Below, piece after piece: positions 1 through 64,000 of a stretch of 64,000 nucleotides of DNA. The first letter of the stretch is position 1. The number at the start of each line of letters is the position of its first letter. The translations under genes and the position numbers were made by a program. Under the pieces are notes generated by a model. The model saw only the letters and a program-made list of their open reading frames with translations. It made no database searches and was not told where the DNA came from. Location of the stretch: positions 71,308-135,307 of the forward strand of contig JABMPT010000005.1 in NCBI GenBank assembly GCA_013202845.1, written 5' to 3'. The stretch comes from Candidatus Woesearchaeota archaeon. Its GTDB lineage: Archaea; Nanobdellota; Nanobdellia; Woesearchaeales; GCA-2686295.

Positions 1-192
1 AAGACAATGACTCACATAATTGCTTAATCTTTCTATGTTTGGAGACAAAGAAGCTGCTTGTAAAAAAACTCTTGTAGCAGATTCAACATTAATATCTCCA
101 TTAGGATTCCAATGGTTCCAAAGCTTTTCTATTTTTTCATCTAATTCTTTATTTGTATTTAAAAAAGGAAGAACAGTATCATGATAATCCAT
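1..192 (-). CDS. Partial ORF running off the left window edge. It starts at the ATG at 190-192, immediately after the stop of the Ppm-fusion gene. Function unknown; it could be the next step of a phosphonate pathway, but that is not supported by sequence.
   Basis: Manual translation of the minus strand gives MDYHDTVLPFLNTNKELDEKIEKLWNHWNPNGDINVESATRVFLQAASLSPNIERLSNYVSHCL... with no stop up to the window edge. It is co-directional and tightly packed with the upstream gene. It is not in the supplied ORF track because it is truncated. Confidence 0.3.
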   Translation of the reverse strand, partial: MDYHDTVLPFLNTNKELDEKIEKLWNHWNPNGDINVESATRVFLQAASLSPNIERLSNYVSHCL

Positions 193-1485
193 TTATTTCC
201 CTCCAGGAATCAATGTAAGAATATCTTTTATTGACATACAGTATTCCTGCGATGCTTCATAAGCCCTTTCATTCATAAGAATCGATTCTGCAGCCTTGAG
301 CATTGCCGGATATGCACTTCTCAACAAGTGATTTGCATAAATAACTACATTTACTCCTGCTTTCCTCAACTCCTCTTCATATATTTGGCTGTAGGTTGAA
401 GGTACAACCACTAATGGAACTTTCTTTTTGAATTTTGAAAAGTGTCTACAGAATTCTAAGATTTCTTTAGGTTCTTTTTCCTTGCTATGAATCATTAGTC
501 CATCTGCTCCTGCAGCTATATACGCCTGAGCTCTTTTCAAAGCATCCTTCATTCCTGCTTTCAGTATCAAGCTCTCAATTCTTGCTATTATCATAAAATC
601 TTCTGTCACTTGAGATTTTTTCCCTTCTGATATTTTGTATGCAAAACTCTTAATAGAATCTTGTTTTTGGTCTACTTCTGTTCCAAATAAAGAATTCTTT
701 TTTAAACCGATTTTATCTTCTATTATTATCGCTGAAATTCCCAATCTTTCCAATGTTTTAACAGTAAAAACAAAGTGCTCTGGTATCCCTCCTGTATCAC
801 CATCTACAATTATTGGTTTGGTTGTTGCTTCAACAATGTGATTTAGGGTATCCATTCTTTCAACCAATTCTATATCTGGTTTGCCCTTAGCAGTTGAATC
901 TGTCAGGCTACTAATCCAAACTCCATCAAACTCTTTAGTGTTATTATCTTTCAAGACCTTTGTACTTTCGACAATCAAACTACTAATGCCATTATGAGCT
1001 TCCATAAATCTAACCATATCTTTTACTTCTAAAAGACGTCTGAGTTTTCTCATTCTTATCTCAGGTGTTGTTCCAATATCATGTAATTCTTTATGCAATT
1101 GTGTAGAAGATATTCCTGGAGTATAAGGAATTTCAATTAGTTTGCCGCCCCATTCCTTCAGAGCGTTAATAACTCTTTGTCTTGTTTCCCTCTGCACTCC
1201 TGTTTTCCAGTCATTACCATGAATTACGTAGTCTGGTTTTATTTTCCTAAGGTTCGGAACATAATCCAATGTTTCTTGTGGCAACACTTTACTAACACCT
1301 TTTATATGTTCTATAATAAATTTTCTTTGATGATAGGTCAATGCAGGTAAACGTTTATAACTAGCAATAGCCTTATCTGTTAGAACACCCACTATTACTT
1401 CTCCATATTGCTTGGCTTGGTTAATAATATTCAAATGTCCGTGATGTATTAGATCTGCACTCATACCAACATATACTTTTTTCAT
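193..1485 (-). CDS. Bifunctional cytidylyltransferase (HxGH, GCT/CCT-like) fused to phosphoenolpyruvate mutase (Fom1-like architecture).
   Basis: The N-terminus [21 protein letters not shown] has an intact HxGH nucleotidyltransferase motif, and a later GISSTQL (RTxGISTT-like) motif is present. The C-terminal domain carries VDGDTGG and [15 protein letters not shown]. This EDK..KxNS pattern matches the PEP mutase active site (Lys/Asn/Ser) rather than the isocitrate-lyase KKCGH pattern. Length is 430 aa. Confidence 0.7.
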
Positions 1486-2030
1486 TTTTTATCATCTCCG
1501 CTGTATATTTTCAAGATTTGCCTCACCACTTTTTCAGGCAATAATTTCTCATAAGAATCAAGTTGAATGATTTCCCCATCGATTTGCTTGATAAACTTTG
1601 TTCCACCAGGTATTGTCTTCCAATTAGAGCCATAAATTAATATTATCTTCGAATCTTTGAATTGACTATGAATTTTCTTAAGGTTCTCAGTCGGATCCAG
1701 ACTGTTCTGAGACATAATCATATCAACACATCTAAGAGAAGAAATGATTGCGCTTCTCTCTTTTAAGTTGGCAATAGGTTTTCCTCGATAGGATTTTACT
1801 GCTTCATCACTTAAAACTCCACAAATATGAAGTTCTCCTAATTTATTCGCATTCTCAAGCAATTGCAATTGTCCATAGTTAAACAAGTCTCCAGTAGTAG
1901 AGGAGTATACAATTCTCTTTATCTTCTCTTTTTCAACACTAACAAGGTCTCCTTCCTTTATTCCAGAATTCTTTGGTATGGTCACACAGAGTTGACCATT
2001 GGATTTATTAAGCCAAACAATTTTCTTCAT
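1482..2030 (-). CDS. AbrB/SpoVT-like swapped-hairpin N-domain fused to a cytidylyltransferase-like domain with a degenerate HxGH motif (NYGQ). Possible pseudo-enzyme or regulator.
   Basis: N-terminus [22 protein letters not shown] resembles the AbrB/MazE fold. It is followed by [27 protein letters not shown], which aligns to G-T-F-D-x-x-H-x-G-H of GCT/CCT cytidylyltransferases with both His replaced. The RTEGIS motif is not recognisable. There is a 4-nt ATGA overlap with the downstream Ppm-fusion gene. Confidence 0.5.
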
Positions 2031-2080
2031 TTACTAGTGTTACTAGTATGATATTTATATATTTTTCCATTATGGAAGAA

Positions 2081-2803
2081 CTAAGATTTACCAATAGCAC
2101 CATCATCAGAAAAAGTAATCCAATTTTTTTGAGTAACACACCAATTTTTACCATAACGAAAAACAAGATAAGACTTTAAAGATCTGGGAACATTAAAAGA
2201 AACACCGTAAAAACTTAGAGAAGAAAAGTTCTTAAAATAATGTGCTGGGACAACCCAATTAATTTCCTCACAACCAAAAGGGCAAGAAACCTTGGAAATA
2301 AATTTTTTTATACTCGCCTTACAATCATTTGGGAATAAAAAAACCCAAAATAAAAGAAAATGCTTTATAAGGGTTGATAAATTAAAAAAGTTCCTTGAAC
2401 GAATACTATTATAATTAATAACTGAAAAAGTCCACCACCAAGCCTTAAAAAGCTTTCCAAAAACAGACTTGGTTGTTAAAAGACTTCTGAAAGCAACTCT
2501 TTTTCTAAGATAAAAAACAGACACATTAACAAGTATTTTCTTTTTTTCTAAAACAATTTTGTCTTTAAGAACATAAATCTGAAAACCTTTATTTCCAAGT
2601 TCCTTGAAAAGTTTGTTACTTGAATTAAAGTGTACTACTTCATGCGACCAAATACCTAAATCTATATCGTTATCCCAAGGAATAAACTTTTTATCTCGGA
2701 CAGCAGCAAGTAAGGTACCTGAATCCAACCAATAAGTAACATTGTGCTTTTTGAAAACTTCGTCCACCTCTTTCAACACTGCAGCAGCATTCTTCTCATT
2801 CAT
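2081..2803 (-). CDS. LicD-family phosphotransferase (phosphocholine/phosphonate-type transfer from a CDP/CMP-activated donor onto a glycan).
   Basis: YWLDSGTLLAAVRDKKFIPWDNDIDLGIW is the canonical LicD nucleotidyltransferase-fold motif. Confidence 0.7.
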   Translation of the reverse strand: MNEKNAAAVLKEVDEVFKKHNVTYWLDSGTLLAAVRDKKFIPWDNDIDLGIWSHEVVHFNSSNKLFKELGNKGFQIYVLKDKIVLEKKKILVNVSVFYLRKRVAFRSLLTTKSVFGKLFKAWWWTFSVINYNSIRSRNFFNLSTLIKHFLLFWVFLFPNDCKASIKKFISKVSCPFGCEEINWVVPAHYFKNFSSLSFYGVSFNVPRSLKSYLVFRYGKNWCVTQKNWITFSDDGAIGKS

Positions 2804-2827
2804 TCATCAACACCCCTTACCAAAGAA

Positions 2828-3766
2828 CTAACCTTTAATCTCCTTAATCGAATAATTCTTTTCCTGTCTATAATACATTTTCATCATAATATCAGCTAAC
2901 ACACCAAACATTAAAAACTGTACTCCTAGCACAACCAGCAGAACCGCCAATATCAACAATGGCCTGTTTCCAATTCCTATTCCAAGGAATATCCTTATAA
3001 AAGCAAGATACAGTCCAATTAAAACTCCTAAAAAACCACTTAGTAAACCCAAACCACCAAATAAGTGTATAGGTCTTGCAGAGTATTGCATCCAAAACTT
3101 AACCACCAGCAAATCCAGAAAACCTCTGAAAACCCTTAAGGGACCATACTTTGTCTTGCCAAATCTTCTATGATGATGTCTAACCTTAAGTTCTCCTATC
3201 CTAAAACCTTTTATGGACAGTATCAAAGGAATAAACCTGTGCATCTCGCCAAAAAGAGTTATATCATCAAAACACTCCTTCCTGTAAGCCTTTAAAGTGC
3301 AGCCAGAATCATGAACAGTATCCTTTGCAATTGATCTTCTGATAACTCCTGCAATCAAAGAGAAAAGCTTTTTTAAAATACTGTCCTTTCGTTTAAATCT
3401 CCAGCCCGAAACACAATCAAAACCCTCATTCAGCTTTGCAATCAATCTCGGAATATCCTGAGGATCATTCTGGAGATCTGCATCAGTAGCGATTATTATT
3501 CCCCCCTTGGCGTTCTTAAAACCTGCATCAAGAGCAGCTGTTTGGCCAAAGTTTCTTCTGAAAACTATTATTTTCACAAGCTTATCCTTTTCACGAATCT
3601 TTTCAAGAATACTAAGAGTCCTGTCTCTAGAGCCATCATCAACAAATATTATTTCATAGGATTTACCTATACTTCTAAGGACTTCAGATACTTTTTTATG
3701 TAGAATAAACACATTCTCTCCCTCATTATATGTAGGAATAACAACTGAAATCTCGGGCTCTTTCAT
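2828..3766 (-). CDS. GT2 polyprenyl-phosphate (dolichyl-P) sugar synthase with C-terminal transmembrane helices (DPM1/ArnC/GtrB-like).
   Basis: VVIPTYNEGENV...FVDDGSRDRT...DADLQ GT-A motifs plus a hydrophobic C-terminal tail (LFGGLGLLSGFLGVLIGLYLAFI...). Confidence 0.8.
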   Translation of the reverse strand: MKEPEISVVIPTYNEGENVFILHKKVSEVLRSIGKSYEIIFVDDGSRDRTLSILEKIREKDKLVKIIVFRRNFGQTAALDAGFKNAKGGIIIATDADLQNDPQDIPRLIAKLNEGFDCVSGWRFKRKDSILKKLFSLIAGVIRRSIAKDTVHDSGCTLKAYRKECFDDITLFGEMHRFIPLILSIKGFRIGELKVRHHHRRFGKTKYGPLRVFRGFLDLLVVKFWMQYSARPIHLFGGLGLLSGFLGVLIGLYLAFIRIFLGIGIGNRPLLILAVLLVVLGVQFLMFGVLADIMMKMYYRQEKNYSIKEIKG

Positions 3767-3856
3767 TTTAATACAACTCCACAGGTAACTAAAATAGTAC
3801 TCGTGTATGACAGAATATCAAAATAGTTTATAAAAGTATATTTTTTAGAGAGAAAA

Positions 3857-4384
3857 CTACTTAATCACTTCTAAAAAATAATGTATTTCTGAAGAAGGAA
3901 AAATCCAGCAAAAGAATCTTTGGTAAAAGGTTGGGAATAAGTTTATCAAGAAATCAAGAGGCCAGGAATAGAACTTAGATCTCATAAAAGCTTTACCAGA
4001 AAAGAAGAATATTCTTCGTTTCAACATTCTGAACTTTGCTTTCGAGTAATAACCTTCTTTTGAGAAACAGTCAAAAGTCTTGTAAGTAAAAAAACTCTTG
4101 TGCTGTGGATCATTAAAGGCTCCTTGTCCAGAAAAATAAGGGGCCATTATTTTAATTTTTGCATTCTTTTTTGAAATTCTATAAATCTCTTCGAGTGAAA
4201 GAATCAAGTTATCAACATGCTCCAAGAAATGTCTACAAAAAACTTCATCAAAATTATTTTCTTTAAATGGATATGGAATCTTATTCAAGTCATGTACAAC
4301 ATCAACTCCAGGTAGATTCACAATATCAACGTTTAAATAACCTTTAAGAACACCTCTACCAGACCCTAAATTTAATTTATTCAT
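3857..4384 (-). CDS. Class I SAM-dependent methyltransferase.
   Basis: LNLGSGRGVLKGYLNVDI glycine-rich SAM motif and a FLEHV motif. The start was moved to the internal Met (MNKLNLGSG) to minimise overlap with aglB; the ORF track extends it to 4414. Confidence 0.55.
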   Translation of the reverse strand: MNKLNLGSGRGVLKGYLNVDIVNLPGVDVVHDLNKIPYPFKENNFDEVFCRHFLEHVDNLILSLEEIYRISKKNAKIKIMAPYFSGQGAFNDPQHKSFFTYKTFDCFSKEGYYSKAKFRMLKRRIFFFSGKAFMRSKFYSWPLDFLINLFPTFYQRFFCWIFPSSEIHYFLEVIK

Positions 4385-7238
4385 TTTCTGGATTCCAATT
4401 AACTTTCCAAACAATTATCCTGCTGCCAGTAACTGCAGTCATGTCACTAAATTTCTCAAAATGTGAAGTATGCCTTCCATCCATATAAAATAATTTAGTA
4501 AACAAAGACTGCGAAAGGTCAGGATGAGTAACCAATGCTTTATTGACTTTTCTGTCATAAACAAGATTTAAGAATATGTCTTGTCCGCCAACATCATATT
4601 TTTCAAAAGTATCACCAGCTATAACAACACTCGGTGGCTTCACTTCTTGCTGACCAGCAATCGAACCTGTATTTCTGTCAACAAATGCAAGTATGAATTT
4701 TGTGTCAGAAGGATTTGACAAGTTTATAATTGCTTTTTGTATGTTAACATTTTGACCAAGATTACTTTGACCAATACCTAATCCTATATTGCATTCAGCA
4801 ATCTCTGAAGTATTTGTACAACTTCTCAAACTTGGTGTGCCATAGTTTGGCCAAGGAGCAATCCAATTGTTTACCTCTTGGTCACTTGCCAATGCTTGAA
4901 CATCATAGTAATACTTACTTGCTTTATCTTCTGTATAATTAAATCTGTCCATTAATAAATCAATTGATTCTTGGTATCCTTTTCTTCTAACATTATTGTA
5001 TATAAATGACCTATCAAAATTCCAACTTCCAAAATGAGACCATACACCTGCCTTACCAACCATATCTCCTGATGTTATCAAAAAAGCTTCAGGAGGTTCA
5101 CAATGAGAATTATTTAATATTGTTTCTATTTCTTCAATTGAGAATCCTTTGTCTAGTAAATGAGTTCTAGCATCCTCTTTTTCTTTCATAATAATTTCAT
5201 AGATAATATTTACTGAAATTTCAGTATCATTATACTTCTTGTCAATTTCATTAAAAGCATTATTGGCTCCACAATCAAGCATTCTGAGAATCGCAATTGA
5301 TAAGTCTTCATCATCTGACATCAAAAGTTTTCCAACCCAATGAGCTTGAGGCATATTCTGGCTTCCACCATCAAAAGTGACTGGTCTATCAGCTATTGCT
5401 TTAAACCAGTGACCGAAATCCCACCAAGAAGTTATTATAGCATTTTCAGTTGAATTATCTTTTATCTTTGTCAAGCTAGTCCACCAAGCATCATTCATAC
5501 TTGGTATTTCCCCTTTGGCAACGTTATTAGCTGCTTTAATAGGATTAATAAGCAACAATAACAATAACAATATTAATAGCGCAGAAATAATTTTCTTGTT
5601 AAATTTAAATTCTTTTGAAATCAAATCAGATAGAGTTGATTGAATAAAACCTAAAGCAATACCAAAAGCTATTCCAAAAGCAGGTACAATCAATAAAACA
5701 AATCTTGTTCCTTTTGTGCTAGCATACATCGTTCCAACAAACCATATCGTAAGAAAGAGAGCATATTTAACATCAATATTCCTTTCGTCTTTGAGAAGAA
5801 GAAATAATCCTATGGCCACTGGCAACAAAAAGACCATGAAGTATTTCATAGGTGAGAATCTTATAAAAGCATCTGTTATTAATAGTAAATAAAAGACCAG
5901 CCCAGAACCAAAAAGGATAAAATCTTTTTTATTCAACTCATCTCTTTTCACCAAAGTAAGTATAACGCCTAAACTAGCAATGAAAAAGAAAAGTTTTCCG
6001 CCTATCTGACTTATGATTGAACTGAGTGACGCAGGATTAAGCTCTGCAACAGTTGTATAAACATTCGGCCAAAGATTAGCATGAGAAGCTTGCTTTATGA
6101 TTGTAAAGCCAAGAGGTCCTTTGATAAACTGCAGAAAAAAAGCAAAGTTAAAAAATAAAGAAACAGAAATTCCTGAGAAAATAATAAATAATCCTAAGAA
6201 TCTTAATGAATTTTTTAATTCATCACTCCAGAATTTTTCTAAACTTTTTGTTCTTATTAAAGACCTAATAAAGAAATAAACAATATACACTAAAATAACA
6301 CCTAACAAGAAGTCAAAGATGTACCACCAACCACTCCAAGCAAAACTGTAGAGTCCAACTAAAAAACCACATAAAGCCAATAGCCATGTTTGTTTCTTCC
6401 AGTTGTCTGTTTCAAAGGCTTCAATAAAAACCCAAGCAATGAAAAGCGGAAATAAAACATTGTAAGCATCCGTGTCTGCAAATCCTCCTGCAGTTCTACC
6501 AATGTAAGCGGCATGAACAGCTACAATCATTGCAGCAACGAATCCACCAAAGTAACCAATCCTTCTTTTGGCAATAAAAAAAGCAGGAATAACAGAGAGA
6601 GCTGATAAAATAATTGGAATAAAGAATACTGTTTTCATTAAAGATTGCTCCCGGAATATTGAAATTATTTTATGTAAATAATATTCCAAATATGGATGTA
6701 AATGAGGTCTTGCAAAATTACCTAAGGGTGCTACGCCATGATTATCAAATGGCTTTCCATCAATTAACAAGTCACCCATATGACCATTCTCAAATAAATT
6801 CCTTGAATACCTGTAATAAAAGTATGGATCAATTGCTAGCAGATAAGTTTGGCCTGTTTCATCTTGAAAACGAGATTTTAGATCATTCGACAAACGATTG
6901 ATTTCATTTTGCAATCCAGAATCTTGTTGCTTCAAGAAGTCCACCACTTGAGTATCAATTATTTGATTCTTATTTGCGCTTGGAAGATTAGGATATTGTT
7001 GATTAACTTGCGCAGCAATCTGAGACCTAACACCATTATATATATTATTATAAGCCCAATCATCAGTAACAGGCAAATAATAGGAATACATCCTAAAATA
7101 AACTGAAAAAAACAAAGGAATCAGTATTAACAAAACAGTCAACCATTTTTTATTCTTAAAAGAACCTACTCTTTTAAACCAAGAAATAACAGCTGATATA
7201 TCAACAGAAAATTCGTCTTCTTGTTTTGTTTTAACCAT
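4377..7238 (-). CDS. aglB: Archaeal oligosaccharyltransferase AglB (STT3 family).
   Basis: About 13 predicted TM helices. The first-loop motif IDPYFYYRYSRN matches DPxFxxR of STT3/AglB. WWDFGHW (a WWDYG variant) lies after the TM region. The large C-terminal soluble domain is present, at 953 aa. A GGGGG Shine-Dalgarno and a TTTATATAA box lie upstream. Confidence 0.85.
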   Translation of the reverse strand: MVKTKQEDEFSVDISAVISWFKRVGSFKNKKWLTVLLILIPLFFSVYFRMYSYYLPVTDDWAYNNIYNGVRSQIAAQVNQQYPNLPSANKNQIIDTQVVDFLKQQDSGLQNEINRLSNDLKSRFQDETGQTYLLAIDPYFYYRYSRNLFENGHMGDLLIDGKPFDNHGVAPLGNFARPHLHPYLEYYLHKIISIFREQSLMKTVFFIPIILSALSVIPAFFIAKRRIGYFGGFVAAMIVAVHAAYIGRTAGGFADTDAYNVLFPLFIAWVFIEAFETDNWKKQTWLLALCGFLVGLYSFAWSGWWYIFDFLLGVILVYIVYFFIRSLIRTKSLEKFWSDELKNSLRFLGLFIIFSGISVSLFFNFAFFLQFIKGPLGFTIIKQASHANLWPNVYTTVAELNPASLSSIISQIGGKLFFFIASLGVILTLVKRDELNKKDFILFGSGLVFYLLLITDAFIRFSPMKYFMVFLLPVAIGLFLLLKDERNIDVKYALFLTIWFVGTMYASTKGTRFVLLIVPAFGIAFGIALGFIQSTLSDLISKEFKFNKKIISALLILLLLLLLINPIKAANNVAKGEIPSMNDAWWTSLTKIKDNSTENAIITSWWDFGHWFKAIADRPVTFDGGSQNMPQAHWVGKLLMSDDEDLSIAILRMLDCGANNAFNEIDKKYNDTEISVNIIYEIIMKEKEDARTHLLDKGFSIEEIETILNNSHCEPPEAFLITSGDMVGKAGVWSHFGSWNFDRSFIYNNVRRKGYQESIDLLMDRFNYTEDKASKYYYDVQALASDQEVNNWIAPWPNYGTPSLRSCTNTSEIAECNIGLGIGQSNLGQNVNIQKAIINLSNPSDTKFILAFVDRNTGSIAGQQEVKPPSVVIAGDTFEKYDVGGQDIFLNLVYDRKVNKALVTHPDLSQSLFTKLFYMDGRHTSHFEKFSDMTAVTGSRIIVWKVNWNPENE

Positions 7239-7272
7239 ATAACCCCCTTTGTGCTAAAAGTTATGATGAATT

Positions 7273-7282
7273 GTTTATATAA
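7273..7282. promoter_or_regulatory. Palindromic archaeal TATA box (TTTATATAA) in the divergent aglB / methyltransferase intergenic region.
   Basis: tttatataa lies about 38 nt upstream of the aglB ATG, with an AAAGGGGG SD 5-9 nt before the ATG. A second tttaaataaa box sits at 7311-7320, before the plus-strand gene. Confidence 0.45.
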
Positions 7283-7342
7283 TTTTTGATTAAAAAAACA
7301 AACAACAAGATTTAAATAAAAACAAAAAGTCATTAAAAAAAT

Positions 7343-7891
7343 ATGGAAACTACAATAAAGTGGAGAGGTAGAATTCTTATTAAAGCGATTAAAAGATTCT
7401 CATTACAAGATAAAAAAGTGTTGGATATTGGCTGTGGAAATGGCGTAATTACAGATCAGCTGCAGAAGTATTTCAATTTGAAGATTACAGGTTTAGACAT
7501 ACTTAATTATCTTACAAAAAAAATAGATTTTCAGCTAATGAAAGAAGAAGATAAAATACCTTATAAAGATAATAAATTCGATTTAGGAATATTTACAGAT
7601 GCATTGCATCACATGCCTTATAAGATTCAAGTCAAACTCATAAAAGAAGCATTAAGAGTCAGCAAAGAAGTTCTAATTTTTGAAGTCGCACCAACATTCA
7701 AAGGCAAATTAATAGATTTTCTAATTAATCAGATTCACAATGCAAATATGCCAATATTGTTAACTCATAGAAATAAACAAGATTGGATGAAAGTATTTGC
7801 GAAAAACAATATAAAAGCAGAGTTTTATCCTGTAAAAACTCCTTTTATCTATCCATTCATACATTACTTATTTCATCTAAGAAAAGAATAA
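7343..7891 (+). CDS. Class I SAM-dependent methyltransferase.
   Basis: VLDIGCGNGVITDQL motif I; DALHHM. Confidence 0.6.
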   Translation: METTIKWRGRILIKAIKRFSLQDKKVLDIGCGNGVITDQLQKYFNLKITGLDILNYLTKKIDFQLMKEEDKIPYKDNKFDLGIFTDALHHMPYKIQVKLIKEALRVSKEVLIFEVAPTFKGKLIDFLINQIHNANMPILLTHRNKQDWMKVFAKNNIKAEFYPVKTPFIYPFIHYLFHLRKE

Positions 7892-7899
7892 ACAAAAAT

Positions 7900-9129
7900 C
7901 TAAGCAGAAGAAAATCGTTTTTTATTTTTTTGTTTAACAATTTCAATCCAACTTTTTAGCAAAACAAACCAAGCAATTAAAAAAGTTATTTTCATTAACC
8001 ATTCAAACAAATAAGTCATAGATTCAGACAGACCCATACTTGCTAAATAACCGCCACTTACTGTATAAAATAACAGTCCAAAAATTATTCCAAGTGAAGA
8101 AGTCACTAGAAACAAAATTTTCTTTTTATTAATAAGAAGAAAGAAAGGAACCATCCATGAGAAGTAATGCAACCCAAAACCCATTCTAAAAACAACAAAT
8201 GTTAATAAACTTGCATAAATAGTAACTAAAAGAGAAAATCGTCTTTTATAACAAATATAGAGAACAAAAATGAAAGGAACTAGAATGATTAATTTCTGAA
8301 TTGAAACAACAAAAGCAGTCAAGAAATGAAACAAACTCATACCTGTGATTGATTGAAGAATTTCAAATAATAATCTAAAACCCCAAGATTCTCCGCCGCC
8401 AAAATAAAGAAAAACAGTTCTTAAAATAGCTAAAAAACTTTCTTTGTTTGAGAATATAAAAGGTGTTAGCAATAAAGCAGAAGAAATTCCAGATACAATC
8501 AGATAATTAATTCTTTTTCTCCATGTTTTTATTTTCATTAATAATGCAGGAATCAATAGTGCTGGCAAAAGTTTCCAGATAGGAGCTAATGAAAACATAA
8601 AAGCCGATAGAGCCCATCTTTTTCCCTTAGAGAAATGAAAATAATACCATGCCAAGAAAATAAAGAACATTATAACCATTGTTGGTTGTCCAAGAACAAC
8701 ACTTGATATTATAGTTATAGGATTAAGGGCATACAACCACCCTATAGTTAGTGATTCTGATATTTTTCTTTTTAATCTAATTGCTGTGTGTATGAGCATT
8801 GCGTTAAACAACACATCAATTATTAAGTATGGAATACGATATACCAAATTCCAAGAAACATCTAAAAAGTTAGAAATCCATTTTATAAGAGCAGAATACA
8901 CCAACCATCCAGGCATATGATCAAAACCAACACGCACTGAATCACCTAAAGTTTCAAGATAAGGATTATGTCCTTCTAACAACCAAACACCTGTTTGCTG
9001 CAAATGAATATCATCAATTAAATTCGTAACATATGGCAGAGAAAGAATTAAAACAACAACTCTCAAAATTAAAGAAACAAAAAGAATATAAAAAAATAAT
9101 CTTTTTAAGTTCTTATCCAATATTTTCAC
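7900..9129 (-). CDS. Polytopic membrane protein, putative GT-C-fold glycosyltransferase (DUF2029/GT87-like).
   Basis: About 10 TM helices. An acidic motif NLIDDIH sits in the first extracytoplasmic loop. It is flanked by Dol-P-sugar synthase and glycosyltransferase genes. Confidence 0.45.
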   Translation of the reverse strand: MKILDKNLKRLFFYILFVSLILRVVVLILSLPYVTNLIDDIHLQQTGVWLLEGHNPYLETLGDSVRVGFDHMPGWLVYSALIKWISNFLDVSWNLVYRIPYLIIDVLFNAMLIHTAIRLKRKISESLTIGWLYALNPITIISSVVLGQPTMVIMFFIFLAWYYFHFSKGKRWALSAFMFSLAPIWKLLPALLIPALLMKIKTWRKRINYLIVSGISSALLLTPFIFSNKESFLAILRTVFLYFGGGESWGFRLLFEILQSITGMSLFHFLTAFVVSIQKLIILVPFIFVLYICYKRRFSLLVTIYASLLTFVVFRMGFGLHYFSWMVPFFLLINKKKILFLVTSSLGIIFGLLFYTVSGGYLASMGLSESMTYLFEWLMKITFLIAWFVLLKSWIEIVKQKNKKRFSSA

Positions 9130-9818
9130 CTAAAAAATTTTGTTTTCAGAAGAAATAAAGGTATTATAACTCCTTCTCTCCAGAGATTAACATTAGTATT
9201 TCCTTCAAGTCTTCTTTTATAATTTATTGGAAACTCAACTATTTTATAACCTTTCTTCCTAGCCATAATGGCAATTTCAGGTTCATATCCAAAATGAGGG
9301 CATCGCATGTCAATATCCATCATTGCTTTCTTTGTCCAAGCTTTAAAACCTGCATTAACATCAGTAAGCCACTGCCCGCACAAAAGAGATGTGAAGCTCG
9401 AAACTACAAAGTTCGCAACCCTTCTCATTCTTGTTAAAGAACCCTTCTCCACTGTAGCTCCTTTTATGAACCTAGAACAAAAAACTATGTCTGATTTCTT
9501 GTCAAGTATTGGTTTTATCAAACCAGGAAGTTCTTCAGGAGGAAACTGTGAATCAGCATCAACTTGGGCTTGGATTTCTTCTTTTCCATTGATGATTCCT
9601 TGTTTAATAGCATAACCCTTTCCCATGTTTGGTTGGTAACTGACAAGCTTAAGATTCTTTAATTTCATGTTTTTAACAACATCAACAGTCTTGTCTTTTG
9701 AACCATCATCAACTACAACAATCTCTGCTTCTGGAACTGTTTTTCTGACTCTAAGAACTGTTTCTTCAATGTTGTCTTGTTCGTTATAGCACGCAATAAT
9801 TATGCTCAAATTTTTCAT
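9126..9818 (-). CDS. Soluble GT2 dolichyl-phosphate hexose synthase (DPM1/AglD/AglJ-like).
   Basis: IIIACYNEQDNI...VVVDDGSKDKT...DADSQ motifs; no C-terminal TM region. Confidence 0.8.
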   Translation of the reverse strand: MKNLSIIIACYNEQDNIEETVLRVRKTVPEAEIVVVDDGSKDKTVDVVKNMKLKNLKLVSYQPNMGKGYAIKQGIINGKEEIQAQVDADSQFPPEELPGLIKPILDKKSDIVFCSRFIKGATVEKGSLTRMRRVANFVVSSFTSLLCGQWLTDVNAGFKAWTKKAMMDIDMRCPHFGYEPEIAIMARKKGYKIVEFPINYKRRLEGNTNVNLWREGVIIPLFLLKTKFFR

Positions 9819-9845
9819 TTTAAATACAGACCAATATTTTATTTA

Positions 9846-11573
9846 TTAATCTTTCGCAATACTTTCACTGTTCCACATATGCTTTGGATTTTCTTTCCTA
9901 GCTATCAAAAAATTATCAATCACAAGATAATCTATTCCTGTTCCCATCATACATCTATAGGCTTCTTCAGGAGTACACACAATCGGTTCTCCTCTTATAT
10001 TAAAAGAAGTGTTTATTAGTATAGGAACCTTGCTCAGTCTTTCAAATTCTTTTATCAAATCATAATATTTCTGGTTCTGTTTTCTTTTAATTGTTTGTAA
10101 TCTCCCGCTGCCATCAACATGAGTAACTGATGGAATCAATTGCCTTTTCTCTTTTTTAACAGGATAAACATAGAGCATATAAGGAACCTCTCTGTCAACA
10201 TCAAAGTAATCCTTTGCGTCTTCCCATGTAACAACTGGAGCAAAAGGCCTAAACATCTCTCTATGTTTTACTTTTGCATTAAGAATGTCCTGCATTTTTG
10301 GATTAAGAGGATTAGCTAAAATACTTCTATTTCCTAATGCGCGAGGTCCCCATTCCATTCTTCCCTGGAACCACCCAATAACATTGTCTTGGTAAATTAA
10401 CTCAGCGCTTTTCTTGAGAATATCTGAGTCTGAGAGTTCAGAATAATTTATTTTCTTAAAATCTAAAAAACTTTTTATCTCTTCTCTTGTATATCCGGGG
10501 CCAAAGTAAACATGCTCTAATATCTGTTTCCTCTTATTTTTTAGAATTGTGTTATATGCATAAAAAGCTGTGCCCATTGCTGTTCCTGCATCACTGGCTG
10601 CTGGTTGAATAAAAATGTTTTTAAAAGAAGTACTTCTTGATATTTTTCCATTTGCAACACTATTGAGAGCAACACCTCCTGCCATGCAGAGCTTCCTTAT
10701 TTTTGTTTTTTTATATAAATCATTCAATATTTTAAAGATAATCTCTTCAGTTATCTTTTGTAGTGACTTAGCAAGATCTTTGTGTCTTTGTTCTATATTA
10801 GACTCTCGCTTTCTTATAGGGCCAAACTCCTTGATGAATTTCTTGCTTGGCATGGTCATCTTGTAATGAAAATCAAAATAAGACATATCAAGTTGAAAAC
10901 TTCCATCGTTTGCAATCCTAATTAATTTCTTTAGACTATCATAATAGCTTGGTTTTCCATAAGCTGCCAAACCCATTACCTTATACTCATCATTGTTAAC
11001 CTTAAAACCCAGATGTGCTGTTACAGTACTATACAATAATCCAAGAGAATTGGGAAATACTATTTCCTTAGCTATTGTGATATCACTTCCCTTTCCAACA
11101 CCAATGCTTGCAGTAGCCCATTCACCAACGCCATCAATTGTGAAAATAGAAGCTTCATCAAAAGGCGAGACCAAGAAAGCAGAAGCGGCGTGAGCCATGT
11201 GATGTTCAACAAATAAAATTTCTCCCTTGTACTTGAGGTGTTTTTTCATCATTGAAGGAACTCTTAGTTTCTCATGTAGCCAAGAAGGTAGTGCCTTGTA
11301 AAAAGACCAAAAACCTTTAGGAAAAGACTCCAAGTATTGACTTAATAATCTGTCAAATTTTAACAAAGGTTTTTCATAGAAAGCTATATAATCAATTTTA
11401 TCGATAGCTATCTCTGCTTCTTTCAAGCAGTATAAAGCTGCTTTCTTTGGAAAAGAATTATCATGCTTCTTTCTTGTGAATCTTTCTTCTTCTGCAGCAG
11501 CAATTATCCTGCCATCTTTTAACAGGCAAGCAGCACTATCATGGTAATAACATGAAATCCCTAAAACATACAT
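9846..11573 (-). CDS. Carbamoyltransferase (NodU/CmcH/TobZ family).
   Basis: N-terminal MYVLGISCYYHDSAACLLKDGRIIAAAEEERFTRKKHD Kae1/YgjD-like domain, then HHMAHAASAF and the C-terminal YrdC-like carbamoyl-AMP domain. Length is 575 aa. Confidence 0.85.
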   Translation of the reverse strand: MYVLGISCYYHDSAACLLKDGRIIAAAEEERFTRKKHDNSFPKKAALYCLKEAEIAIDKIDYIAFYEKPLLKFDRLLSQYLESFPKGFWSFYKALPSWLHEKLRVPSMMKKHLKYKGEILFVEHHMAHAASAFLVSPFDEASIFTIDGVGEWATASIGVGKGSDITIAKEIVFPNSLGLLYSTVTAHLGFKVNNDEYKVMGLAAYGKPSYYDSLKKLIRIANDGSFQLDMSYFDFHYKMTMPSKKFIKEFGPIRKRESNIEQRHKDLAKSLQKITEEIIFKILNDLYKKTKIRKLCMAGGVALNSVANGKISRSTSFKNIFIQPAASDAGTAMGTAFYAYNTILKNKRKQILEHVYFGPGYTREEIKSFLDFKKINYSELSDSDILKKSAELIYQDNVIGWFQGRMEWGPRALGNRSILANPLNPKMQDILNAKVKHREMFRPFAPVVTWEDAKDYFDVDREVPYMLYVYPVKKEKRQLIPSVTHVDGSGRLQTIKRKQNQKYYDLIKEFERLSKVPILINTSFNIRGEPIVCTPEEAYRCMMGTGIDYLVIDNFLIARKENPKHMWNSESIAKD

Positions 11574-11582
11574 TATGACCCC

Positions 11583-11822
11583 CTAAAACATTCTATAATA
11601 CTTCTCAAGCTTTTGAGTTGATAGATTCTTATCAACCCAATATGAATTCTTGGTTTTTGATTTTAAATCCAAAAAATGCTTTCCAAAAAGTTTTAAAAAT
11701 AATGAAGTAAGACCAATTCCTATAATGAATATTGGAATTAGAAGTATGAAGTTGACTATTGAGGTTATGAATTCACTTAACTTCATAAGCAGTTTTTTAA
11801 TTTTAGGAAAAACTTCTCTCAT
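11583..11822 (-). CDS. Small single-pass membrane protein immediately upstream of the carbamoyltransferase (possible SxtJ/DUF5989-like partner).
   Basis: 79 aa with one hydrophobic helix (IVNFILLIPIFIIGIGLTSLFL) and a 9-nt spacer to the carbamoyltransferase gene. Family assignment is by gene-context analogy only. Confidence 0.4.
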   Translation of the reverse strand: MREVFPKIKKLLMKLSEFITSIVNFILLIPIFIIGIGLTSLFLKLFGKHFLDLKSKTKNSYWVDKNLSTQKLEKYYRMF

Positions 11823-11897
11823 ATTCAGCCAAAAAACCAGTTGATTTATATTTTTTTGGAAAAAGTTTAAAAAACACCTTATATTAATAAAGAAAAA

Positions 11898-12230
11898 ATG
11901 GAAGCAATACAGATAATAGCCATAATATTCGCTTTGTTTGCCTACAGCAGAGCAATACTGAGGTATAAAGATAAGAAAATAACAAACAAAGAATTTCTTT
12001 TCTGGACAATAATCTGGGTTTCAATGATAATTGTGGCGATAATACCTATAGTAGCTAGCTGGTTCTCGAATCTTTTTGGAATTCGCAGACCTGTAGATTT
12101 TATGATTTATGCGAGTATAATAATTTTGTTCTATATAATATTCAAAATATACGTTAAAATTGAAAGTCTTGAACAAGACTTTACAAAAATAGTAAGGAAC
12201 TTAGCTATTAAGAAGAATAAAAAAAAGTGA
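11898..12230 (+). CDS. DUF2304-like small membrane protein (commonly paired with GT2 polyprenyl-P glycosyltransferases).
   Basis: 110 aa, 3 TM helices, basic C-terminal tail, and glycosyltransferase neighbours. Confidence 0.45.
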   Translation: MEAIQIIAIIFALFAYSRAILRYKDKKITNKEFLFWTIIWVSMIIVAIIPIVASWFSNLFGIRRPVDFMIYASIIILFYIIFKIYVKIESLEQDFTKIVRNLAIKKNKKK

Positions 12231-12243
12231 TTTCTATAAAAAA

Positions 12244-13374
12244 ATGAATTTTATTTTTGTGACAGAATATTTTCCAACTTCTGAAAAAGGAGAAATTTCT
12301 GGAGGAGTAGAAGCCAGATGTTTCTATTTAGCTAAAGAACTAAGCAAGAAACATCAAGTAAAAGTAATAACTTCGTGGAAAAAAGGACAACACAGAAAAC
12401 ACAATATAGGAAAAGTAGTAGTTGAGAGAGTCGGTCCAAATCATGAATACTCTAATAAAGGAAGTATTTTTTCAAGATTATTTTTTGGAATTTCAGCTTA
12501 CAAAAAGATAAAACAAGAAAGAGGATTTAATTTTGTTGACGGATTTAACTTCACAACTTATATTCCTGCTTATTTTGGAGCTAGAAAAATCAGAGCAAAA
12601 GCAGTTGCAACATATCATGAAACTTGGGTTGGAACATGGATAAAAAACAAGGGTTTGTTAACAGGTCTTGTTGGAGAGATTCTAGAAAGGACTGCGTTAG
12701 GTCTGAAATGGGATCAGGTTATTCCGGTCTCAAATTTCACAAGAAACAAACTAAAGTGTAATGGTATTCCAGAAAGAAAAATAACTGTAGTTTACAATGG
12801 GGTTATAACTGACGATTTTAAGAAAATGAAAGTAAAAAAAGAAGAAAAATTCAGGATTGTGTCTGTTTCAAGACTGGTAAAAACGAAAAGAATTCAAATT
12901 CTTCTCAAAGCATTGCAGCATTTGAAAGATAAGAGCATGAAATGCGTTTTAGTTGGAGAGGGCGACGATAGAGAATACATGAAGAAAGAGGCAATAAGAT
13001 TAGGAATAAACGACCTTGTTGAATTCAAAGGGTTTCTCAAAACTAAGGAAGAAGTTATCAAAGAGATTAAGAAATCTCATGTTTTTTGCCTGCCATCAGC
13101 AGTAGAGGGTTTTGGAATAGCAGTTATTGAAGCTATGGCTTCAGGAGTGCCTGTCATCTGTTCAGATATTGCACCATTAAAAGAAGTTACAAAAAATGGT
13201 GAATATGGCTTAATATTCAAACTGGATGATTATAAAGAATTGGCTGAAAAAATAAAGTTATTGAAGGAAAATAAAAATAAATATTCGGAATTAAAGAGAA
13301 AAGGTTTAAAGAGAGCTAACGACTTTGAATGGGAAAAAATTGCTCAAGAATACTTGAAAGCTGTAAAGAACTAA
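12244..13374 (+). CDS. GT4 (GT-B) glycosyltransferase.
   Basis: C-terminal EGFGIAVIEAMASGVPVI (E-x7-E) motif. Confidence 0.8.
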   Translation: MNFIFVTEYFPTSEKGEISGGVEARCFYLAKELSKKHQVKVITSWKKGQHRKHNIGKVVVERVGPNHEYSNKGSIFSRLFFGISAYKKIKQERGFNFVDGFNFTTYIPAYFGARKIRAKAVATYHETWVGTWIKNKGLLTGLVGEILERTALGLKWDQVIPVSNFTRNKLKCNGIPERKITVVYNGVITDDFKKMKVKKEEKFRIVSVSRLVKTKRIQILLKALQHLKDKSMKCVLVGEGDDREYMKKEAIRLGINDLVEFKGFLKTKEEVIKEIKKSHVFCLPSAVEGFGIAVIEAMASGVPVICSDIAPLKEVTKNGEYGLIFKLDDYKELAEKIKLLKENKNKYSELKRKGLKRANDFEWEKIAQEYLKAVKN

Positions 13375-13418
13375 TTCTTCACAAAATTTTATAAATAAAA
13401 CTAGCTTCAGCAGAAAAA

Positions 13419-14552
13419 ATGAGAATATGCATGATAATTGAGGCCTGGAGGCCCATATGGGGTGGTGGACAAGCACATGTCTGGGAACTGGCAAACAAGT
13501 TGGTTCAGAAAAATAATTGTGAAGTAGATATTTTTGTAATGGATATAAAAGGCACTGATGAAAGTAAGTCACAAGCATATGAGAAAGACAAACTCAGAGT
13601 TTTTCGCCTCGGGCATAATCTGGAATTCAAATTCTTCGATAGAATCAGATGGTGTTCAAAACTTGTAAAAATAGTGAAAAGAGAACATAGAAAAAATAAA
13701 TATGATTTAATACACACGCATGCTAATCTTCCAGGAATCCCTGGAAAAATCTTAAGCAATAAGTTAAGAATACCAATTGTATATACAGTGCATGGATGCG
13801 GACTTGAGGCAATAAAGGATATGTACAAGAATTTTATTGCAAGCAACCTATTATATTTATTCGAGAACTTTCTGCAGACAAAGATAAAATATGACTTCCA
13901 GATAACAGTTGATAAAAGCTTCCTGAAATACAAAAACATAAACAAGAAGAAAACGATTATTCCTAACGGAGTAAATATTGAAAAATTTGACGAAGTAAAA
14001 TCCATTCAGAGTGAGACATTCAAAATAATTTTTGTCGGTAGACTACATCCTCAAAAAGGTTTATCATACTTACTAAAGGCTCTTCATATGATTAAAAATG
14101 AACTTAGAGATACAGAAGTCCATCTGATAGGCGGAGGGCCTGAAGAGAAAGAATTAAAAGAATTAACAAAAAAATTAGGACTTGAAAATCTAGTCAAATT
14201 CAGAGGAAAGATATACAAGAAAGAACTGTTTAAGGAATATAAATCTTCAGATCTATTTGTTCTTCCATCACTTTACGAAGGACAGCCCTTAACATTATTA
14301 GAAGCATGGGCTGCAAAATTACCAGTCATAGTTACAAATGTTGGTGGAAATGAAGACTTTGTGGTTAATGAGAAAAACGGTTATATCATACCATCAAAAA
14401 ATATAGATGTACTTGCAAAAACAATTCTCAAAGCAAAGAATAATAAAGATCTCAAAGTTCTAGGTTTGAAAGGTTACAAACTTGTAAAAGAAAAGTATAG
14501 TTGGAGTTCTGTCGCTGAAAAAACTTATAGAGTGTATGAACAAATCTTATAG
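13419..14552 (+). CDS. GT4 (GT-B) glycosyltransferase.
   Basis: YEGQPLTLLEAWAAKLPVIVTNVGG motif. Confidence 0.8.
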   Translation: MRICMIIEAWRPIWGGGQAHVWELANKLVQKNNCEVDIFVMDIKGTDESKSQAYEKDKLRVFRLGHNLEFKFFDRIRWCSKLVKIVKREHRKNKYDLIHTHANLPGIPGKILSNKLRIPIVYTVHGCGLEAIKDMYKNFIASNLLYLFENFLQTKIKYDFQITVDKSFLKYKNINKKKTIIPNGVNIEKFDEVKSIQSETFKIIFVGRLHPQKGLSYLLKALHMIKNELRDTEVHLIGGGPEEKELKELTKKLGLENLVKFRGKIYKKELFKEYKSSDLFVLPSLYEGQPLTLLEAWAAKLPVIVTNVGGNEDFVVNEKNGYIIPSKNIDVLAKTILKAKNNKDLKVLGLKGYKLVKEKYSWSSVAEKTYRVYEQIL

Positions 14553-14554
14553 AA

Positions 14555-15553
14555 TTATTTTCCAACCCAACTTGGAGGCATGTTCTTTGTTACTTCAATG
14601 TTCTTGAATTGCCTGCTTTTTTTACTACCTATCTTTTTCGCCCAGTCAGCCATTCTTTTAACCCCTTCTTCTAAAGAGGTTTTTGTTTTATATCCTAAAA
14701 TCCTGCTGACCTTTGTGTGCTTAGAATGCGCGTGCATGACTTCATTCCTTGCAGCTAAATGCACTATCTTTTGATTTGAACCCATTACCTTAATGACGAT
14801 TTTTGCCAAATCGTTGACTGATCGCGGTTTATCTTCACCAATATTAAACATTTGATTGTATGCCTTCTTTACTCTTATTGATTTAGCGATTATCGGAGAA
14901 ATGTCTCCTATGTATGAAAAGCCTCTAGTCTGTTTTCCATCTCCAAATATAGTCAATGGTTTGTTCTGCATTATCTGATTCAAGAAGATTCCTGCAACAT
15001 TTCTGTACTTATCTCCAAGATTCTGTCTTTCACCGTAAACATTGTGAGGTCTGAATATTATGTAATCCAAGCCAAACATCTCATGAGCAGCTCTCAAATC
15101 AAGCTCAACAGCATACTTTGAAATTCCGTAAGGGTCCTCGGGATTTGGCACTGTCTCCTCCTTCATAGGAAGCTGGTTGGTTCCATAAACTGCGATAGAA
15201 GATGTAAACACAAAGCATTTTACATCATGTTTCACAGACTCATTAATTAGGTTTATACTCCCTAAAAGATTGTTTCTGTAGTTGAATATTCTTATGAAAT
15301 GAGATAAACCTTCGGCTGCATAAGCTGCCAAATGAAACACATATTTGAATTTATGCTTCTTGAATAAGTTTCTAATCATCTTGAAATTTAGAACGCTTCC
15401 TTTCACAAAAGCTGCTTTTTTAGGAACATTCTCTGTGAAGCCACCGCTTAAATCATCAAGAACAACCACTTTATAGCCTAATTTTATAAGTTCATCCACT
15501 ATATGAGAACCCATGAATCCTGCACCACCTGTAACTAGAACCTTCTCTTTCAT
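14555..15553 (-). CDS. NAD-dependent nucleotide-sugar epimerase/dehydratase (extended SDR; UDP-hexose or HexNAc 4-epimerase-like).
   Basis: VLVTGGAGFMGSH Rossmann motif and a YxxxK motif (YGISKYAVE). Confidence 0.8.
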   Translation of the reverse strand: MKEKVLVTGGAGFMGSHIVDELIKLGYKVVVLDDLSGGFTENVPKKAAFVKGSVLNFKMIRNLFKKHKFKYVFHLAAYAAEGLSHFIRIFNYRNNLLGSINLINESVKHDVKCFVFTSSIAVYGTNQLPMKEETVPNPEDPYGISKYAVELDLRAAHEMFGLDYIIFRPHNVYGERQNLGDKYRNVAGIFLNQIMQNKPLTIFGDGKQTRGFSYIGDISPIIAKSIRVKKAYNQMFNIGEDKPRSVNDLAKIVIKVMGSNQKIVHLAARNEVMHAHSKHTKVSRILGYKTKTSLEEGVKRMADWAKKIGSKKSRQFKNIEVTKNMPPSWVGK

Positions 15554-15595
15554 TGTGAAATAAGAGAGAATAGAACCATTTTTAAAATTAACTGT

Positions 15596-16633
15596 TTATT
15601 CAATTATTTTATAGTTATATAGAAGTTTTCTAATTTCACCCTTAGTAAGTTGACGAAGATTAGCAGAATCATATTCCTCATAGCTTCTTTTTGATTTATA
15701 TTCAGAAACAAATCCTGGCGTTATAATTGACGATCTAAGAACAAACATGTCTCTTAGTTCTTTAAGATGGTTTGTTTCTTCTTTTGTAATTAAGCATTCA
15801 CTTATTTTCTCCCCTGGTCTGACACCTATCTTCTTGATGTTCATATCTTTAGTTTTAAAACCATGTTTAGGCGCTAATTCTTCTATCATGACTTCTGCCA
15901 AGTCTATAATTCTAAGACTTTTCATTCTTAGAATAAATATTTCTTCTCCTTTCATCAAAGTTGCTGCTTTTAGAACCAAGTTAACTGCTTCAGACATGGA
16001 CATAAAGAATCTCGTCATGTCAGTGGTTGTTATTGTTACTGGCCCTCCTTCACTTATTTGTTTCTTGAAAATAGGTATCACTGAGCCATTTGAGTTTAAG
16101 ACATTACCAAACCTGACTGATGAGAACCTTGTTTTGTAATCACCATAATTCGCTGAGATTGTGAGTTTCTCACTCAGTAATTTTGTAGCACCCATTGTGT
16201 TTATAGGGTTTACTGCCTTATCAGTGCTTATAGAAATAAACTTTTTGACATTCTGTTTTCTGGCAGCATTAATCAGATTTTGTGTTCCAACAATGTTTGT
16301 GCTAACTGCCTCAAATGGATTATATTCACACAATGGAACATGTTTCAAAGCAGCTGCATGAAAAACAATGTCAACGCCTCTCATAGCCATTTCTAATCGT
16401 TCTTTATCCCTAACATCTCCAATTAGATGCCTTGTTAACTTGCTTTTTATGGCTTGGCGCATGTAAAAATGTGCAGATTCATTATTATCGAATATCCTTA
16501 TTCTTTTTGGCTTAAACGCCAAGAGTTGTTTCACTATTTCTTTACCTATTGAACCACAACCTCCTGTTACTAGAATATCCTTTCCTTGAAAGATTCTCTT
16601 AAACTTGTTTTCCGGATTGGTTTTCTTTCTCAT
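15596..16633 (-). CDS. UDP-GlcNAc 4,6-dehydratase (PseB/LegB/CapD-like).
   Basis: ILVTGGCGSIGKEIVKQL, followed by the TDKAVNPINTMGATK catalytic region typical of PseB/FlaA1/CapD. Confidence 0.75.
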   Translation of the reverse strand: MRKKTNPENKFKRIFQGKDILVTGGCGSIGKEIVKQLLAFKPKRIRIFDNNESAHFYMRQAIKSKLTRHLIGDVRDKERLEMAMRGVDIVFHAAALKHVPLCEYNPFEAVSTNIVGTQNLINAARKQNVKKFISISTDKAVNPINTMGATKLLSEKLTISANYGDYKTRFSSVRFGNVLNSNGSVIPIFKKQISEGGPVTITTTDMTRFFMSMSEAVNLVLKAATLMKGEEIFILRMKSLRIIDLAEVMIEELAPKHGFKTKDMNIKKIGVRPGEKISECLITKEETNHLKELRDMFVLRSSIITPGFVSEYKSKRSYEEYDSANLRQLTKGEIRKLLYNYKIIE

Positions 16634-16676
16634 CTAGCCGACCGAAAACATGACATATTTAAATAACTATCGTGTA

Positions 16677-17777
16677 TTAATGATAGAAATCCATCATTGA
16701 TTTTTTCACAGTAAGAACTTGCTTCTTGGTCATTTCTGGAAAGAACGGTAGAATAAGTGTTGTTTTACTTAATTTTTCTGCAACGAAAAAGTCTCCTTCC
16801 TTATATCCAAACTCTTTTCTATAGAATGGTTGTAGATGTATGGCTGGGAAGAAGTATGCTTTGCTGTGTATTGCTTTGCTTAGCAGATGAACCGCTAACT
16901 CATCTCTATCTTTTGCAGGAACTTTTATTGGAAAAACAAACCAGGTATGAGTATTGTGGCTATCGGTAACTGGTAATGTAACTTGTGGTATTTCTGCTAG
17001 TTCTTTTAAATAAAGATCTGCAACTCTTCTTCTCTCAGATATCAAATAATTTATTTTTTTTAACTGTGAAATTCCTAGAGCTGCTTGGAGATCTGTAATC
17101 CTATAGTTGTATCCTAAATGTTCGTGGGTCAACCATTGTCTACTACTTCCCCTCCCTTGATTTCTTAGACTTCTACAAGCTTCTGCTACTTGTTTATTGT
17201 TTGTCACAATCATGCCTCCTTCCCCTGTAGTTATCTGCTTATTTGGATAAAAAGCGAAAACAGCTGCGTCACCAAAAGTTCCAACTTTCTTCCCTTTGTA
17301 TTTTGCATTAATTGATTCACAAGCATCTTCTATTACTTTCAACTTATGTTTCTTTGCTATTCTCATAATTTCACCCATATCACAGCTTTGACCAAACACT
17401 TGAACTGGGAGAATAGCTTTTGTTTTTTTTGTTATTTTTTTCTCTATCTTGCTAGTGTCAATATTGAAGGTTTTCTCATCAACATCTACAAATACAGGCT
17501 TTGCTCCTTCAAATAATACACAGTTTGCTGAAGCAACAAAAGAGAAAGGAGAGGTTATTACTTCATCACCTCTTCCTATTCCTAATGCTTTTATACATAA
17601 ATGCAACCCAGAAGTTCCTGAGTTAACAGCAACAGCATGTTTTGTTCCTATAAGCTTTGCAAATAGTTCCTCAAATTCTTCAATCTTTGGACCTAAACTC
17701 AACCTTCCTGACTTCAAGACTTTCTCGACTGCTTTGATATCTTTCCTATCAATATGTGGTTTTGCTAATGGTATCAT
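16677..17777 (-). CDS. DegT/DnrJ/EryC1-family PLP-dependent sugar aminotransferase (PseC/LegC/PglE-like).
   Basis: MIPLAKPHIDRKDIKAVEKVLKSGRLSLGPKIEEFE...NSGTSGLHL. Confidence 0.85.
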   Translation of the reverse strand: MIPLAKPHIDRKDIKAVEKVLKSGRLSLGPKIEEFEELFAKLIGTKHAVAVNSGTSGLHLCIKALGIGRGDEVITSPFSFVASANCVLFEGAKPVFVDVDEKTFNIDTSKIEKKITKKTKAILPVQVFGQSCDMGEIMRIAKKHKLKVIEDACESINAKYKGKKVGTFGDAAVFAFYPNKQITTGEGGMIVTNNKQVAEACRSLRNQGRGSSRQWLTHEHLGYNYRITDLQAALGISQLKKINYLISERRRVADLYLKELAEIPQVTLPVTDSHNTHTWFVFPIKVPAKDRDELAVHLLSKAIHSKAYFFPAIHLQPFYRKEFGYKEGDFFVAEKLSKTTLILPFFPEMTKKQVLTVKKSMMDFYH

Positions 17778-18595
17778 ATACTCACCTTGTACATATTCTC
17801 CACCAACATAGCTACCGTAACAGGTCCAACTCCTCCTGGTACCGGTGTTATGAATGATGCTTTCTGTTTAACAGTTTTAAAATCCAGGTCTCCAAAAATC
17901 TTATTGTTTACTTTTGAAATACCAATATCTATCGCGACAACACCTTCTTTGACATGTTCTCCTTTAACTAAGCCAGGAACTCCTGTGGCAGATATCACAA
18001 TATCTGCATCTCTTGTGAGTAAATATATGTTTTTTGTCTTATTATTGCAAACAAAAACAGTAGCTCCTTTTCTCATCAACATCAAAGCAAGCGGTTTGCC
18101 AACTAAATCACTGTCATTTATTATACAAACATTTTTTCCTTCGACTTGAATATTATTTTCTTCTATTATTCTCATTATTCCTCTCGGCGTGCATGGACCT
18201 GCTTTATTATCATACATTATCTGGCCCAGTGTTACTGGATTCAAAAAATCAACATCTTTTTTAGGAGCTATTTCCTTTAAAACAGCTGTTTTGTTTATGC
18301 CCTCTGGTAAGGGGAGTTGTACTAGTATTCCGTCTACATCATCTGATTCATTTAATTTTCTTATAAGAGAAATCAGCTCTTTCGTAGTTGAGTTTTTGAA
18401 AAAGTATTTCTGTAATGATATTCCTGCTTCATTGCATGCTTTTTCTTTTAACTCAACATATAGATGTGATGGTTCATTATCACCAACAAGAATAACCGCT
18501 AACACAGGTTTTGTCTTCAACTCTGAGATTTTCTTCTTAGTGTTTTCTATTATTTTCCTTGCAAAGCTCTTCCCATCAAAAATTTCACAAGTCAT
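17774..18595 (-). CDS. folD: Bifunctional methylene-THF dehydrogenase / methenyl-THF cyclohydrolase FolD.
   Basis: ILVGDNEPSHLYV...ILVQLPLP...TPRGIMR...PVPGGVGPVTVAML motifs. Confidence 0.8.
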   Translation of the reverse strand: MTCEIFDGKSFARKIIENTKKKISELKTKPVLAVILVGDNEPSHLYVELKEKACNEAGISLQKYFFKNSTTKELISLIRKLNESDDVDGILVQLPLPEGINKTAVLKEIAPKKDVDFLNPVTLGQIMYDNKAGPCTPRGIMRIIEENNIQVEGKNVCIINDSDLVGKPLALMLMRKGATVFVCNNKTKNIYLLTRDADIVISATGVPGLVKGEHVKEGVVAIDIGISKVNNKIFGDLDFKTVKQKASFITPVPGGVGPVTVAMLVENMYKVSI

Positions 18596-19838
18596 TATAT
18601 ATTGGAAAATCCTCGCACAATTGTTTTACTTCTTGCTTCACTTTTAACTTATAATCCTTGCTATCCTTATTTTTCAAAGTTTTCATCATTAATTCAGCCA
18701 GAAGTTTCATTTCCGATTCTTTCATTCCTCTAGTGGTCAAACCAGCAGTGCCTATTCGTATTCCACTTGGATCAAAAGGACTTCTCTTATCATAAGGAAC
18801 CATGTTTTTGTTGACGATTATGCCAACTTCTTCCAATAAGCTTTCTGCTTCCTTTCCAGAAATATTTAGACTTGTTAAATCTGCTAAGATTAAATGATTA
18901 TCAGTTCCTCCTGAAACTAGATTCATTCCTCGATTTGTGAGTTCTTCTGCTAATGTTTTACAGTTTTTCACTATTTGTTTAGCATACTCTTTAAACTCTG
19001 GTTTTAATGCTTCTCCAAAAGCTACTGTCATACCTGCTGTGGTATGGTTGTGAGGTCCTCCTTGCATCCCTGGAAATACTGCTCTATCAATGTCTTTTGC
19101 AAATTTTTCTTTGCAGAGTATCATAGCTCCTCTTGGACCTCTTAAGGTTTTATGAGTTGTTGTAGTGATTATATCTGTGAATGGAAAGGGACTTGGATGA
19201 ACTTTGGCAGCTATTAATCCAGCTATGTGGGACATATCAACCATGCTTATTGCTCCAATTTCTTCAGCTATCTCATGAAATATCTTGAAATCAATCTCTC
19301 TTGGATAAGCGGTTGCTCCTGAAAGAATCAATTTTGGCTTTTCTTTCTTTGCCAGTTTTCTTATCTCATCATAATCAATCAAATGTGTTTTCTTATCAAC
19401 TCCATACTGTATGAATTTGTAAGTCTTCCCTGAGAAATTTATTGGATGACCATGAGTTAGATGACCTCCATGAGCGAGGTTCATTCCAAGAACTTTATCT
19501 CCATGATTTAGAACTGCAAAATATACTTCAAGATTAGCAGGTGAGCCTGAGTATGGTTGAACATTGACATGTTCTGCTCCAAATAGTTCCTTTGCTCTTT
19601 CCTGAGCAAGTATTTCTATCTCATCTACATATTTGTTTCCGCCGTAGTATCGCTTTGCAGGATATCCTTCAGAATATTTATTTGTGAAAACACTACCTGT
19701 CGCTCTTAGAACATTTGTGCTTACAAAGTTCTCTGAAGCAATAAGTCCTAAAGTACTTTGTTGTCTTTTTAGCTCATTAACTAGAATATCTGAGGCTTTC
19801 TTGTCTTTTTCTCTTAGTTTTTTATATTCCCCCTTCAT
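18585..19838 (-). CDS. glyA: Serine hydroxymethyltransferase GlyA.
   Basis: LIASENFVS, the TNKYSEGYP..RYYGG motif and the THKTLRGPRG PLP-lysine region. The start was trimmed to the internal Met (MKGEYKKL); the ORF track extends it to 19937. Confidence 0.85.
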   Translation of the reverse strand: MKGEYKKLREKDKKASDILVNELKRQQSTLGLIASENFVSTNVLRATGSVFTNKYSEGYPAKRYYGGNKYVDEIEILAQERAKELFGAEHVNVQPYSGSPANLEVYFAVLNHGDKVLGMNLAHGGHLTHGHPINFSGKTYKFIQYGVDKKTHLIDYDEIRKLAKKEKPKLILSGATAYPREIDFKIFHEIAEEIGAISMVDMSHIAGLIAAKVHPSPFPFTDIITTTTHKTLRGPRGAMILCKEKFAKDIDRAVFPGMQGGPHNHTTAGMTVAFGEALKPEFKEYAKQIVKNCKTLAEELTNRGMNLVSGGTDNHLILADLTSLNISGKEAESLLEEVGIIVNKNMVPYDKRSPFDPSGIRIGTAGLTTRGMKESEMKLLAELMMKTLKNKDSKDYKLKVKQEVKQLCEDFPIYNDL

Positions 19839-19927
19839 AAGGTGGACTACTAGTACCAGATTTATTAATCTTTCTGAAATCGAAAATTTCAGAAGCCCAT
19901 AAACTTGTTTAAGTATATTTCTGAAAT

Positions 19928-20482
19928 CTATCCACAATTCATAACTCTTTCCTCTGTGATAATTATGTCTACAGGAATATCATGTGTTTGATTCGGTAAT
20001 TCCTTGACAACTTGCTTTTCAAAAGCTAAACCTATCTTCAAAGCATTACTTATTTTTCTCAAGAATTTGTCATAATATCCTTTACCATAACCTAGTCTAT
20101 GGCCTTTTTGGTCAAATACTATGCCAGGAACTATAACAATATCAAGAGGAATTGTTTCTTCTATTGGATTAATAGGTTCTAATATCTCAAATATTCCTTT
20201 TTTTAGTTTAGCAAACCCTAGAAACTTGGTGTATTTTATCTCATCTCCAACTACATAAGGAATAAAAACTTCTTTAGTTTCACTAATTTCTGTTATTAAA
20301 GTATGTGTTTGTACTTCATTATCGATAGAGATATAACAATGAACTTTTCTTGAAGCTGTGAATTCTTCTAAGTCAAAAAGTATTTTTTTTATTTTATTAC
20401 TCTTATTAGCCACAACTTCCTTACTCAGGCTATTTCTTTTTACTAATATTTCTTGTCTAAGAGTTTGCTTAAATTGATTCAT
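19928..20482 (-). CDS. 5-formyltetrahydrofolate cyclo-ligase (MTHFS).
   Basis: C-terminal GYGKGYYDKFL matches the 5-FCL signature; length is 184 aa. Confidence 0.65.
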   Translation of the reverse strand: MNQFKQTLRQEILVKRNSLSKEVVANKSNKIKKILFDLEEFTASRKVHCYISIDNEVQTHTLITEISETKEVFIPYVVGDEIKYTKFLGFAKLKKGIFEILEPINPIEETIPLDIVIVPGIVFDQKGHRLGYGKGYYDKFLRKISNALKIGLAFEKQVVKELPNQTHDIPVDIIITEERVMNCG

Positions 20483-21140
20483 CGTTTTTTAGAAAAACTT
20501 TTTCTCCATTAACTTCTTTATACGGTAAATCTCTGGCTCCAAGAAAATATGTTGCTCTGATTCTTAGTTTCACTTCCTCTTCATTCATTTCATCTGTGAT
20601 TTTGCAAAGTTTTTGAAGTTCTTTTCTAGTATAAGGTTTTCTTTCCCAAGTCTCATTAGACTCTGGTAAACGCTTGTTTTCAATAATACACGCAAATATT
20701 TCATGAAATAGTTTTACAAGGTAATCTATTGTTCTTTCTTTTAATTTGAGAACTGTGTCATCTTCATACATCGGAAATCTAAGTACTTTTACAATTTTTC
20801 CTGAGTCAACTCTTGATATCATATAATGGCAGGTTACACCATATTCTTTATCTTTGTTATATATTGCAAAGTTATAGCATCCTATGCCAGGATATTTTGG
20901 AGGTGCAGGATGAAAGTTAATTGCTAACTTAGTTTTATTCAACAACCATTCAGGCACTATCCAAGGACAAAGAAAAGATATTACATAATCACCAAACCAA
21001 TCTTTTAGCTCTTCTGGAAATTTATCTCCAAATTCTCCTTCAAAAATTTTCAAATCTACTTCTTTTGGAATTCTTTCTTTTACAAACGTTTGTATTTCTT
21101 TACAAGCATCAGATGTTTTTGTCAGTAAAAGAATTTTCAT
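20469..21140 (-). CDS. Formyltransferase-fold enzyme (Formyl_trans_N); predicted N10-formyl-THF-dependent sugar N-formyltransferase.
   Basis: DYVISFLCPWIVPEWLLNKTKLAINFHPAPPKYPGIGCYNFAIYN...SRVDSGKIV aligns to the Fmt/PurN core (Asn-x-His ... Asp catalytic residues, SLLP-like loop). Confidence 0.55.
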   Translation of the reverse strand: MKILLLTKTSDACKEIQTFVKERIPKEVDLKIFEGEFGDKFPEELKDWFGDYVISFLCPWIVPEWLLNKTKLAINFHPAPPKYPGIGCYNFAIYNKDKEYGVTCHYMISRVDSGKIVKVLRFPMYEDDTVLKLKERTIDYLVKLFHEIFACIIENKRLPESNETWERKPYTRKELQKLCKITDEMNEEEVKLRIRATYFLGARDLPYKEVNGEKVFLKNDESI

Positions 21141-21141
21141 T

Positions 21142-22275
21142 TTAGTAGGTTATTTGTTTTTGCAATAATTTCTTGTCTATTTTTATAGATTTCAAAACTT
21201 TGATTATTCTAGGAGCTGTTTTTCCATCACCATAAGGATTCTTACATAATTTTAGTTTTTCTTTGAAACTTAAAGACATTGATTTCTTTATTGCTTTTTC
21301 TATTGAATCTTCGTTGTAACCTACATTTATAACATTAAAAGTTCTGTCTCTTCTGTTTTGTCTTGTTCCAATGTTTACAACAGGCAACTTAAAAGATGCG
21401 GCTTCTATTATTCCGCTACTGGAATTTCCAACAAGAACTTCTATGTTATTCAGTAAACTTAAATATTCATCATGAGGAATATTTTTGAATATCTTAAATT
21501 TAGGATTTTTTGAAAACTCTTTAATCTTATCTATTATTTTTCTTCCTCCTGCATCTGCATTTGGGTACACAATGATTGTTTGATAACCTAGTTCTTCTAC
21601 AGCTTTTAGAGTTTTAGAAACTTGGTTATCAGGATTATCTTCTCCTGTTACTGGATGTTGAATAACCATTAATGTTTTTTCATCGTTTAAACTTAACTTT
21701 TTGAATAATTTTTTTCTTGGAATGGTTTTATTTTTAACAATACAATCCAAGCCGGGAGCCCCAACAACATAAATTCTCCATTTATCCTCACCCATTTTTC
21801 TTATTCTTTCAGCACTATTTTCTGTGCATGGCAAATGAATATGAGACAATTTAGTGATTGAGTGACGTGAGATTTCATCAACAGTAGATGTTACTTCCCC
21901 TCCATGTAAGTGAGCTACTGGAATAGTTAAATAAGCGCCCACTATTGCAGCGCCTAACATTTCAGCTCTATCACCAAGAACTACTATTATGTCTGGTTTT
22001 GATTTCTTCACATAGATTGCTAACTTATTAATGAATTCACTCAAAAAAATAACCATTGAATTTTTATCATCTTTTTTGTAAATAGAATTTATTTTCTTAA
22101 TTTTAAATCCCTCTTGTTCTATGTCTCTATAAGTATTTCCAAAATCCTTCATTAAGTGCATGCCTGTAGCGACTAAATCTAATTTCAGATCTTTGTCTTT
22201 TTTTATTAAAAATAGCACCTCTTTCATTAAACCATAGTCAGCTCTTGTTCCAGAAACACATATTATTTTTCTCAT
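21142..22275 (-). CDS. UDP-sugar 2-epimerase (hydrolysing), NeuC/LegG-like.
   Basis: MRKIICVSGTRADYGLMKEVL...HLHGGE; non-hydrolysing/hydrolysing 2-epimerase family. Confidence 0.8.
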   Translation of the reverse strand: MRKIICVSGTRADYGLMKEVLFLIKKDKDLKLDLVATGMHLMKDFGNTYRDIEQEGFKIKKINSIYKKDDKNSMVIFLSEFINKLAIYVKKSKPDIIVVLGDRAEMLGAAIVGAYLTIPVAHLHGGEVTSTVDEISRHSITKLSHIHLPCTENSAERIRKMGEDKWRIYVVGAPGLDCIVKNKTIPRKKLFKKLSLNDEKTLMVIQHPVTGEDNPDNQVSKTLKAVEELGYQTIIVYPNADAGGRKIIDKIKEFSKNPKFKIFKNIPHDEYLSLLNNIEVLVGNSSSGIIEAASFKLPVVNIGTRQNRRDRTFNVINVGYNEDSIEKAIKKSMSLSFKEKLKLCKNPYGDGKTAPRIIKVLKSIKIDKKLLQKQITY

Positions 22276-24032
22276 TTTAAGTCATTCCAAAGAATTAATT
22301 TATCTTTTGCAATATTTTTTTTTGCGATTTTCCCTAGAACTTTGGAAATATCTTGAGGAGGTATACCTGTGCCAGGCCTCTTGATTATTATCATATCAGA
22401 AGTTATAACCGTCCCTTTTGCAATGTCTTGTTTTGCTACTAGACTTTTCTTTGCAACAACTTCTATTCTCTTCTCTGAATCAGTTGATTTTTTCTCTTCT
22501 GAACCTCTAATTATTTCTACTAAACGTATTTGCTTCACCATTTCTTTTAACTCTTTAGGTTCAAGTGATGCTTTGTGATCTGGCCCTTCCATATTTCTAT
22601 CGAGAGTAAAATGTTTCTCAATAACAACCGCACCCATAGATGCAGCAACTAAAGGAACAACTATTCCTTCTGTATGATCAGAATAACCAACTAAGCATTC
22701 TAATTCTTTTCTCATTGTTTCCATTGCTCTAAGATTTACTTCTTCATAAGGTGTTGGATAATTAGTTGTGCAATGCAATATCACTATATTATTATTTCCT
22801 TGAGATTTCATAGATTCATAAGCTTCTTTCACATCTTCCATAGTTGACATCCCTGTAGCTAGTATTATTGGCTTGTTCTTCTTTGCCATTTTAACAAGAT
22901 AAGGAATATTATTTACTTCTCCTGATCCTGCTTTGAAAGCTACAACTCCCAATTCATCTAAGAAATCAATTGAATCTTCATCAAAAGGAGTTGACAAAAA
23001 TATTAGTCCTTTTTTCTCTGCATATTCTTTCAATATTTGGTGATACTCTTCCTTTAATTCAAGTCTTTTCAACATTTCAAACTGTGTTTCTTGTTTTCCG
23101 ATATTTTTTTTCTGATATTCTGCTTGATCAGCATCTTTTGTCACTAGTTTTTCAGCTTTGAAAGTCTGGAATTTAACAGCATCAACTCCTGCATCTGCAG
23201 CAACATCAATAAGTTTCTTGGCAATTTCTAAATCACCATTGTGATTCACTCCTGCTTCAGCTATCATAAAACAAGGACTGTTATTGTCAATTGTTTTATT
23301 TCCAATCTTAATTTCTGGAAGATCTTCTTTTTCAATTAAAGATTCTGCAATCTTAAAATCAATTTCCTCATCAATATCTAAAGATTCATGAGAAGACATA
23401 ACTAAAGGAGTAACTCTATCTCCCCAAACATAATTCTCTGAGTTCATGATTAGTTCTTTATTAAAAATATATACTGAACCATTTATCAAATAAATAGCAT
23501 TATCTTTTTGGTCTTGTTTTCTTATTTTTGAAAAATCATTTTTTGAAATGAATTTGAGTTCATCTTTTTCTATTCTTAAGAACCAATTCGATGGCATATC
23601 TGCTTTCTTAACAGAAATCATCATATCTGAATTTGATTTCATAAATTTATTTATAGCTTTAGAAAGTAAATTTGAAGATCTTAAAGGAGATGTTGGTTGT
23701 AGCATAATTACAGAATCAAAGTCATAGTTTTCTTCTTCCAAAACAAATACTAGGTGCTTGAGAACATCCAAAGAAGAGGATTTATCTGTTGCTAACTCTT
23801 TTGATCTCATTATTACGTCCGCACCATATCTTCGAGAAATTCCTGCAATCTCTTTAGAATCCGTTGAAACTATAGTTCTACTTATTTCTTTACAACCAAG
23901 AGATTGTTCAATAGAATAAGCAATCAAAGGTTTTCCATTCAAGTATTTAATATTCTTTTTGGGGACTCTCTTACTTCCTCCTCTGGCCGGTATTATTGCT
24001 ATTACTTTTTTCATTAACTCACTTCCATACAC
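22272..24032 (-). CDS. Fusion of an acylneuraminate-type cytidylyltransferase (NeuA/LegF/PseF-like) with a nonulosonic-acid synthase (NeuB/LegI/PseI-like).
   Basis: N-terminal VIAIIPARGGSKRVPKKNIKYLNGKPLI (CMP-NeuAc synthetase motif). Middle PCFMIAEAGVNHNGDLEIAKKLIDVAADAGVDAVKFQTF (NeuB TIM barrel). C-terminal SAF domain. Length is 586 aa. Confidence 0.8.
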   Translation of the reverse strand: MYGSELMKKVIAIIPARGGSKRVPKKNIKYLNGKPLIAYSIEQSLGCKEISRTIVSTDSKEIAGISRRYGADVIMRSKELATDKSSSLDVLKHLVFVLEEENYDFDSVIMLQPTSPLRSSNLLSKAINKFMKSNSDMMISVKKADMPSNWFLRIEKDELKFISKNDFSKIRKQDQKDNAIYLINGSVYIFNKELIMNSENYVWGDRVTPLVMSSHESLDIDEEIDFKIAESLIEKEDLPEIKIGNKTIDNNSPCFMIAEAGVNHNGDLEIAKKLIDVAADAGVDAVKFQTFKAEKLVTKDADQAEYQKKNIGKQETQFEMLKRLELKEEYHQILKEYAEKKGLIFLSTPFDEDSIDFLDELGVVAFKAGSGEVNNIPYLVKMAKKNKPIILATGMSTMEDVKEAYESMKSQGNNNIVILHCTTNYPTPYEEVNLRAMETMRKELECLVGYSDHTEGIVVPLVAASMGAVVIEKHFTLDRNMEGPDHKASLEPKELKEMVKQIRLVEIIRGSEEKKSTDSEKRIEVVAKKSLVAKQDIAKGTVITSDMIIIKRPGTGIPPQDISKVLGKIAKKNIAKDKLILWNDLK

Positions 24033-25275
24033 GATGTCTTAAAACCCATTTATCATTTGCTTTTTTCCACAAATGAGGTGATCTGAATTTATCGGCAACT
24101 TCAAAAAACTCTTTTTCACTCATATCAATATACTCCAAAAACTCTTTGAAGTATCTTTTTGGGAATTCTTCATCAAATTTCTTAACTAAAGCAACAGCTT
24201 CTTCTCTTGTAATCTTTTCATTACGAACTTCTTGAGAAGCATCATAAGTTGCTCTACCAATTCCAAATTTAATTAATGTAGTCCAATAATGGAATGGATC
24301 AGTTTTGTCATCTATGCTGTTGTATTTTGAATATGTACCCTCAGTTCGTTGATCATTCGCCTGAAAATCCACTTTATCAACAGCAAAATAATAAGCTTCT
24401 TGAGGATCCCATTTAATATAATATCCCATATAATGAACCTGAATACCAGCTTTTTCTATCTCATTAGGATCGAGTGGCAAATACGGGACAAGATCAACTC
24501 TTTCAAGTCCATGTTTTTCAATTAAATCACTAACTTTTACTCCGAAAATAAACATATCATTAAAATTTTCACCACAGTGATATTTTTGAGAGCGTAAAGC
24601 AGTTACGGTATCTTGAATAGGATTTCCATACTCGGCTTCATTTTCACCATAAAAAACTAATGGGACACCATATTTCAATGCGAAACATGCACCAATGTTT
24701 TTTTGACCCAATATAAAAGGTTGAAAAGGATGCAATAAATTAGTATAAGCCAATTTTGTTAATAATCTATGTACTTTACCATTTGGTGTAAATAAAATAT
24801 TATCAAATCCGCCTTTATGTACCCAATTAATAAAATAATTCCATCCATAGGGAGTGTACATATGAGGAGCCCAAGTGACAGTAAGAGGATGCATATCGTA
24901 TTTATACTTTAAAATCCAAGAAGCCATAATACTATCTTTTCCGCCACTTCCTGATACAATACAATCATATCTTCCATCTGTTCTTCGGTATTTATCACAT
25001 AGTTTTTTTAATTCTTTTTCACGTTTTTTCCAATCAATATTATGATTTTTTTTATCAGTTACTTTACAGGCATCACAAACTCCATCCTCATCAAAATTTA
25101 TAGTTTCTTTTTTAGTTTTAATATTATGTTTAAACTCAACTGCTGAATTAGGCCTCTGATTTGAAATAACACATCTCTTACAAAATTTAACTTCCCTTGG
25201 CAGACCATAGAGAACTGAAACATTATCAGTTTTTTCTTCTTTATATTCCTTTGGGTCAACATTTGATGTTACCAT
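24019..25275 (-). CDS. N-acetyl sugar amidotransferase (WbuX/AglX/PseA family; PP-loop ATPase).
   Basis: SGGKDS PP-loop, N-terminal Cys-rich region (CKRC...CDAC), length 418 aa. It sits adjacent to a HisH/HisF paralog. Confidence 0.75.
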   Translation of the reverse strand: MVTSNVDPKEYKEEKTDNVSVLYGLPREVKFCKRCVISNQRPNSAVEFKHNIKTKKETINFDEDGVCDACKVTDKKNHNIDWKKREKELKKLCDKYRRTDGRYDCIVSGSGGKDSIMASWILKYKYDMHPLTVTWAPHMYTPYGWNYFINWVHKGGFDNILFTPNGKVHRLLTKLAYTNLLHPFQPFILGQKNIGACFALKYGVPLVFYGENEAEYGNPIQDTVTALRSQKYHCGENFNDMFIFGVKVSDLIEKHGLERVDLVPYLPLDPNEIEKAGIQVHYMGYYIKWDPQEAYYFAVDKVDFQANDQRTEGTYSKYNSIDDKTDPFHYWTTLIKFGIGRATYDASQEVRNEKITREEAVALVKKFDEEFPKRYFKEFLEYIDMSEKEFFEVADKFRSPHLWKKANDKWVLRHRVWK

Positions 25276-26652
25276 TTAGACTACCCCCAAAAATCTCTTC
25301 AAAATTTTTAGTCCTAAATAATCACATTTTTCAGGATGAAACTGGGTTCCATATACATTGCCTCTCTTTACAACAGAACAAAATGATTGGTTGCCATATT
25401 CTGATTCTGCAAGAATATCTTCATTATCTTTAGGAACACACCTAAATGAGTGAACAAAGTACATTAACGAGTTGTTAGACACACCTTCAAGAATAGTGTT
25501 TTGCCATGATTTGTTTTTAGGAATAACTATTTCACTCCAGCCAACATGAGGCAATCTAATCCTTTTACTTATTTTTTCAGGTTCTAATTTCTTTACAACA
25601 CCTGGTATTACTCCCAATCCTTCATGGACCCCAAATTCTTCTCCTTTCTCAAATAATAACTGCATACCTAAACATATCCCTAATAAAGGCTTTCCTGAGT
25701 TTACATAATCCCTTACAGCTTCAATGAGTCTATTCAACCTAAAGTTGTTCATACCTTCACTGAAAGATCCTACTCCAGGAATAATAAGCATCTCAGAATT
25801 ATTTATTTCATCAGGATTTTTAACAAATCTATATTCATAACCGAGACTTTCTATAGCAGATTTTAAACTATACAAGTTTCCAAGACCATAATCAACAATT
25901 GAAACTGTCTTTTTATCATTCTTATTATTCTTAATATCATCTTTTAAATCTTCTCTAATTCTGATATCATTAACTCCTTGTTCAAGTAAATATTTTTTAA
26001 TTTTTTCAATAGTAGTCTCATCATAATGCAGGACTGAAGCAAAACTCACAGCATCACATTTAGTTTCTTCAATGCATTTCTTAATATCTTCTATACTTCC
26101 AGCACCACCAGAAGCAATAATAGGAACATCAACAGAGTCAGTAATCTGTTTTATTAGTTCCAAGTCATATCCTTTTTTTAAACCATCTTTATCAACAGCA
26201 GTTACCAATAACTCTCCAGCTCCAAGCTCAACAAGTTTTTTTGCCCATTCAACTGCATCCAAACCAGTCTTTTCTCGACCACAATCAATATATACCTCCC
26301 ATTTTCCTAGGCCAGATTTCTTTGCTTCAATAGAACCAACAATACATTGAGTTCCAAACATTTGTGAAGCTTCTTTAATAAAATTAGGATTTCTAGTTGC
26401 GGCGGTATTTATTGCTACTTTGTCAGCTCCCGCTCTTAAAACTTGCCTGATATCCTCAAGGTTTCTTATCCCACCTCCAACAGTCATTGGAACAAACATT
26501 CCAAGCGCAACTGTTTCTTCAATTATATGCAAAAGATTATTTCTTTCATATAAACTTGCTACTATATCAATATACAATATTTCATCAGCTCCTTGCTCAA
26601 AATACTTTTTTGCAAGTTCTGCCGGATCACCAACTACTCTTAATCCTTCCAT
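25276..26652 (-). CDS. Fused HisF-like cyclase and HisH-like glutamine amidotransferase (WbuZ-WbuY / AglZ-AglY paralog). It supplies ammonia for acetamidino formation.
   Basis: N-terminal HisF motifs (VVGDPAELAKKY...DEILYIDI...GGGIR...VAINTAA). C-terminal HisH triad region (GICLGMQLL...H.E). Length is 458 aa. Confidence 0.8.
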   Translation of the reverse strand: MEGLRVVGDPAELAKKYFEQGADEILYIDIVASLYERNNLLHIIEETVALGMFVPMTVGGGIRNLEDIRQVLRAGADKVAINTAATRNPNFIKEASQMFGTQCIVGSIEAKKSGLGKWEVYIDCGREKTGLDAVEWAKKLVELGAGELLVTAVDKDGLKKGYDLELIKQITDSVDVPIIASGGAGSIEDIKKCIEETKCDAVSFASVLHYDETTIEKIKKYLLEQGVNDIRIREDLKDDIKNNKNDKKTVSIVDYGLGNLYSLKSAIESLGYEYRFVKNPDEINNSEMLIIPGVGSFSEGMNNFRLNRLIEAVRDYVNSGKPLLGICLGMQLLFEKGEEFGVHEGLGVIPGVVKKLEPEKISKRIRLPHVGWSEIVIPKNKSWQNTILEGVSNNSLMYFVHSFRCVPKDNEDILAESEYGNQSFCSVVKRGNVYGTQFHPEKCDYLGLKILKRFLGVV

Positions 26653-26737
26653 TTGTAAACCCTTGACTACATTTTGAGATTTTATGTCAAGTCTTGAAAT
26701 TAATCTCAGTTTTTTTATTTAAACCACCTGTTTGTCT

Positions 26738-27703
26738 TTATGTAATGTTTAAGTTTTCAACATTATGTCTTTTCATGAAATCAAATAATAATAAGTGAGC
26801 AAGAAAAGTTTCCTCAGCCAAAGGTAACATTGGTTTTTGATTATTCACAATGTCATTAACAATTTTTTCTGTTATTTGACTTGTGTATAGAATTGGAAAC
26901 TGCTTCTTAGCTACTTTTTGATTTTTATCAATAATTACAATTTTTTGCTCCATTTCAAATACTGTTATTAATTCTTTTTCTGTTGATATTTGTATTGAGT
27001 TAGTCGATTCTTTTCCAGATATATTGATTGTGCATGGATATTTGTCATTAACTACAAAAGTCATACTACCTTCCATATCTTGAAATCCTTTTCTTTTTGA
27101 ATCAAATACAGATATGAGTTGAGAATCCAATATTTCATATTTTTTCATGTTTAAGAACCAAGACACTGTTTCTAAATAATGTATTCCATTGCAAGCAAAT
27201 CCTACAGACCTTTCAAAGTTGATATTAAAGGTAAATTTTGATCTGTTCTTTATTTTTGATAACAATTCTTGATATCCTGGATATGTGTGATTAGAAAAAT
27301 TGCAATAAATAGGAACCTTATTAGCTTTACTTAAAGAGAGTATATTTTTTATAACTTTCTCAGTTTGAGATAACGGTTTTTCTGATATTATTGCTTTTGG
27401 TTTTAATGAAATTACTTTAGATAGAATATCAAGTCTTGCATCTGCAGTTGTTGATACTATTATTATTGTATTATTATCAATCTTAGGTAATATGCTAGAT
27501 AAATTGGTTGTCATGTATAGGCCTTTAAAATTTAATTTATTTTCATCAATAAATTTTTTGGTAGAATCTATTGATTTTTGAAACTTGTCATGGCAAAACA
27601 GTTCAAAAGCCATATTCAAATTCGATACTGATTGTAAATGTCTTTTTCCAATACTTCCAGTTCCAATAATCATGATTTTCAACATTTTAGTCATCATATC
27701 CAC
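26738..27703 (-). CDS. Gfo/Idh/MocA-family NAD(P)-dependent oxidoreductase.
   Basis: MLKIMIIGTGSIGKRHL Rossmann motif and an EKPL motif. Confidence 0.6.
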   Translation of the reverse strand: MDMMTKMLKIMIIGTGSIGKRHLQSVSNLNMAFELFCHDKFQKSIDSTKKFIDENKLNFKGLYMTTNLSSILPKIDNNTIIIVSTTADARLDILSKVISLKPKAIISEKPLSQTEKVIKNILSLSKANKVPIYCNFSNHTYPGYQELLSKIKNRSKFTFNINFERSVGFACNGIHYLETVSWFLNMKKYEILDSQLISVFDSKRKGFQDMEGSMTFVVNDKYPCTINISGKESTNSIQISTEKELITVFEMEQKIVIIDKNQKVAKKQFPILYTSQITEKIVNDIVNNQKPMLPLAEETFLAHLLLFDFMKRHNVENLNIT

Positions 27704-28646
27704 ATATTTTATTTATAATTTCAAACATTTTCGTTTGTTCGTTAATATTTGGAAGTTCTTTTAACCCTTTTAAGTTTTCCAATGCAGCCTTTGTCATTTT
27801 TAATATCCCTGGCTTAAAGTTGTCATCATCTGAATCTGATAATGATATTTCAGACCAGTTAAATTGGTTTTTTTCACAAAATTGTAAAGTTTCTAAAGGA
27901 GAAAGCTTATATCTGCCCTTAATTGTAGATATTTCAACATTCCATCTTCCTGCTCCATCCCAAGAAGAAAAATAACTAAAAATACATTTACTTGTTTCTC
28001 CACAGCCACTAAATATGTTTCCAGATGGATGTTTTTCCCAATATCCATCGATTTTTGTAAAAATATTTTTAGGAATTCCTATTAAATAAAAAGCAAGGTC
28101 AATTACATGAATAGAATTTGCTATTCCCCATCTAGCCACAACTTTTTTTGTTTCTTTCTGATTGTCTAGAACATCTTTTTGTCTTTCTGTAAAGTCAAAA
28201 AAACAACCTGTAATATTCTCATTCTGAAGGATAGATTTTAGCTTAATTACTGAGCTATAGAACCTTCTATTAAGAGCATATCTAATAATGACTTTGTCGT
28301 TAATTTGTTTTTTTATTTCTTTCATTTCTTTTAGATCTACAGATCCTGGTTTTTCGACTAGTATATTCTTAAATCCTTTCTTTGCACAGTTTATTGTTAT
28401 ATTTTTTAATGATGGAATTGCAGAAGCTACTATAACTAAATCTATTTTTTCAGGATCAAAGTTTGAAAGAGACTCAATACTATTTCCCATAGATTCAAAG
28501 CCATATTTGTCTGCAGTTTTCCTTGCATTTTCAAGGTTTCTACTAATAACAGTAACTTTTGCACCTAGTTCTTTCAAAACCTTAAGGTATTCCTCCGCCA
28601 TATAACTTGAACCAAACACAATTACATTTTTTATCATTTTTTCCAT
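27687..28646 (-). CDS. Gfo/Idh/MocA-family oxidoreductase (second paralog).
   Basis: NVIVFGSSYMAEEYL...ILVEKP. Confidence 0.55.
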   Translation of the reverse strand: MEKMIKNVIVFGSSYMAEEYLKVLKELGAKVTVISRNLENARKTADKYGFESMGNSIESLSNFDPEKIDLVIVASAIPSLKNITINCAKKGFKNILVEKPGSVDLKEMKEIKKQINDKVIIRYALNRRFYSSVIKLKSILQNENITGCFFDFTERQKDVLDNQKETKKVVARWGIANSIHVIDLAFYLIGIPKNIFTKIDGYWEKHPSGNIFSGCGETSKCIFSYFSSWDGAGRWNVEISTIKGRYKLSPLETLQFCEKNQFNWSEISLSDSDDDNFKPGILKMTKAALENLKGLKELPNINEQTKMFEIINKICGYDD

Positions 28647-28739
28647 TTTTATCTATTTAGTAAATGTTCGTTCTAATTTTTTCCCTCAATTTTATTTATT
28701 AATTCATAAAGATTGTCTTTTGATCTTAAGTTTACTTTT

Positions 28740-29783
28740 TTAACTATTCTCTTTGAATTGCTTTAATAATCCATTTTTAATATTTTTGTGTGCAATATTA
28801 CTATTTTTAATAATACTCAACCTACCACCACATTCATTACATATTCGCATTTTATGTGAATCACCGTTTATATGTAATTTTCGCACTCTCTCAAGAATAG
28901 GACCAAGCCAAATATCCTTTATGGATGTTTCTTTAGCATTACCCAATTTAAATTTACCATAAGTATCACCACAACAAAGTCTATACTCACCATCCCACAT
29001 AATAAAAAGACGTCTCCAAGGCTGATTACACTTAAAATCCTTTGCAATTACAATATCTGTAAACTTAGTATCATCCCTTTCATTCTCTTCTTCTAAAGCA
29101 ATATCGTCTGTATATGGTCCCCAAAATTCAACATATTTTTTTACATGTTCCTCTATGTTCTTAATTGATTTTAATAGAACCATTTGTATACGAATAATTG
29201 GTTTATTTATGTTTAATTCCTTTTTGAGTTTATTAAGTCTAACAATATTTTTAAGCACAGTATTAAAATTACCACCAATACGTATAGATTCGTAGAAATC
29301 CTTTGTATACCCGTCAATCGAACAAATAATTTTATCCATGCCAGCATCAATTAATGCGCGAGCCATTTTTTCATTTAATAGATTCACATTAGTGTTAAAC
29401 ATAACTTCCAAAATACCCTTCACTTTTGCATATTTAACCATATCAGCTATGCGTGGATGCAAAAGAGGTTCGCCACGATACATTAGTTTAATAGAACACA
29501 ATCCATTTTCAGCACCCTCATCTATTAGTTTAGTATATAAATCCCAATCCATATATCCAGGTTTTGGAGGTTTAAACGACTGAAAACACATCTTGCATTT
29601 TAAATTACAAGAACTATTTGCTTCAATATCTAAATGAATAGGAAAGGAACCTACAATGCAATTTTCAGGATTTTCATTCCATTTTCTACGATATTCCAAG
29701 TATTCAGGGGAATAGTCTTGTTTTGATGTTTTAATTTCATTATAAGTCGAAAAATTCCTTTTTTCTTTAATTTCTGCCATCAA
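28740..29783 (-). CDS. Radical SAM enzyme with C-terminal SPASM/twitch Cys cluster.
   Basis: ANSSCNLKCKMCFQ (CX3CX2C). C-terminal CNQPW...CCGD...CNECGG cysteines. Confidence 0.7.
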   Translation of the reverse strand: MMAEIKEKRNFSTYNEIKTSKQDYSPEYLEYRRKWNENPENCIVGSFPIHLDIEANSSCNLKCKMCFQSFKPPKPGYMDWDLYTKLIDEGAENGLCSIKLMYRGEPLLHPRIADMVKYAKVKGILEVMFNTNVNLLNEKMARALIDAGMDKIICSIDGYTKDFYESIRIGGNFNTVLKNIVRLNKLKKELNINKPIIRIQMVLLKSIKNIEEHVKKYVEFWGPYTDDIALEEENERDDTKFTDIVIAKDFKCNQPWRRLFIMWDGEYRLCCGDTYGKFKLGNAKETSIKDIWLGPILERVRKLHINGDSHKMRICNECGGRLSIIKNSNIAHKNIKNGLLKQFKENS

Positions 29784-29897
29784 TTATACCTCAAAGAAAA
29801 TTAATAGTCAATAACTTATAAATGTTTCGAGAAAGAATTGTTTTTATCGACGAGCATTTGTAAAAACTAAGTCTACTTTGAAAATATATAAAATAAA

Positions 29898-30890
29898 TTA
29901 TAGATTTTTATCGCGCTTCTTTTTGGCAACAATTATGACATTTCCACCAAGGCAAGATTTACTTAATGAATCTGCAAAATTTGTTGCAAAAATATCATTT
30001 TTTAGAAATTCTTTTAAAAATAATCCGAGTTTACTGTTATCAACAGAATTTGATTCAATAAGTTTTTTCACAAATGCAACATCAAAAGAACCATTAGGTG
30101 TGATAGTTTCAATAACATCAAAACCATTATTACTAAACCACTTTTTCAAATTATCACAATTAAAGTAATTAACATGACTAGGAGGACACACCTGTGGATG
30201 ATCATTTCCAGCAACAAACTGCTCAAAACTCTTAACATTTGGAGTTGACATAAACAAATAACCATCATCTTTGACTAACTCATTTAATTTAGCAATAACC
30301 TTTTCAATACTTGGAAGATGTTCCAAACTATCCCATAAAGTAACAATATTGTATTTGCCATCATGCACCATAAAATCCTGGTTATACATCGGAACATCTG
30401 GAAACTTATCAGCAAAAGCCTTGCATCCAGAAGCATTCAAATCAACAACAGTAGGTTTAATGTCCGTGTTTTTTAGAGACTCTACAAAAAAACCAAGAGA
30501 ACCACCAATATCAAGAAGCTTTCCATTTTTAATATGATTAAGAATACGACTAACTCTTTCCTCAAAAATTTTCATACGAGTACATTTTGTTTTTAAAAAA
30601 ACCTCATTTTCAACATCCTTTGCTTTTCCATTATAGTACACACTTAATTGTTCATTTGAAGGATAAGGATTAACAAAACCAAAATCGCAATCAGAACACT
30701 TTGAAATATTGAACTTATTTTTGTTACAATAGTCAAACAACTGTGAAGAACCACACAATGGGCACTTACTCAATTTACTATTTTTATTAGGAATCTGCAA
30801 GATATTTTCAATATCTTCTTTATCAAGATCAACTATTTTTTTTGTAAGCTCTTCTGGATGAATATCTTCGATATCACTAATGTTTATCAT
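29898..30890 (-). CDS. Class I SAM-dependent methyltransferase with N-terminal Zn-ribbon.
   Basis: CPLCGSSQ...CSDCDFGFVNP, followed by LLDIGGSLGFF motif I. Confidence 0.65.
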   Translation of the reverse strand: MINISDIEDIHPEELTKKIVDLDKEDIENILQIPNKNSKLSKCPLCGSSQLFDYCNKNKFNISKCSDCDFGFVNPYPSNEQLSVYYNGKAKDVENEVFLKTKCTRMKIFEERVSRILNHIKNGKLLDIGGSLGFFVESLKNTDIKPTVVDLNASGCKAFADKFPDVPMYNQDFMVHDGKYNIVTLWDSLEHLPSIEKVIAKLNELVKDDGYLFMSTPNVKSFEQFVAGNDHPQVCPPSHVNYFNCDNLKKWFSNNGFDVIETITPNGSFDVAFVKKLIESNSVDNSKLGLFLKEFLKNDIFATNFADSLSKSCLGGNVIIVAKKKRDKNL

Positions 30891-30984
30891 TTTGATTCAG
30901 AGTTTTATTTTACAATAAATTGATTATAACTGTTAAAGCAAAAATATCAAATTTATATATGTTTTTATTTTATACTCTTAACAA

Positions 30985-32595
30985 TCATATTTTGTTCTTA
31001 ATCGCATCAAATATTCTTTGAGAGACTTTATCATCTAGGGAATATAAGTTTTCACGTACAAATTCTTTCAAAAGTTTAACATTATCTTTTCTAGGAAGCT
31101 TATTCTCAACAAACTGGTTTAAAACATCTTTCAGTTTAGATAATTCTTTTATTTTCACACAAAAAACATCATCAGACTCCTTGTAATCATCAATAAAATA
31201 TCTTGAATTTATATCAATGAAATCTAAAAACACAACCGGTTTATTTAACAAAAAAGACTCAATATCCACTGTAGAGCCTAAACTAAGAACCAAATCAGAG
31301 CCGGTTATTAAAGAATACAAATCAGACTTAGAGCGAGATGAATCATGAATAATATTATTCATTGATAAAGCACCAATCACCTTCTCATAATCCTTTATAT
31401 ACTTCTCACGAGGGTGCGACTTCCAGATAAATTCCAAGTCTCCAAAACTTTTGAAAATCTTAAAGAGGTTAGTAATAATTGCAAAATATTCTGCATGCCC
31501 AATAAAATTTGATTCAACAAACGGAGCTGTTATGAACAAAACTTTTTTCACATATTTCCTGTTGTTTGTCTTTGAATAATTCATGAATTTAACAATCTTA
31601 GATAAAAACAAAGCACCTGTAACCTTTATAATATCTTTATCAACACCTAAAGAGATTAATTTATTCTTAAATAATTTTCCTGGAACAAAATACAAGAATT
31701 TATCTGGAGCAAGAGGATTTATTAAAGCAAGACCATATCCATGAAAGGTTCCGCCTAAATAAATATTTTTCTCTTCAGCAGCTGCAGCAGCACACCTTGA
31801 GAATATATCTCCCACAGCTACAGAATAAAGAAATAAAAAATCAATTTTTTCTTTTGATAATATTTCACAATACAATTTGTAATAAAAAATAACAAAGAAA
31901 ATATTTTCTCTTGAAAGATTAAAATTTAACAAAGGCCTCAAAGAGTTAAATATAGCTTCTGCTCTTGAATCTTCAAATTCGACTTTTTTCAAGAAAGTTT
32001 TCTTTTGAGCAGATAATTTTTTTGATAAGTTCCAAGATTCTAATACCAACTTAAAACTTGCATAGGAATATACAATATTTGGGTATTTTATTAATGAGAA
32101 CAAAGAATTTTTTGAAAAAGGTTCAACAACAGAAAGATAGCTCTCAAAACCTTTTGTGCAGTTAACCAATTTTCTCAAATCTTCAGCTCTATCAAGTTCA
32201 AATCCTGACTTCCCTTTTAATAAAGAATTAGTGTGAGATAAAAACATTATTTTCTTCGAGTTTTTTTTATGATTCACAGATTTATTATAAAAAATCTTTA
32301 CTATAAGCCATTTGGATAACTCACTAAATAATAGCAGTTTTTTGTAAAATATAAGTAAAAAAAAAGCTTTTAAATGATATAAGAGTAATGATTTTTTATT
32401 ATTCAATATATTAGTCACATTATTAAAGTTAAGCATTTTAAATGGAACATGCTCTGAAAGCAAAGACATTCTTAAGAACCACCACAAAGAATGATTATCT
32501 ACAAATAAACTTTCTTGAATAGTCTTTCCACTAAATTTAGTTGTTGAAAACTTTTCTAAAAAAGTTATTAAATCATCTTTTTTTATTTTTTGCAT
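30985..32595 (-). CDS. GT-B-like transferase with an HP motif (TagB/TagF CDP-alcohol phosphotransferase-like or sialyltransferase-like); candidate CMP-nonulosonate or phospho-alcohol transferase.
   Basis: C-terminal half ...IWKSHPREKY...SDLYSLITGSDLVLSLGSTVDIESFLLNKPVVFLDF resembles the Glyphos_transf K-x-H-P plus D..ITDYSS..E core and the HP motif of GT52/GT38 sialyltransferases. Confidence 0.45.
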   Translation of the reverse strand: MQKIKKDDLITFLEKFSTTKFSGKTIQESLFVDNHSLWWFLRMSLLSEHVPFKMLNFNNVTNILNNKKSLLLYHLKAFFLLIFYKKLLLFSELSKWLIVKIFYNKSVNHKKNSKKIMFLSHTNSLLKGKSGFELDRAEDLRKLVNCTKGFESYLSVVEPFSKNSLFSLIKYPNIVYSYASFKLVLESWNLSKKLSAQKKTFLKKVEFEDSRAEAIFNSLRPLLNFNLSRENIFFVIFYYKLYCEILSKEKIDFLFLYSVAVGDIFSRCAAAAAEEKNIYLGGTFHGYGLALINPLAPDKFLYFVPGKLFKNKLISLGVDKDIIKVTGALFLSKIVKFMNYSKTNNRKYVKKVLFITAPFVESNFIGHAEYFAIITNLFKIFKSFGDLEFIWKSHPREKYIKDYEKVIGALSMNNIIHDSSRSKSDLYSLITGSDLVLSLGSTVDIESFLLNKPVVFLDFIDINSRYFIDDYKESDDVFCVKIKELSKLKDVLNQFVENKLPRKDNVKLLKEFVRENLYSLDDKVSQRIFDAIKNKI

Positions 32596-32708
32596 CTTTC
32601 GAAAAATATCTTTTGAAAATTAAATTGCTCCTTAATAGCATAGCAAGTTCACATATTTCAATCTAGAAAACAGAAACATATTTAAAAAATCTATTATTTA
32701 TTTACACT

Positions 32709-34259
32709 ATGAAAATCTATATTGTACAGATTGATTATTCTGGATATAATCCAATTGAATTAGTTCTTCCACTTGCGCCATTAATGGTTGGTACGCCTCT
32801 AAAACAAAACGGATTTGAAATTGAAATAGTTCATATTAGTGAAAAAGAGATTAATAAATATGTTAATAAAATAAGTAAAGAAAATCCTTTATTTGTTGGT
32901 TTTTCAGTTATGACTGGAATACAAACGCTACATTCTGCAATTATGTCTAAAGAAATAAAAAAAGTAAGAAAAGATATCACTATTGTATGGGGTGGAGTGC
33001 ATCCTTCAATTTTACCTGATAGTACAATCAAAGCCAATTATGTTGATATAATAGTCAATGGTGAAGGAGAAGAAACAGTTGTTGAACTTGCCAAGCATTT
33101 AAAAGAAAAAAAAGATTTAGAAGAAGTAAAAGGACTTATTTATAAAAAAGGAAGAACAGTTGTAAAAACTCCTAAGAGACCATTCATCATAAATCTTGAT
33201 GATTACACAATAGATTATGAATTGATTGATGTTAATCGATATGCATATACTTCTGGAAAAGCAAAAAGAGTAATTGCATATAGAGCAAGTAGGGGTTGTC
33301 CATTTGACTGTAAATTTTGTTACAATCTTTTATTTAATAACAGAAAAGTCCGAAATTTGTCAGTTGAGAGAGTTGTAAAAGATATTAAATATTTAAAAAA
33401 AAAATATAATATGGATGGAGTAGACTTCTATGATGATCTTTTCTTTACTAACAGAAAAAGAGCAATAGAAATTCTTAAAAAAATTAATATGTATAACACT
33501 TCTGATATAAGAATAGATTTGGTTACTGAAGATTTGGCAAAAGATCTTGTTAAATATAAATCTGAGAATTTACTTATAGGAATGGAATCAGGATCTGATA
33601 GAGTTTTAAATTTGATGTCTAAACGTTGTCCTGTTGAAAAAGCAGAAAGAGGAGTAAGAATTCTATCTAAGTACAGACTAAAAGCCATATATTCATTTAT
33701 GATTGGATTACCAACAGAAACACCTGAAGAAATAAATCAAACTTTAGATTTCATGATGAAAATTAGAAAGATCCATCCAGAAGGAACATTTACTTTGGGA
33801 GTCTATGTTCCATATCCTGGAAGCGACTTATATGAAAGGGCAATAGCTAATGGTTTTAAGGTACCAAAAAATCCTGAAGAATGGGGTGATGTTGAAAGAT
33901 GGAAAAATTTTAAATCACCTTGGATTAACAATGAAGAGGTTTATGTTATAAGAGAGTGTTTTAGATTATTTTCTTTAAATTTATGGCTAATTGATAAAAT
34001 TATGGAAACTAGATTAAAATTTAAATTATTTAAATATCCATTTGAAATATATTTTGTCAATTGGATAATAAGACTTAGTTTAAAACAGACAATACTTGCA
34101 AAAATACTAAGATGGGTACATACTAAAATAACTAGAAAAGAAATGCCTAAATATGATAAAGGTGGAATATTTAGAAGAAAAATAGATAGAGATAAAACAG
34201 AATTTAAGAAAAATGATTTTCGGATGAATCTGGGAAAAGCTCTTCAAAAAAAACAATAA
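32709..34259 (+). CDS. Cobalamin-binding radical SAM enzyme (class B radical-SAM, methyltransferase-like).
   Basis: N-terminal B12-binding Rossmann-like domain. RGCPFDCKFC (CX3CX2C). Length is 516 aa. Confidence 0.75.
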   Translation: MKIYIVQIDYSGYNPIELVLPLAPLMVGTPLKQNGFEIEIVHISEKEINKYVNKISKENPLFVGFSVMTGIQTLHSAIMSKEIKKVRKDITIVWGGVHPSILPDSTIKANYVDIIVNGEGEETVVELAKHLKEKKDLEEVKGLIYKKGRTVVKTPKRPFIINLDDYTIDYELIDVNRYAYTSGKAKRVIAYRASRGCPFDCKFCYNLLFNNRKVRNLSVERVVKDIKYLKKKYNMDGVDFYDDLFFTNRKRAIEILKKINMYNTSDIRIDLVTEDLAKDLVKYKSENLLIGMESGSDRVLNLMSKRCPVEKAERGVRILSKYRLKAIYSFMIGLPTETPEEINQTLDFMMKIRKIHPEGTFTLGVYVPYPGSDLYERAIANGFKVPKNPEEWGDVERWKNFKSPWINNEEVYVIRECFRLFSLNLWLIDKIMETRLKFKLFKYPFEIYFVNWIIRLSLKQTILAKILRWVHTKITRKEMPKYDKGGIFRRKIDRDKTEFKKNDFRMNLGKALQKKQ

Positions 34260-34363
34260 AAATATTTTTTAGTGTAAATTAAACAATTTGCAAAAGAAAG
34301 TTTTTTGGCAAAATTCTTAGAACCATACATAAAAAAGTAAAAATGATATTATTTAATATAACT

Positions 34364-35005
34364 TCAGATTTTTTCAAGTACAAAAAACAAAAAGTTTGGA
34401 GTAAATTTAGGGTTTTCCTCTTTCAAAATTTTAAATCCGCTCTTTTTTATTTCTTCTTTAATTCTTTTTCTGGAATAACCTATTTTTTCGACTTCCCAAT
34501 AGTGTTCACCATTATATTTATGTTTAATAAAAAGTGGTAGTTTAAAATAAAACGCAAATTGTTTGAAGAGAGGAATTTTAATTAAAAAAGAAAACAAAAG
34601 ACTTGGTTGTGGTAAGGAAATAATGAGATATTTTTTTGTTATATTATTAATTCCTATCAAAGTATTTCTAAAATCTTCAAAAGGTATATGCTCTAAAACT
34701 TCAAAACAAAGAACTAAATCAAAACCATTTTTTTTAAATGGTAATTTTCTGATATCTGCAACTATATCAGGAGAAAGCTTCTTATTTAGATCACAAGTTG
34801 TCACTTCATATCCAAAGTTTTTTAAAACAGTGGTTATAGTATTATCACCAATACCTATATTCAAAATTTTCTTTGATTTTAAGGACAAAACATGATTTAT
34901 TTGTGAAAAATAAGAAATCCATCTATTCAAGTCAAGATAATTTCCTACATAAATATCTTTTTCACTATTTATTTTTGATGAGTTTAAGGAATTTTTCACA
35001 TCCAT
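34364..35005 (-). CDS. Class I SAM-dependent methyltransferase.
   Basis: KKILNIGIGDNTITTVLKNFGYEVTTCDLN...FEVLEHI. The start was trimmed to the internal Met (MDVKNS) because the track ORF overlaps the upstream GT4 by 160 nt. Confidence 0.55.
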   Translation of the reverse strand: MDVKNSLNSSKINSEKDIYVGNYLDLNRWISYFSQINHVLSLKSKKILNIGIGDNTITTVLKNFGYEVTTCDLNKKLSPDIVADIRKLPFKKNGFDLVLCFEVLEHIPFEDFRNTLIGINNITKKYLIISLPQPSLLFSFLIKIPLFKQFAFYFKLPLFIKHKYNGEHYWEVEKIGYSRKRIKEEIKKSGFKILKEENPKFTPNFLFFVLEKI

Positions 35006-36095
35006 CTTTTGAACCAAATTTCTTAAATTGTTTAAAACACTCTTTCGATTTAGTTTTATAGTAATCAATATCATCATACTTTTTAATTGTTTGTATCCAA
35101 GTGTCAAAATCACTGTTAGAATCAATTAAATCTCCTGCTCCTCCTACTGCTTCAGGTATACCTCCCTTTTTGTATGATATTGATGGTATACCAAAAATCA
35201 TTGCTTCTAAAGGAACTCTTCCAAAAGGTTCTTCCCATTCAACTGGATTTAAAAGTAATCTTGATTTTAAATATATCTTGTCAATATTTTCTTCCCAGCC
35301 TAGATATTTAACATTGTTCGTTTTTGACATGCGAATAATATTATCCCATTCCATGAATGTATGACCAATTACCAAAAAATGCTCATGTTTTAAATGTGCA
35401 CATATTTTCAAGAAAAGTTTCAAACCTTTCTGTTTCATAGGTGTAACATAAAGAATATATTTATTTTGTTGAGAATTTACTTTTATTATCTTTTTATCAA
35501 TTGTTGGATAAAGTACAAATATATTCTTATTTGTTTTTTCTTGAAAAACCTTTCTTATAAAATCACTATTTGCAATGATAGTATCTGCCATATTGAAGGA
35601 CTTTGAGAATTTTTTCATGTTTAAATTTATAAAAGGATACTGTAATTTATACAAGAAAGGCAAGTCAAGAAATTTTCTTTTATAATTGCTTGGAAGAGTT
35701 TCATAAGGACATAGAAACTTGTAAGACCTTAAAAAAAGACATGCTTTAACACCGTGTTTTTTTGCAACAAAAATAATAGCTGGCGCGGTGTCAAGGTGAG
35801 TTAACAAAAAATCATATTTCTTATTTTTTACATATTTATCCAAAACCTTATACCACCAATTATTTGCAAAAAACACCCATATATGAGATTTCAATAATCG
35901 TAAAAAAAAAGGTGTTTTTATCTTCATTAGATTTATTCCTTTGTAAGTTACGTTTTCGTTTTCTTTTCCAGGAATAATGGCGTCAATTGTGTGACCCTTT
36001 TTTTTCAATTCTACCATTAAGTTTAAAATACTCTTATCTGAACCTCCAGTTATTGGCAACAATGTTCTTGCTGAAAATAAGAATTTCATAGTCAC
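34965..36095 (-). CDS. GT4-like (GT-B) glycosyltransferase.
   Basis: C-terminal EPFGRVPLEAMIFGIPSISYKKGGIPE motif. Confidence 0.65.
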   Translation of the reverse strand: MTMKFLFSARTLLPITGGSDKSILNLMVELKKKGHTIDAIIPGKENENVTYKGINLMKIKTPFFLRLLKSHIWVFFANNWWYKVLDKYVKNKKYDFLLTHLDTAPAIIFVAKKHGVKACLFLRSYKFLCPYETLPSNYKRKFLDLPFLYKLQYPFINLNMKKFSKSFNMADTIIANSDFIRKVFQEKTNKNIFVLYPTIDKKIIKVNSQQNKYILYVTPMKQKGLKLFLKICAHLKHEHFLVIGHTFMEWDNIIRMSKTNNVKYLGWEENIDKIYLKSRLLLNPVEWEEPFGRVPLEAMIFGIPSISYKKGGIPEAVGGAGDLIDSNSDFDTWIQTIKKYDDIDYYKTKSKECFKQFKKFGSKDGCEKFLKLIKNK

Positions 36096-36123
36096 AAAAC
36101 AGAATAAATGTATTTAAATACTT

Positions 36124-36753
36124 CTATTTAATAGCATAAACTACAAAACCACAAGGAAAATTTGTTTTTTTTGACCTTATCATCGCAATTACAGGATTAA
36201 AGATATTCAAAAACACACATCTTACTCCTTTATAATTAATCATATGCCATAAAGATTGTATAAGATTTCCATGATGATGTATGTCTATCTTGCTAAACTT
36301 TTTGAATAAAAGATTTAAGGAATCCCAAGTAAATCTATAATAATCATGAGGATGTGGATGATAAGGATGTATAAATCTTGTTGAAAGTATACACACACCT
36401 CCAGGTTTTAAAATCCTATAAATCTCACTTACAACCTTAACAGGATCATGACAATGTTCCAAAACTTCTGTAGCTAATACAACATCAAAATAGTCTGATT
36501 TACATTTAATATCATGAATATCACAACAAATATCTGGTTTGCTATTCTTATCTATATCTAATCTAAGATATTTTTTGAAAGGTGATTTCTTCTTATAAGG
36601 TGAATCACTTGAACCCACATCTAATATAATGCCTGGTTTTAATTTTTTGAATAAAGTATGTAATTCATAATCAAGACCTATTCTGCTAACAGACCTTATT
36701 CTAAGAGTGAAAGCAAACGGTAAGATGTATCTTCTAAAAAATGATTTCTCCAT
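36124..36753 (-). CDS. Class I SAM-dependent methyltransferase.
   Basis: IILDVGSSDSP...ATEVLEHCHDPVKVVSEIYRILKPGG. Confidence 0.65.
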   Translation of the reverse strand: MEKSFFRRYILPFAFTLRIRSVSRIGLDYELHTLFKKLKPGIILDVGSSDSPYKKKSPFKKYLRLDIDKNSKPDICCDIHDIKCKSDYFDVVLATEVLEHCHDPVKVVSEIYRILKPGGVCILSTRFIHPYHPHPHDYYRFTWDSLNLLFKKFSKIDIHHHGNLIQSLWHMINYKGVRCVFLNIFNPVIAMIRSKKTNFPCGFVVYAIK

Positions 36754-36870
36754 TTTCTCAAATTTTTAAACCTCGAGTTTTAATCATTAATAATGTATTT
36801 ATATATTTTATGTAAACCTTTTTATTTCAACAAAACTTTATAAATGAATAATTAAATCTTAAAAAATAAA

Positions 36871-37944
36871 ATGACAGAAAAAGTATCAGTTATTATACTA
36901 ACATGGAACCAGATGGATATTACTATTAGTTGCGTGAAAAGTGTTTTGAAGCAAGATTATAATAATTTTGAAATTTTAATAGTGGACAATGGTTCAACAG
37001 ATAATTCAATTGAGATTTTTGAAAAAGAGTTTGGAAAAAATAAGAAAATAAGTATTTACAATACTAAAAAGAATATTGGCTATGCAGGAGGAAACAACTT
37101 TGGTGTAAGACATGCAAAAGGAAAGTATTATGTCGTTCTGAACAATGACACTCTTGTTGAGAAGGATTGGCTAAAAGAATTGGTTAAAGCAGTAAAATCT
37201 GAAAAAAATATAGGCGCAGTCTCAGCCTTTGAATATAAATATGAAGGTGAAAAATGCATTAACAAAGGATTAGTCACAAATGCTACTGTTCTATATCATG
37301 AAGCTAATGGAAAGAATATAAAATATTACAAAGACTGGGATTATAAAGAAACATTCGGATTAAGAGGTGGCTCTTTTATTGTGAGAAAAGATATTGCTAA
37401 TCCTCCTTTTGATCCAGAGTACTTCATTTACGCTGAAGACTCATATTTAGGGTGGAAACTTAGATTGATGGGTTATAAAAATTTGCTTTCATTCAAAGCA
37501 ATAGTACATCATTACCATAACGCAGTAAGAAGAAAGAACAAACAGATGGATAAATATTTTTCATTTCTTGGAGAGAGAAATCATACAATGAATGTTTTTC
37601 TTTTTTATGAAAGAAAAAATCTAATAAAAATATTGCCAATTCTAATAATGAGCAAATTATTCATCAATATTTACAAACCTTCGAAAATATTGCCTCGTAT
37701 GAAAGCATACACTTGGTTAATACTTAATGCTAAAAAAGTATTGAAAAAAAGAAAACAAATCCAAAAAGTAAGAACCATTGGTGATGAAAAGGTTCTTTCT
37801 ATGCTAAGTGGAATATTCTATTCTGAAGATATAATAAGGAAACCGATTCTGAAAAAAGTAATCAGGTTTTTGAATTTTATTTGTTTGAAATACTGCCAAT
37901 TAGTAAGGTTAAAGACATCAGAATTCTCCAACACAAAGAGTTAA
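36871..37944 (+). CDS. GT2 glycosyltransferase.
   Basis: VSVIILTWNQMDITISCVKSVLKQDY...ILIVDNGSTD...LNND. Confidence 0.75.
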   Translation: MTEKVSVIILTWNQMDITISCVKSVLKQDYNNFEILIVDNGSTDNSIEIFEKEFGKNKKISIYNTKKNIGYAGGNNFGVRHAKGKYYVVLNNDTLVEKDWLKELVKAVKSEKNIGAVSAFEYKYEGEKCINKGLVTNATVLYHEANGKNIKYYKDWDYKETFGLRGGSFIVRKDIANPPFDPEYFIYAEDSYLGWKLRLMGYKNLLSFKAIVHHYHNAVRRKNKQMDKYFSFLGERNHTMNVFLFYERKNLIKILPILIMSKLFINIYKPSKILPRMKAYTWLILNAKKVLKKRKQIQKVRTIGDEKVLSMLSGIFYSEDIIRKPILKKVIRFLNFICLKYCQLVRLKTSEFSNTKS

Positions 37945-37959
37945 ACTATTTAGTTCAAT

Positions 37960-39495
37960 CTATCTTTTCAAGATTTTACGAATTAAATTAGAAAATTCTT
38001 TTATTGTAGCAATTCTTAGTAGAATTATTAATATAAGGTATACAATTATTGATATTGATGAAAAAACAATTAACTCCAACCAAGGATTGAGCTCTAGAAC
38101 TTTTCTTAGTAAAAATATTATCAAAACAAAAATCAAACCTGCAAATAGAGTCTTAAGCCACATTTTTATAGGGAATTTTAAAGTTATTATTTTTGACATT
38201 TTTATTGTTCCAAATAGGAATATAGTGAAATAACTAAAAGAAGTAGCTATAGCAGCACCAACAATTCCTAATATAGGTATTAAAACAAAATTTAAAACAA
38301 GATTTAAAATGCTAGCTATTAAGAACATCTTCGTAATATCTTTTGGTCTTCCAATACCTGCCAAAATAGAGTTGTTTATGACTGCAAGTGTATAAAAGAA
38401 AGCGCCAAAAAGAAGTATTTGTAATGCGATGGATCCTGCAACATATTCTTGTCCAAAAAAGAATCTTAAGAATAATTTTGAAAAAGAAAATAACACTAAC
38501 AAAAAAGGTAGGCTGAATATTAATGAATATTTGTGAATTAGATAATTATAATCTCTTAGTTCCTTTTTCTTTTTAAGAGTCCATAACTCACTACTTATTG
38601 GAAAGAGTACACTTCCTGAAGCATGACCAAATATAAAAAGAAGCGTTGCTGTAGGAAGAATAATATTATATACTCCTACTTCTTCAAGAGAACGGAAAAA
38701 AGTCAGCATTATTGTATCCATTCTAGCAATTATCAAACCACCAACAGAAGCTAATAGGATTGGAATTCCAAAAGAAAACAATTTCTTAGCAAGAGAAAAA
38801 GATTTTACAAATTTGTATTTGGAAAATTTGAAGTTTCTAAGTAAAATAGGCCACATTATCAAAGTAGTTATTAAAGCTCCTAGAAAAAAGCTTATTGCAG
38901 GAGATTTGTAATCAAATTTTGTTAACAAAAAAAAAACTATTAGAACTAATGGAACTGTATTCTTCATGAAATTTCTGAGAGAATACATAAAAAAATTCTG
39001 AAGTGCGTAAAGCATGAAAAAAATGGTATCTTGAAACACAGACACTATTAGCCATCCTAAAACAAACCAAAGAACTACCTTTGCTCTGGGATCTCCAAAA
39101 TAATGTAATGCAAGAAAATCATTTATAAAAAATATCACTATAGTAAACAAAGCTACAGAAAACAGTTGTATCATCAAAACATAAAAAAAAGAGGTTTTGA
39201 TTTTAGCAAACTCTTTCTTTACTTTATATTCTGAAACGAATTTTATTAGAGCTCCTCCAAGACCCAAATCTTTGAAAATAGAGAAAAACCCAACAAACGC
39301 AAACACTGAATAAAACAAACCAAAGTCTTTCACAGACAAGTTTCTAGCTAACAAGAACCTCAAAATATATCCTGAGATTGCTGCCATAATTGAAAATATA
39401 AAAATATAGCTAGCTCCTTTCACAATTCTTTTTCCAACATCACTCATGACTACCGATAATGGAACTCGACTTTTAAAAGTATCTATTAGAAACAA
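37960..39495 (-). CDS. MOP-superfamily oligosaccharide flippase (Wzx/polysaccharide biosynthesis protein).
   Basis: About 14 TM helices, 511 aa, typical PF01943-like organisation. Confidence 0.7.
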   Translation of the reverse strand: MFLIDTFKSRVPLSVVMSDVGKRIVKGASYIFIFSIMAAISGYILRFLLARNLSVKDFGLFYSVFAFVGFFSIFKDLGLGGALIKFVSEYKVKKEFAKIKTSFFYVLMIQLFSVALFTIVIFFINDFLALHYFGDPRAKVVLWFVLGWLIVSVFQDTIFFMLYALQNFFMYSLRNFMKNTVPLVLIVFFLLTKFDYKSPAISFFLGALITTLIMWPILLRNFKFSKYKFVKSFSLAKKLFSFGIPILLASVGGLIIARMDTIMLTFFRSLEEVGVYNIILPTATLLFIFGHASGSVLFPISSELWTLKKKKELRDYNYLIHKYSLIFSLPFLLVLFSFSKLFLRFFFGQEYVAGSIALQILLFGAFFYTLAVINNSILAGIGRPKDITKMFLIASILNLVLNFVLIPILGIVGAAIATSFSYFTIFLFGTIKMSKIITLKFPIKMWLKTLFAGLIFVLIIFLLRKVLELNPWLELIVFSSISIIVYLILIILLRIATIKEFSNLIRKILKR

Positions 39496-39504
39496 ATTAA
39501 TGAT

Positions 39505-40470
39505 TTAATAATCACTATTACTATCATGGTTCTTAACCATCGGAAGTATCTTAAACCATTCAATGGTTCTTTTCAAACCTTCTTCCAACTCAATCCCAGG
39601 TTTCCAACCTAACAATTCGCGTGCTTTTGAAATATCAGGTCTTCTTTTAGTTGGATCATCTACAGGTAATTCCTTAAATACAAGTTTTGACTTTGATCCT
39701 GTTAATTTCCTTATCATACTTGCAAGCTGCAATATTGTGAATTCCTTAGGGTTTCCAAGATTCTTTGGTCCAACATAGTTTGAATCCATCATCAGCATCA
39801 GACCTCGCACAAGATCATCAACAAAGCAGAAGCTTCTTGTCTGTTTGCCATCACCATATATTGTTAAAGGCTCATCCATCAAAGCTTGTCTTATAAAGTT
39901 TGAAATTACTCTTCCATCTCCTGGCCTAAGTCTAGGTCCATATGTGTTGAATATTCTTACTATTTTTATATCTGCGTTCATCTCTCTGTGATATGCCATA
40001 AGCAAAGCTTCACCGAATCTCTTGCTTTCATCATAACAACTTCTCACACCTACAGGATTAACATTGCCCCAGTAAGTCTCTTTTTGAGGGTGCTCTTTTG
40101 GTTCTCCATAGGCTTCGCTTGTCGAGCTGAATAAAATTGTGGCTTTCTTTTTCAGGGCTAGTTTAGCCATATTATATGTTCCTACAGAATTTGTAAGAGC
40201 TGTGGCAGTTGGAAATTTCTGATAGTCAATTGGACTTGCTCTAGAAGCTAAATGGTATATCTGATCTATTCGCCCTCTTATATTAAAAGATTTAATAACA
40301 TCATGTTTTATGAACTTGAAATTCTTCTTTTTAAGAAGATGATGAATATGATACATATGACCTGTTGCTAGATTGTCCACACATATTACCTTATTTCTTT
40401 GCTCTATAAGGACATCACATAGATGACTGCCTATAAATCCTGCTCCACCAGTAACTAAGATTCGTTTCAT
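39505..40470 (-). CDS. UDP-glucuronate decarboxylase (UDP-xylose synthase, UXS).
   Basis: MKRILVTGGAGFIGSHLCD...NLATG. A YDESKR catalytic motif. Length 321 aa. Sits immediately downstream of UDP-Glc dehydrogenase with a 4-nt overlap. Confidence 0.75.
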   Translation of the reverse strand: MKRILVTGGAGFIGSHLCDVLIEQRNKVICVDNLATGHMYHIHHLLKKKNFKFIKHDVIKSFNIRGRIDQIYHLASRASPIDYQKFPTATALTNSVGTYNMAKLALKKKATILFSSTSEAYGEPKEHPQKETYWGNVNPVGVRSCYDESKRFGEALLMAYHREMNADIKIVRIFNTYGPRLRPGDGRVISNFIRQALMDEPLTIYGDGKQTRSFCFVDDLVRGLMLMMDSNYVGPKNLGNPKEFTILQLASMIRKLTGSKSKLVFKELPVDDPTKRRPDISKARELLGWKPGIELEEGLKRTIEWFKILPMVKNHDSNSDY

Positions 40471-41765
40471 CTTCCTACTCCTACATATTTAAATCCATAT
40501 GCGCGAACTGTATCAGGATTATAAATGTTTCTACCGTCAACTATTATCTTTTTTCTCATTAATTTTTTCATTAATTCAAAATCAGGTTCTCTAAACTGAT
40601 CCCACTCAGTTACAATTATTAAAGCATCTGCCCCTTTAATTGCCTGATAAGCATCATCAATAAAATTAATGCCTTTTAAAAAGTGTTTGGCCTCTGGGAT
40701 TGCTTCTGGATCATAAGCATAAACTTCTGCATACTCATTTTTCAACTGTTCAATAATCATAATTGATGGAGCGTCCCTCATATCATTTGTTCTTGGTTTG
40801 AAAGAGAGTCCCCAAACTGCAATTCTCCTATTTTCTAAATTAGGTAAGAATTTTTTTAGTTTTGGAACTATGGACTTCTTCTGTCTTTCATTGACATAAT
40901 CAACAGCTCTCAATATATTTGAAGGATGACTATGTTGCTCCAGTGTTTGAGCTAAAGCTCTGACATCTTTTGGAAAACAAGAACCTCCATAACCTGCACC
41001 TGCCTGCAAGAATCTTGAGCCAATTCTTTTATCAAGACCTATTCCTCTTGCAACATCTTTTATGTTTGCTCCTGTTGATTCACATAAATAAGACAATTCA
41101 TTCATAAAACTTATTCTTGTAGCTAGCATCGCGTTAGCAGCGTATTTTATTATTTCAGAAGTTTTTGTATCTGTAACCATAAAAGGACTATTGACTCTAA
41201 CAACTGCTTTATACAGCTCATGCATTATCAATTTCGCTCTTTCAGAATTTGTTCCAATAATAACTCTATCAGGATTTTGAAAATCCTTGACAGCGGCTCC
41301 TTCTCTCAAAAATTCTGGATTTGATACAACATCAAAAGGAACTTCCTGTTTTTGATTGTCTCTTATTATTCTCTCTACTTTTTCAGCTGTTCCTACAGGA
41401 ACAGTGCTTTTAGTTACTACAACTTTATAGCTGTTCATGTAAGTTCCAATACTTTTTGCAACAGAGAAAACAAATTCTAGATTAGCTTCCCCTGTATGCT
41501 TTTGAGGAGTTCCTACACATATGAATATAACTTCAGATTTTTCAATAGCTTGCTTTGCATTGGTAGAAAAGACTAACCTTTTTTCTTTATTGTTCCTTAG
41601 AACTAATTCTTTTAAACCAGGTTCATAAAAAGGCATTTTACCTTTGTTCAATGCTTTTATTTTATCCTTATCAATATCGACACATATAACTTGGTTTCCT
41701 AAATCTGCAAAACAAGTTCCTGTTACAAGACCTACATATCCTGCTCCAAAAATAGCTATTCTCAT
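40467..41765 (-). CDS. UDP-glucose 6-dehydrogenase.
   Basis: MRIAIFGAGYVGLVTG...ICVDID. The GGSCFPKD catalytic Cys motif. Confidence 0.9.
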   Translation of the reverse strand: MRIAIFGAGYVGLVTGTCFADLGNQVICVDIDKDKIKALNKGKMPFYEPGLKELVLRNNKEKRLVFSTNAKQAIEKSEVIFICVGTPQKHTGEANLEFVFSVAKSIGTYMNSYKVVVTKSTVPVGTAEKVERIIRDNQKQEVPFDVVSNPEFLREGAAVKDFQNPDRVIIGTNSERAKLIMHELYKAVVRVNSPFMVTDTKTSEIIKYAANAMLATRISFMNELSYLCESTGANIKDVARGIGLDKRIGSRFLQAGAGYGGSCFPKDVRALAQTLEQHSHPSNILRAVDYVNERQKKSIVPKLKKFLPNLENRRIAVWGLSFKPRTNDMRDAPSIMIIEQLKNEYAEVYAYDPEAIPEAKHFLKGINFIDDAYQAIKGADALIIVTEWDQFREPDFELMKKLMRKKIIVDGRNIYNPDTVRAYGFKYVGVGR

Positions 41766-41847
41766 ATATTCACTGGCGAATAATGACTTATTTATATGTC
41801 TTCTCTAAAAATTTGAGAAAGCTTTATAAATAAAACATTGTTTTCTC

Positions 41848-41966
41848 CTCTTGGACGGTCATAGCGACGTGGTTCTACCCGATCCCGTTTCGATCTCGGA
41901 AGTCAAGCACGTCTACGTTCCAAGTGGTACTGCATTTTATGCGGGAAACTTGGATCGCTGTCCTCT
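41848..41966 (+). rRNA. 5S ribosomal RNA (stand-alone).
   Basis: CCCGATCCCGTTTCGATCTCGGAAGTCAAGC matches the conserved 5S loop-C/helix-III region (CCCGAAC..GGAAGTTAAGC). The GGACGG 5' end pairs with the GCTGTCC 3' end. A TTTATAAATAAA TATA-like box lies about 25 nt upstream, and a T-rich tract downstream. Confidence 0.8.
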
Positions 41967-42851
41967 TTAAATCTTTCTGATTTTCGCAACAAAGAAACCT
42001 TGCATTCCTGTTTTATGCGGCCAGAATCTCTTGCACTTCTTTATATCAGAATTCAATTTCTCTCCAAAAATATTTGTTAATCCAGAATCTCCTATAGAAA
42101 CATTTACTTCTTCAAGAGTTAAAGCGTCATATTTAGTCAACAACCAATTAATGTTCAATTCGTTTTCTTCAGGCTCTAAAGTACAAACGGAATAAACTAA
42201 AACACCGTTCTTCTTGAGAACTTTAACTCCCGCCCTCAACAGTTCTTTTTGTAATCTTGCTCTTTCCTGTATTCCCTCAAGAGTTCTTGTTTCAAACCAT
42301 TTTTCTTCATCAAAAAAATTTCCTGAACAAGGAGCATCCAATAATATCTTATCAAACTTCAAATCAAAGTCCTCTGCAAATCTTGCATCTTTCTTGTAAA
42401 TCAGAACGTTCTTCACTCCTAATCTCTCAACATTATTTCTTAATGATTCCAATCTTAAAACATTACTATCCAAAGCAATCACTGTTCCTTTGTTGTCCAT
42501 ATAAGAAGCCAGTTGGGTTGTTTTTCCGCCTGGTGCAGCAGACATGTCTAAAACCAAATCATTTGAAGAAGGATTCAGAACCATTGCAGGTATCTGACTG
42601 GCTGCTTCTTGAAGATAATAATATCCTTGCAGGTATTCGGGAGTGGCACCCAAAGAGAATTCTGCTTCATAGAAATATCCCTTGTCAAGAAAAGGAATCT
42701 TTGCTAACTTAACTTTTTTCTCTTTCAGTCTTGATACTAACTCTTTTTCAGAAATCTTTAAGGTATTGACTCTTATTGATCTCTTTAGTTTTATCTCTTT
42801 AGGATCAAATGTTTCTCCTAGTTGTTCATATCTTTTCAAAAAAACACTCAT
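41967..42851 (-). CDS. NOL1/NOP2/Sun-family RNA cytosine-C5 methyltransferase (aTrm4/RsmB-like).
   Basis: DMSAAPGGKT (motif I) and DAPCSG (motif IV, catalytic Cys). Confidence 0.85.
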   Translation of the reverse strand: MSVFLKRYEQLGETFDPKEIKLKRSIRVNTLKISEKELVSRLKEKKVKLAKIPFLDKGYFYEAEFSLGATPEYLQGYYYLQEAASQIPAMVLNPSSNDLVLDMSAAPGGKTTQLASYMDNKGTVIALDSNVLRLESLRNNVERLGVKNVLIYKKDARFAEDFDLKFDKILLDAPCSGNFFDEEKWFETRTLEGIQERARLQKELLRAGVKVLKKNGVLVYSVCTLEPEENELNINWLLTKYDALTLEEVNVSIGDSGLTNIFGEKLNSDIKKCKRFWPHKTGMQGFFVAKIRKI

Positions 42852-42923
42852 AGAAATATTAAAACAGCATCATTTTATAAATATTGGTAAAAGTTAAAAA
42901 GAGTTAATTATTATCTTTATCTT

Positions 42924-43904
42924 ATGTTCGACGTATTTGGAATTGGGAACCCTATGGTAGACGCACTCATAAAAGTTGACGAGCCCCATGTTATTGATCT
43001 TAATCTTAAAAAAGGGACTATGAAGCTTGTTGATGAGAAAACATCTGCTGACATTCTTGAGAAATTCGAAGATCATGAAGTGCTATTTGTGCCTGGAGGC
43101 GATGTTGTCAACACAGTAACAGGAGTAGTTAACCTTGGTGGAAGTGCTATTTTCTGCGGAAAAGTTGGAGTTGACAAACACGGATTACTAATCGAGGAAA
43201 CAATGACCAAAGACGGTGTTAAACCTGTACTAATCAAAGGTAAAGAAAAAACCGGTTCTGTTGTTTGCTTTATAACACCTGACCAAGAAAGAACTTTCAT
43301 AACCAATCTTGGCACTTCAATTACTTTGAATGAAGAAGAAGTTATTGTTGACGACATAAAGAATAGCAAAATCCTCTATGTAACTGGCTATATTCTTGAA
43401 GATAAAGGTCTTAGAAAAATGGCTATCAGAGCTTTAAATGAAGCAAAAAAACATGAAAAAACAATTGCTATCGATGTATCTGATCCTGCTCTTGTTGAAA
43501 GATGTAAGGAAGAGCTAAAAGACATCATCAAACAATACGCCAACATAGTATTTACTAACGAAGATGAAGCTTTTGCATTGACAGGAAAGAAAGAAAGGGG
43601 TGCTTTGGATGAGATAAGCAAGCTAGCAGATATAGCAATTGTGAAAACTGGAAAAAAAGGTTCTCTTATCAAGACAGAAGAGAAAATCTATGATATCCGT
43701 GGCTTCAAAGTTAACGCTGTTGATACAACAGGAGCCGGAGATATGTTTGCTGCAGGATTCTTGTTTGGAATTGCAAACAAATATTCTATTGAGAAAGCAG
43801 GATTAATAGCTAATTTTGCAGCTTCAAAAGTTGTTCAAGTTCTTGGTGCCAGATTACAAACATCTCTAAAGAATGAGATCAAAGAATTAGTTAAATCTCA
43901 ATAG
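42924..43904 (+). CDS. PfkB-family carbohydrate/nucleoside kinase.
   Basis: N-terminal GIGNPMVD and C-terminal DTTGAGDMFAAGFLFG anion-hole motif. Confidence 0.8.
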   Translation: MFDVFGIGNPMVDALIKVDEPHVIDLNLKKGTMKLVDEKTSADILEKFEDHEVLFVPGGDVVNTVTGVVNLGGSAIFCGKVGVDKHGLLIEETMTKDGVKPVLIKGKEKTGSVVCFITPDQERTFITNLGTSITLNEEEVIVDDIKNSKILYVTGYILEDKGLRKMAIRALNEAKKHEKTIAIDVSDPALVERCKEELKDIIKQYANIVFTNEDEAFALTGKKERGALDEISKLADIAIVKTGKKGSLIKTEEKIYDIRGFKVNAVDTTGAGDMFAAGFLFGIANKYSIEKAGLIANFAASKVVQVLGARLQTSLKNEIKELVKSQ

Positions 43905-45009
43905 TTATCTTTCCTTCCTTTTCACTTATCTGCTTGATAATCTTGTGTCCTTTTAATTTATCTTTTATTTCTTCCCAAGAATACTTCTTTCTTGCGGTGT
44001 TCAGATCATCTAATAATTTTTTTATCTGTTCATAATTTTCATAGATGAACTCTCCTTTTCTCTGATTTTCTTTTGCGCTTAGTTTTAACCCATCTATCGT
44101 TTGTTCTTGTTGGTCAATCACGAGTTGTACTCTCTCAACTTCTTCACTTTTCTTGTCTTCGCTTTCTTTCTTTTGACTTTCCATTATTTTTTTAGAGAAT
44201 TTAGAATCTATTGCTTCACTAAAAGATTGAAAATATTTTTTCTCCTCTTTTCCAAAGGTTTTTAATTCAAAAGGCAGAATTTCTTCTCCAACAGAATTAG
44301 CTTTTATTTTTTTAGAAAAAAGACCTTTTAGATATTTGTATAAAGTTTTGATTTCAGTTTCCTTTAATTCTTCTTTCTCTTTGTTTATCTTTGATAGAAG
44401 ACATAACTCTTCCGCATATAATCCTCCAAGACCAAAGTCAACAGCTAAAGTCTTGACAACTGAATCCTTATCAGATGTTTTTACAGCTTTAGAGAATTCT
44501 TTCTCATCTATCGAGAGAGTGTCTTTTTGTTGGGGTGGAAACTCATACTCTATTCCTCCTCTTACCGTCCTATCTCTCCACTTGTGACTTTCAAGAGCAC
44601 TTATAACTTTATAATCTTTATCACATAATACCAAGTTTCCATTGCTGAAAAGCTCAATTATCATGATAAAGAATTCTTCCTTTCCTTCAAAAGTTATTTC
44701 AACTATTCTTTCAAAATTCTTCTGAACTATCTTTTTTATAGTTGTACTTCCAAGTCTTTTTCTCAAAAACTTGCAGAATCCTGGTGGAGTTTCAGGAAAC
44801 TCTTCCTTGTGTTCTGTTAAATAAATTGCATTTGGACAAATTTTTAGAAACTTTTTTCCTTTTGCACGTACATGCATTGTTAACAGGAACTCTCTGTCTC
44901 TTTGATACACTTTATCTATCCTGCCCTCTATCAACTCCTGCAATTCTTTGACAAGATATATTAATTCCAAAGAAGTTATTTCTTCTTTCATAAAGCCCAT
45001 AAAGAACAA
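43891..45009 (-). CDS. NFACT-family RNA-binding protein (Rqc2/NEMF / FbpA-like archaeal homolog).
   Basis: Overall organisation and the conserved GGLYAEELC-like region. Assignment is from memory of NFACT-N/-R motifs, not alignment. Confidence 0.45.
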   Translation of the reverse strand: MFFMGFMKEEITSLELIYLVKELQELIEGRIDKVYQRDREFLLTMHVRAKGKKFLKICPNAIYLTEHKEEFPETPPGFCKFLRKRLGSTTIKKIVQKNFERIVEITFEGKEEFFIMIIELFSNGNLVLCDKDYKVISALESHKWRDRTVRGGIEYEFPPQQKDTLSIDEKEFSKAVKTSDKDSVVKTLAVDFGLGGLYAEELCLLSKINKEKEELKETEIKTLYKYLKGLFSKKIKANSVGEEILPFELKTFGKEEKKYFQSFSEAIDSKFSKKIMESQKKESEDKKSEEVERVQLVIDQQEQTIDGLKLSAKENQRKGEFIYENYEQIKKLLDDLNTARKKYSWEEIKDKLKGHKIIKQISEKEGKITIEI

Positions 45010-45034
45010 GTATTTTTTAAAGCTTTAGAATTAA

Positions 45035-45730
45035 TCAGAAATTCTTTTTCATAAAAGCTTCTACTTTTGGTATATCATCAAATTTACCTAAATCAACCCA
45101 GCTCTCTAATTCTTTAACTTTAACCTTATTTTTCTTGGATAAAACATCTATTGCGGATGTCAATTCGTACTCCCCTCTTGAAGATTTTTTAATCTTCTTG
45201 AGAATATCAAATACTTCAGGAGTAAATTTATAGAGAGCAGCATTAATCAGATTTGTTTTAGGATTTTCAGGTTTTTCTTCGATTTCCACTAAAAGATCTC
45301 CTTTTGTTACAAGAACCCCAAACTTTTCAGGAGTTTCATGTTTCAAAGCATATACATAACTATAATCGTCTTCAAAATTTATGTTATTTAAATCGTTAAA
45401 TGAGTAATAATTATCTCCCATGAGGACAACAAAACTCTTTTTTATATGTGCATCTAATAATTTAACAGCATGACCTGTTCCTAATCTTTTTAGTTGATGA
45501 ATAAATTTTATTTCAAAATTAAAACTATTTTTACTGAAGAATTCTTCTACTTTGTCCTTCTTATGTCCAACTACTATGTAGACTCTTTCATATCCTGCTT
45601 TTTCGAGATTTTTAAGAACATAATAAAGAAAAGGTTTTCCGTTTATTTCAACTAATGGCTTAGGAACATATTTTGTTAAAGGCAGCATACGAATCCCTTT
45701 TCCTGCTGCTAAAATTACTGCTTGCTTCAT
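45035..45730 (-). CDS. Sugar-1-phosphate nucleotidyltransferase (short-form NTP_transferase).
   Basis: AVILAAGKGIRMLPLTKYVPKPLVEINGKP and an EKP motif (EIEEKPENP). Confidence 0.8.
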   Translation of the reverse strand: MKQAVILAAGKGIRMLPLTKYVPKPLVEINGKPFLYYVLKNLEKAGYERVYIVVGHKKDKVEEFFSKNSFNFEIKFIHQLKRLGTGHAVKLLDAHIKKSFVVLMGDNYYSFNDLNNINFEDDYSYVYALKHETPEKFGVLVTKGDLLVEIEEKPENPKTNLINAALYKFTPEVFDILKKIKKSSRGEYELTSAIDVLSKKNKVKVKELESWVDLGKFDDIPKVEAFMKKNF

Positions 45731-45761
45731 ACTATAAGAAAAATTATTTGTTTATAAAAAG

Positions 45762-46316
45762 CTATCGACCACTCTCTTCTTGTTCAATTTTAACAGCGAG
45801 TGTAAAGAAATAATCACTTAGCCTATTAATGTACTTGTAAACTGATGATCTTATTCTGTCATCTCTCAAATATTCAGTAAGAGTTCGTTCTAATTTTCTT
45901 GTTCTGACTCTTGTTTCATTAACATCTATGGCCACTAGATGTGTAAAACGCTGAAAAGAGTCTAATTTAAGCTCGAAAGCATCAATTGATTTTTCCAAGT
46001 CCAAAACATCTGATTCATCGATTGGTTGTTTAACCAAGCCACCAACAGTGTGTTGGGATAACTCTCCACCTAGCTGCCACAACAATAATTGTATTCTAAA
46101 CAACATAGTCTTTTGTCCTTCTAACAAAGGACTGTACTTAGCATAAGCTATTATTTTGTCAATTATTGTTTGCAAAGAATCAACATCTCCATGAACTTCT
46201 ATAAGGCAGTGGTCTTTTGGAAGAACATCTCCTTTCAAAGTACCTGTAAAACCTTCATCACCTGCTAAAGTATATATTTTAGATAAGGTCTTTTTTGAGC
46301 TAGTTGTTTTTTTCAT
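45762..46316 (-). CDS. PduO-type ATP:cob(I)alamin adenosyltransferase (MMAB family).
   Basis: KIYTLAGDEGFTG matches the N-terminal signature IYTRTGDxGxT. Length 184 aa. Sits immediately downstream of the AdoCbl-dependent RNR. Confidence 0.7.
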   Translation of the reverse strand: MKKTTSSKKTLSKIYTLAGDEGFTGTLKGDVLPKDHCLIEVHGDVDSLQTIIDKIIAYAKYSPLLEGQKTMLFRIQLLLWQLGGELSQHTVGGLVKQPIDESDVLDLEKSIDAFELKLDSFQRFTHLVAIDVNETRVRTRKLERTLTEYLRDDRIRSSVYKYINRLSDYFFTLAVKIEQEESGR

Positions 46317-46322
46317 TTCTCC

Positions 46323-48896
46323 CTACTTAGCATCACAGGAACCTGTGAAGCCGCAGTTTTTTGAACATTGGGTGCAGCCACCAACTTTAACCATGACTCC
46401 TTCTCTACAAGAAGGACAAATATTGTCAGGTTGAGAACCATAAATGATGTCTTCTTTATTAAGCTTTAGTGCTTCAGAAATTTTTTTTGAGCCTTTTTTG
46501 GCTGACTCAACATTTTTTTTCTCAGTATCTGCGGAAGTAGATAGAACCTGTTCACTTCTACTCTTATCTCTATATATGGTTACTCCTTTACATCCGAGGT
46601 CATATGCTGTTTCATACACTTCTCTCGTTTGTTCAAAGGTAAAATCAGAAGGTGCATTAGCTGTCTTGCTTATCGATGAACAAGTCCATTTCTGAACAGC
46701 AGCTTGAACCTTGATGTGTTCAATAGGTGTTAAATCCATTGCACTAACAAAATATTTTGGAAGTTTTCCATCTCTCAAGTATTCTTTTGCAAGAGGAATA
46801 CTGACTTTATGGAATCCTATTCTTGACTGTTGGTAAAACTCAAAAGCATAATATGGTTCTATACCTGTAGATGTTGCAAGCATTGTCCCAACTGTTCCCG
46901 TAGGCGCTTGAGTTGTTAAGGTCACATTTCTAATCCCATTCCTTTTAATCATTGATTGTATCTCCTCAGAAAGTGTTTTCACAAAACCACTTTGCATAAA
47001 TTTGTCGGTATCAAATTTTGGAAATGGACCTTTTTCTTTTGCTATTCGAGTTGACTCTTTGTACATTTCAAAACAAATTGTTTTGTATATTCTGTCAATA
47101 AAAGGTAAGCTTTTACTAGAGCCATATCTTATCCTCAATTTTATTAATAACTCTCCAAGACCCAATGTTCCACCACCTATCCTTCTTTCTTTTTTCTGAT
47201 TCTCTTCATTTTCTTTGAAATGATAAGGTGTGACATCTATAACATTATCCAAGAACCTTGTCAGTATTCTTGCTGCTTTCTTCAATGCATCCCAGTTCAT
47301 TTTATACAAAGATCCTTCCTTATCTGCACCTATTTTTTCAGCAAAAGAAGCCAAGTACAAATGACCTAGATTACAAACTCCCCAGCCAGGTAATCCTTGC
47401 TCTCCACAAGGATTAGTTGATATCAACTTGTTGAAATAGTGAGAATTACTTAACTTGTTGTATCTTTCCATGAACACTACTCCTGGTTCTGCACTTGCCC
47501 AAGCAGATTCTACAAGTTTATTCCACATTGTTCTCGCCTTAATTTTTTTGTAGACTTTTATAGGATAATTTTTTCTTTTCCATTCATCAATGTCTCCATC
47601 CCATTCATCATCATACAAATCACTATATGCAGAGTGTTCATAATCAGGATATTCTAAATTCCAAATTTTATCCTTCTTCATTGCATCCATGAATCTATCA
47701 GATACCATAACTGATATGTTAGCATTCTCTATCACACCAGCAGTTCTTTTTGAATCTATAAACTCTAAAATATCCGGATGCCAATCAGCCAGCATCAACA
47801 TTAATGCTCCTCTTCTAGAACCTCCTTGCTCTATCAAACCAGTTGTGTAAGAATACAATCCTCCCCAAGATACAGATCCTGAAGATTTACCATGAACTCC
47901 TCTAACATAAGCATATCTGGGCCTCAAAGTTGAAAGTGATATCCCGACTCCACCACCCCTTGACATTATCTCCGTCATTTGATAAAGCGTCTCTTTAACT
48001 ATAGATTCTCTTGAATCTTTAGGCGATGGAAGTACATAGCAATTATACAAAGTTAAGTTAGATGTGTATCTTCCATATTGGTCAACATTTGCACCAGTCA
48101 TTATCCTGCCTGCTGGCTGGATGTGATTCTGTTTCAACTCATCCCAAAACAACTCAAACCATTTCTGTTTTAAATCTGCAGTTTTCTCTCCAGAAGCTAT
48201 GGCCTTTGATACTCTTTTATAAGCACTGTCAATACTTTCTAAAGGCTTTTCACATCTCCATTTGCTTTGTTTGTATTCATAATTCTTTTTTGGATCTGCT
48301 TGTACTCCTGTGATCATATGAATAATCAACTTATCATCAGACAATACTTTTTTTATAACTCCCACATCTTTTTTTGGATACTTAGGATCTTCTTTTGTTA
48401 CAACAACCACGAGATCACCTAAACCGATATCTCCTTTCCTTGACTTAATAGCATATCTGTCAAGGAAAATCGCTCTTCCAAGTTCATCGAGTTGCCTTGA
48501 ATTGTTTAGAACATCTATTGCTTGCTTGGTTAATGGTATCCCTAGTTTCTTTAGTTTTTTAACATCCTTTGAATCAACTTCCTTTTTCTTCGAAGCTCTG
48601 ATCTCCTTCCTCTTAGCTCTATAAAGAATGTATGCTTTGGCTGTTTTTGCATAGCCATCTTCTATAAGCATCTTCTCAACTAAATCCTGAATTTGCTCAA
48701 TCTCAGGTATTTTATTTTTAAAATTTTTCTCAAGAGTTTTTACAACTTGATCAGCTATTTTCTCTGAAAGTCTTTTATCCTTTCCTCCAATTGCCTGTGC
48801 AGCTTTAAATATTGCATAAGTTATCTTTTCTTGACTAAAAGGGACTATTCTACCATCTCTTTTTTTCACATACTCTACATTAATTTCCCTTTTCAT
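46323..48896 (-). CDS. nrdJ: Class II (adenosylcobalamin-dependent) ribonucleoside reductase with N-terminal ATP-cone and C-terminal Zn ribbon.
   Basis: ATP-cone at the N-terminus (VKKRDGRIVPFSQEKI). TNPCGEQ active-site Cys motif. C-terminal CPSC...CTQC. 857 aa and no intein-like insertion. Confidence 0.9.
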   Translation of the reverse strand: MKREINVEYVKKRDGRIVPFSQEKITYAIFKAAQAIGGKDKRLSEKIADQVVKTLEKNFKNKIPEIEQIQDLVEKMLIEDGYAKTAKAYILYRAKRKEIRASKKKEVDSKDVKKLKKLGIPLTKQAIDVLNNSRQLDELGRAIFLDRYAIKSRKGDIGLGDLVVVVTKEDPKYPKKDVGVIKKVLSDDKLIIHMITGVQADPKKNYEYKQSKWRCEKPLESIDSAYKRVSKAIASGEKTADLKQKWFELFWDELKQNHIQPAGRIMTGANVDQYGRYTSNLTLYNCYVLPSPKDSRESIVKETLYQMTEIMSRGGGVGISLSTLRPRYAYVRGVHGKSSGSVSWGGLYSYTTGLIEQGGSRRGALMLMLADWHPDILEFIDSKRTAGVIENANISVMVSDRFMDAMKKDKIWNLEYPDYEHSAYSDLYDDEWDGDIDEWKRKNYPIKVYKKIKARTMWNKLVESAWASAEPGVVFMERYNKLSNSHYFNKLISTNPCGEQGLPGWGVCNLGHLYLASFAEKIGADKEGSLYKMNWDALKKAARILTRFLDNVIDVTPYHFKENEENQKKERRIGGGTLGLGELLIKLRIRYGSSKSLPFIDRIYKTICFEMYKESTRIAKEKGPFPKFDTDKFMQSGFVKTLSEEIQSMIKRNGIRNVTLTTQAPTGTVGTMLATSTGIEPYYAFEFYQQSRIGFHKVSIPLAKEYLRDGKLPKYFVSAMDLTPIEHIKVQAAVQKWTCSSISKTANAPSDFTFEQTREVYETAYDLGCKGVTIYRDKSRSEQVLSTSADTEKKNVESAKKGSKKISEALKLNKEDIIYGSQPDNICPSCREGVMVKVGGCTQCSKNCGFTGSCDAK

Positions 48897-49043
48897 TACA
48901 ACACCTCACTTGTTCATTAACTTCTAACTTCTTTAATACTTTTTGGTGATGCATAATATATTTCACAAAATAAATTATCAAAAAACAACTAAAAAATGAT
49001 TGTTTGAAAACCTTTATATAATAAACAAAAATATTACAAAAAT

Positions 49044-50159
49044 ATGAAAGGAATAGTTATAACAGACAAAGGATTAGAAGAAACAGCTTTAAAAGAAATA
49101 GTTGAGAAAATAAAATCAAAAGGGAAAATAGAAGAAACAGTTGTGAAGTTCGAAATAAAAAAAGAAGAAGAATTATGCAAATTGGCTTATACTTGCCAAT
49201 CACTAAGAAGAGTTTTACTGTTGTTTAAAGAATTTAAAGTTGAGAAGAAACTTGAAAAAAACATTGCTTTAATAAAAAAAATTAACTTGAAAAAATACTC
49301 TTCTGAAAAAGTTTCTGTTGAATGTGAACGCTATGGAGAACATAGTTTCAATAGCGTAGATTTTGCAAGAGAAACTAGTAAAATATTGGATGACAAGGGT
49401 TTTAAAGTTTTGAGAAAAGAGAATGATCTCATTTTCTATGTGTACATATACAATAACAAAGGATACTTCTGCTTAGATTTTTCTGGCAGAGATCTCAGCA
49501 AAAGGAATTACAGAATATTCACAAAGCCAGGCTCACTTAAGGGAACCCTCGGATTCGGTCTTGTGAAGATGTCAGGATACAAGGTTGGAGAAATTATTGT
49601 TGATCCATATTGCGAGTCAGGAGTTATACCTATAGAAACAGCATTATTTGCAAGTAAGAAGCCAGTTAACTTTTACAAAAAAGAGTTTGCTTTTAAGAAA
49701 ATAAACAAAAACTATGAGAAGATTTTTGAAAAAGAGGATAAAAAAACAAAAAAGAAAGTCAAAGATATATACGCCTTAGACAAAACATTGAAGAACATAA
49801 CCGACTCAAAGAAGAATGCAAAAATAGCAGGTGTTGACAAAAACATTAATTTTTCAAAAGCAGAAATTGAGTGGCTAGACACTAAGTTTGAAAAAGAGTC
49901 TGTTGATAAAATAGTCACAAAACTTCCTTCAGAATCAAAAAAACTATCCCAAAAAGTAATTGGAAAAATATATCAAGAAATGTTCTACCAAGCAGAATTC
50001 GTACTGAAGAAGAAAGGTGTTATGGTTATTTGCACTATGAAAAATGGCTTGCTGAAACAACTCAGCGACAAGAAAAACTTTGAAATAGTTGATGAAAAAA
50101 AGATGTTCTCTGGACAGCAAGAATACTTTATCACTATTTTCAAAAAAGTTTATAAATAA
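49044..50159 (+). CDS. THUMP-domain RNA methyltransferase-like protein (Trm14/RlmL/Trm11-like).
   Basis: N-terminal THUMP-like fold and VDPYCESGVIPIE (motif I, D-P-x-C-G-S-G-like). No clear (D/N)PPY catalytic motif was found downstream. Confidence 0.45.
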   Translation: MKGIVITDKGLEETALKEIVEKIKSKGKIEETVVKFEIKKEEELCKLAYTCQSLRRVLLLFKEFKVEKKLEKNIALIKKINLKKYSSEKVSVECERYGEHSFNSVDFARETSKILDDKGFKVLRKENDLIFYVYIYNNKGYFCLDFSGRDLSKRNYRIFTKPGSLKGTLGFGLVKMSGYKVGEIIVDPYCESGVIPIETALFASKKPVNFYKKEFAFKKINKNYEKIFEKEDKKTKKKVKDIYALDKTLKNITDSKKNAKIAGVDKNINFSKAEIEWLDTKFEKESVDKIVTKLPSESKKLSQKVIGKIYQEMFYQAEFVLKKKGVMVICTMKNGLLKQLSDKKNFEIVDEKKMFSGQQEYFITIFKKVYK

Positions 50160-50189
50160 TTAATTCTATAAATTTCTAGGGGTGAAAAC

Positions 50190-50642
50190 ATGTATTGCGA
50201 TATGTGCGGGAGTGACGGAGAGTTATTCAAATGTAGAATTGAGAACACAGAGCTCAATGTCTGCAATATCTGCAGCCAATATGGAGAAGTAATCCACAAA
50301 ATAAAAGCGCCTGAACCTGAAACACCAAAGCCTGTTTCTAAGCCTTTAAAGAGAAGTGAGGTAATTCAAATAATAATACCAAATTATTTTAAAATAGTCA
50401 AGAACAAAAGGGAATTTATGGGCCTAAAGCAAAAAGAGCTTGCCAAGAAAATAGCTGAGAAAGAGTCAGTAATCCACAACATAGAGTCCGGACATATGGA
50501 ACCAAACATGGATTTGGCAAGGAAACTTGAGAAATTTCTTAATGTAAGACTTGTAGAGCAATACGAAGAAAAAGGAAAAGTTATTGCAACAGAAGATACA
50601 GGACCTCTAACAATAGGTGATTTGATTAAGATCAAAAAATAA
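50190..50642 (+). CDS. Archaeal multiprotein bridging factor 1 (aMBF1): N-terminal Zn-ribbon plus C-terminal HTH-XRE.
   Basis: CDMCGS...CNIC Zn-ribbon. HTH KQKELAKKIAEKESVIHNIESG. A GGGGTGA SD precedes the ATG. Confidence 0.75.
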   Translation: MYCDMCGSDGELFKCRIENTELNVCNICSQYGEVIHKIKAPEPETPKPVSKPLKRSEVIQIIIPNYFKIVKNKREFMGLKQKELAKKIAEKESVIHNIESGHMEPNMDLARKLEKFLNVRLVEQYEEKGKVIATEDTGPLTIGDLIKIKK

Positions 50643-50682
50643 AGGAAACATTTAAATCAAAATAAAATTCTAAATAACTAAC

Positions 50683-51945
50683 TTGAAAATCAACTATTTA
50701 TCTCAAGATATAATAATGAATCTTGGAATTATCTTATTCTTCACAATCTTCTTTTTATTGACAATCATTCTTGTTATCTCAATAACCTCATTTTTCATCA
50801 AAAAAAAGACTAAAAAGTTCGAGCCAAGTATCAGTGTCATAATTCCGAGCTACAACGAAGAAAAAAACATAAAGAATTGTATAAAGCACATCTTGAACTC
50901 TAACTATGACGCTAATAAATTGGAAATAATATGTGTGGACGATGGCTCAACAGATAATACCATCAATATTATAAAAGATTTAATAAAAAAATATAGTAAT
51001 ATAAAACTAATAAAAGGAAAGCACCATGGTAAATCAAAGGCTCTTAATCTTGGAGTGGAAAGAGCAAAACATGATTATGTTCTGACTGTTGATGCAGACA
51101 CTCTTTTAGATAAGAATTTCATTAAAGAAATAATAGCTCCTTTTTCTGATAAAAAAGTTGGTGCAACTAATGGCATTGCATTAATAGATAAACCTAAAAG
51201 AATTGTTGAACATTTTCAAACTGTAGAATACTACTTTAACAACTTGATAAGGCATTCATTTTCAAAAGTGTTTAATAATGGAATATGGTTTTTTGGAGCT
51301 GCAGCATGTTTCAAAAAAGACGTTTTGAAGAAAGCAGGTTTATTCAGTAGCAGAGTGCTAACAGAGGATATGGACATATCACTGAAAATCTTTGAACATG
51401 GTTATGATGTTCTGACTGTAAGAAAAGCTACCTACTATACACAGGTATGTCATAATTTGAAAACATTGTTCTCTCAAAGAATGAGATGGTTTTATGGAGG
51501 TTTGCAATGTTCTTTCAAACATAGAAAATTATGGAAAAGAAAGGTTTTTTCAATAAAATACCTCTTCTTTAATCAAATCTTTTGGGCCTTCTTCTCAGTA
51601 ATCGTTATTCCAACAATAATATATCAGGTAAACTATTGGATGCCTTCAGGAGCAAGAGAAATACTAGCTTACTTGTTTCGATGGTTCAGCTTGTCAGGAC
51701 CTATATACGTACTATATAAAATCCCTGAATGGGGTTTGTCTCTTATCAACATCTTCGGAGTTATGGCAGGAATATTAACATTCATCTTAATAAATATCGC
51801 AGTGATAAGATTCAAAGGAAAATTAAATCTTCAGAAATTATTAGTGGCTTTTTTCTATTTTCCTTACACATTAATACTCAATCTCATACTAACAACCGCT
51901 ATATTTAGATATACTTTCTCTAGAAAGAAGCACTTCAAGAAATAA
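50683..51945 (+). CDS. Membrane-embedded processive GT2 synthase (QxxRW; PgaC/NodC/HasA/CesA-like).
   Basis: One N-terminal TM helix. SVIIPSYNE...CVDDGSTDNT...TVDADT...TEDMD...QRMRWFYGG. Four C-terminal TM helices. Confidence 0.75.
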   Translation: MKINYLSQDIIMNLGIILFFTIFFLLTIILVISITSFFIKKKTKKFEPSISVIIPSYNEEKNIKNCIKHILNSNYDANKLEIICVDDGSTDNTINIIKDLIKKYSNIKLIKGKHHGKSKALNLGVERAKHDYVLTVDADTLLDKNFIKEIIAPFSDKKVGATNGIALIDKPKRIVEHFQTVEYYFNNLIRHSFSKVFNNGIWFFGAAACFKKDVLKKAGLFSSRVLTEDMDISLKIFEHGYDVLTVRKATYYTQVCHNLKTLFSQRMRWFYGGLQCSFKHRKLWKRKVFSIKYLFFNQIFWAFFSVIVIPTIIYQVNYWMPSGAREILAYLFRWFSLSGPIYVLYKIPEWGLSLINIFGVMAGILTFILINIAVIRFKGKLNLQKLLVAFFYFPYTLILNLILTTAIFRYTFSRKKHFKK

Positions 51946-51946
51946 T

Positions 51947-52234
51947 CTAAAAGACTACTTCACAAGTAACCCTTCTATACATATAGACAACGCCAAAAAT
52001 AACAGATCCAATAAATGTTGTTAAGCTAATAATAAGAGCGACTATAGCATAACCCATTCCACCATATTTTTCAGGATTTAAATTAATCTGTCTTAGTGCT
52101 CTAATAGCCAAAAACAATGATGCTAGAGAAAGTCCTATATTCAATAAAGGAATCCAAAATCCCAAACTCAGTATGAAAGATAGTATCGCGTTAAACCTGT
52201 CCTTTTTTGTTTTGGTATTCTTTTTAGTTGCCAT
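51947..52234 (-). CDS. Small basic membrane protein (DUF4190-like).
   Basis: Start taken at the internal Met (MATKKNTKTKK). Two hydrophobic helices. Located between the two QxxRW synthase genes. Confidence 0.35.
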   Translation of the reverse strand: MATKKNTKTKKDRFNAILSFILSLGFWIPLLNIGLSLASLFLAIRALRQINLNPEKYGGMGYAIVALIISLTTFIGSVIFGVVYMYRRVTCEVVF

Positions 52235-52239
52235 TTTAA

Positions 52240-53604
52240 TCAAGAGGATACTTTTGTAACATTTCCTTTCTTCGCAAGCATAAACCATTGCATTTCTCTG
52301 TTGAATATTGCTTTGAAAACCCCTATAGTTACTGTGTAGATGACTAGAAGACCCACACTAAAAGAAGCAACTATCAATCTATTCACTTCCTTGAATTTCT
52401 TACTAAGTTTTAGAATTACTATACTTGTAAACAGATAACCTGAAGTTAGTAGAATATTTCTTCCAGTTTCTGAAAAGAACTTGGCCCAATCAATTGGTTG
52501 TGGCTCATTTGTAATTATAGACAAAAAGCCTAAAAGTGCTAACAAAAAGAAGAACAAGGTAACTAAATAACCAGACCCTAGCAGAAGAGGATTAAATTTC
52601 CATCTTGCTGAAATCTTTCTACTGAACAAAATTGGCAGTAAATGGGTTTTAAGAGCAGAAATAACTCCATAAGCCCACCTCATCTGTTGCTTACATAAAT
52701 CTTTGACAGTAAATGGTGATTCGCAATCACATTGCAGAGTCTCTAGATATACTATCCTCCTTCCTGCACGCGTTAATCTTAAAGAACACTCTATATCTTC
52801 TGTTAACGCCCCACTTTTCCAACCGCCGAGTTTTATAAGTGTTTTTTTTCGTATAGCTTCTGCAGAACCAGCTATGAAACCATTACTTTTCATGAAATTC
52901 AAGAAAGGAAGACCTAACCGATGTGAAAACATAGGTATTATTCCCCCTATTATTGATGAAAAGTTCTGTGAAAAGTTCTTTATAGCCCACCTGGATTGAA
53001 CAGCGTCAACTGTCGAATCATTGACAAAAGGAGCTATTATCCTTTTTAGGAAATCCTCTTTGGGTAGAAAATCAGAGTCAAAGACAACTATGAACTCCCC
53101 TCTTGTATATTTCAGCATATGATTAAGGTTTCCTGGTTTAAAACCTATGTTTAAACCTCTTCTTGTGACCTTAACCAAGTTGTGCATTGAAGCAAACTCA
53201 TTTATCTTCTTAGAAACTGTTTTATCAGAGCTGTCATCACCTATTATCATCTCATATCTGTTCTTAGGATAATCAAATTTTAAGCATTTTTTAGCACAAT
53301 TTATGGCTGCCAACTCATTATAAGTAGGAATCTGTATAGTGACAAAAGGATACTTCGATCCTCTGAAAGGTTCTTCTTTTGGCTTCTTCTTAAAAGAAAC
53401 GATTATTGACATTAAAAAATGCATGAATGTCATAACAATAGTTATGTATAGAATTATATTGAATGCGCTTTTAAAAAAAACATGTAAAAAATTCAATACA
53501 TTTCTAGAATAAAGTGTAAAAAAGTTGAAAGTCATATCTCCAAAAAACTCGTAATACTGGAAAATATTGCTTGAAATCGAATTCAGGACTTCTACTATCA
53601 CCAT
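52240..53604 (-). CDS. Membrane-embedded processive GT2 synthase (QxxRW), second paralog.
   Basis: VTIQIPTYNE...IIGDDSSD...VVFDSDF...TEDIE...QQMRWAYG. TM helices at the N- and C-termini. Confidence 0.7.
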   Translation of the reverse strand: MVIVEVLNSISSNIFQYYEFFGDMTFNFFTLYSRNVLNFLHVFFKSAFNIILYITIVMTFMHFLMSIIVSFKKKPKEEPFRGSKYPFVTIQIPTYNELAAINCAKKCLKFDYPKNRYEMIIGDDSSDKTVSKKINEFASMHNLVKVTRRGLNIGFKPGNLNHMLKYTRGEFIVVFDSDFLPKEDFLKRIIAPFVNDSTVDAVQSRWAIKNFSQNFSSIIGGIIPMFSHRLGLPFLNFMKSNGFIAGSAEAIRKKTLIKLGGWKSGALTEDIECSLRLTRAGRRIVYLETLQCDCESPFTVKDLCKQQMRWAYGVISALKTHLLPILFSRKISARWKFNPLLLGSGYLVTLFFFLLALLGFLSIITNEPQPIDWAKFFSETGRNILLTSGYLFTSIVILKLSKKFKEVNRLIVASFSVGLLVIYTVTIGVFKAIFNREMQWFMLAKKGNVTKVSS

Positions 53605-53674
53605 TTTAAATCTTTTTCAGGACGTTGAATAAGCACAGGGTCTATATAAATTTAACCAAAAAAGCTTTTTATTG

Positions 53675-55087
53675 TCAACTATATAAAACCTCCCATACCT
53701 GAATTCCTTTATTAGCCCATAATCTGTCAAAATCAGGACTGTTTTCAATTAGAAACAAGAGTCCTTCTCCTTCGCGTTTCCAGATAAGTCCTTTTTTCAT
53801 CTCTTCAGTTATCAGTAAATATTTTACATTTCCTTCTATTAATAATGTTTTTGTAGTTTCTAGATTCCTAGAATAGAATATTCTTTGTTCTACATCTTTC
53901 AAGATAAAATAATTGTCTTGATTTACTGAATAATCATCCAAAAAACTCTTTTGTGAAGAGAAATACTCTATGAAATGACCATAACTCTGATGAGAAAGAA
54001 CAACTTCTTCTGGTTTAGCTTCTAAGAAAGCCAAAGCGCTTAGAAGTTCTTTTTTAGGCTCTGAGTTGATGACTTGATCTACATATAAAGCTGTGGAAAA
54101 AATAACTATACAAAGAATTAATAAAAGAGTAAACTTTTTTATTAACTGAATAGCCCACGTTCTTTTGATAAGAAAAAATATGGTTATGCTTGAAAATATG
54201 CATAAGTAGAAATTGAAATATATTCTTCCAGCCACATTAAAAAGTGAAAAAAGAAAGACAATTAAAAGCGAGATTAAAAGGTAGAGAAATTCTCTTTTTC
54301 GTTTCCAAACCATGAATAAACCTATTACACCTAAAAAGAAGTAGAAAAAAGCTATGCCTGCCTTAGCGCCAAAAGAAGTGAAGTAATTAGTAAAAGAAGG
54401 ATTCATAAACAAGTTTTGGAACATTTGGAATCCTTCATGAAGATATCCAAATAGGAAGAATGAAATTACAGAAGGAATTGCATTCATCAAGAATATCTTC
54501 TTGTCCCCTTCATAAAAATAATAGCTAATTATCAAAATCAGATTCAAAAGGAAAACAGAAGAATCTGTTATTGAAACAAGTATTAAGAAAGGTACTGAAA
54601 AATAATTCTTTTTTATAAACAAATACATAAATATCAAAGAAAATACTGTTGCCAGAGAAAAAGTGCTTGGTATAGTGAACAAGTAGATGAATATAGGTGA
54701 CAAAGCAAACAAAAGGCTTGAGATTATCACTAAATTTCGCTCGTCAAGAAATTCATTCAATATCAAATAGAGAAAAATCAATGATATAATTCCTAAGATT
54801 ATAGAAAAACCAATTAATAGGTTTGTATTTTCAAAAGACATAAATAATGATAACAAATAATGATAAAAAGAAATTTTATGAGGTCTATCTTGTGAATAAT
54901 CCCAGTAAATTCCTTTTGATAAGTCTTCTGAAGCTCTCAAGTCATAATAGAATTCTCCACCTGTGAATAAAGGATCTTGATTCAAGTGCCTTACTGTGAA
55001 AGGGATGAGAAGTAATAATAAAGCTGAAACTACTAGAGCAATTAATTCAATTTTTTTTCTTAATTTTTTTTTCATTATATTGAGCAA
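53675..55087 (-). CDS. Polytopic membrane protein, putative GT-C-fold glycosyltransferase (PMT/ArnT/STT3-like), paralog 1.
   Basis: About 11 TM helices. The first-loop acidic motif LNQDPLFTGGEFYYD. C-terminal soluble domain of about 120 aa. Confidence 0.45.
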   Translation of the reverse strand: MLNIMKKKLRKKIELIALVVSALLLLLIPFTVRHLNQDPLFTGGEFYYDLRASEDLSKGIYWDYSQDRPHKISFYHYLLSLFMSFENTNLLIGFSIILGIISLIFLYLILNEFLDERNLVIISSLLFALSPIFIYLFTIPSTFSLATVFSLIFMYLFIKKNYFSVPFLILVSITDSSVFLLNLILIISYYFYEGDKKIFLMNAIPSVISFFLFGYLHEGFQMFQNLFMNPSFTNYFTSFGAKAGIAFFYFFLGVIGLFMVWKRKREFLYLLISLLIVFLFSLFNVAGRIYFNFYLCIFSSITIFFLIKRTWAIQLIKKFTLLLILCIVIFSTALYVDQVINSEPKKELLSALAFLEAKPEEVVLSHQSYGHFIEYFSSQKSFLDDYSVNQDNYFILKDVEQRIFYSRNLETTKTLLIEGNVKYLLITEEMKKGLIWKREGEGLLFLIENSPDFDRLWANKGIQVWEVLYS

Positions 55088-56553
55088 TGAACCCTGTATA
55101 TTTTTATTGACTCATTAAAAGCAAGATCAAAACAATCTGGGTCGGTGTAATAAATTTTTTCCTCAGTTCCAAATTTGCCTGAAAAATACAGATAATCAAC
55201 ACCATATTTATTCAGTCTTCTTACAGCTTCTGTTTTTAATCTCAAAGAAAAGACTGATTGCACATCTTCATACCTCTGTTGAGAATCTTCAACAAGCAAA
55301 AAATCCTGATCAATAACTGTTTTTCTATTTGCAAAATAATTTATCATATAACCTTCTTCCAAACGAGCAAGCACCACATCATTTGTTCCTGTGTTGTCTT
55401 TTAACCATTCCATTGCCTTTAGTTCTGAATCTGAAGGAACTGCCTTTAATGACGAGAGAGCTAAATTAAAACTTGGAATGACCGCTGTTAAAACAAATAC
55501 CAAACACACACCCACTAAAAACCACTTAGCAGAATGAGGTGCTTTTGTTTTTCTAAAATAGGAATACAATAGTTTAATTGAATGACTTGATAAGAGCACA
55601 AGCATCAAACTGAGAAATATCAAACCTATCTTGAATTCAACAAGTTTTAGCCACAAGAGTAGAAGTATTGACAGGAACATGCTCAGAACCATGAAAACAC
55701 TTCTCCTTTTTGTTATGAAAAGAACATGATATATTGCATAAATTCCAAATACTATTGGAACAATTCCAACATAGTATATGCTCTGGATTATGTTCAGATC
55801 AAAGAAGTAATTAGTCAATATCTGAAGAGGTATGTTCCGCCATATTACAAGAGGACCATGAATGAGAAAAGCTTTTTTATAGATTATGAAATTAAACCAC
55901 AGTACCAAAAAGCTAGTGAATAGAATCAATTCGGTCTCTTTTTTCCCAACTTCTAATGATTCCACTCTTAACAATAACAAGAATAGTAGAAGTCCTGCTA
56001 TTAGAAGAAAAGCAGATGCATGTGAAAACACAAGTATTACTATGAACAGCAAAGAGAGCTTCAGATACAAGTTTTCTTCGATTCTCATGATAAAATAAAG
56101 AGCAAACAACATTACTAAAACAACCAATGAGTAGACAGACAAATCATTTATTGTAACAAAGAAAATAGGGATAAATCCTGAAAAGAAACTTGAAATAAGA
56201 GATACTGAGCGTAGCTTTGTTATGTGATAAGATATCAAGTAAACAGCTACAACTACGAGAGATGATAACAAGTTTGGAATTATCTTTGCAGCCAAACCTG
56301 TTCCCAAAAAACTAAAAAAAGCAACTAAGTAATAAAAAAGTGGTGGAAACAAATGTGTTCTGCCACCATAGCTCAGAGGATCATCAAACAAAGGAAAACC
56401 TTCTTGGTTTATATTCTCTATTTGTCTTAATGCAAAATAAGCTTCATATGAGAATTCATCTGTCTGTAAGGAGATTATCGTTCTAGAGAAAAACGTGAGA
56501 AAAAATATTATCAAGAGCAAAAGAACTGCTGTAAATTTTTTCATAATAATCAA
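55075..56553 (-). CDS. Polytopic membrane protein, putative GT-C-fold glycosyltransferase, paralog 2 (tandem with the previous gene).
   Basis: About 11 TM helices. The first-loop LQTDEFSYEAYF (DE motif). C-terminal soluble domain. 13-nt overlap with the downstream paralog. Confidence 0.45.
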   Translation of the reverse strand: MIIMKKFTAVLLLLIIFFLTFFSRTIISLQTDEFSYEAYFALRQIENINQEGFPLFDDPLSYGGRTHLFPPLFYYLVAFFSFLGTGLAAKIIPNLLSSLVVVAVYLISYHITKLRSVSLISSFFSGFIPIFFVTINDLSVYSLVVLVMLFALYFIMRIEENLYLKLSLLFIVILVFSHASAFLLIAGLLLFLLLLRVESLEVGKKETELILFTSFLVLWFNFIIYKKAFLIHGPLVIWRNIPLQILTNYFFDLNIIQSIYYVGIVPIVFGIYAIYHVLFITKRRSVFMVLSMFLSILLLLWLKLVEFKIGLIFLSLMLVLLSSHSIKLLYSYFRKTKAPHSAKWFLVGVCLVFVLTAVIPSFNLALSSLKAVPSDSELKAMEWLKDNTGTNDVVLARLEEGYMINYFANRKTVIDQDFLLVEDSQQRYEDVQSVFSLRLKTEAVRRLNKYGVDYLYFSGKFGTEEKIYYTDPDCFDLAFNESIKIYRVHCSI

Positions 56554-56584
56554 ATAAAAAACAGATTATTAAAAAGTTTCTGAA

Positions 56585-56878
56585 TTAATCCTCTTCAGGA
56601 TTGTATGAAGGCACTGCTGATTTACTGATTATTATTATATCTCCAATACTCTTGACAAGCTGATGAGGAACAATAACTCCTTTCGCAGCCCCTAGAACCT
56701 TGTTTAGAAATGAACTCTTGGTAGCCTTAACTCTCCAACCAAACACTTTGTTGCTTGTCAGAATAGCCTCTTCAACATCACCAAAGTAATCTCCGCTGTC
56801 AGTGAACACTCTCATATCAAAAGTCTCTGTTATTTTTTTCATTTTAAGCATCATATCACCTTCCAAAAGTTGTAACAA
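56585..56878 (-). CDS. PRC-barrel domain protein.
   Basis: About 90 aa with FTDSGDYFGDVEEAIL...VFGWRV, a typical archaeal PRC-barrel pattern. Confidence 0.45.
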   Translation of the reverse strand: MLQLLEGDMMLKMKKITETFDMRVFTDSGDYFGDVEEAILTSNKVFGWRVKATKSSFLNKVLGAAKGVIVPHQLVKSIGDIIIISKSAVPSYNPEED

Positions 56879-56993
56879 TATTTAAAACTCAATAGTTTAT
56901 ATAACTTTCGTTTAGTGAATAACGAATTCAACGAAAAATATATATACTAATAAGGTGTAGTTTAGAAATATAAGTCAAGAGGTGAGAATTAAC

Positions 56994-57209
56994 ATGGTTT
57001 CGTCTGGATTAGAAACGGTCATCTTAGCAATAATTATCGGTACACTAGCTGCAATAGTTTACAGCCTAAGAGTTCTTGTTCTAATGGAAAGAAGAGTCGC
57101 AAGGATGGACTTAAACATCGAGAGAATGGCTAGAAAGATTGTAAAAGAAGAGTTTAAGATAGAAGCTGAAGAAAAGAAGATCGAAAGAGCTCTTAAAAGA
57201 AGGAAATAA
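56994..57209 (+). CDS. Small membrane-anchored coiled-coil protein.
   Basis: The ATG at 56994 is preceded by a GAGGTGA SD. One TM helix, then a charged helix (ERMARKIVKEEFKIEAEEKKIERALKRRK). Confidence 0.35.
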   Translation: MVSSGLETVILAIIIGTLAAIVYSLRVLVLMERRVARMDLNIERMARKIVKEEFKIEAEEKKIERALKRRK

Positions 57210-57214
57210 TTTTT

Positions 57215-57613
57215 TTATTTTATCTCTTCAAAAAGCAAACCTTTCTTCTTAGCTAATTCAAGACTTGCAACAAAAGAAGCGGGCGTTTCTTCTAGATCTT
57301 CAATACTTATGAAATAATAGCTTTCTCTGTCAAATTTTATTACAACCCAAGGTTCTGCACCGAATTTATTGGCAAAGTACTTCAGATCATTGACTTCTTG
57401 TTTTGTGAAATATTTCCTCGTATCCTTGGTTGCTTTCACTTCCAATGCTAATTTTCTTAGATTATTACCAACTATCAAATCAGGGCTTGGAAACTGTGTT
57501 GAACCAGAACCTGCAGCTCTTACAGCACCCCATCCTGCAGCCCAGAACTTATGCATCAATTCACGTTCTGCAGCACTGCCCTTACTTTTTCTTCTCCCGT
57601 GAGATATTCCCAT
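57215..57613 (-). CDS. hjc: Holliday-junction resolvase Hjc.
   Basis: KGSAAERELMHKFWAAGWGAVRAAGSG...PDLIVGN...LALEVKAT matches Hjc motifs (E, D, E-x-K nuclease core). Confidence 0.85.
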   Translation of the reverse strand: MGISHGRRKSKGSAAERELMHKFWAAGWGAVRAAGSGSTQFPSPDLIVGNNLRKLALEVKATKDTRKYFTKQEVNDLKYFANKFGAEPWVVIKFDRESYYFISIEDLEETPASFVASLELAKKKGLLFEEIK

Positions 57614-57702
57614 ATAAAGATTAATTAGATTGTAATATAAATAGTTTTTTAAAATAAATAATTATATAAACAATTCTAACTTTATAAAAAAAAGGTGATT
57701 TA

Positions 57703-57912
57703 ATGGCTACAAAAAGAATAATACCTTTAGCTGCTATGGAACGCTTAATGAAGAAATCGGGGGCTAACAGAGTATCAGAAGAGGCAAAAGCAGCTTTAAG
57801 AGATGTTTTAGAGGAGTTTGGAGAGGAAGTTTCTGAAGCAGCGATAAAGTTTGCAGTTCATGCAGGCAGAAAAACAGTGAAGGCAGAGGACATCAAACTA
57901 GCGACACGTTAA
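57703..57912 (+). CDS. Archaeal histone (HMfB-like histone fold).
   Basis: MATKRIIPLAAMERLMKKSGANRVSEEA...AIKFAVHAGRKTVKAEDIKLATR aligns closely to HMfA/HMfB. A GGTGA SD precedes the ATG. Confidence 0.9.
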   Translation: MATKRIIPLAAMERLMKKSGANRVSEEAKAALRDVLEEFGEEVSEAAIKFAVHAGRKTVKAEDIKLATR

Positions 57913-58811
57913 AACTTTACTTTTTTAAAATCATAAGCAGTCTCAGAATTAGCAAAATATGTTTTGATATCTTCTTCTATCTCATTACCAGACTTATATC
58001 TCTGAGAAAAATGAGTTACTATAAGCTTCTTTACATTTGCTTTGTTTGCAATCAAACCAGCATCCTGTGTTGTAAGATGCTTGTACTTGTCTGCATTCTC
58101 TCTTAGCTTTGGAAGATAAACAGCTTCTGTGACAAGCAAATCAGCGTTCTCAGCTATTTCATAGCAGTTCTCTGTAGGTATTGTATCAAATATGAAAGTT
58201 AATTTTCTGCCTTTTTTAATAGTTGAAATATCATCAGGGAATATCTTCTTTCCATTCACAACAACAGATTTTTCATTCTGTAATTTCCCAAGTGAAGGAC
58301 CCTCTTTTAATCCTAACTTTTTTGCTTTTGCAATATTTATCTTCCTTTTGTCTTTTTCAACAAAAGAATAAGCAACACAAGGAGTTGAATGCTCCATCGG
58401 AGCACATTGCAAATAGAAGTCATCTTTCTCCTTAAAAGTCTCTACTTTTTTAGGATTTAATTCAAAAATGTTCAGATTAAGATTTGAACCGTCAAAAACA
58501 ACTGAGTCAAGCAAATGCCGGACTCTTTTCTTTGTTCCCTTAGGACCATAAATCTCTATCTTTGGAGGGTTGTCCTTGTCAGAGATTGTTTGCAACAAAC
58601 CTATTATGCCTCCAACATGGTCTCCGTGCCAATGGGTTACTAAAATAGTGTTGACTTTATTTCTGTTAATTCCTGCAAGATTCATTTGTCTCTGTGTTCC
58701 TTCTCCACAATCAATCAATATGCCTTCGGCTTTGTAAGACATGTAAATTCCTTGGACATTTCTCTCCTTTGTAGGAACCATACAAGAGGTTCCTAAAAAT
58801 GTTAGTTGCAT
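57909..58811 (-). CDS. rnz: Ribonuclease Z (tRNA 3'-processing, short form, metallo-beta-lactamase fold).
   Basis: LGTSCMVPTKERNVQGI...IDCGEGTQRQM...THWHGDHVGG. Confidence 0.85.
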   Translation of the reverse strand: MQLTFLGTSCMVPTKERNVQGIYMSYKAEGILIDCGEGTQRQMNLAGINRNKVNTILVTHWHGDHVGGIIGLLQTISDKDNPPKIEIYGPKGTKKRVRHLLDSVVFDGSNLNLNIFELNPKKVETFKEKDDFYLQCAPMEHSTPCVAYSFVEKDKRKINIAKAKKLGLKEGPSLGKLQNEKSVVVNGKKIFPDDISTIKKGRKLTFIFDTIPTENCYEIAENADLLVTEAVYLPKLRENADKYKHLTTQDAGLIANKANVKKLIVTHFSQRYKSGNEIEEDIKTYFANSETAYDFKKVKF

Positions 58812-58845
58812 AGCTTTTTGTAGAGCAGAAGCATTTATAACGCTT

Positions 58846-59490
58846 TTGCAAAACTATATAAACCAAGGAATTTTAATTCCAAAAATGCCAAAAAAGAAGG
58901 AAACTAAGAAAAAAACAGTGAAAAAAACTGTAAAAAAAGAAACAACTAAATCAAAAATCAAGAAAGAACCTTTGAAAGCTTTGTTTGCTCATGAAAGAGT
59001 TATTATTGAAAGTAGTGAAGAGGCTCAAACAGTTTACAATAATGGAATCTATGGAACTTTGCTAGAGGATAAAAAATTACAATTATCATTGCAAGAAGCT
59101 CTTTTTTTAATGGAGAAACAAAAAATATCAATATTTGATAGCAGAAATAAAACATTCACATTTGAAAGATTCGTCAAAAGAGCCACTAATATTGAACCAA
59201 CTTTCTGGATAAGATACGGCGTTTATAAAGATATGAGATCACGTGGTTACATTGTTAAAACCGCTCTAAAGTTCGGGGCAGATTTCAGAGTGTATGACCG
59301 CGGAATAAAACCTGGAGAGGATCATGCTAGATGGGTTGTTTATCCAGTACATGAAGGCTCAACACTAACATGGTATGATTTTGCAGCTAAGAACAGAGTA
59401 GCCCACTCAACAAAGAAGAGACTTATGATGGGAGTAGTAGATGATGAAGGAGACGTAACTTACTGGGAAATAAAGTGGTTGAGACCTTAA
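58846..59490 (+). CDS. endA: tRNA-splicing endonuclease EndA with a Lys-rich N-terminal tail.
   Basis: C-terminal catalytic domain YIVKTALKFGADFRVYDRG...HARWVVYP (Tyr/His/Lys triad region). Confidence 0.75.
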   Translation: MQNYINQGILIPKMPKKKETKKKTVKKTVKKETTKSKIKKEPLKALFAHERVIIESSEEAQTVYNNGIYGTLLEDKKLQLSLQEALFLMEKQKISIFDSRNKTFTFERFVKRATNIEPTFWIRYGVYKDMRSRGYIVKTALKFGADFRVYDRGIKPGEDHARWVVYPVHEGSTLTWYDFAAKNRVAHSTKKRLMMGVVDDEGDVTYWEIKWLRP

Positions 59491-59525
59491 ACGAAAGTTT
59501 TTAAAACTGTTTCTGCTTAAGAAAT

Positions 59526-60413
59526 TTGATGGTTAACAAGGAAGAAATTCTGAGACTTGTAAAAATAAAAGGACCAATAATTCCTAATCAAATAAAGAAA
59601 GAATTAGGTGGTGAAACATTTCTAATCAGTGCTGTTTTGTCAGAATTATCATTAGATGGAAAGATAAAGATTTCTAATACAAAGATTGGCAGCTCACCAA
59701 CATATTATGCAAAAGAACAGGAATTCAAACTTCAAGAATTGAAGAAGTACTTGAATGAAAAAGATAGAAGGACATTTGATCTATTAAGACAAAAAAGAGT
59801 TCTGCGAGACAAGAATCAAGATATGTTAGTCAGAGTAAGCTTAAGAAATATCAAAGACTTTGCCAAACCAGTACAAGTAAATGTTCATGGTGAAAAAGAA
59901 GTTTTTTGGCGATGGTACTTAACACCAATGGATGAAGCCGAAGCAGTTATAAAATCACAGTTTAGCAAAACAGAGAAGAAGAAAGAAGTCCCTGTCAAAG
60001 AGAAAAAGGTTGAAGAGATAAAGCCAGTCAGAGAAGAAATTAGGAAAGAAAAAAAAGAAGTTATAGAAGAACAAAAAATCTTGAAAACAAGTGAGGGTTC
60101 TAAAGAAGGATTCCTAAAACAGCTATATGATTATTTTGATGAGAAAAAAATTGATGTCATTGAAGAAAAAATTGTAAGAAAAAATTCAGATATTGAATTC
60201 CAACTCTCAATCCCTAGTTCTGTTGGAAAGATGGAGTATTTCTGCAAGGCAAAGAACAAAAAGAAATGTAATGACGGAGATTTAAGTTCTGCGTATCTCA
60301 AAGGACAATCACTGAAACTTCCAATTATCTTCATAATCACAGGAGAAATTACAAAGAAGGCTCGGGAGATGCTTGGAAAAGAATTCAAAGGATTAGTGCT
60401 TAAGAAAATCTAA
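59526..60413 (+). CDS. Winged-helix protein, possibly TFE-alpha-like (no zinc ribbon), with a Lys/Glu-rich linker and a C-terminal domain of unknown function.
   Basis: N-terminal MVNKEEILRLVK...VFWRWYLTPMD is reminiscent of the TFE wH domain (MVN..., GW.IYYW). No Cys4 ribbon is present. Weak assignment. Confidence 0.3.
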   Translation: MMVNKEEILRLVKIKGPIIPNQIKKELGGETFLISAVLSELSLDGKIKISNTKIGSSPTYYAKEQEFKLQELKKYLNEKDRRTFDLLRQKRVLRDKNQDMLVRVSLRNIKDFAKPVQVNVHGEKEVFWRWYLTPMDEAEAVIKSQFSKTEKKKEVPVKEKKVEEIKPVREEIRKEKKEVIEEQKILKTSEGSKEGFLKQLYDYFDEKKIDVIEEKIVRKNSDIEFQLSIPSSVGKMEYFCKAKNKKKCNDGDLSSAYLKGQSLKLPIIFIITGEITKKAREMLGKEFKGLVLKKI

Positions 60414-60414
60414 A

Positions 60415-61455
60415 ATGGGAACACCAATAACCGATATTCTAGAAACAAAAGAAATAATGATTGAGGATTTGAAAGGAAAAATCCTGGCTGTTGATTCCTA
60501 CAACATGCTCTACCAGTTTCTTTCAAGCATAAGACAATCAGATGGTACACCTTTGATGGATTCGAAAGGAAGAGTCACAAGCCATTTAACAGGATTGTTT
60601 AGCAGAATAACTAAGTTAATGATTGAAGGGCTAATATTTGCATTTGTTTTTGATGGAGAGGTTCCTGAACTGAAAAAGGCAGAAAGGGAAAGGAGAAAAA
60701 AAATCAAGTTGAAAGCTAAAAGTCTTTATGAAGAAGCCAAACAAAAAGAGAACTTAGAGGATATGAAAAAATATGCTTCCAGAACTTCAAGGCTTACTGA
60801 CGAGATGATCAAAGAGGCAAAAGAACTCATTAAAGCTCTTGGAATGCCTATATTGGATGCTCCAAGTGAAGGAGAAGCACAAGCAGCTTTCCTTGCTGAA
60901 AACGGTGACTGCTACGCAATTGTCAGCCAGGATACAGATTCACTGATATTTGGCGCTCCTTTGGTTGTGAAAAACCTTACTGTTAGCGGCAGAAGAAAAG
61001 CACTCAATAAATTGACTTACAAAACCATTAATCCTGAGTTAATCTCACTTGCTGAAAACTTAAATCATCTTGGAGTTAATCAGGAACAACTAATAGTAAT
61101 AGCCATGCTTGCAGGAACTGACTTTAACATTGGCGGTGTGAAAGGAATCGGTCCTAAGAAAGCCTTGAATCTTGTTATAACTTATGGAAATGATTATGAT
61201 AAATTGTTTGAAGAAGCTGGTTGGAAAGATAATTTTGATTTTGAATGGCAAGAAGTTTTCTATTTGATAAAGAATATGCCTGTAAAGAAAGATTACAAAC
61301 TGGAATGGGATTCTGTTGACAAAGAAGCTGTTGTAAAGCTGCTTGTTGAAGAGCATGATTTCAGCAAGGAAAGAGTTGAGAAGACTCTTGACAAATTGAC
61401 AAAGGGAAAACCTGACAAACAACAAAAAGGATTAAGTGAGTTTTTTAAGAGGTGA
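60415..61455 (+). CDS. fen: Flap endonuclease FEN-1.
   Basis: MGTPITDIL...LAVDSYNMLYQFL...DGTPLMDSKGRVTSHL...FVFDG. C-terminal PIP-box-like QKGLSEFF. Confidence 0.9.
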   Translation: MGTPITDILETKEIMIEDLKGKILAVDSYNMLYQFLSSIRQSDGTPLMDSKGRVTSHLTGLFSRITKLMIEGLIFAFVFDGEVPELKKAERERRKKIKLKAKSLYEEAKQKENLEDMKKYASRTSRLTDEMIKEAKELIKALGMPILDAPSEGEAQAAFLAENGDCYAIVSQDTDSLIFGAPLVVKNLTVSGRRKALNKLTYKTINPELISLAENLNHLGVNQEQLIVIAMLAGTDFNIGGVKGIGPKKALNLVITYGNDYDKLFEEAGWKDNFDFEWQEVFYLIKNMPVKKDYKLEWDSVDKEAVVKLLVEEHDFSKERVEKTLDKLTKGKPDKQQKGLSEFFKR

Positions 61456-61460
61456 GATGA

Positions 61461-62333
61461 ATGGATTGGTATATCTATATTTTGCTATCGGCTGTGTTTA
61501 TAGCATTTCTAAATATGGTAAACAAGAAGATTCTCATCCATGAGCATGCCATGGAATTTCTTTCTTCAAGAGCCCCTCTTGTCATAATAATATCTTTATT
61601 TCTACTTCCTTTTGTTAATTTCAATATTCCTTTGAAAGTTTATGTTTTGATTTATACTATGTCTGTGTTGGTTAGTGCAGGAGCTATTTACTTAAATAAA
61701 GGATTAAGGCACGGAGAGATATCAACAATAAGCCCTCTAACAAATATTAGTCCTGTATTTTTGTTAATTATCGCGTATTTCATACTTGGAGAGAGCCCTG
61801 AAGCAAAGCAGTATTTTGGAGTGTTTCTCCTGATACTTGGTGCTTACTCTCTTGAGGTCGGCATAACAAATAAAGGTCTTTTAGAGCCAATAAAAATATT
61901 TTTGAAATCCAAGATAATCCACTACGTTATTTTTTCAATGGTTGTTTTCAGCATCACTGCAACTTTTGATAAATTCATAATAACCAATTACACCAATTTT
62001 CAAACACATTTCTTTTTGTTGATGATATTTACATCAATCAATTATATGCTAGTTGACAGTTATAGATTCGGATATCGAGAGATAATAATAGGATTGAAAA
62101 AAGACTTCAAATTTCATTTAGGAAGCTCTATCTTTTTGTTTCTAGGTAATTTCTTCTATTTCTCTGCAGTCTCATTCCCAAGTGCACCTATCTCATTATT
62201 AATTCCTTTAAAGAGAACTTCAACCCTTTTCACAACAATATTCGGTGGAAAACTTTTTCACGAAGAAAATCTTTTGGTCAAGGTTTTGGCTTGCATCATC
62301 ATGATTTGGGGGGCGGTGTTTATTTTACTATAA
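61461..62333 (+). CDS. EamA/DMT-superfamily transporter.
   Basis: 10 TM helices in 5+5 duplication; 290 aa. Confidence 0.65.
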   Translation: MDWYIYILLSAVFIAFLNMVNKKILIHEHAMEFLSSRAPLVIIISLFLLPFVNFNIPLKVYVLIYTMSVLVSAGAIYLNKGLRHGEISTISPLTNISPVFLLIIAYFILGESPEAKQYFGVFLLILGAYSLEVGITNKGLLEPIKIFLKSKIIHYVIFSMVVFSITATFDKFIITNYTNFQTHFFLLMIFTSINYMLVDSYRFGYREIIIGLKKDFKFHLGSSIFLFLGNFFYFSAVSFPSAPISLLIPLKRTSTLFTTIFGGKLFHEENLLVKVLACIIMIWGAVFILL

Positions 62334-62365
62334 AAATTTAAAAAACCTCATCCTTTCTTAGTAAA

Positions 62366-63385
62366 ATGATTGGAGCAAAAGTTTCATTGAAAAAAGCAGA
62401 AGAAGTAAAGAAGTTCATAATAAATAAAGGTTTGCTGCTGAATGATTATTGGATGGTAAGATTAAAGAACGGAGTGATATTTCCTGTTAAAAAGAAATTT
62501 GAGAAAACAAATGTCGAATTTGTCAGCAGGGTTTTCAAGAAGATTGAGAAAAGACAGAACTGGAAACAGATTCTTAAAAAAAAACTTTCTAAAAAAGAGT
62601 TTGATATCTTAAAGACTGCTCATGACGTTGTTGGCAGCATAGCAATTCTTGAGATTCCAGATGAGTTAAAGAAAAAAGAGAAGCTTATCGCAGAGACATT
62701 GCTTAAAGCGAATAAGAATGTTAAAACTGTGTTGAAGAAAGCAGGTGAACACTCTGGTACTTTCAGAACTCAAAAGATGAAATGGTTGGCCGGTGAGAAA
62801 ACAAAAGAAACAATTCATAAAGAGAATAATGTCAGGTTGAAAGTCAATGTGAAAGAGATTTATTTCAGCGCCCGTTTAAGCACTGAGAGAAAAAGAATAA
62901 TGAAACAGATTAGAAGAGGAGTGAAAATACTCGTTATGTTTTCTGGTTGCGCTCCTTACCCTTGTGTGTTCTCAAAGAACACAGACGCTTACAAGATTGT
63001 TGGTATTGAAATTAATCCAAAAGCTCACAGGTATGCAGAAGAGAATGTTAGAATCAACAAATTGAACAATGTAGAGCTAATTCTTGGAGATGTTAAAAAA
63101 GTAGTTCCTAATCTAAAAGAAAGATTTGACAGAATCTGCATGCCTCTGCCAAGAGGCGGAGAAAACTTCTTAAAAGAAGCATTGATGGTCTCAAAGAAAA
63201 ATACAGTTATTCATTTCTATGATTTCCTACATAAAACAGAGTTTGACAAAGCAGAAGAGAAAGTAAAGAAAGCATGTGATAAAACAAATATAAAATGCAA
63301 ATTTCTTGATTTTGTGAAATGCGGACAATATTCACCAGGAAAATATAGAATTTGTTTGGATTTTAGAGTAATTGCCGGTATCTAA
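62366..63385 (+). CDS. tRNA (m1G37) methyltransferase Trm5 / Taw2-family (Met-10+ like).
   Basis: VMFSGCAPYPCVF (D/V-M-F-A-G-x-G-P-F-like motif I) and the NPKA region (VGIEINPKA). Confidence 0.65.
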   Translation: MIGAKVSLKKAEEVKKFIINKGLLLNDYWMVRLKNGVIFPVKKKFEKTNVEFVSRVFKKIEKRQNWKQILKKKLSKKEFDILKTAHDVVGSIAILEIPDELKKKEKLIAETLLKANKNVKTVLKKAGEHSGTFRTQKMKWLAGEKTKETIHKENNVRLKVNVKEIYFSARLSTERKRIMKQIRRGVKILVMFSGCAPYPCVFSKNTDAYKIVGIEINPKAHRYAEENVRINKLNNVELILGDVKKVVPNLKERFDRICMPLPRGGENFLKEALMVSKKNTVIHFYDFLHKTEFDKAEEKVKKACDKTNIKCKFLDFVKCGQYSPGKYRICLDFRVIAGI

Positions 63386-63483
63386 ACATTTATATAAAAA
63401 CTAATATTATCCACGTCTATGAAAGCAACAAAGAGTGATTGTATTCCTTGTTAATCAATTTAAATTAGATAGTTCTCTAAAGG

Positions 63484-63681
63484 GTGGTTGTTTTCCTTGT
63501 TCTTCAAACCATTATCAAAAATGAGCGAATTAGTCAAAGAGAACTTATAAAAAAAACAAATCTTTCTGAGAGAACTATAAGAAACCATCTCAAATTTCTA
63601 CTTTATGAAAGAATGATTCTAGCTAGAGAAGATATTTCTGATTTAAGATATAAATTCTATGAGTTGAGGTGTGGAAAGTGA
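63484..63681 (+). CDS. Small winged-HTH transcriptional regulator (Lrp/AsnC-N or MarR-like HTH). Start uncertain (GTG).
   Basis: ERISQRELIKKTNLSERTIRNHLKFLLYERMI is a classic HTH. There is no in-frame ATG near the start. Confidence 0.3.
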   Translation: MVVFLVLQTIIKNERISQRELIKKTNLSERTIRNHLKFLLYERMILAREDISDLRYKFYELRCGK

Positions 63682-64000
63682 CAGAGCAATACAGAGTTGG
63701 AGTAATTGGAGCAGGAAACATGGGATCCGCAATTATAAATTCAATTAGCCAAAATGAGAACTATTCAATAATCGCTAGCAGAAGAACAGAGCAGGCATTG
63801 AAAGAAATAAAAAACCAATATGAAGTAGAAGTGACCACTGATAATAACGAAGTAGTATCTCAATCAGATGTCATTATTCTTGGAGTTAAACCTAACAATC
63901 TTGATGAAGTTCTAAAAGGAACAAGAGAATTCCATAACAGTCAGCTTTGGATTTCAATAGCTGCTGGAAAAACCATACAATCAATTGAAGAAGTACTTGG
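63678..64000 (+). CDS. proC: Pyrroline-5-carboxylate reductase ProC (N-terminal part; continues past the window end).
   Basis: VGVIGAGNMGSAIINSI Rossmann motif typical of ProC. GTG start overlapping the stop of the previous ORF. Confidence 0.65.
   Translation, partial: MTEQYRVGVIGAGNMGSAIINSISQNENYSIIASRRTEQALKEIKNQYEVEVTTDNNEVVSQSDVIILGVKPNNLDEVLKGTREFHNSQLWISIAAGKTIQSIEEVL

Follow-up and report, generated by a model that had tools for sequence, protein, structure and literature searches.

Several described systems resemble parts of the nonulosonic acid (NulO) locus analyzed in this work. In archaea, an N-glycan carrying terminal N-formyl-legionaminic acid has been reported, with the leg genes located beside aglB (PMC6137143). 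In Tannerella forsythia, a methyltransferase gene and a transferase related to the one described below lie alongside the NulO genes, and the BFO_1060 family of this species is a genetically validated family of Pse/Leg transferases (PMC5420450). Phase-variable genes at neighbouring locus tags in C. fetus encode a radical SAM protein of the MoaA/NifB/PqqE/SkfB family, an SDR, a methyltransferase, and a formyltransferase (PMC6321876). Oxidase/reductase pairs that epimerize NulOs are also known: in the C8 epimerization by EpaA/EpaB and Aci/Ela of Acinetobacter, the NulO is oxidized and then reduced post-synthetically, and the enzymes are encoded beside a CTP_transf_3 domain or are fused to one (PMC12053666). 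The Acinetobacter systems use SDR and aldo-keto reductases, whereas the present locus has Gfo/Idh/MocA and radical SAM enzymes, and the likeness is one of logic. Finally, BtrN, the 2-deoxy-scyllo-inosamine dehydrogenase of the butirosin pathway (PDB 4M7T/4M7S), combines a radical SAM core with a C-terminal twitch domain, and its Cys4-ligated auxiliary cluster is regarded as the electron acceptor when the substrate undergoes two-electron oxidation (PMC9012708, PMC6231123). Given the T. forsythia and C. fetus gene sets, the statement of an earlier note on this DNA that the block has no counterpart in textbook clusters was too strong.

In the window, i.e. the whole 64,000-nucleotide stretch of Woesearchaeota DNA analyzed here, five co-directional ORFs occupy positions 26738-32595 of the minus strand, exactly where the earlier note had placed them. 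Homologues of all five encoded proteins were found elsewhere, and therefore these ORFs represent real genes rather than chance reading frames. They head a NulO operon of 16 co-directional genes on the minus strand, which runs from 32595 down to 14555 (18,041 bp) with overlaps or intergenic gaps of at most 114 bp; both the domain content, as judged from Pfam matches, and the 18-kb sugar operon agree with the earlier description. The genes following the block encode a WbuZ/WbuY-like HisF-HisH fusion and a WbuX N-acetyl-sugar amidotransferase (24019..26652, minus strand; WbuX 359.7 bits, WbuZ 253.3 bits), predicted from these profile matches to form an acetamidino group. The core NulO pathway (14555..24032, minus strand), assigned by domain and family profiles, includes a CMP-transferase::NeuB::SAF fusion, NeuC, a formyltransferase, MTHFS, SHMT, FolD, a PseC/LegC aminotransferase, a PseB-like dehydratase, and an SDR (NeuB_NnaB 480.9 bits, NeuC 439.1 bits). 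The downstream genes cover the entire pathway to a CMP-activated 5,7-diamino-NulO, which is predicted to bear an acetamidino group and an N-formyl group, one of each. Elsewhere the window encodes STT3/AglB, a Wzx flippase, several glycosyltransferases including GT2, and LicD, and the operon sits inside an N-glycosylation island with AglB and the flippase.

We infer functions for all five block proteins and propose, at what we consider an even chance of being right as a whole, that the block serves for tailoring and transfer at the end of an archaeal NulO pathway for N-glycans, with the following mechanism. A 347-aa BtrN-type enzyme would bind SAM at its C59/C63/C66 cluster, remove hydrogen from a carbinol carbon, either of the NulO itself or of its 6-deoxy-hexosamine precursor, and hand the second electron on to an auxiliary [4Fe-4S] cluster with Cys4 ligation, giving a keto-sugar. 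Two NAD(P)-dependent Gfo/Idh/MocA enzymes would act on the keto intermediate, most simply by a stereo-inverting reduction, a role that in other genomes may be filled by an SDR, an aminotransferase, or a divergent NeuB paralogue. The methyltransferase would add an O- or N-methyl group. A 536-aa GT-B enzyme, in which the K-x-H-P, S-T, and E motifs would hold the CMP moiety and His285 would act as a base, is proposed to place the finished NulO on a lipid-linked glycan, from which AglB would move the glycan to protein. As already suggested in the earlier note, the product may be a further oxidized or methylated NulO.

The 347-aa protein (28740..29783, minus strand; 346 aa from the likely ATG start at 29780) matches the Pfam domains Radical_SAM (69.1 bits) and SPASM (49.7 bits), and its CxxxCxxC motif is formed by C59/C63/C66. 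Since only four C-terminal cysteines are invariant (C252, C270, C315, and C318), with one more conserved at 86%, the protein has a twitch domain with one auxiliary cluster; the earlier assignment to radical SAM proteins with a SPASM match holds, but the SPASM label overstates the number of clusters. The suggested likeness to BtrN was well founded. BtrN is the top PDB match of the single sequence (1.7e-8) and by far the best solved match of the family profile (4.7e-26, versus 1.5e-12 for the next solved protein). The twitch domains of the family and BtrN align over 82 residues without gaps, with C252/C270/C315/C318 corresponding to BtrN C169/C187/C232/C235 at identical spacing (18, 45, and 3). 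The AF2 model (pLDDT 92.1) matches BtrN in Foldseek with a TM-score of 0.72-0.75, normalized to the BtrN chain. Both proteins occur in small-molecule, amino-sugar-like contexts, often with an aminotransferase or reductase encoded nearby. Unlike BtrN, to which its identity is only about 19%, the window family is about 80 residues longer, possesses a conserved N-terminal extension of ~45 aa (EYRRKW-ENP) that is missing from the aligned BtrN chain, and is found in NulO rather than aminoglycoside clusters.

The main competing explanation keeps the radical SAM enzyme in the sugar pathway and assigns it another radical reaction instead of dehydrogenation: epimerization, removal of ammonia or water from an amino-alcohol as by DesII, decarboxylation as by BlsE, or the making of a C-C bond to supply a divergent NeuB paralogue. 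We regard this as possible but less probable than our proposal. Foldseek ranks SuiB, SkfB, MoaA, DesII, and BlsE in the range of BtrN, and DesII, BlsE, MoaA, EpeE, and viperin lie within two to five orders of magnitude of it. A divergent NeuB paralogue, 25-39% identical to standard NeuB, often accompanies the gene, suggesting that the enzyme may create a new aldose substrate. Against these points, the BtrN profile match is 14 orders of magnitude better than that of any of these proteins, and oxidoreductases or aminotransferases able to take a keto product are encoded near the radical SAM gene in many loci. In addition, the BtrN match extends over the entire twitch domain and includes all four ligands of the Cys4 cluster, a pattern associated with two-electron oxidation (PMC9012708). 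Two observations were counted against dehydrogenation. The oxidizable hydroxyls of a 5,7-diamino-3,5,7,9-tetradeoxy NulO are those at C4 and C8 only. BtrN-like twitch domains are no guarantee of dehydrogenase chemistry, twitch/SPASM sequence similarity being a poor predictor of the reaction (PMC6231123).

The first gene of the operon (30985..32595, minus strand) encodes the 536-aa GT-B protein, a member of an unnamed family (184 cluster representatives at E<=1e-30) and a probable CMP-nonulosonate transferase. In the AF2 model (pLDDT 77.5, pTM 0.80) a helical N-terminal extension of ~110 aa precedes two Rossmann-like domains. The earlier note had likened the protein to TagF and sialyltransferases; instead, the closest solved sequence is the 2-epimerase 4neq of M. 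jannaschii (3.4e-14), the best Foldseek matches are GT-B UDP-GlcNAc 2-epimerases (E ~1e-11), and hhalign aligns both domains with NeuC of the window at 98.7% probability, including a common C-terminal DGK..R.. motif. The only Pfam match is to Epimerase_2 and falls below the threshold (25.8 bits, cut-off 30.6). The C-terminal domain (aa 372-534) matches the NCBIfam family BFO_1060 at 53.9 bits, far under the family cut-off of 200; the protein also matches TIGR04396, and in profile searches it reached no curated cut-off for any transferase family.

All motifs quoted in the earlier note are present: KSHPRE at aa 392-397, ITGSD at 430-434, LSLGST at 437-442, and IES at 445-447. In the HP motif of the nucleotide-binding domain (31405..31422, minus strand), which aligns with IHPR of 4neq, the residues K392, H394, P395, and E397 are conserved in at least 90% of 58 family members. 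The same level of conservation was observed for H285 and G286 in the F-H-G-Y-G loop of the N-terminal Rossmann domain (31732..31746, minus strand; family consensus QHG), which aligns with the 2-epimerase active-site loop HVEAG/HGGE; H285 is the candidate catalytic His. The LSLGST...IES segment (31255..31287, minus strand), with near-invariant S441 (and T442) and E446, likely contacts phosphate and ribose. The known Pse/Leg-derivative transferases Tanf_01245 and TFUB4_00887 of T. forsythia share the HP motif and a related C-terminal nucleotide-binding domain, and likewise stand beside NulO biosynthesis genes with a methyltransferase gene in between (PMC5420450). They differ in length (442-445 aa versus 536 aa) and in the unrelated N-terminal two-thirds, and the D/E-D/E-G sialyltransferase motif is not conserved in the alignment of the window family. 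Taken with the distant kinship to BFO_1060, with the weak matches of family members to the polysialyltransferase, TagF, KpsC/S, and GT52 profiles, and with the CTP_transf_3 and NeuB genes that neighbour the family and its distant relatives, the sequence evidence makes the 536-aa protein the best candidate in the operon for CMP-nonulosonate transfer, as the earlier note had put it, and CMP-NulO transferase is its most likely function.

Another explanation, in our estimate rather unlikely, is that the 536-aa protein is an epimerase-derived nucleotide-sugar processor acting in biosynthesis with the radical SAM enzyme, to which it is translationally coupled. It might, for instance, bind or hydrolyze a nucleotide sugar and offer it to the radical reaction, and another glycosyltransferase of the island would then transfer the NulO. 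The epimerase matches given above would fit such a role, as would the NCBI name of one relative (P0002, 2-epimerase) and the position of the gene, which adjoins or overlaps that of the radical SAM enzyme in at least six DPANN loci (adjoining it in L001, L002, L007, L013, L015, and L019). However, the acid/base residues of the 2-epimerases (the GDR Asp, the HVEAG/HGGE Glu, and the following Asp/Glu) are not conserved in the family alignment, the operon already contains a bona fide NeuC, and the family shows weak but repeated matches to CMP/CDP-dependent transferase families and BFO_1060. The 2-epimerases share the GT-B architecture, the HP(R) motif, and the C-terminal motif with the window protein; its extra N-terminal domain and helical insertions (aa 181-248), in which it differs from them, are typical of membrane-facing transferases. 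Several considerations were counted against the transferase assignment: the closest solved relatives are epimerases, not transferases, the protein reaches no curated transferase cut-off, the D/E-D/E-G motif is not conserved, and the tight coupling with the radical SAM gene may reflect a joint biosynthetic role instead of transfer.

It seems improbable that the 536-aa protein is a TagF/TarL-type CDP-alcohol or CMP-phosphonate phosphotransferase that decorates the glycan with glycerol-phosphate, ribitol-phosphate, or a phosphonate, the donors coming from the cytidylyltransferase-like genes at 193-2030. The HP motif and the C-terminal domain recall TagF/TarL, GT38 polysialyltransferases, KpsC/KpsS, and GT52, and about a third of the 58 members show weak profile matches to such families (Pfam Glyphos_transf, i.e. 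TagF, 20; polysialyltransferase 18; KpsC/S 18; GT52 1). A profile extended with more distant relatives (A3) matches TarL 8va1 at 3.6e-11 in the C-terminal domain, two conserved His residues are reminiscent of TagF, and the window encodes a TagD-like cytidylyltransferase and a PEP mutase fusion. The window protein itself, however, shows no member-level match to these families, with none to PF04464 at E<=0.01, similarity in the N-terminal domain was not detected, and the genes associated with the family are CTP_transf_3 and NeuB, not TagD or PEP mutase. The phosphonate genes are 29 kb distant and come with a LicD transferase of their own, and this LicD / PEP-mutase / cytidylyltransferase module (193-2803) better explains the phospho-alcohol or phosphonate transfer that the earlier note had considered for the 536-aa protein.

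The radical SAM enzyme belongs to a large undescribed family found in sugar clusters of archaea and bacteria, in dozens of taxa, with 350 homologues at E<=1e-10 and at least 537 relatives from 600 tested stretches in GTDB species genomes. Among 85 loci holding the family, a CTP_transf_3 gene (CMP-sugar synthetase homologue) lies within 10 kb in 51 and within 3 kb in 45, and a NeuB homologue within 10 kb in 46, which argues for sugar tailoring rather than peptide maturation. The adjacent same-strand gene encodes CTP_transf_3 (18 loci) or the GT-B family (8) upstream and NeuB (14) downstream, and the same arrangement is seen in a cultured Rhizobium. That the enzyme is a SPASM-type RiPP or protein maturase brought into a sugar operon by chance, as the SPASM match and the RiPP maturases SuiB, SkfB, and CteB among the top Foldseek matches might suggest, is highly improbable: the gaps flanking its gene are only 93 and 114 bp and leave no space for a precursor gene, just as the earlier note had seen none, there is a single auxiliary cluster and no N-terminal RiPP recognition element (the EYRRKW-ENP segment is unlike one), and NulO-gene neighbours are conserved across dozens of phyla.

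Both Gfo/Idh/MocA-type oxidoreductases exceed the PF01408 cut-off of 24. The 319-aa protein (27687..28646, minus strand; 44.6 bits) contains EKP at aa 98 and HVID at aa 180, has no canonical GxGxxG in its sequence, and weakly matches inositol and sugar dehydrogenases in PDB; the divergent 321-aa protein (26738..27703, minus strand; 28.5 bits) contains GTGSIG at aa 14, EKP at aa 108, and HYLE at aa 175, and matches inositol 2-dehydrogenase at about 1e-4. The 330-aa class I SAM-dependent methyltransferase (29898..30890, minus strand; Methyltransf_23, 78.7 bits) has the expected N-terminal zinc-ribbon-like motif (C43-x2-C46, C65-x2-C68), and its relatives occur in 11 of the 85 loci. In DPANN the GT-B and radical SAM genes are adjacent; the Gfo/Idh/MocA pair and the methyltransferase are lineage-specific additions rather than conserved partners of these two. 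L007, the most syntenic relative, lacks all three, so that their substrate may be something other than the product of the radical SAM enzyme. The Gfo/Idh/MocA enzymes alone could perform a redox epimerization, which would make the radical step redundant and was counted against our proposal. Divergently from the operon, profile matches identify a B12-binding radical SAM protein (32709..34259, plus strand), relatives of which are present in 16 of the 85 loci.

The five open reading frames (ORFs) called on the minus strand at 26738-32595 encode proteins of 536, 330, 347, 319 and 321 aa, and ORF calling, Pfam searches and motif checks confirmed that they carry the domains and motifs ascribed to them in an earlier note. 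They head a co-directional run of 16 genes (18,041 bp) that ends at 14555, in which neighboring genes overlap or lie no more than 114 bp apart. A hypothetical protein from a Candidatus Woesearchaeota MAG matches the 536-aa protein with 100% identity, and archaeal markers, RqcH_arch and a Nop2-type methylase, are located near the block. Downstream of the block, the same operon encodes a HisF-HisH fusion and WbuX for acetamidino formation, a CMP-transferase::NeuB::SAF fusion of 586 aa (22272-24032, minus strand; NeuB_NnaB, 480.9 bits), NeuC (439.1 bits), a formyltransferase with MTHFS, SHMT and FolD, a PseC/LegC-type aminotransferase, a PseB-like dehydratase, and an SDR. Judged from these annotations, the downstream genes cover every step towards a CMP-activated 5,7-diamino-nonulosonic acid (NulO), which is predicted to bear a single acetamidino and a single N-formyl substituent. 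The genes for FolD, serine hydroxymethyltransferase and 5-formyl-tetrahydrofolate cyclo-ligase, located beside the formyltransferase gene within the operon (17774-21140, minus strand), are an apparent dedicated supply of formyl-tetrahydrofolate for sugar N-formylation, which is unusual for a reduced DPANN genome. At a homologous Nanoarchaeota locus, the MTHFS gene adjoins two formyltransferase genes.

Beyond the operon, the window encodes a 953-aa STT3/AglB oligosaccharyltransferase (4377-7238, minus strand; PF02516, 173.5 bits), a Wzx flippase (37960-39495), and many GT2, GT4 and GT87-like transferases, which together with the NulO route identify it as an archaeal N-glycosylation island. A precedent is provided by an archaeal N-glycan with terminal N-formyl-legionaminic acid, for which the leg genes adjoin aglB (PMC6137143).

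The 347-aa protein belongs to the radical SAM superfamily (PF04055, 69.1 bits against a cut-off of 29.5); its ORF-finder start, a TTG codon, differs from the annotated one. In an alignment of 35 sequences, the CxxxCxxC motif of the SAM cluster (C59, C63 and C66) and four C-terminal cysteines (C252, C270, C315 and C318) are invariant, and C271 is kept in 86%. The auxiliary cysteines follow the pattern C252-X12-G265-X4-C270, then just C315-X2-C318. A SPASM domain is defined by seven cysteines, CX9-15GX4C-gap-CX2CX5CX3C-gap-C, that bind two auxiliary clusters, and a truncated version with a single auxiliary cluster is by definition a twitch domain (PMC6231123). A full SPASM domain was rejected, as the seven-cysteine motif is absent and only its first half and a truncated second half remain. 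The earlier label of a SPASM radical SAM enzyme was thus right as to the superfamily but implies too many clusters: the cysteine pattern is that of a twitch domain with one auxiliary cluster. The Pfam SPASM profile still matches the protein (49.7 bits) because it takes in twitch domains too. No curated NCBIfam model covers the protein, the best one scoring 127.8 bits against a cut-off of 380.

Among solved proteins, the family profile matched BtrN, the 2-deoxy-scyllo-inosamine dehydrogenase of the butirosin pathway, far better than any other (E 4.7e-26, 94.8 bits; next solved protein, 1.5e-12). The twitch domains of the two proteins align over 82 residues free of gaps, placing C252, C270, C315 and C318 on BtrN-chain positions 169, 187, 232 and 235, so spaced that the intervals (18, 45 and 3) are the same in both proteins, and this gap-free alignment of all four cysteines indicates a BtrN-type twitch domain with one auxiliary [4Fe-4S] cluster. 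The resemblance to BtrN-type dehydrogenases that had been pointed out from the sequence is strengthened by both observations. The AF2 model (pLDDT 92.1) resembled the whole SPASM/twitch group in Foldseek searches (SuiB, BtrN, SkfB, MoaA, DesII, BlsE, anSME and viperin), and the highest target-normalised TM-score belonged to BtrN (0.72-0.75); twitch likeness may nevertheless be a poor predictor of radical SAM chemistry. In BtrN, the auxiliary cluster, ligated by four cysteines, is thought to take the second electron in the two-electron oxidation of an alcohol (PMC9012708).

In total, 350 homologues of the radical SAM protein were found at E<=1e-10, all unnamed or generically named, with sources including DPANN archaea, Thermoplasmata, Altiarchaeota, Omnitrophota and Myxococcales. 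A scan using one genome per GTDB species detected relatives in at least 537 of 600 tested stretches, and hundreds of species carry the BtrN-like family, among them DPANN archaea, Campylobacterota, Desulfobacterota, Clostridia and Rhizobium. To characterize the gene neighborhoods, the proteins of the window were used to search the ORFs called at 85 loci, each with a family member at its center; the resulting counts are lower bounds, because many of these loci are truncated contigs. A homologue of the CMP-sugar synthetase CTP_transf_3 is encoded in at least 51 of the 85 loci (within 3 kb in 45), NeuB in at least 46 (two or more copies in 28), and the 536-aa family in at least 25. The adjacent same-strand upstream gene encodes CTP_transf_3 in 18 loci and a member of the 536-aa family in 8, and the adjacent downstream gene encodes NeuB in 14, CTP_transf_3 in 5 and a PseC-like aminotransferase in 5. 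This linkage to NulO genes should be far beyond chance, given that genomes typically hold few such genes.

Where a neuB gene adjoins the radical SAM gene, its product is a divergent paralogue (25-39% identity to the NeuB of the window) that is absent from the window, the NeuB of which groups with the "standard" NeuC-adjacent synthases (49-74% identity). The divergent gene lies directly 3' of the radical SAM gene in 14 of the 85 loci, as recorded for L001 (the Nanoarchaeota locus), L003, L004, L008, L023, L026, L044, L062, L064, L065 and L083. Its product sometimes lacks the SAF domain or is fused to CTP_transf_3, as in L004, where the fusion adjoins the radical SAM gene, and the standard neuB gene is found beside neuC in the same locus. 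The gene order SDR - radical SAM - NeuB recurs on a Rhizobium megaplasmid. Plasmids of Brachyspira hyodysenteriae of about 33-36 kb (H3, H5, H6 and H8-H10) carry two to six distant copies of this type of radical SAM gene per record, with about 27% identity.

A role as a RiPP maturase was ruled out for the radical SAM protein, as the spaces on either side of its gene, 93 and 114 bp, are too short for a precursor-peptide gene and the sugar-gene context is conserved; the same two features argue for a small-molecule enzyme of a sugar pathway. The open-access literature searched yielded no study tying radical SAM enzymes to the biosynthesis of nonulosonic, pseudaminic or legionaminic acid, and no relevant study of Spiro-SPASM. 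In Campylobacter fetus, phase-variable radical SAM genes of the "MoaA/NifB/PqqE/SkfB family" occur among SDR, methyltransferase and formyltransferase genes (PMC6321876), a likeness by description only.

The 536-aa protein (30985-32595, minus strand) carries the motifs KSHPRE (aa 392-397), ITGSD (430-434), LSLGST (437-442) and IES (445-447). Its public annotation, HQ533_02390, begins 106 codons late, and the resulting 430-aa NCBI model is too short, since the N-terminal 106 residues recur, well conserved, in a 526-aa Nanoarchaeota homologue. Word-indexed searches returned only 3 and then 13 relatives, a single-sequence PDB search gave no match, and a metagenome-contig scan with the GT-B alignment recovered only the known Nanoarchaeota contig. 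An exhaustive profile search, in contrast, revealed a large family (184 cluster representatives at E<=1e-30 and 1536 at E<=1e-10), most members of which have 480-560 aa and align end to end. On these homology searches, both the GT-B and the radical SAM proteins belong to sizeable, uncurated families. Near-invariant residues in 58 members of the GT-B family include Y176, S228, H285-G286 (consensus QHG), K392, H394, P395, E397, Y403, S441, E446, D521 and R527. In the AF2 model (pLDDT 77.5, pTM 0.80), a helical region at the N-terminus precedes two Rossmann-like domains. A transmembrane anchor was rejected, the best 19-residue Kyte-Doolittle mean being 1.45 (aa 70-89).

A structure of the TagF or polysialyltransferase type had been expected, but the nearest solved folds proved to be UDP-GlcNAc 2-epimerases. 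The model matches these GT-B epimerases with probability 1.0 in alignments of about 450 columns, they account for all of the best 50 PDB matches in Foldseek (E about 1e-11, target-normalised TM-score about 0.65), the family profile matches the M. jannaschii epimerase (E 3.4e-14), and hhalign pairs residues 134-535 with the NeuC of the window (98.7% probability). Epimerase identity was nevertheless rejected, since the family does not keep the acid/base residues, namely the GDx Asp, the HVEAG / HGGE Glu and the next acidic residue; the epimerase Glu aligns to Q284 or Y287, in a loop that contains the family's own invariant His285. The Pfam Epimerase_2 match is likewise under the threshold (25.8 bits against 30.6).

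Several lines of evidence point instead to a CMP/CDP-dependent transferase. H394 and P395, which correspond to the HP motif of GT38, GT52 and GT80 enzymes, show conservation of at least 90% across the 58 sequences; no conserved column of a D/E-D/E-G motif was found among them. The protein of the window matches neither PF07388 nor PF07922, nor PF04464 (TagF) at E<=0.01. Weak Pfam matches among the 58 relatives comprise Glyphos_transf in 20, confined to the C-terminal domain, the polysialyltransferase profile in 18, Capsule_synth in 18, and GT52 in 1. The C-terminal domain of the 536-aa protein is distantly related to the NCBIfam family BFO_1060 (NF046086), although the match covers only aa 372-534 and its score (53.9 bits against a cut-off of 200) falls short of membership; it also matches TIGR04396 (39.6 bits). 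The family profile widened with more distant relatives matches TarL at 3.6e-11. In Tannerella forsythia, the BFO_1060-family genes Tanf_01245 and TFUB4_00887, the products of which have HP motifs, are genetically required for attaching the terminal pseudaminic/legionaminic acid derivative (PMC5420450). Together with the radical SAM genes of C. fetus, this transferase makes it too strong to say, as was done before, that the block has no counterpart in textbook clusters.

Gene context extends this evidence. The GT-B gene abuts the radical SAM gene at the Nanoarchaeota locus and is close to it in two other loci (L003 and L004), with NulO genes beside, and three distant GT-B relatives, looked up individually, all adjoin CTP_transf_3 and NeuB. 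In six DPANN loci (L001, L002, L007, L013, L015 and L019), the GT-B gene ends 0-65 bp from the radical SAM start, and this spacing indicates a conserved pair of genes, which the methyltransferase gene interrupts in the window. The GT-B protein might accordingly work with the radical enzyme in biosynthesis instead of being the transferase. The BFO_1060-related C-terminal domain and the CTP_transf_3 and NeuB neighbors strengthen the earlier proposal of a transferase, and we regard the 536-aa protein as a candidate CMP-NulO transferase, NulO transfer itself being suggested by gene context. 

The alternative donor proposed before for this protein, a phosphonate or phospho-alcohol, needs correction, because a separate module is located at 193-2803 on the minus strand. 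It encodes a fusion of PEP mutase with a CTP_transf_like cytidylyltransferase (193-1485), another cytidylyltransferase that is TagD-like (1482-2030), and a transferase of the LicD family (2081-2803), and it looks like a self-contained module for glycan decoration with a phosphonate or phospho-alcohol.

The remaining proteins of the block are less conserved in this context. The N-terminal Gfo/Idh/MocA domain PF01408 (cut-off 24) matches the 319-aa and 321-aa proteins with 44.6 and 28.5 bits, respectively; they contain EKP motifs (aa 98 and 108) and H-x-x-D/E motifs (aa 180 and 175), and GxGxxG is found in the 321-aa protein only. The Pfam domain GFO_IDH_MocA_C was detected in neither at E<=0.01, and NCBIfam and PDB alignments to inositol and sugar dehydrogenases cover the N-terminal half only, up to about aa 150-208. 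Recent paralogy of the pair was rejected (BLASTP E 0.11). The 330-aa protein is a class I SAM-dependent methyltransferase (PF13489 Methyltransf_23, 78.7 bits against a cut-off of 27) with CxxC at aa 43 and 65. The 319-aa protein and the methyltransferase have homologues in 5 and 11 of the 85 radical SAM loci, respectively. The most syntenic locus, from Undinarchaeota (B12-rSAM ... GT-B - rSAM - HisFH - WbuX - CTPt - NeuB ... NeuC), lacks the oxidoreductases and the methyltransferase. Given these few loci and this absence, the three genes are lineage-specific additions to a conserved GT-B/radical SAM core.

From these assignments, we infer the following route. The BtrN-like enzyme would oxidise a secondary alcohol of a NulO or of its hexosamine precursor to a ketone, which the Gfo/Idh/MocA enzymes of this genome could reduce with altered stereochemistry or process otherwise, a role that an SDR, an aminotransferase or a divergent NeuB might fill in other genomes. 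The methyltransferase would methylate the product, and the GT-B enzyme would move the CMP-activated sugar to a lipid-linked glycan, which AglB would later pass to protein. The EpaA/EpaB system is likewise an oxidase/reductase pair, epimerising NulO at C8 (PMC12053666), but no such pair is known to include a radical SAM enzyme. The original interpretation, in which the block specifies a further oxidised or methylated nonulosonate and its transfer, is partly supported, and the block possibly represents new, testable sugar enzymology.

Nonulosonic acids cap surface glycans of pathogens and archaea; to our knowledge, few enzymes that diversify or attach them have been described, and we know of no identified archaeal NulO transferase. 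A broader reading, offered tentatively and in our judgment somewhat doubtful, is that the BtrN-like enzymes represent an unrecognised and widespread radical branch of NulO biosynthesis, in which a dehydrogenase yields a keto-NulO or keto-precursor that is reduced, aminated or extended by a NeuB paralogue to give uncatalogued NulOs, and that the coupled GT-B family of 500-550 aa is the missing archaeal transferase. If the family truly acts on NulOs, an oxygen-independent radical oxidation would be added to their biosynthesis, a recurrent unannotated gene of NulO clusters would be explained, and the phase-variable radical SAM genes of C. fetus, likened by description only, would possibly be accounted for. 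Several cultured organisms carry the BtrN-like family, including Halochromatium roseum DSM 18859 (L054), Pseudobacteroides cellulosolvens ATCC 35603 (L066), Marinisporobacter balticus DSM 102940 (L057), Desulfovibrio sp. 7SRBS1 (L058) and Rhizobium sp. WYJ-E13 (L090), which makes the question directly testable, and the GT-B family would offer a new candidate NulO-transferase scaffold for glyco-engineering.

Several further features of the window were recorded. A scan for sigma-70 promoters and terminators found fewer sites than in shuffled sequences, the sigma-70 model being uninformative for an archaeal host. Adjacent ORFs of 470 and 492 aa at 53675-56553 (minus strand), beside two GT2 genes, have no Pfam match at E<=1e-5. 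The RqcH_arch match at 43891-45009 (minus strand) spans only positions 1-376 of the 645 in the model, and this ribosome-rescue protein apparently lacks its C-terminal half, unless that half is encoded at another site. Divergent from the block, a B12-binding radical SAM protein resembling BchE, HpnJ and PhpK is encoded at 32709-34259 on the plus strand, with scores far under all cut-offs; its relatives occur in 16 of the 85 loci of the BtrN-like enzyme. Other B12-related genes of the window encode a class II ribonucleotide reductase (46323-48896) and a cobalamin adenosyltransferase (45762-46316).

Follow-up and report, generated by a model that had tools for sequence, protein, structure and literature searches.

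Synthase-type glycosyltransferases beside a tandem pair of STT3-derived GT-C proteins in a Woesearchaeota genome: a possible cell-envelope glycan module

Two inverting, membrane-embedded, synthase-type GT2 glycosyltransferases with complete catalytic motif sets (GT2-A and GT2-B) lie beside a tandem pair of GT-C proteins (Y and X) in a 64,000-nucleotide stretch of DNA from a Candidatus Woesearchaeota archaeon (contig JABMPT010000005.1; hereafter, the window). Y and X are ancient paralogs from the STT3/AglB oligosaccharyltransferase (OST) lineage, and the pair most likely builds or decorates a cell-surface glycan. The best explanation of the whole is an envelope glycan module, in which the GT2s would synthesize a polymer and X and Y would carry out transfer at the outer face, the locus being the local version of a module conserved throughout Woesearchaeota and Nanoarchaeota; this is put forward tentatively, with a likelihood somewhat short of even. 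The Y-X pair itself is lineage-wide and hitherto uncharacterised.

The five open reading frames of the locus that were described in an earlier note on this DNA are all real, and their coordinates stand. They are listed first, followed by other genes of the window that bear on the argument:

50683-51945, plus strand: GT2-A, a 420-aa synthase-type GT2, probably 409 aa from M12 at 50716
51947-52234, minus strand: small protein, 95 aa, basic, 2 TM helices; maximal ORF to 52288
52240-53604, minus strand: GT2-B, a 454-aa synthase-type GT2 of the BcsA/CslA type
53675-55087, minus strand: X, 470 aa, probably 466 aa from M5; paralog of Y
55075-56553, minus strand: Y, 492 aa, probably 489 aa from M4; STT3/AglB-derived GT-C
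56585-56878, minus strand: small PRC-barrel protein, encoded 31 nt upstream of Y
4377-7238: bona fide AglB
7900-9129: GT87-like GT-C protein, which, like AglB, had been noticed before

The minus-strand genes form an operon in the order (PRC-barrel)-Y-X-GT2-B-small, on which the plus-strand GT2-A converges. The PRC-barrel gene may be the first gene of this operon; in close relatives, an 88-aa ORF occupies its position. The likely start codons are M4 for Y, M5 for X, M12 for GT2-A, and M19 for the small protein, the last of which gives the 95-aa basic membrane protein that had been predicted, with its two TM helices and a Lys-rich N-terminus. Functional linkage is indicated by stop and start codons that overlap or nearly abut: those of Y and X overlap as TAATG, and the small protein begins 5 nt past the GT2-B stop. 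In relatives, the small-protein gene directly follows GT2-B, often with a 4-nt overlap. This protein, which has a weak DUF4190 match, is a putative accessory subunit.

Both GT2s match PF00535, PF13641, and PF13632 (E 1e-17 to 1e-33) and neither matches PilZ, as had been read by eye; the catalytic motifs and flanking TM helices attributed to them are present, the motifs being conserved within each family and the helices being seen by hydropathy. In GT2-A (DDG, DAD, TED, QRMRW), conservation among 39-53 relatives is 90% or higher at D87, D137xD139, E228D229, and Q265RxRW269, and there are one N-terminal and about three to four C-terminal TM helices. The full set in GT2-B is DD, KPGNLN, DSD, QSRW, GS, TED, and QQMRW. 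Comparison with 112 homologs puts conservation at no less than 95% for DD123-124, KxGNLN156-161, D176xD178, T268ED270, and Q306QxRW310. The TM helices of GT2-B number about two at the N-terminus and three at the C-terminus. The synthase class proposed for both proteins is upheld by the alignment of GT2-B to BcsA over 55-319, spanning KxGNxN, DxD, TED, and QxxRW, and by the family profile of GT2-A, which follows BcsA, HAS, and chitin synthases through the interface/TM region and DPMS/ArnC-type enzymes over their N-terminal half only. A lack of catalytic Asp residues or of a gating loop had been named as grounds for abandoning this class. The Asp residues are present in both proteins, and at the expected loop site GT2-B has an invariant C-terminal W440-x4-K445, which we take to match in place the FxVTxK gating loop of BcsA; no gating loop is recognisable in GT2-A. 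The nearest named families are PgaC/IcaA (TIGR03937) for GT2-A, at 173 bits versus an equivalog cut-off of 422, and CelA for GT2-B, at 113 bits versus 699. Some QxxRW-type GT2s are nonprocessive lipid glycosyltransferases, and one of these, ceramide glucosyltransferase, is itself among the matches (1e-9 to 1e-11) together with HpnI and CruG. Because the class includes such enzymes, the processivity of GT2-A and GT2-B is presumptive.

The gene set had been called unusual for an archaeon, but it is the norm in Woesearchaeota and Nanoarchaeota. Y and X are adjacent, with X following Y, in every one of the 73 informative species-level DPANN genomes, and a QxxRW-type GT2 is found beside the pair (within 6.5 kb) in 55 of 68 loci (81%). 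The commonest set, one GT2 plus a membrane-anchored CxxC thioredoxin-like protein, occurs in 44 of the 68, and GT2-A is the closer of the window's two GT2s to the lone GT2 usually found beside Y-X. The window's own cassette of GT2-A, GT2-B, and the small protein represents a minority (7/68), and this trio, with a GT2-A-like member, is found again in other genomes, some of which have Y-X beside it and some not. The link between Y-X and GT2 is strong but not obligatory, since eight loci have thioredoxin-like genes and no GT2 and another five have neither nearby.

An alternative, which we consider unlikely although it fares better than the other rivals, is that the neighbouring GT2s supply the donor. 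GT-C enzymes need polyprenyl-phosphate-linked donors, and the GT2 that makes the donor is usually adjacent, as in GtrB/GtrC, ArnC/ArnT, and AglD/AglS. Accordingly, in a variant of this "three-component" logic of GT2 plus GT-C, or of lipoglycan assembly, the GT2s would be nonprocessive lipid glycosyltransferases acting on dolichyl phosphate or a membrane lipid at the cytoplasmic face, and their product, once flipped, would be the donor or anchor for the GT-C pair. Both this usual arrangement and the presence of a GT2 beside 81% of Y-X pairs are in its favour, as are the matches of GT2-A and of the common partner GT2 to GT21, ceramide glucosyltransferase, HpnI, and CruG, all of them D,D,D,QxxRW lipid glycosyltransferases, and a strong match to the archaeal membrane GT2 PcManGT (6yv7). 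However, the profile coverage described above favours BcsA, HAS, and chitin synthases over DPMS/ArnC; GT2-B retains the BcsA-type KxGNxN, GS, and C-terminal W-x4-K; no GtrA-like flippase is encoded at the locus; and the window's need for two distinct GT2s and a small subunit would be left unexplained.

For X and Y, a direct BLASTP comparison is marginal (E 0.013), but an alignment of their family profiles runs the full length of both (probability 100, E 1.9e-40); therefore, the paralogy that had been claimed for these tandem 11-TM proteins is real and old. The AlphaFold models (pLDDT 93.9 for Y and 92.9 for X) each contain about 11 TM helices and, as anticipated, a C-terminal soluble domain, which is alpha/beta and covers about 375-492 in Y. 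They are GT-C folds and not transporters, matches to which have a TM-score of about 0.12. In Foldseek searches, STT3 8age_A is the top match of Y (TMq 0.77), and it shares that place with PglB for X (TMq 0.71 for 8age_A). STT3/AglB/PglB as a group reach TMq values of about 0.6-0.77, followed by DPY19 and AftA; ArnT (0.53-0.59) and PMT (0.33-0.52), the types to which the proteins had been assigned, score lower. At the sequence level, too, the family profiles match STT3, STT3A, and PglB, as well as AfAglB-S2 in its C-terminal domain.

At the active-site positions, column counts reveal that WWDxG and the EL2 DxD/E are missing across the whole of both families. WWD is the sequon-binding motif and DxD/E the metal site, and both are kept in all characterised OSTs (PMC7226087). 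In place of these, Y has LEEGY and N136..S139, and in the profile alignment STT3 D166xE168 corresponds to S-x-Y and WWDYG to L-E-E-G. X likewise has neither WWDxG nor DxD, and its TDxG motif is TSFG in the window's clade, with Ser where most X proteins have Asp. The window's AglB retains DPYFYYR, DTD, and WWDFG. X and Y do keep a conserved outward-facing EL1/EL2/EL4 surface and an AglB-like C-terminal domain. The EL1 motif Y39..R43..E46..D58-x-L-S-Y-G-G-R65 is invariant in Y, and the conserved EL1 acids are E46 and D58 in Y (D58 100%) and D63 in X (90%). Of the first-loop acidic motifs that the earlier note had singled out, only E45 of the "GEF" in X holds up (85% acidic); the acids of QTDEF are not conserved (37% and 19% acidic). 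The loss of WWDxG and the EL2 DxD/E marks X and Y as STT3-derived proteins that are either non-OST enzymes or pseudoenzymes. Because acidic residues make up only 47-60% at the Y positions that match the catalytic acids of OST, and X has Ser for Asp, one or both could be noncatalytic.

That X, Y, or both are in fact inactive, serving as scaffolds or chaperones that hold the synthase or its product or that partner AglB, is nevertheless improbable. Of the four acid positions in the OST active site, three have degenerated in Y; in X, invariant polar residues are few and evolution is much more rapid (across the same span of genomes, identity is 30% for X and 40% for Y); moreover, conserved E198 and E208 of Y, cytoplasmic by the inferred topology, could dock a partner. 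Yet the invariant outward-facing EL1 of Y (D58, R43, R65) and its conserved EL2/EL4 residues, seen in at least 685 family representatives, resemble an active site, and one EL1 carboxylate suffices for GT-C enzymes in general. Marginally less probable again is that X and/or Y are alternative N-oligosaccharyltransferases, that is, extra AglB paralogs like AfAglB-S1/S2 with a divergent site for sequon recognition and metal binding. The nearest folds and sequence matches, a C-terminal domain closest to that of the short paralog AfAglB-S2 (3vu0; TMt 0.63-0.66), an EL1 resembling the STT3 "DPYFNYR...WYPLGR," and a CxxC thioredoxin-like neighbour in most genomes that recalls Ost3/6 would all suit such a role. 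The absent OST motifs, the lack of a Pfam STT3 match in any family member searched, the 11 rather than 13 TM helices, and the canonical AglB already in the window argue against it. Least probable of all is the earlier proposal of PMT/ArnT-type, O-mannosylation-like proteins together with a chitin-, PNAG-, or cellulose-like homopolymer. In its support, weak PMT_2 (PF13231) matches occur in 22 of 43 Y-family members (best 4e-9), some members carry the NCBI label GT39, and the GT2s are nearest to PgaC/IcaA and CelA. Against it, the window's X and Y have no PMT_2 match, they are clearly more similar in structure to STT3 than to PMT and ArnT, a MIR domain is absent, the "DE" of loop 1 is not a conserved feature, and the GT2 scores fall far under the equivalog cut-offs.

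In the envelope glycan module that is preferred here, GT2-B with its co-translated small protein, and also GT2-A, would convert cytosolic NDP-sugars into a beta-linked glycan threaded through the TM pores of the enzymes themselves, the small protein acting, by analogy, as a PgaD/IcaD-like helper of GT2-B. X and Y, whose adjacency and translational coupling suggest a heteromer, would work on the outside of the membrane with a dolichyl-phosphate-linked sugar or glycan as the donor. Their acceptor would not be the asparagine of N-x-S/T; the likeliest candidates are the growing surface glycan and Ser/Thr of surface proteins, and D58 of Y, or E45/D63 of X, may provide the catalytic base. It counts against this module that the locus has no GtrA/flippase gene and no DPMS-type GT2 to make a Dol-P-sugar donor.

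Each part of the locus recalls a known system. Like STT3/AglB/PglB (GT66), and especially AfAglB-S1/S2, X and Y combine a GT-C multi-TM domain with a C-terminal alpha/beta "core" domain; their EL1 is like DPYFNYR...YPLGR, and the G and downstream D of the STT3 "WWDYG...VD" segment are conserved. They differ in lacking WWD and the EL2 DxD/E (the EL5 Glu position is partly acidic), in their about 11 TM helices and 470-490 aa, in having no Pfam STT3 match, and in forming a fixed tandem pair besides the canonical AglB. With PgaC-PgaD/IcaA-IcaD, the poly-beta-1,6-GlcNAc synthase, GT2-A shares D, DxD, TED, QRxRW, and TM helices at both ends, and a small 2-TM protein is also encoded in the cassette. 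However, this protein has no detectable homology to PgaD/IcaD and is coupled to GT2-B rather than GT2-A; a PgaB/PgaA-like deacetylase or porin is missing, as is c-di-GMP control; and GT2-A scores 173 bits versus 422. GT2-B recalls BcsA and short CslA/CslC-like synthases and shares DD, KxGNxN, DxD, GS, TED, and QxxRW with BcsA, but it is half the size of BcsA and has no PilZ domain or BcsB partner. The membrane-anchored CxxC thioredoxin-fold protein that adjoins the STT3-like pair in 52 of 68 related loci, and is absent from the window, recalls eukaryotic Ost3/Ost6. The likeness seen is that of the thioredoxin fold; this protein has one N-terminal TM helix and Ost3/Ost6 have four C-terminal ones. 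Finally, a membrane GT2 adjoins a GT-C protein in GtrB/GtrA/GtrC, ArnC/ArnT, CsbB/YfhO, and Haloferax AglD/AglS, as it does here. Although the GT2s of the locus are of the QxxRW synthase type rather than GtrB/DPMS, no GtrA-like flippase is present, and the GT-C partner is STT3-derived and duplicated, the logic is likely common to all: activation of a sugar in the cytoplasm followed by transfer at the outer face.

The ORFs that an earlier sequence-only note had named at this locus are all present. They comprise a tandem pair of 11-TM GT-C paralogs, here called Y and X, two membrane GT2 proteins (GT2-A and GT2-B), and a small membrane protein. With a PRC-barrel ORF ahead of Y, the order is:

56585-56878, minus strand: PRC-barrel ORF, 31 nt before Y
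55075-56553, minus strand: Y, whose stop overlaps the likely start of X (TAATG)
53675-55087, minus strand: X, followed by a 70-nt gap and then GT2-B
52240-53604, minus strand: GT2-B
51947-52234, minus strand: small basic protein, starting 5 nt past the GT2-B stop
50683-51945, plus strand: GT2-A, convergent on the minus-strand genes

The source is a Candidatus Woesearchaeota archaeon. X and Y are identical to the NCBI proteins with locus tags HQ533_02495 and HQ533_02500, respectively, from a 641-kb contig, and the 95 aa quoted for the small protein correspond to its ORF read from the likely start, M19. Upstream of GT2-A lie genes for an MBF1-like Zn-ribbon/HTH protein and a UPF0020 methyltransferase, whose synteny with the locus is kept in close relatives; they probably have no connection with the glycosylation genes. 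A scan for sigma-70 promoters and terminators was disregarded because the source is an archaeon.

Neither X nor Y has a significant match in Pfam or NCBIfam, and a BLASTP comparison of the two is nearly uninformative (E 0.013). Compared as family profiles, the two can be aligned over their whole length (probability 100, E 1.9e-40), and it is this profile-profile comparison only that settles their paralogy. Confident AlphaFold models based on alignments of 40-43 sequences were obtained for Y (pLDDT 93.9, pTM 0.92) and X (pLDDT 92.9, pTM 0.90), and their structural relatives in the PDB were ranked with Foldseek.

Foldseek matches of the Y and X models in the PDB (TMq)
STT3, AglB, PglB: Y 0.63-0.77; X 0.52-0.71
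DPY19: Y 0.66-0.68; X 0.35-0.51
AftA: Y 0.56; X, no hit listed
ArnT: Y 0.53-0.59; X 0.53-0.54
PMT: Y 0.33-0.52; X 0.32-0.50
Transporters: Y about 0.12; X 0.10 (AdeJ efflux pump)

The earlier note had described these proteins as PMT/ArnT-like GT-C enzymes, with transporters as the alternative. The GT-C fold stands, and transporters reach a TMq of only 0.10-0.12; the PMT/ArnT lineage does not stand, since both the structures and the profiles place STT3/AglB nearer. The C-terminal domain of the models matches 3vu0, and in sequence, the X/Y family profiles match STT3A, PglB, and the isolated C-terminal domain of Archaeoglobus AfAglB-S2. The Pfam STT3 model (PF02516) matches neither X nor Y nor any of 83 family members, among which the AglB/STT3 core-domain models give only 2-3 weak matches. 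The model helices and the positive-inside rule suggest 11 TM helices, the chain starting inside and ending outside. If so, the conserved EL1, EL2, and EL4 residues and the C-terminal domain would lie on the outer face, and Y residues E198 and E208 would be cytoplasmic.

Assignment to the PMT/ArnT type (GT39/GT83) was rejected on several grounds. The window's X and Y match neither PF13231 (PMT_2) nor the MIR domain, and their structures are nearer STT3. The loop-1 Asp-Glu expected just after TM1 is not conserved, D32 and E33 being acidic in only 37% and 19% of sequences, respectively. PMT_2 is weakly matched by 22 of 43 Y relatives, about half, which explains the GT39 labels in GenBank.

According to PMC7226087, an oligosaccharyltransferase (OST) depends on an EL1 Asp (PglB D56), on an EL5 Glu and an EL2 DxD/E motif, which keep the metal and the acceptor amide in place, and on a WWD motif, to which the +2 Ser/Thr of the sequon binds. 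The window's own AglB (4377-7238; PF02516, 1e-50) has DPYFYYR, DTD, and WWDFG (at 605). Comparison of the Y family with this single AglB by hhalign is weak (probability 9%) and was used only for placing the DTD region. EL1 of Y is STT3-like (E-A-Y-F-A-L-R ... D-x-L-S-Y-G-G-R vs F-D-P-Y-F-N-Y-R ... D-R-A-W-Y-P-L-G-R), and Y39, R43, E46, D58, L60, S61, G64, and R65 are 86-100% conserved. In the sequence alignment, the position of the EL1 catalytic Asp is 60% acidic in Y (E37 in the window) and 85% acidic in X (E45); D63 of X is 90% acidic. The EL5-equivalent acid is 47% acidic in Y, and in X, the Asp of TDxG aligns with PglB E319 and is 75% acidic, with Ser in the window's clade. The EL2 DxD/E motif is absent from Y, where D-N-E of STT3A aligns to S-x-Y and columns 136-141 are 0-9% acidic, and X has no conserved acid at this site. 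WWDxG is replaced by (R/S)(L/V)EEG[YHF] in Y (L-E-E-G-Y in the window) and by SHxx[YN]G in X, with Gly alone conserved in each. A role for the Y-X pair as a canonical N-oligosaccharyltransferase is securely excluded.

The two GT2 proteins are unremarkable within a well-known superfamily and share only 29% identity. Their earlier description as QxxRW-type synthases agrees with the Pfam results, in which both strongly match PF00535, PF13641, and PF13632 and neither matches PilZ, and with the motifs of the GT-A domain (DD, DxD, TED with the catalytic base, and Q(Q/R)xRW), which both carry and which are conserved at >=95% across 112 GT2-B homologs and at >=90% among 39-53 relatives of GT2-A. Hydropathy places TM segments at both ends of each protein. 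GT2-B aligns with the E. coli and Rhodobacter BcsA proteins over residues 55-319, which span DD, KxGNxN, DxD, the GS segment, TED, and QxxRW. Past its last TM helix lies W440-x4-K445, >=95% conserved in the 112 homologs, which we take to match the BcsA gating loop (FxVTxK) in position and spacing, although its residues are not canonical; no equivalent was recognised in the GT2-A sequence. The GT2-B family is widespread and well conserved in DPANN (983 clusters at E <=1e-10, of which the best 120 are 49-81% identical to the query).

Neither GT2 qualifies as the equivalog of a synthase that has been characterised. The best named family for GT2-A is PgaC/IcaA (TIGR03937), but its 173 bits, like the 104 bits of GT2-B, fall under the cut-off of 422, and a PNAG synthase was rejected for both. 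For GT2-B, CelA ranks first, but the cut-off there is 699 bits and GT2-B reaches 113; with no PilZ domain either, identity with the bacterial cellulose synthase BcsA was likewise rejected. A three-component GtrB/GtrA/GT-C system at the locus was also rejected: both GT2s are of the synthase type, and no GtrA-family flippase was matched among the ORFs of 49044-56878.

Two TM helices and a Lys-rich N-terminus mark the small protein, whose match to DUF4190 stays below threshold. In relatives, a homolog of 85-114 aa directly follows GT2-B, commonly with a 4-nt overlap, and a few genomes have the order small protein, GT2-A, GT2-B. The three genes form a travelling cassette, found both beside Y-X and elsewhere (loci L089, L090, and L091 of other genomes). 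No homology to PgaD or IcaD was detected, and a PgaD/IcaD-like accessory subunit is suggested by analogy only. In another Woesearchaeota genome (L089:2618-5265), the trio adjoins a complete set of GtrB-like GT2, GtrA, and PMT_2 genes, an arrangement compatible with decoration of the trio product on the outside by a GT-C enzyme.

When 1.84 billion representatives were searched with the profile, 685 Y-family proteins were obtained at E <=1e-30. The family thus counts at least 685 representatives with clustering at 50% identity, and no Pfam model exists for it. When the species genomes of GTDB were scanned with a 14-sequence alignment, 80 loci were found, all in Woesearchaeota, Nanoarchaeota, or DPANN MAGs and including the closed AR15 chromosome. 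Locus contents were scored by ORF and HMM analysis. Wherever the contig reaches far enough (73 loci), X comes directly after Y, and the genes downstream were tallied in the 68 loci with >=1.5 kb past the pair.

Genes downstream of Y-X (68 loci)
One GT2-A-like, synthase-type GT2 plus a ~230-aa protein: 44
~230-aa protein(s), no GT2: 8
Cassette of the window's type (GT2-A, GT2-B, small protein): 7
Other GT2 combinations: 4
No such genes: 5

An HMM of the common GT2 partner scores GT2-A (232 bits) well above GT2-B (113 bits); GT2-A is therefore its likely counterpart, and GT2-B with the small protein an extra element. A third GT-C gene, of the PMT_2 type, is added in 21 loci, often as the last gene of the cluster (L038:13920-15341, L003:12841-14244; PF13231, 49 bits). 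None is found at the window's site, and the ancestral module may have held three GT-C enzymes. In one related locus (L066:8482-9865), X is broken into ORFs of 94 and 340 aa by a frameshift or assembly error. Y-X also occurs on a 6.3-kb contig deposited as 'Bacteroidota bacterium' (ACFLTH_16385/16390; Y 66% and X 52-53% identical to the window's), and many of the GTDB loci are labelled 'uncultured Methanosarcinales'; these contigs are probably mis-binned or mislabelled DPANN.

The ~230-aa partner has a single TM helix, at the N-terminus, and a thioredoxin fold with CxxC; the profile of its family aligns with thioredoxins (8.6e-7) at both CxxC and the cis-Pro. The gene follows Y-X at L012:11170-11886, at L019:11117-11815, and in about 50 other loci, and some related loci have a second version of ~700 aa. 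The protein may oxidise a conserved Cys pair, Cys474/Cys490, in the C-terminal domain of Y. By tblastn, the gene is absent from the window, and the idea that the small protein is its remnant was ruled out. It is secure that the module is lineage-wide and couples synthase-type GT2s with two STT3-derived GT-C proteins whose pairing is fixed.

The model that we tentatively prefer is one in which GT2-A and GT2-B would synthesise and export a beta-glycan, while a Y-X heteromer on the outer face would transfer a sugar or glycan linked to dolichol, the acceptor being other than a sequon. In the main rival, a rather doubtful one, the GT2s would be lipid glycosyltransferases and provide Y and X with their donor or anchor. 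The GT2-A family profile bears on both. It aligns with BcsA 104-462, HAS1 205-463, and chitin synthase 367-650, running through their interface/TM region, whereas it covers only the first ~100 residues of DPMS/ArnC-type enzymes; consequently, the family belongs to the synthase class rather than to the polyprenyl-phosphate GT2s. However, ceramide glucosyltransferase and the archaeal membrane mannosyltransferase PcManGT (6yv7) are matched by the profile too, and neither, to our knowledge, is a polymer synthase. Since non-processive QxxRW enzymes such as the former are among the matches, GT2-A and GT2-B, called processive in the earlier note, are better termed putatively so. Less likely are divergent N-OSTs, given the loss of WWDxG and DxD/E from both X and Y; pseudoenzymes; and PMT-like O-mannosyltransferases. 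The adjacency of Y and X in essentially every sampled Woesearchaeota genome makes it unlikely that the pair is dispensable.

Elsewhere in the window, a nonulosonic-acid-type cluster at 14555-24032 encodes PseB/Polysacc_synt_2, a DegT aminotransferase, UDP-GlcNAc 2-epimerase, and NeuB fused to a CMP-transferase; the four folate genes embedded in it (FolD, SHMT, 5-formyl-THF cyclo-ligase, and formyltransferase) suggest an N-formylated sugar as the product. Beside AglB, at 193-2803, a PEP phosphomutase-cytidylyltransferase fusion, a second cytidylyltransferase, and a LicD-family gene suggest phosphonate (e.g. 2-aminoethylphosphonate) decoration of glycans. What looks like a separate, classical GT2 and GT-C pair lies at 7900-11573, where a GT87-like GT-C (409 aa) is directly followed by a short, PF00535-only GT2 (230 aa) and a NodU/CmcH-type carbamoyltransferase. 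Finally, the GC content of 28000-38000 is 0.26-0.29, compared with 0.30-0.36 elsewhere. This stretch, which has radical SAM/SPASM, B12-radical SAM, and methyltransferase genes and with which a 418-aa ORF without a Pfam match (24019-25275) was grouped, may be a variable island for glycan modification.

DPANN archaea, whose genomes are tiny, live attached to hosts, which makes surface chemistry central to their biology. No published description of the X/Y family was found in the searchable literature on AglB paralogs lacking WWDYG, DPANN glycosylation enzymes, and DPANN cellulose-synthase-like genes. A more specific proposal, which we regard as improbable in its entirety, is that X and Y represent an unrecognised, DPANN-confined branch of the STT3 superfamily, acting as a heterodimeric, metal-independent transferase. 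The glycan, made by a synthase or linked to dolichol, would pass to an acceptor other than Asn, such as a lipid anchor or Ser/Thr in surface proteins, with help in most genomes from an Ost3/6-like membrane thioredoxin. If true, this would give archaea their first candidate machinery for surface glycosylation of the O-linked or lipoglycan type.

X and Y make up a large STT3-like family that has no name and lacks the OST motifs, and whose genes keep tight synteny with those for synthases and a thioredoxin-like protein. For annotation, they are neither GT39/PMT nor to be counted as AglB paralogs. They derive from the universal N-glycosylation enzyme and have lost its signature motifs; if active, they would represent an STT3 scaffold re-purposed for another acceptor, and thus a concrete candidate for non-N-linked surface glycosylation in archaea, for which we know of no enzymes. 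The ~230-aa CxxC protein encoded beside Y-X, in turn, is reminiscent of Ost3/Ost6, the thioredoxin subunits of OST in eukaryotes; oxidation of the Cys pair of Y is the alternative role.
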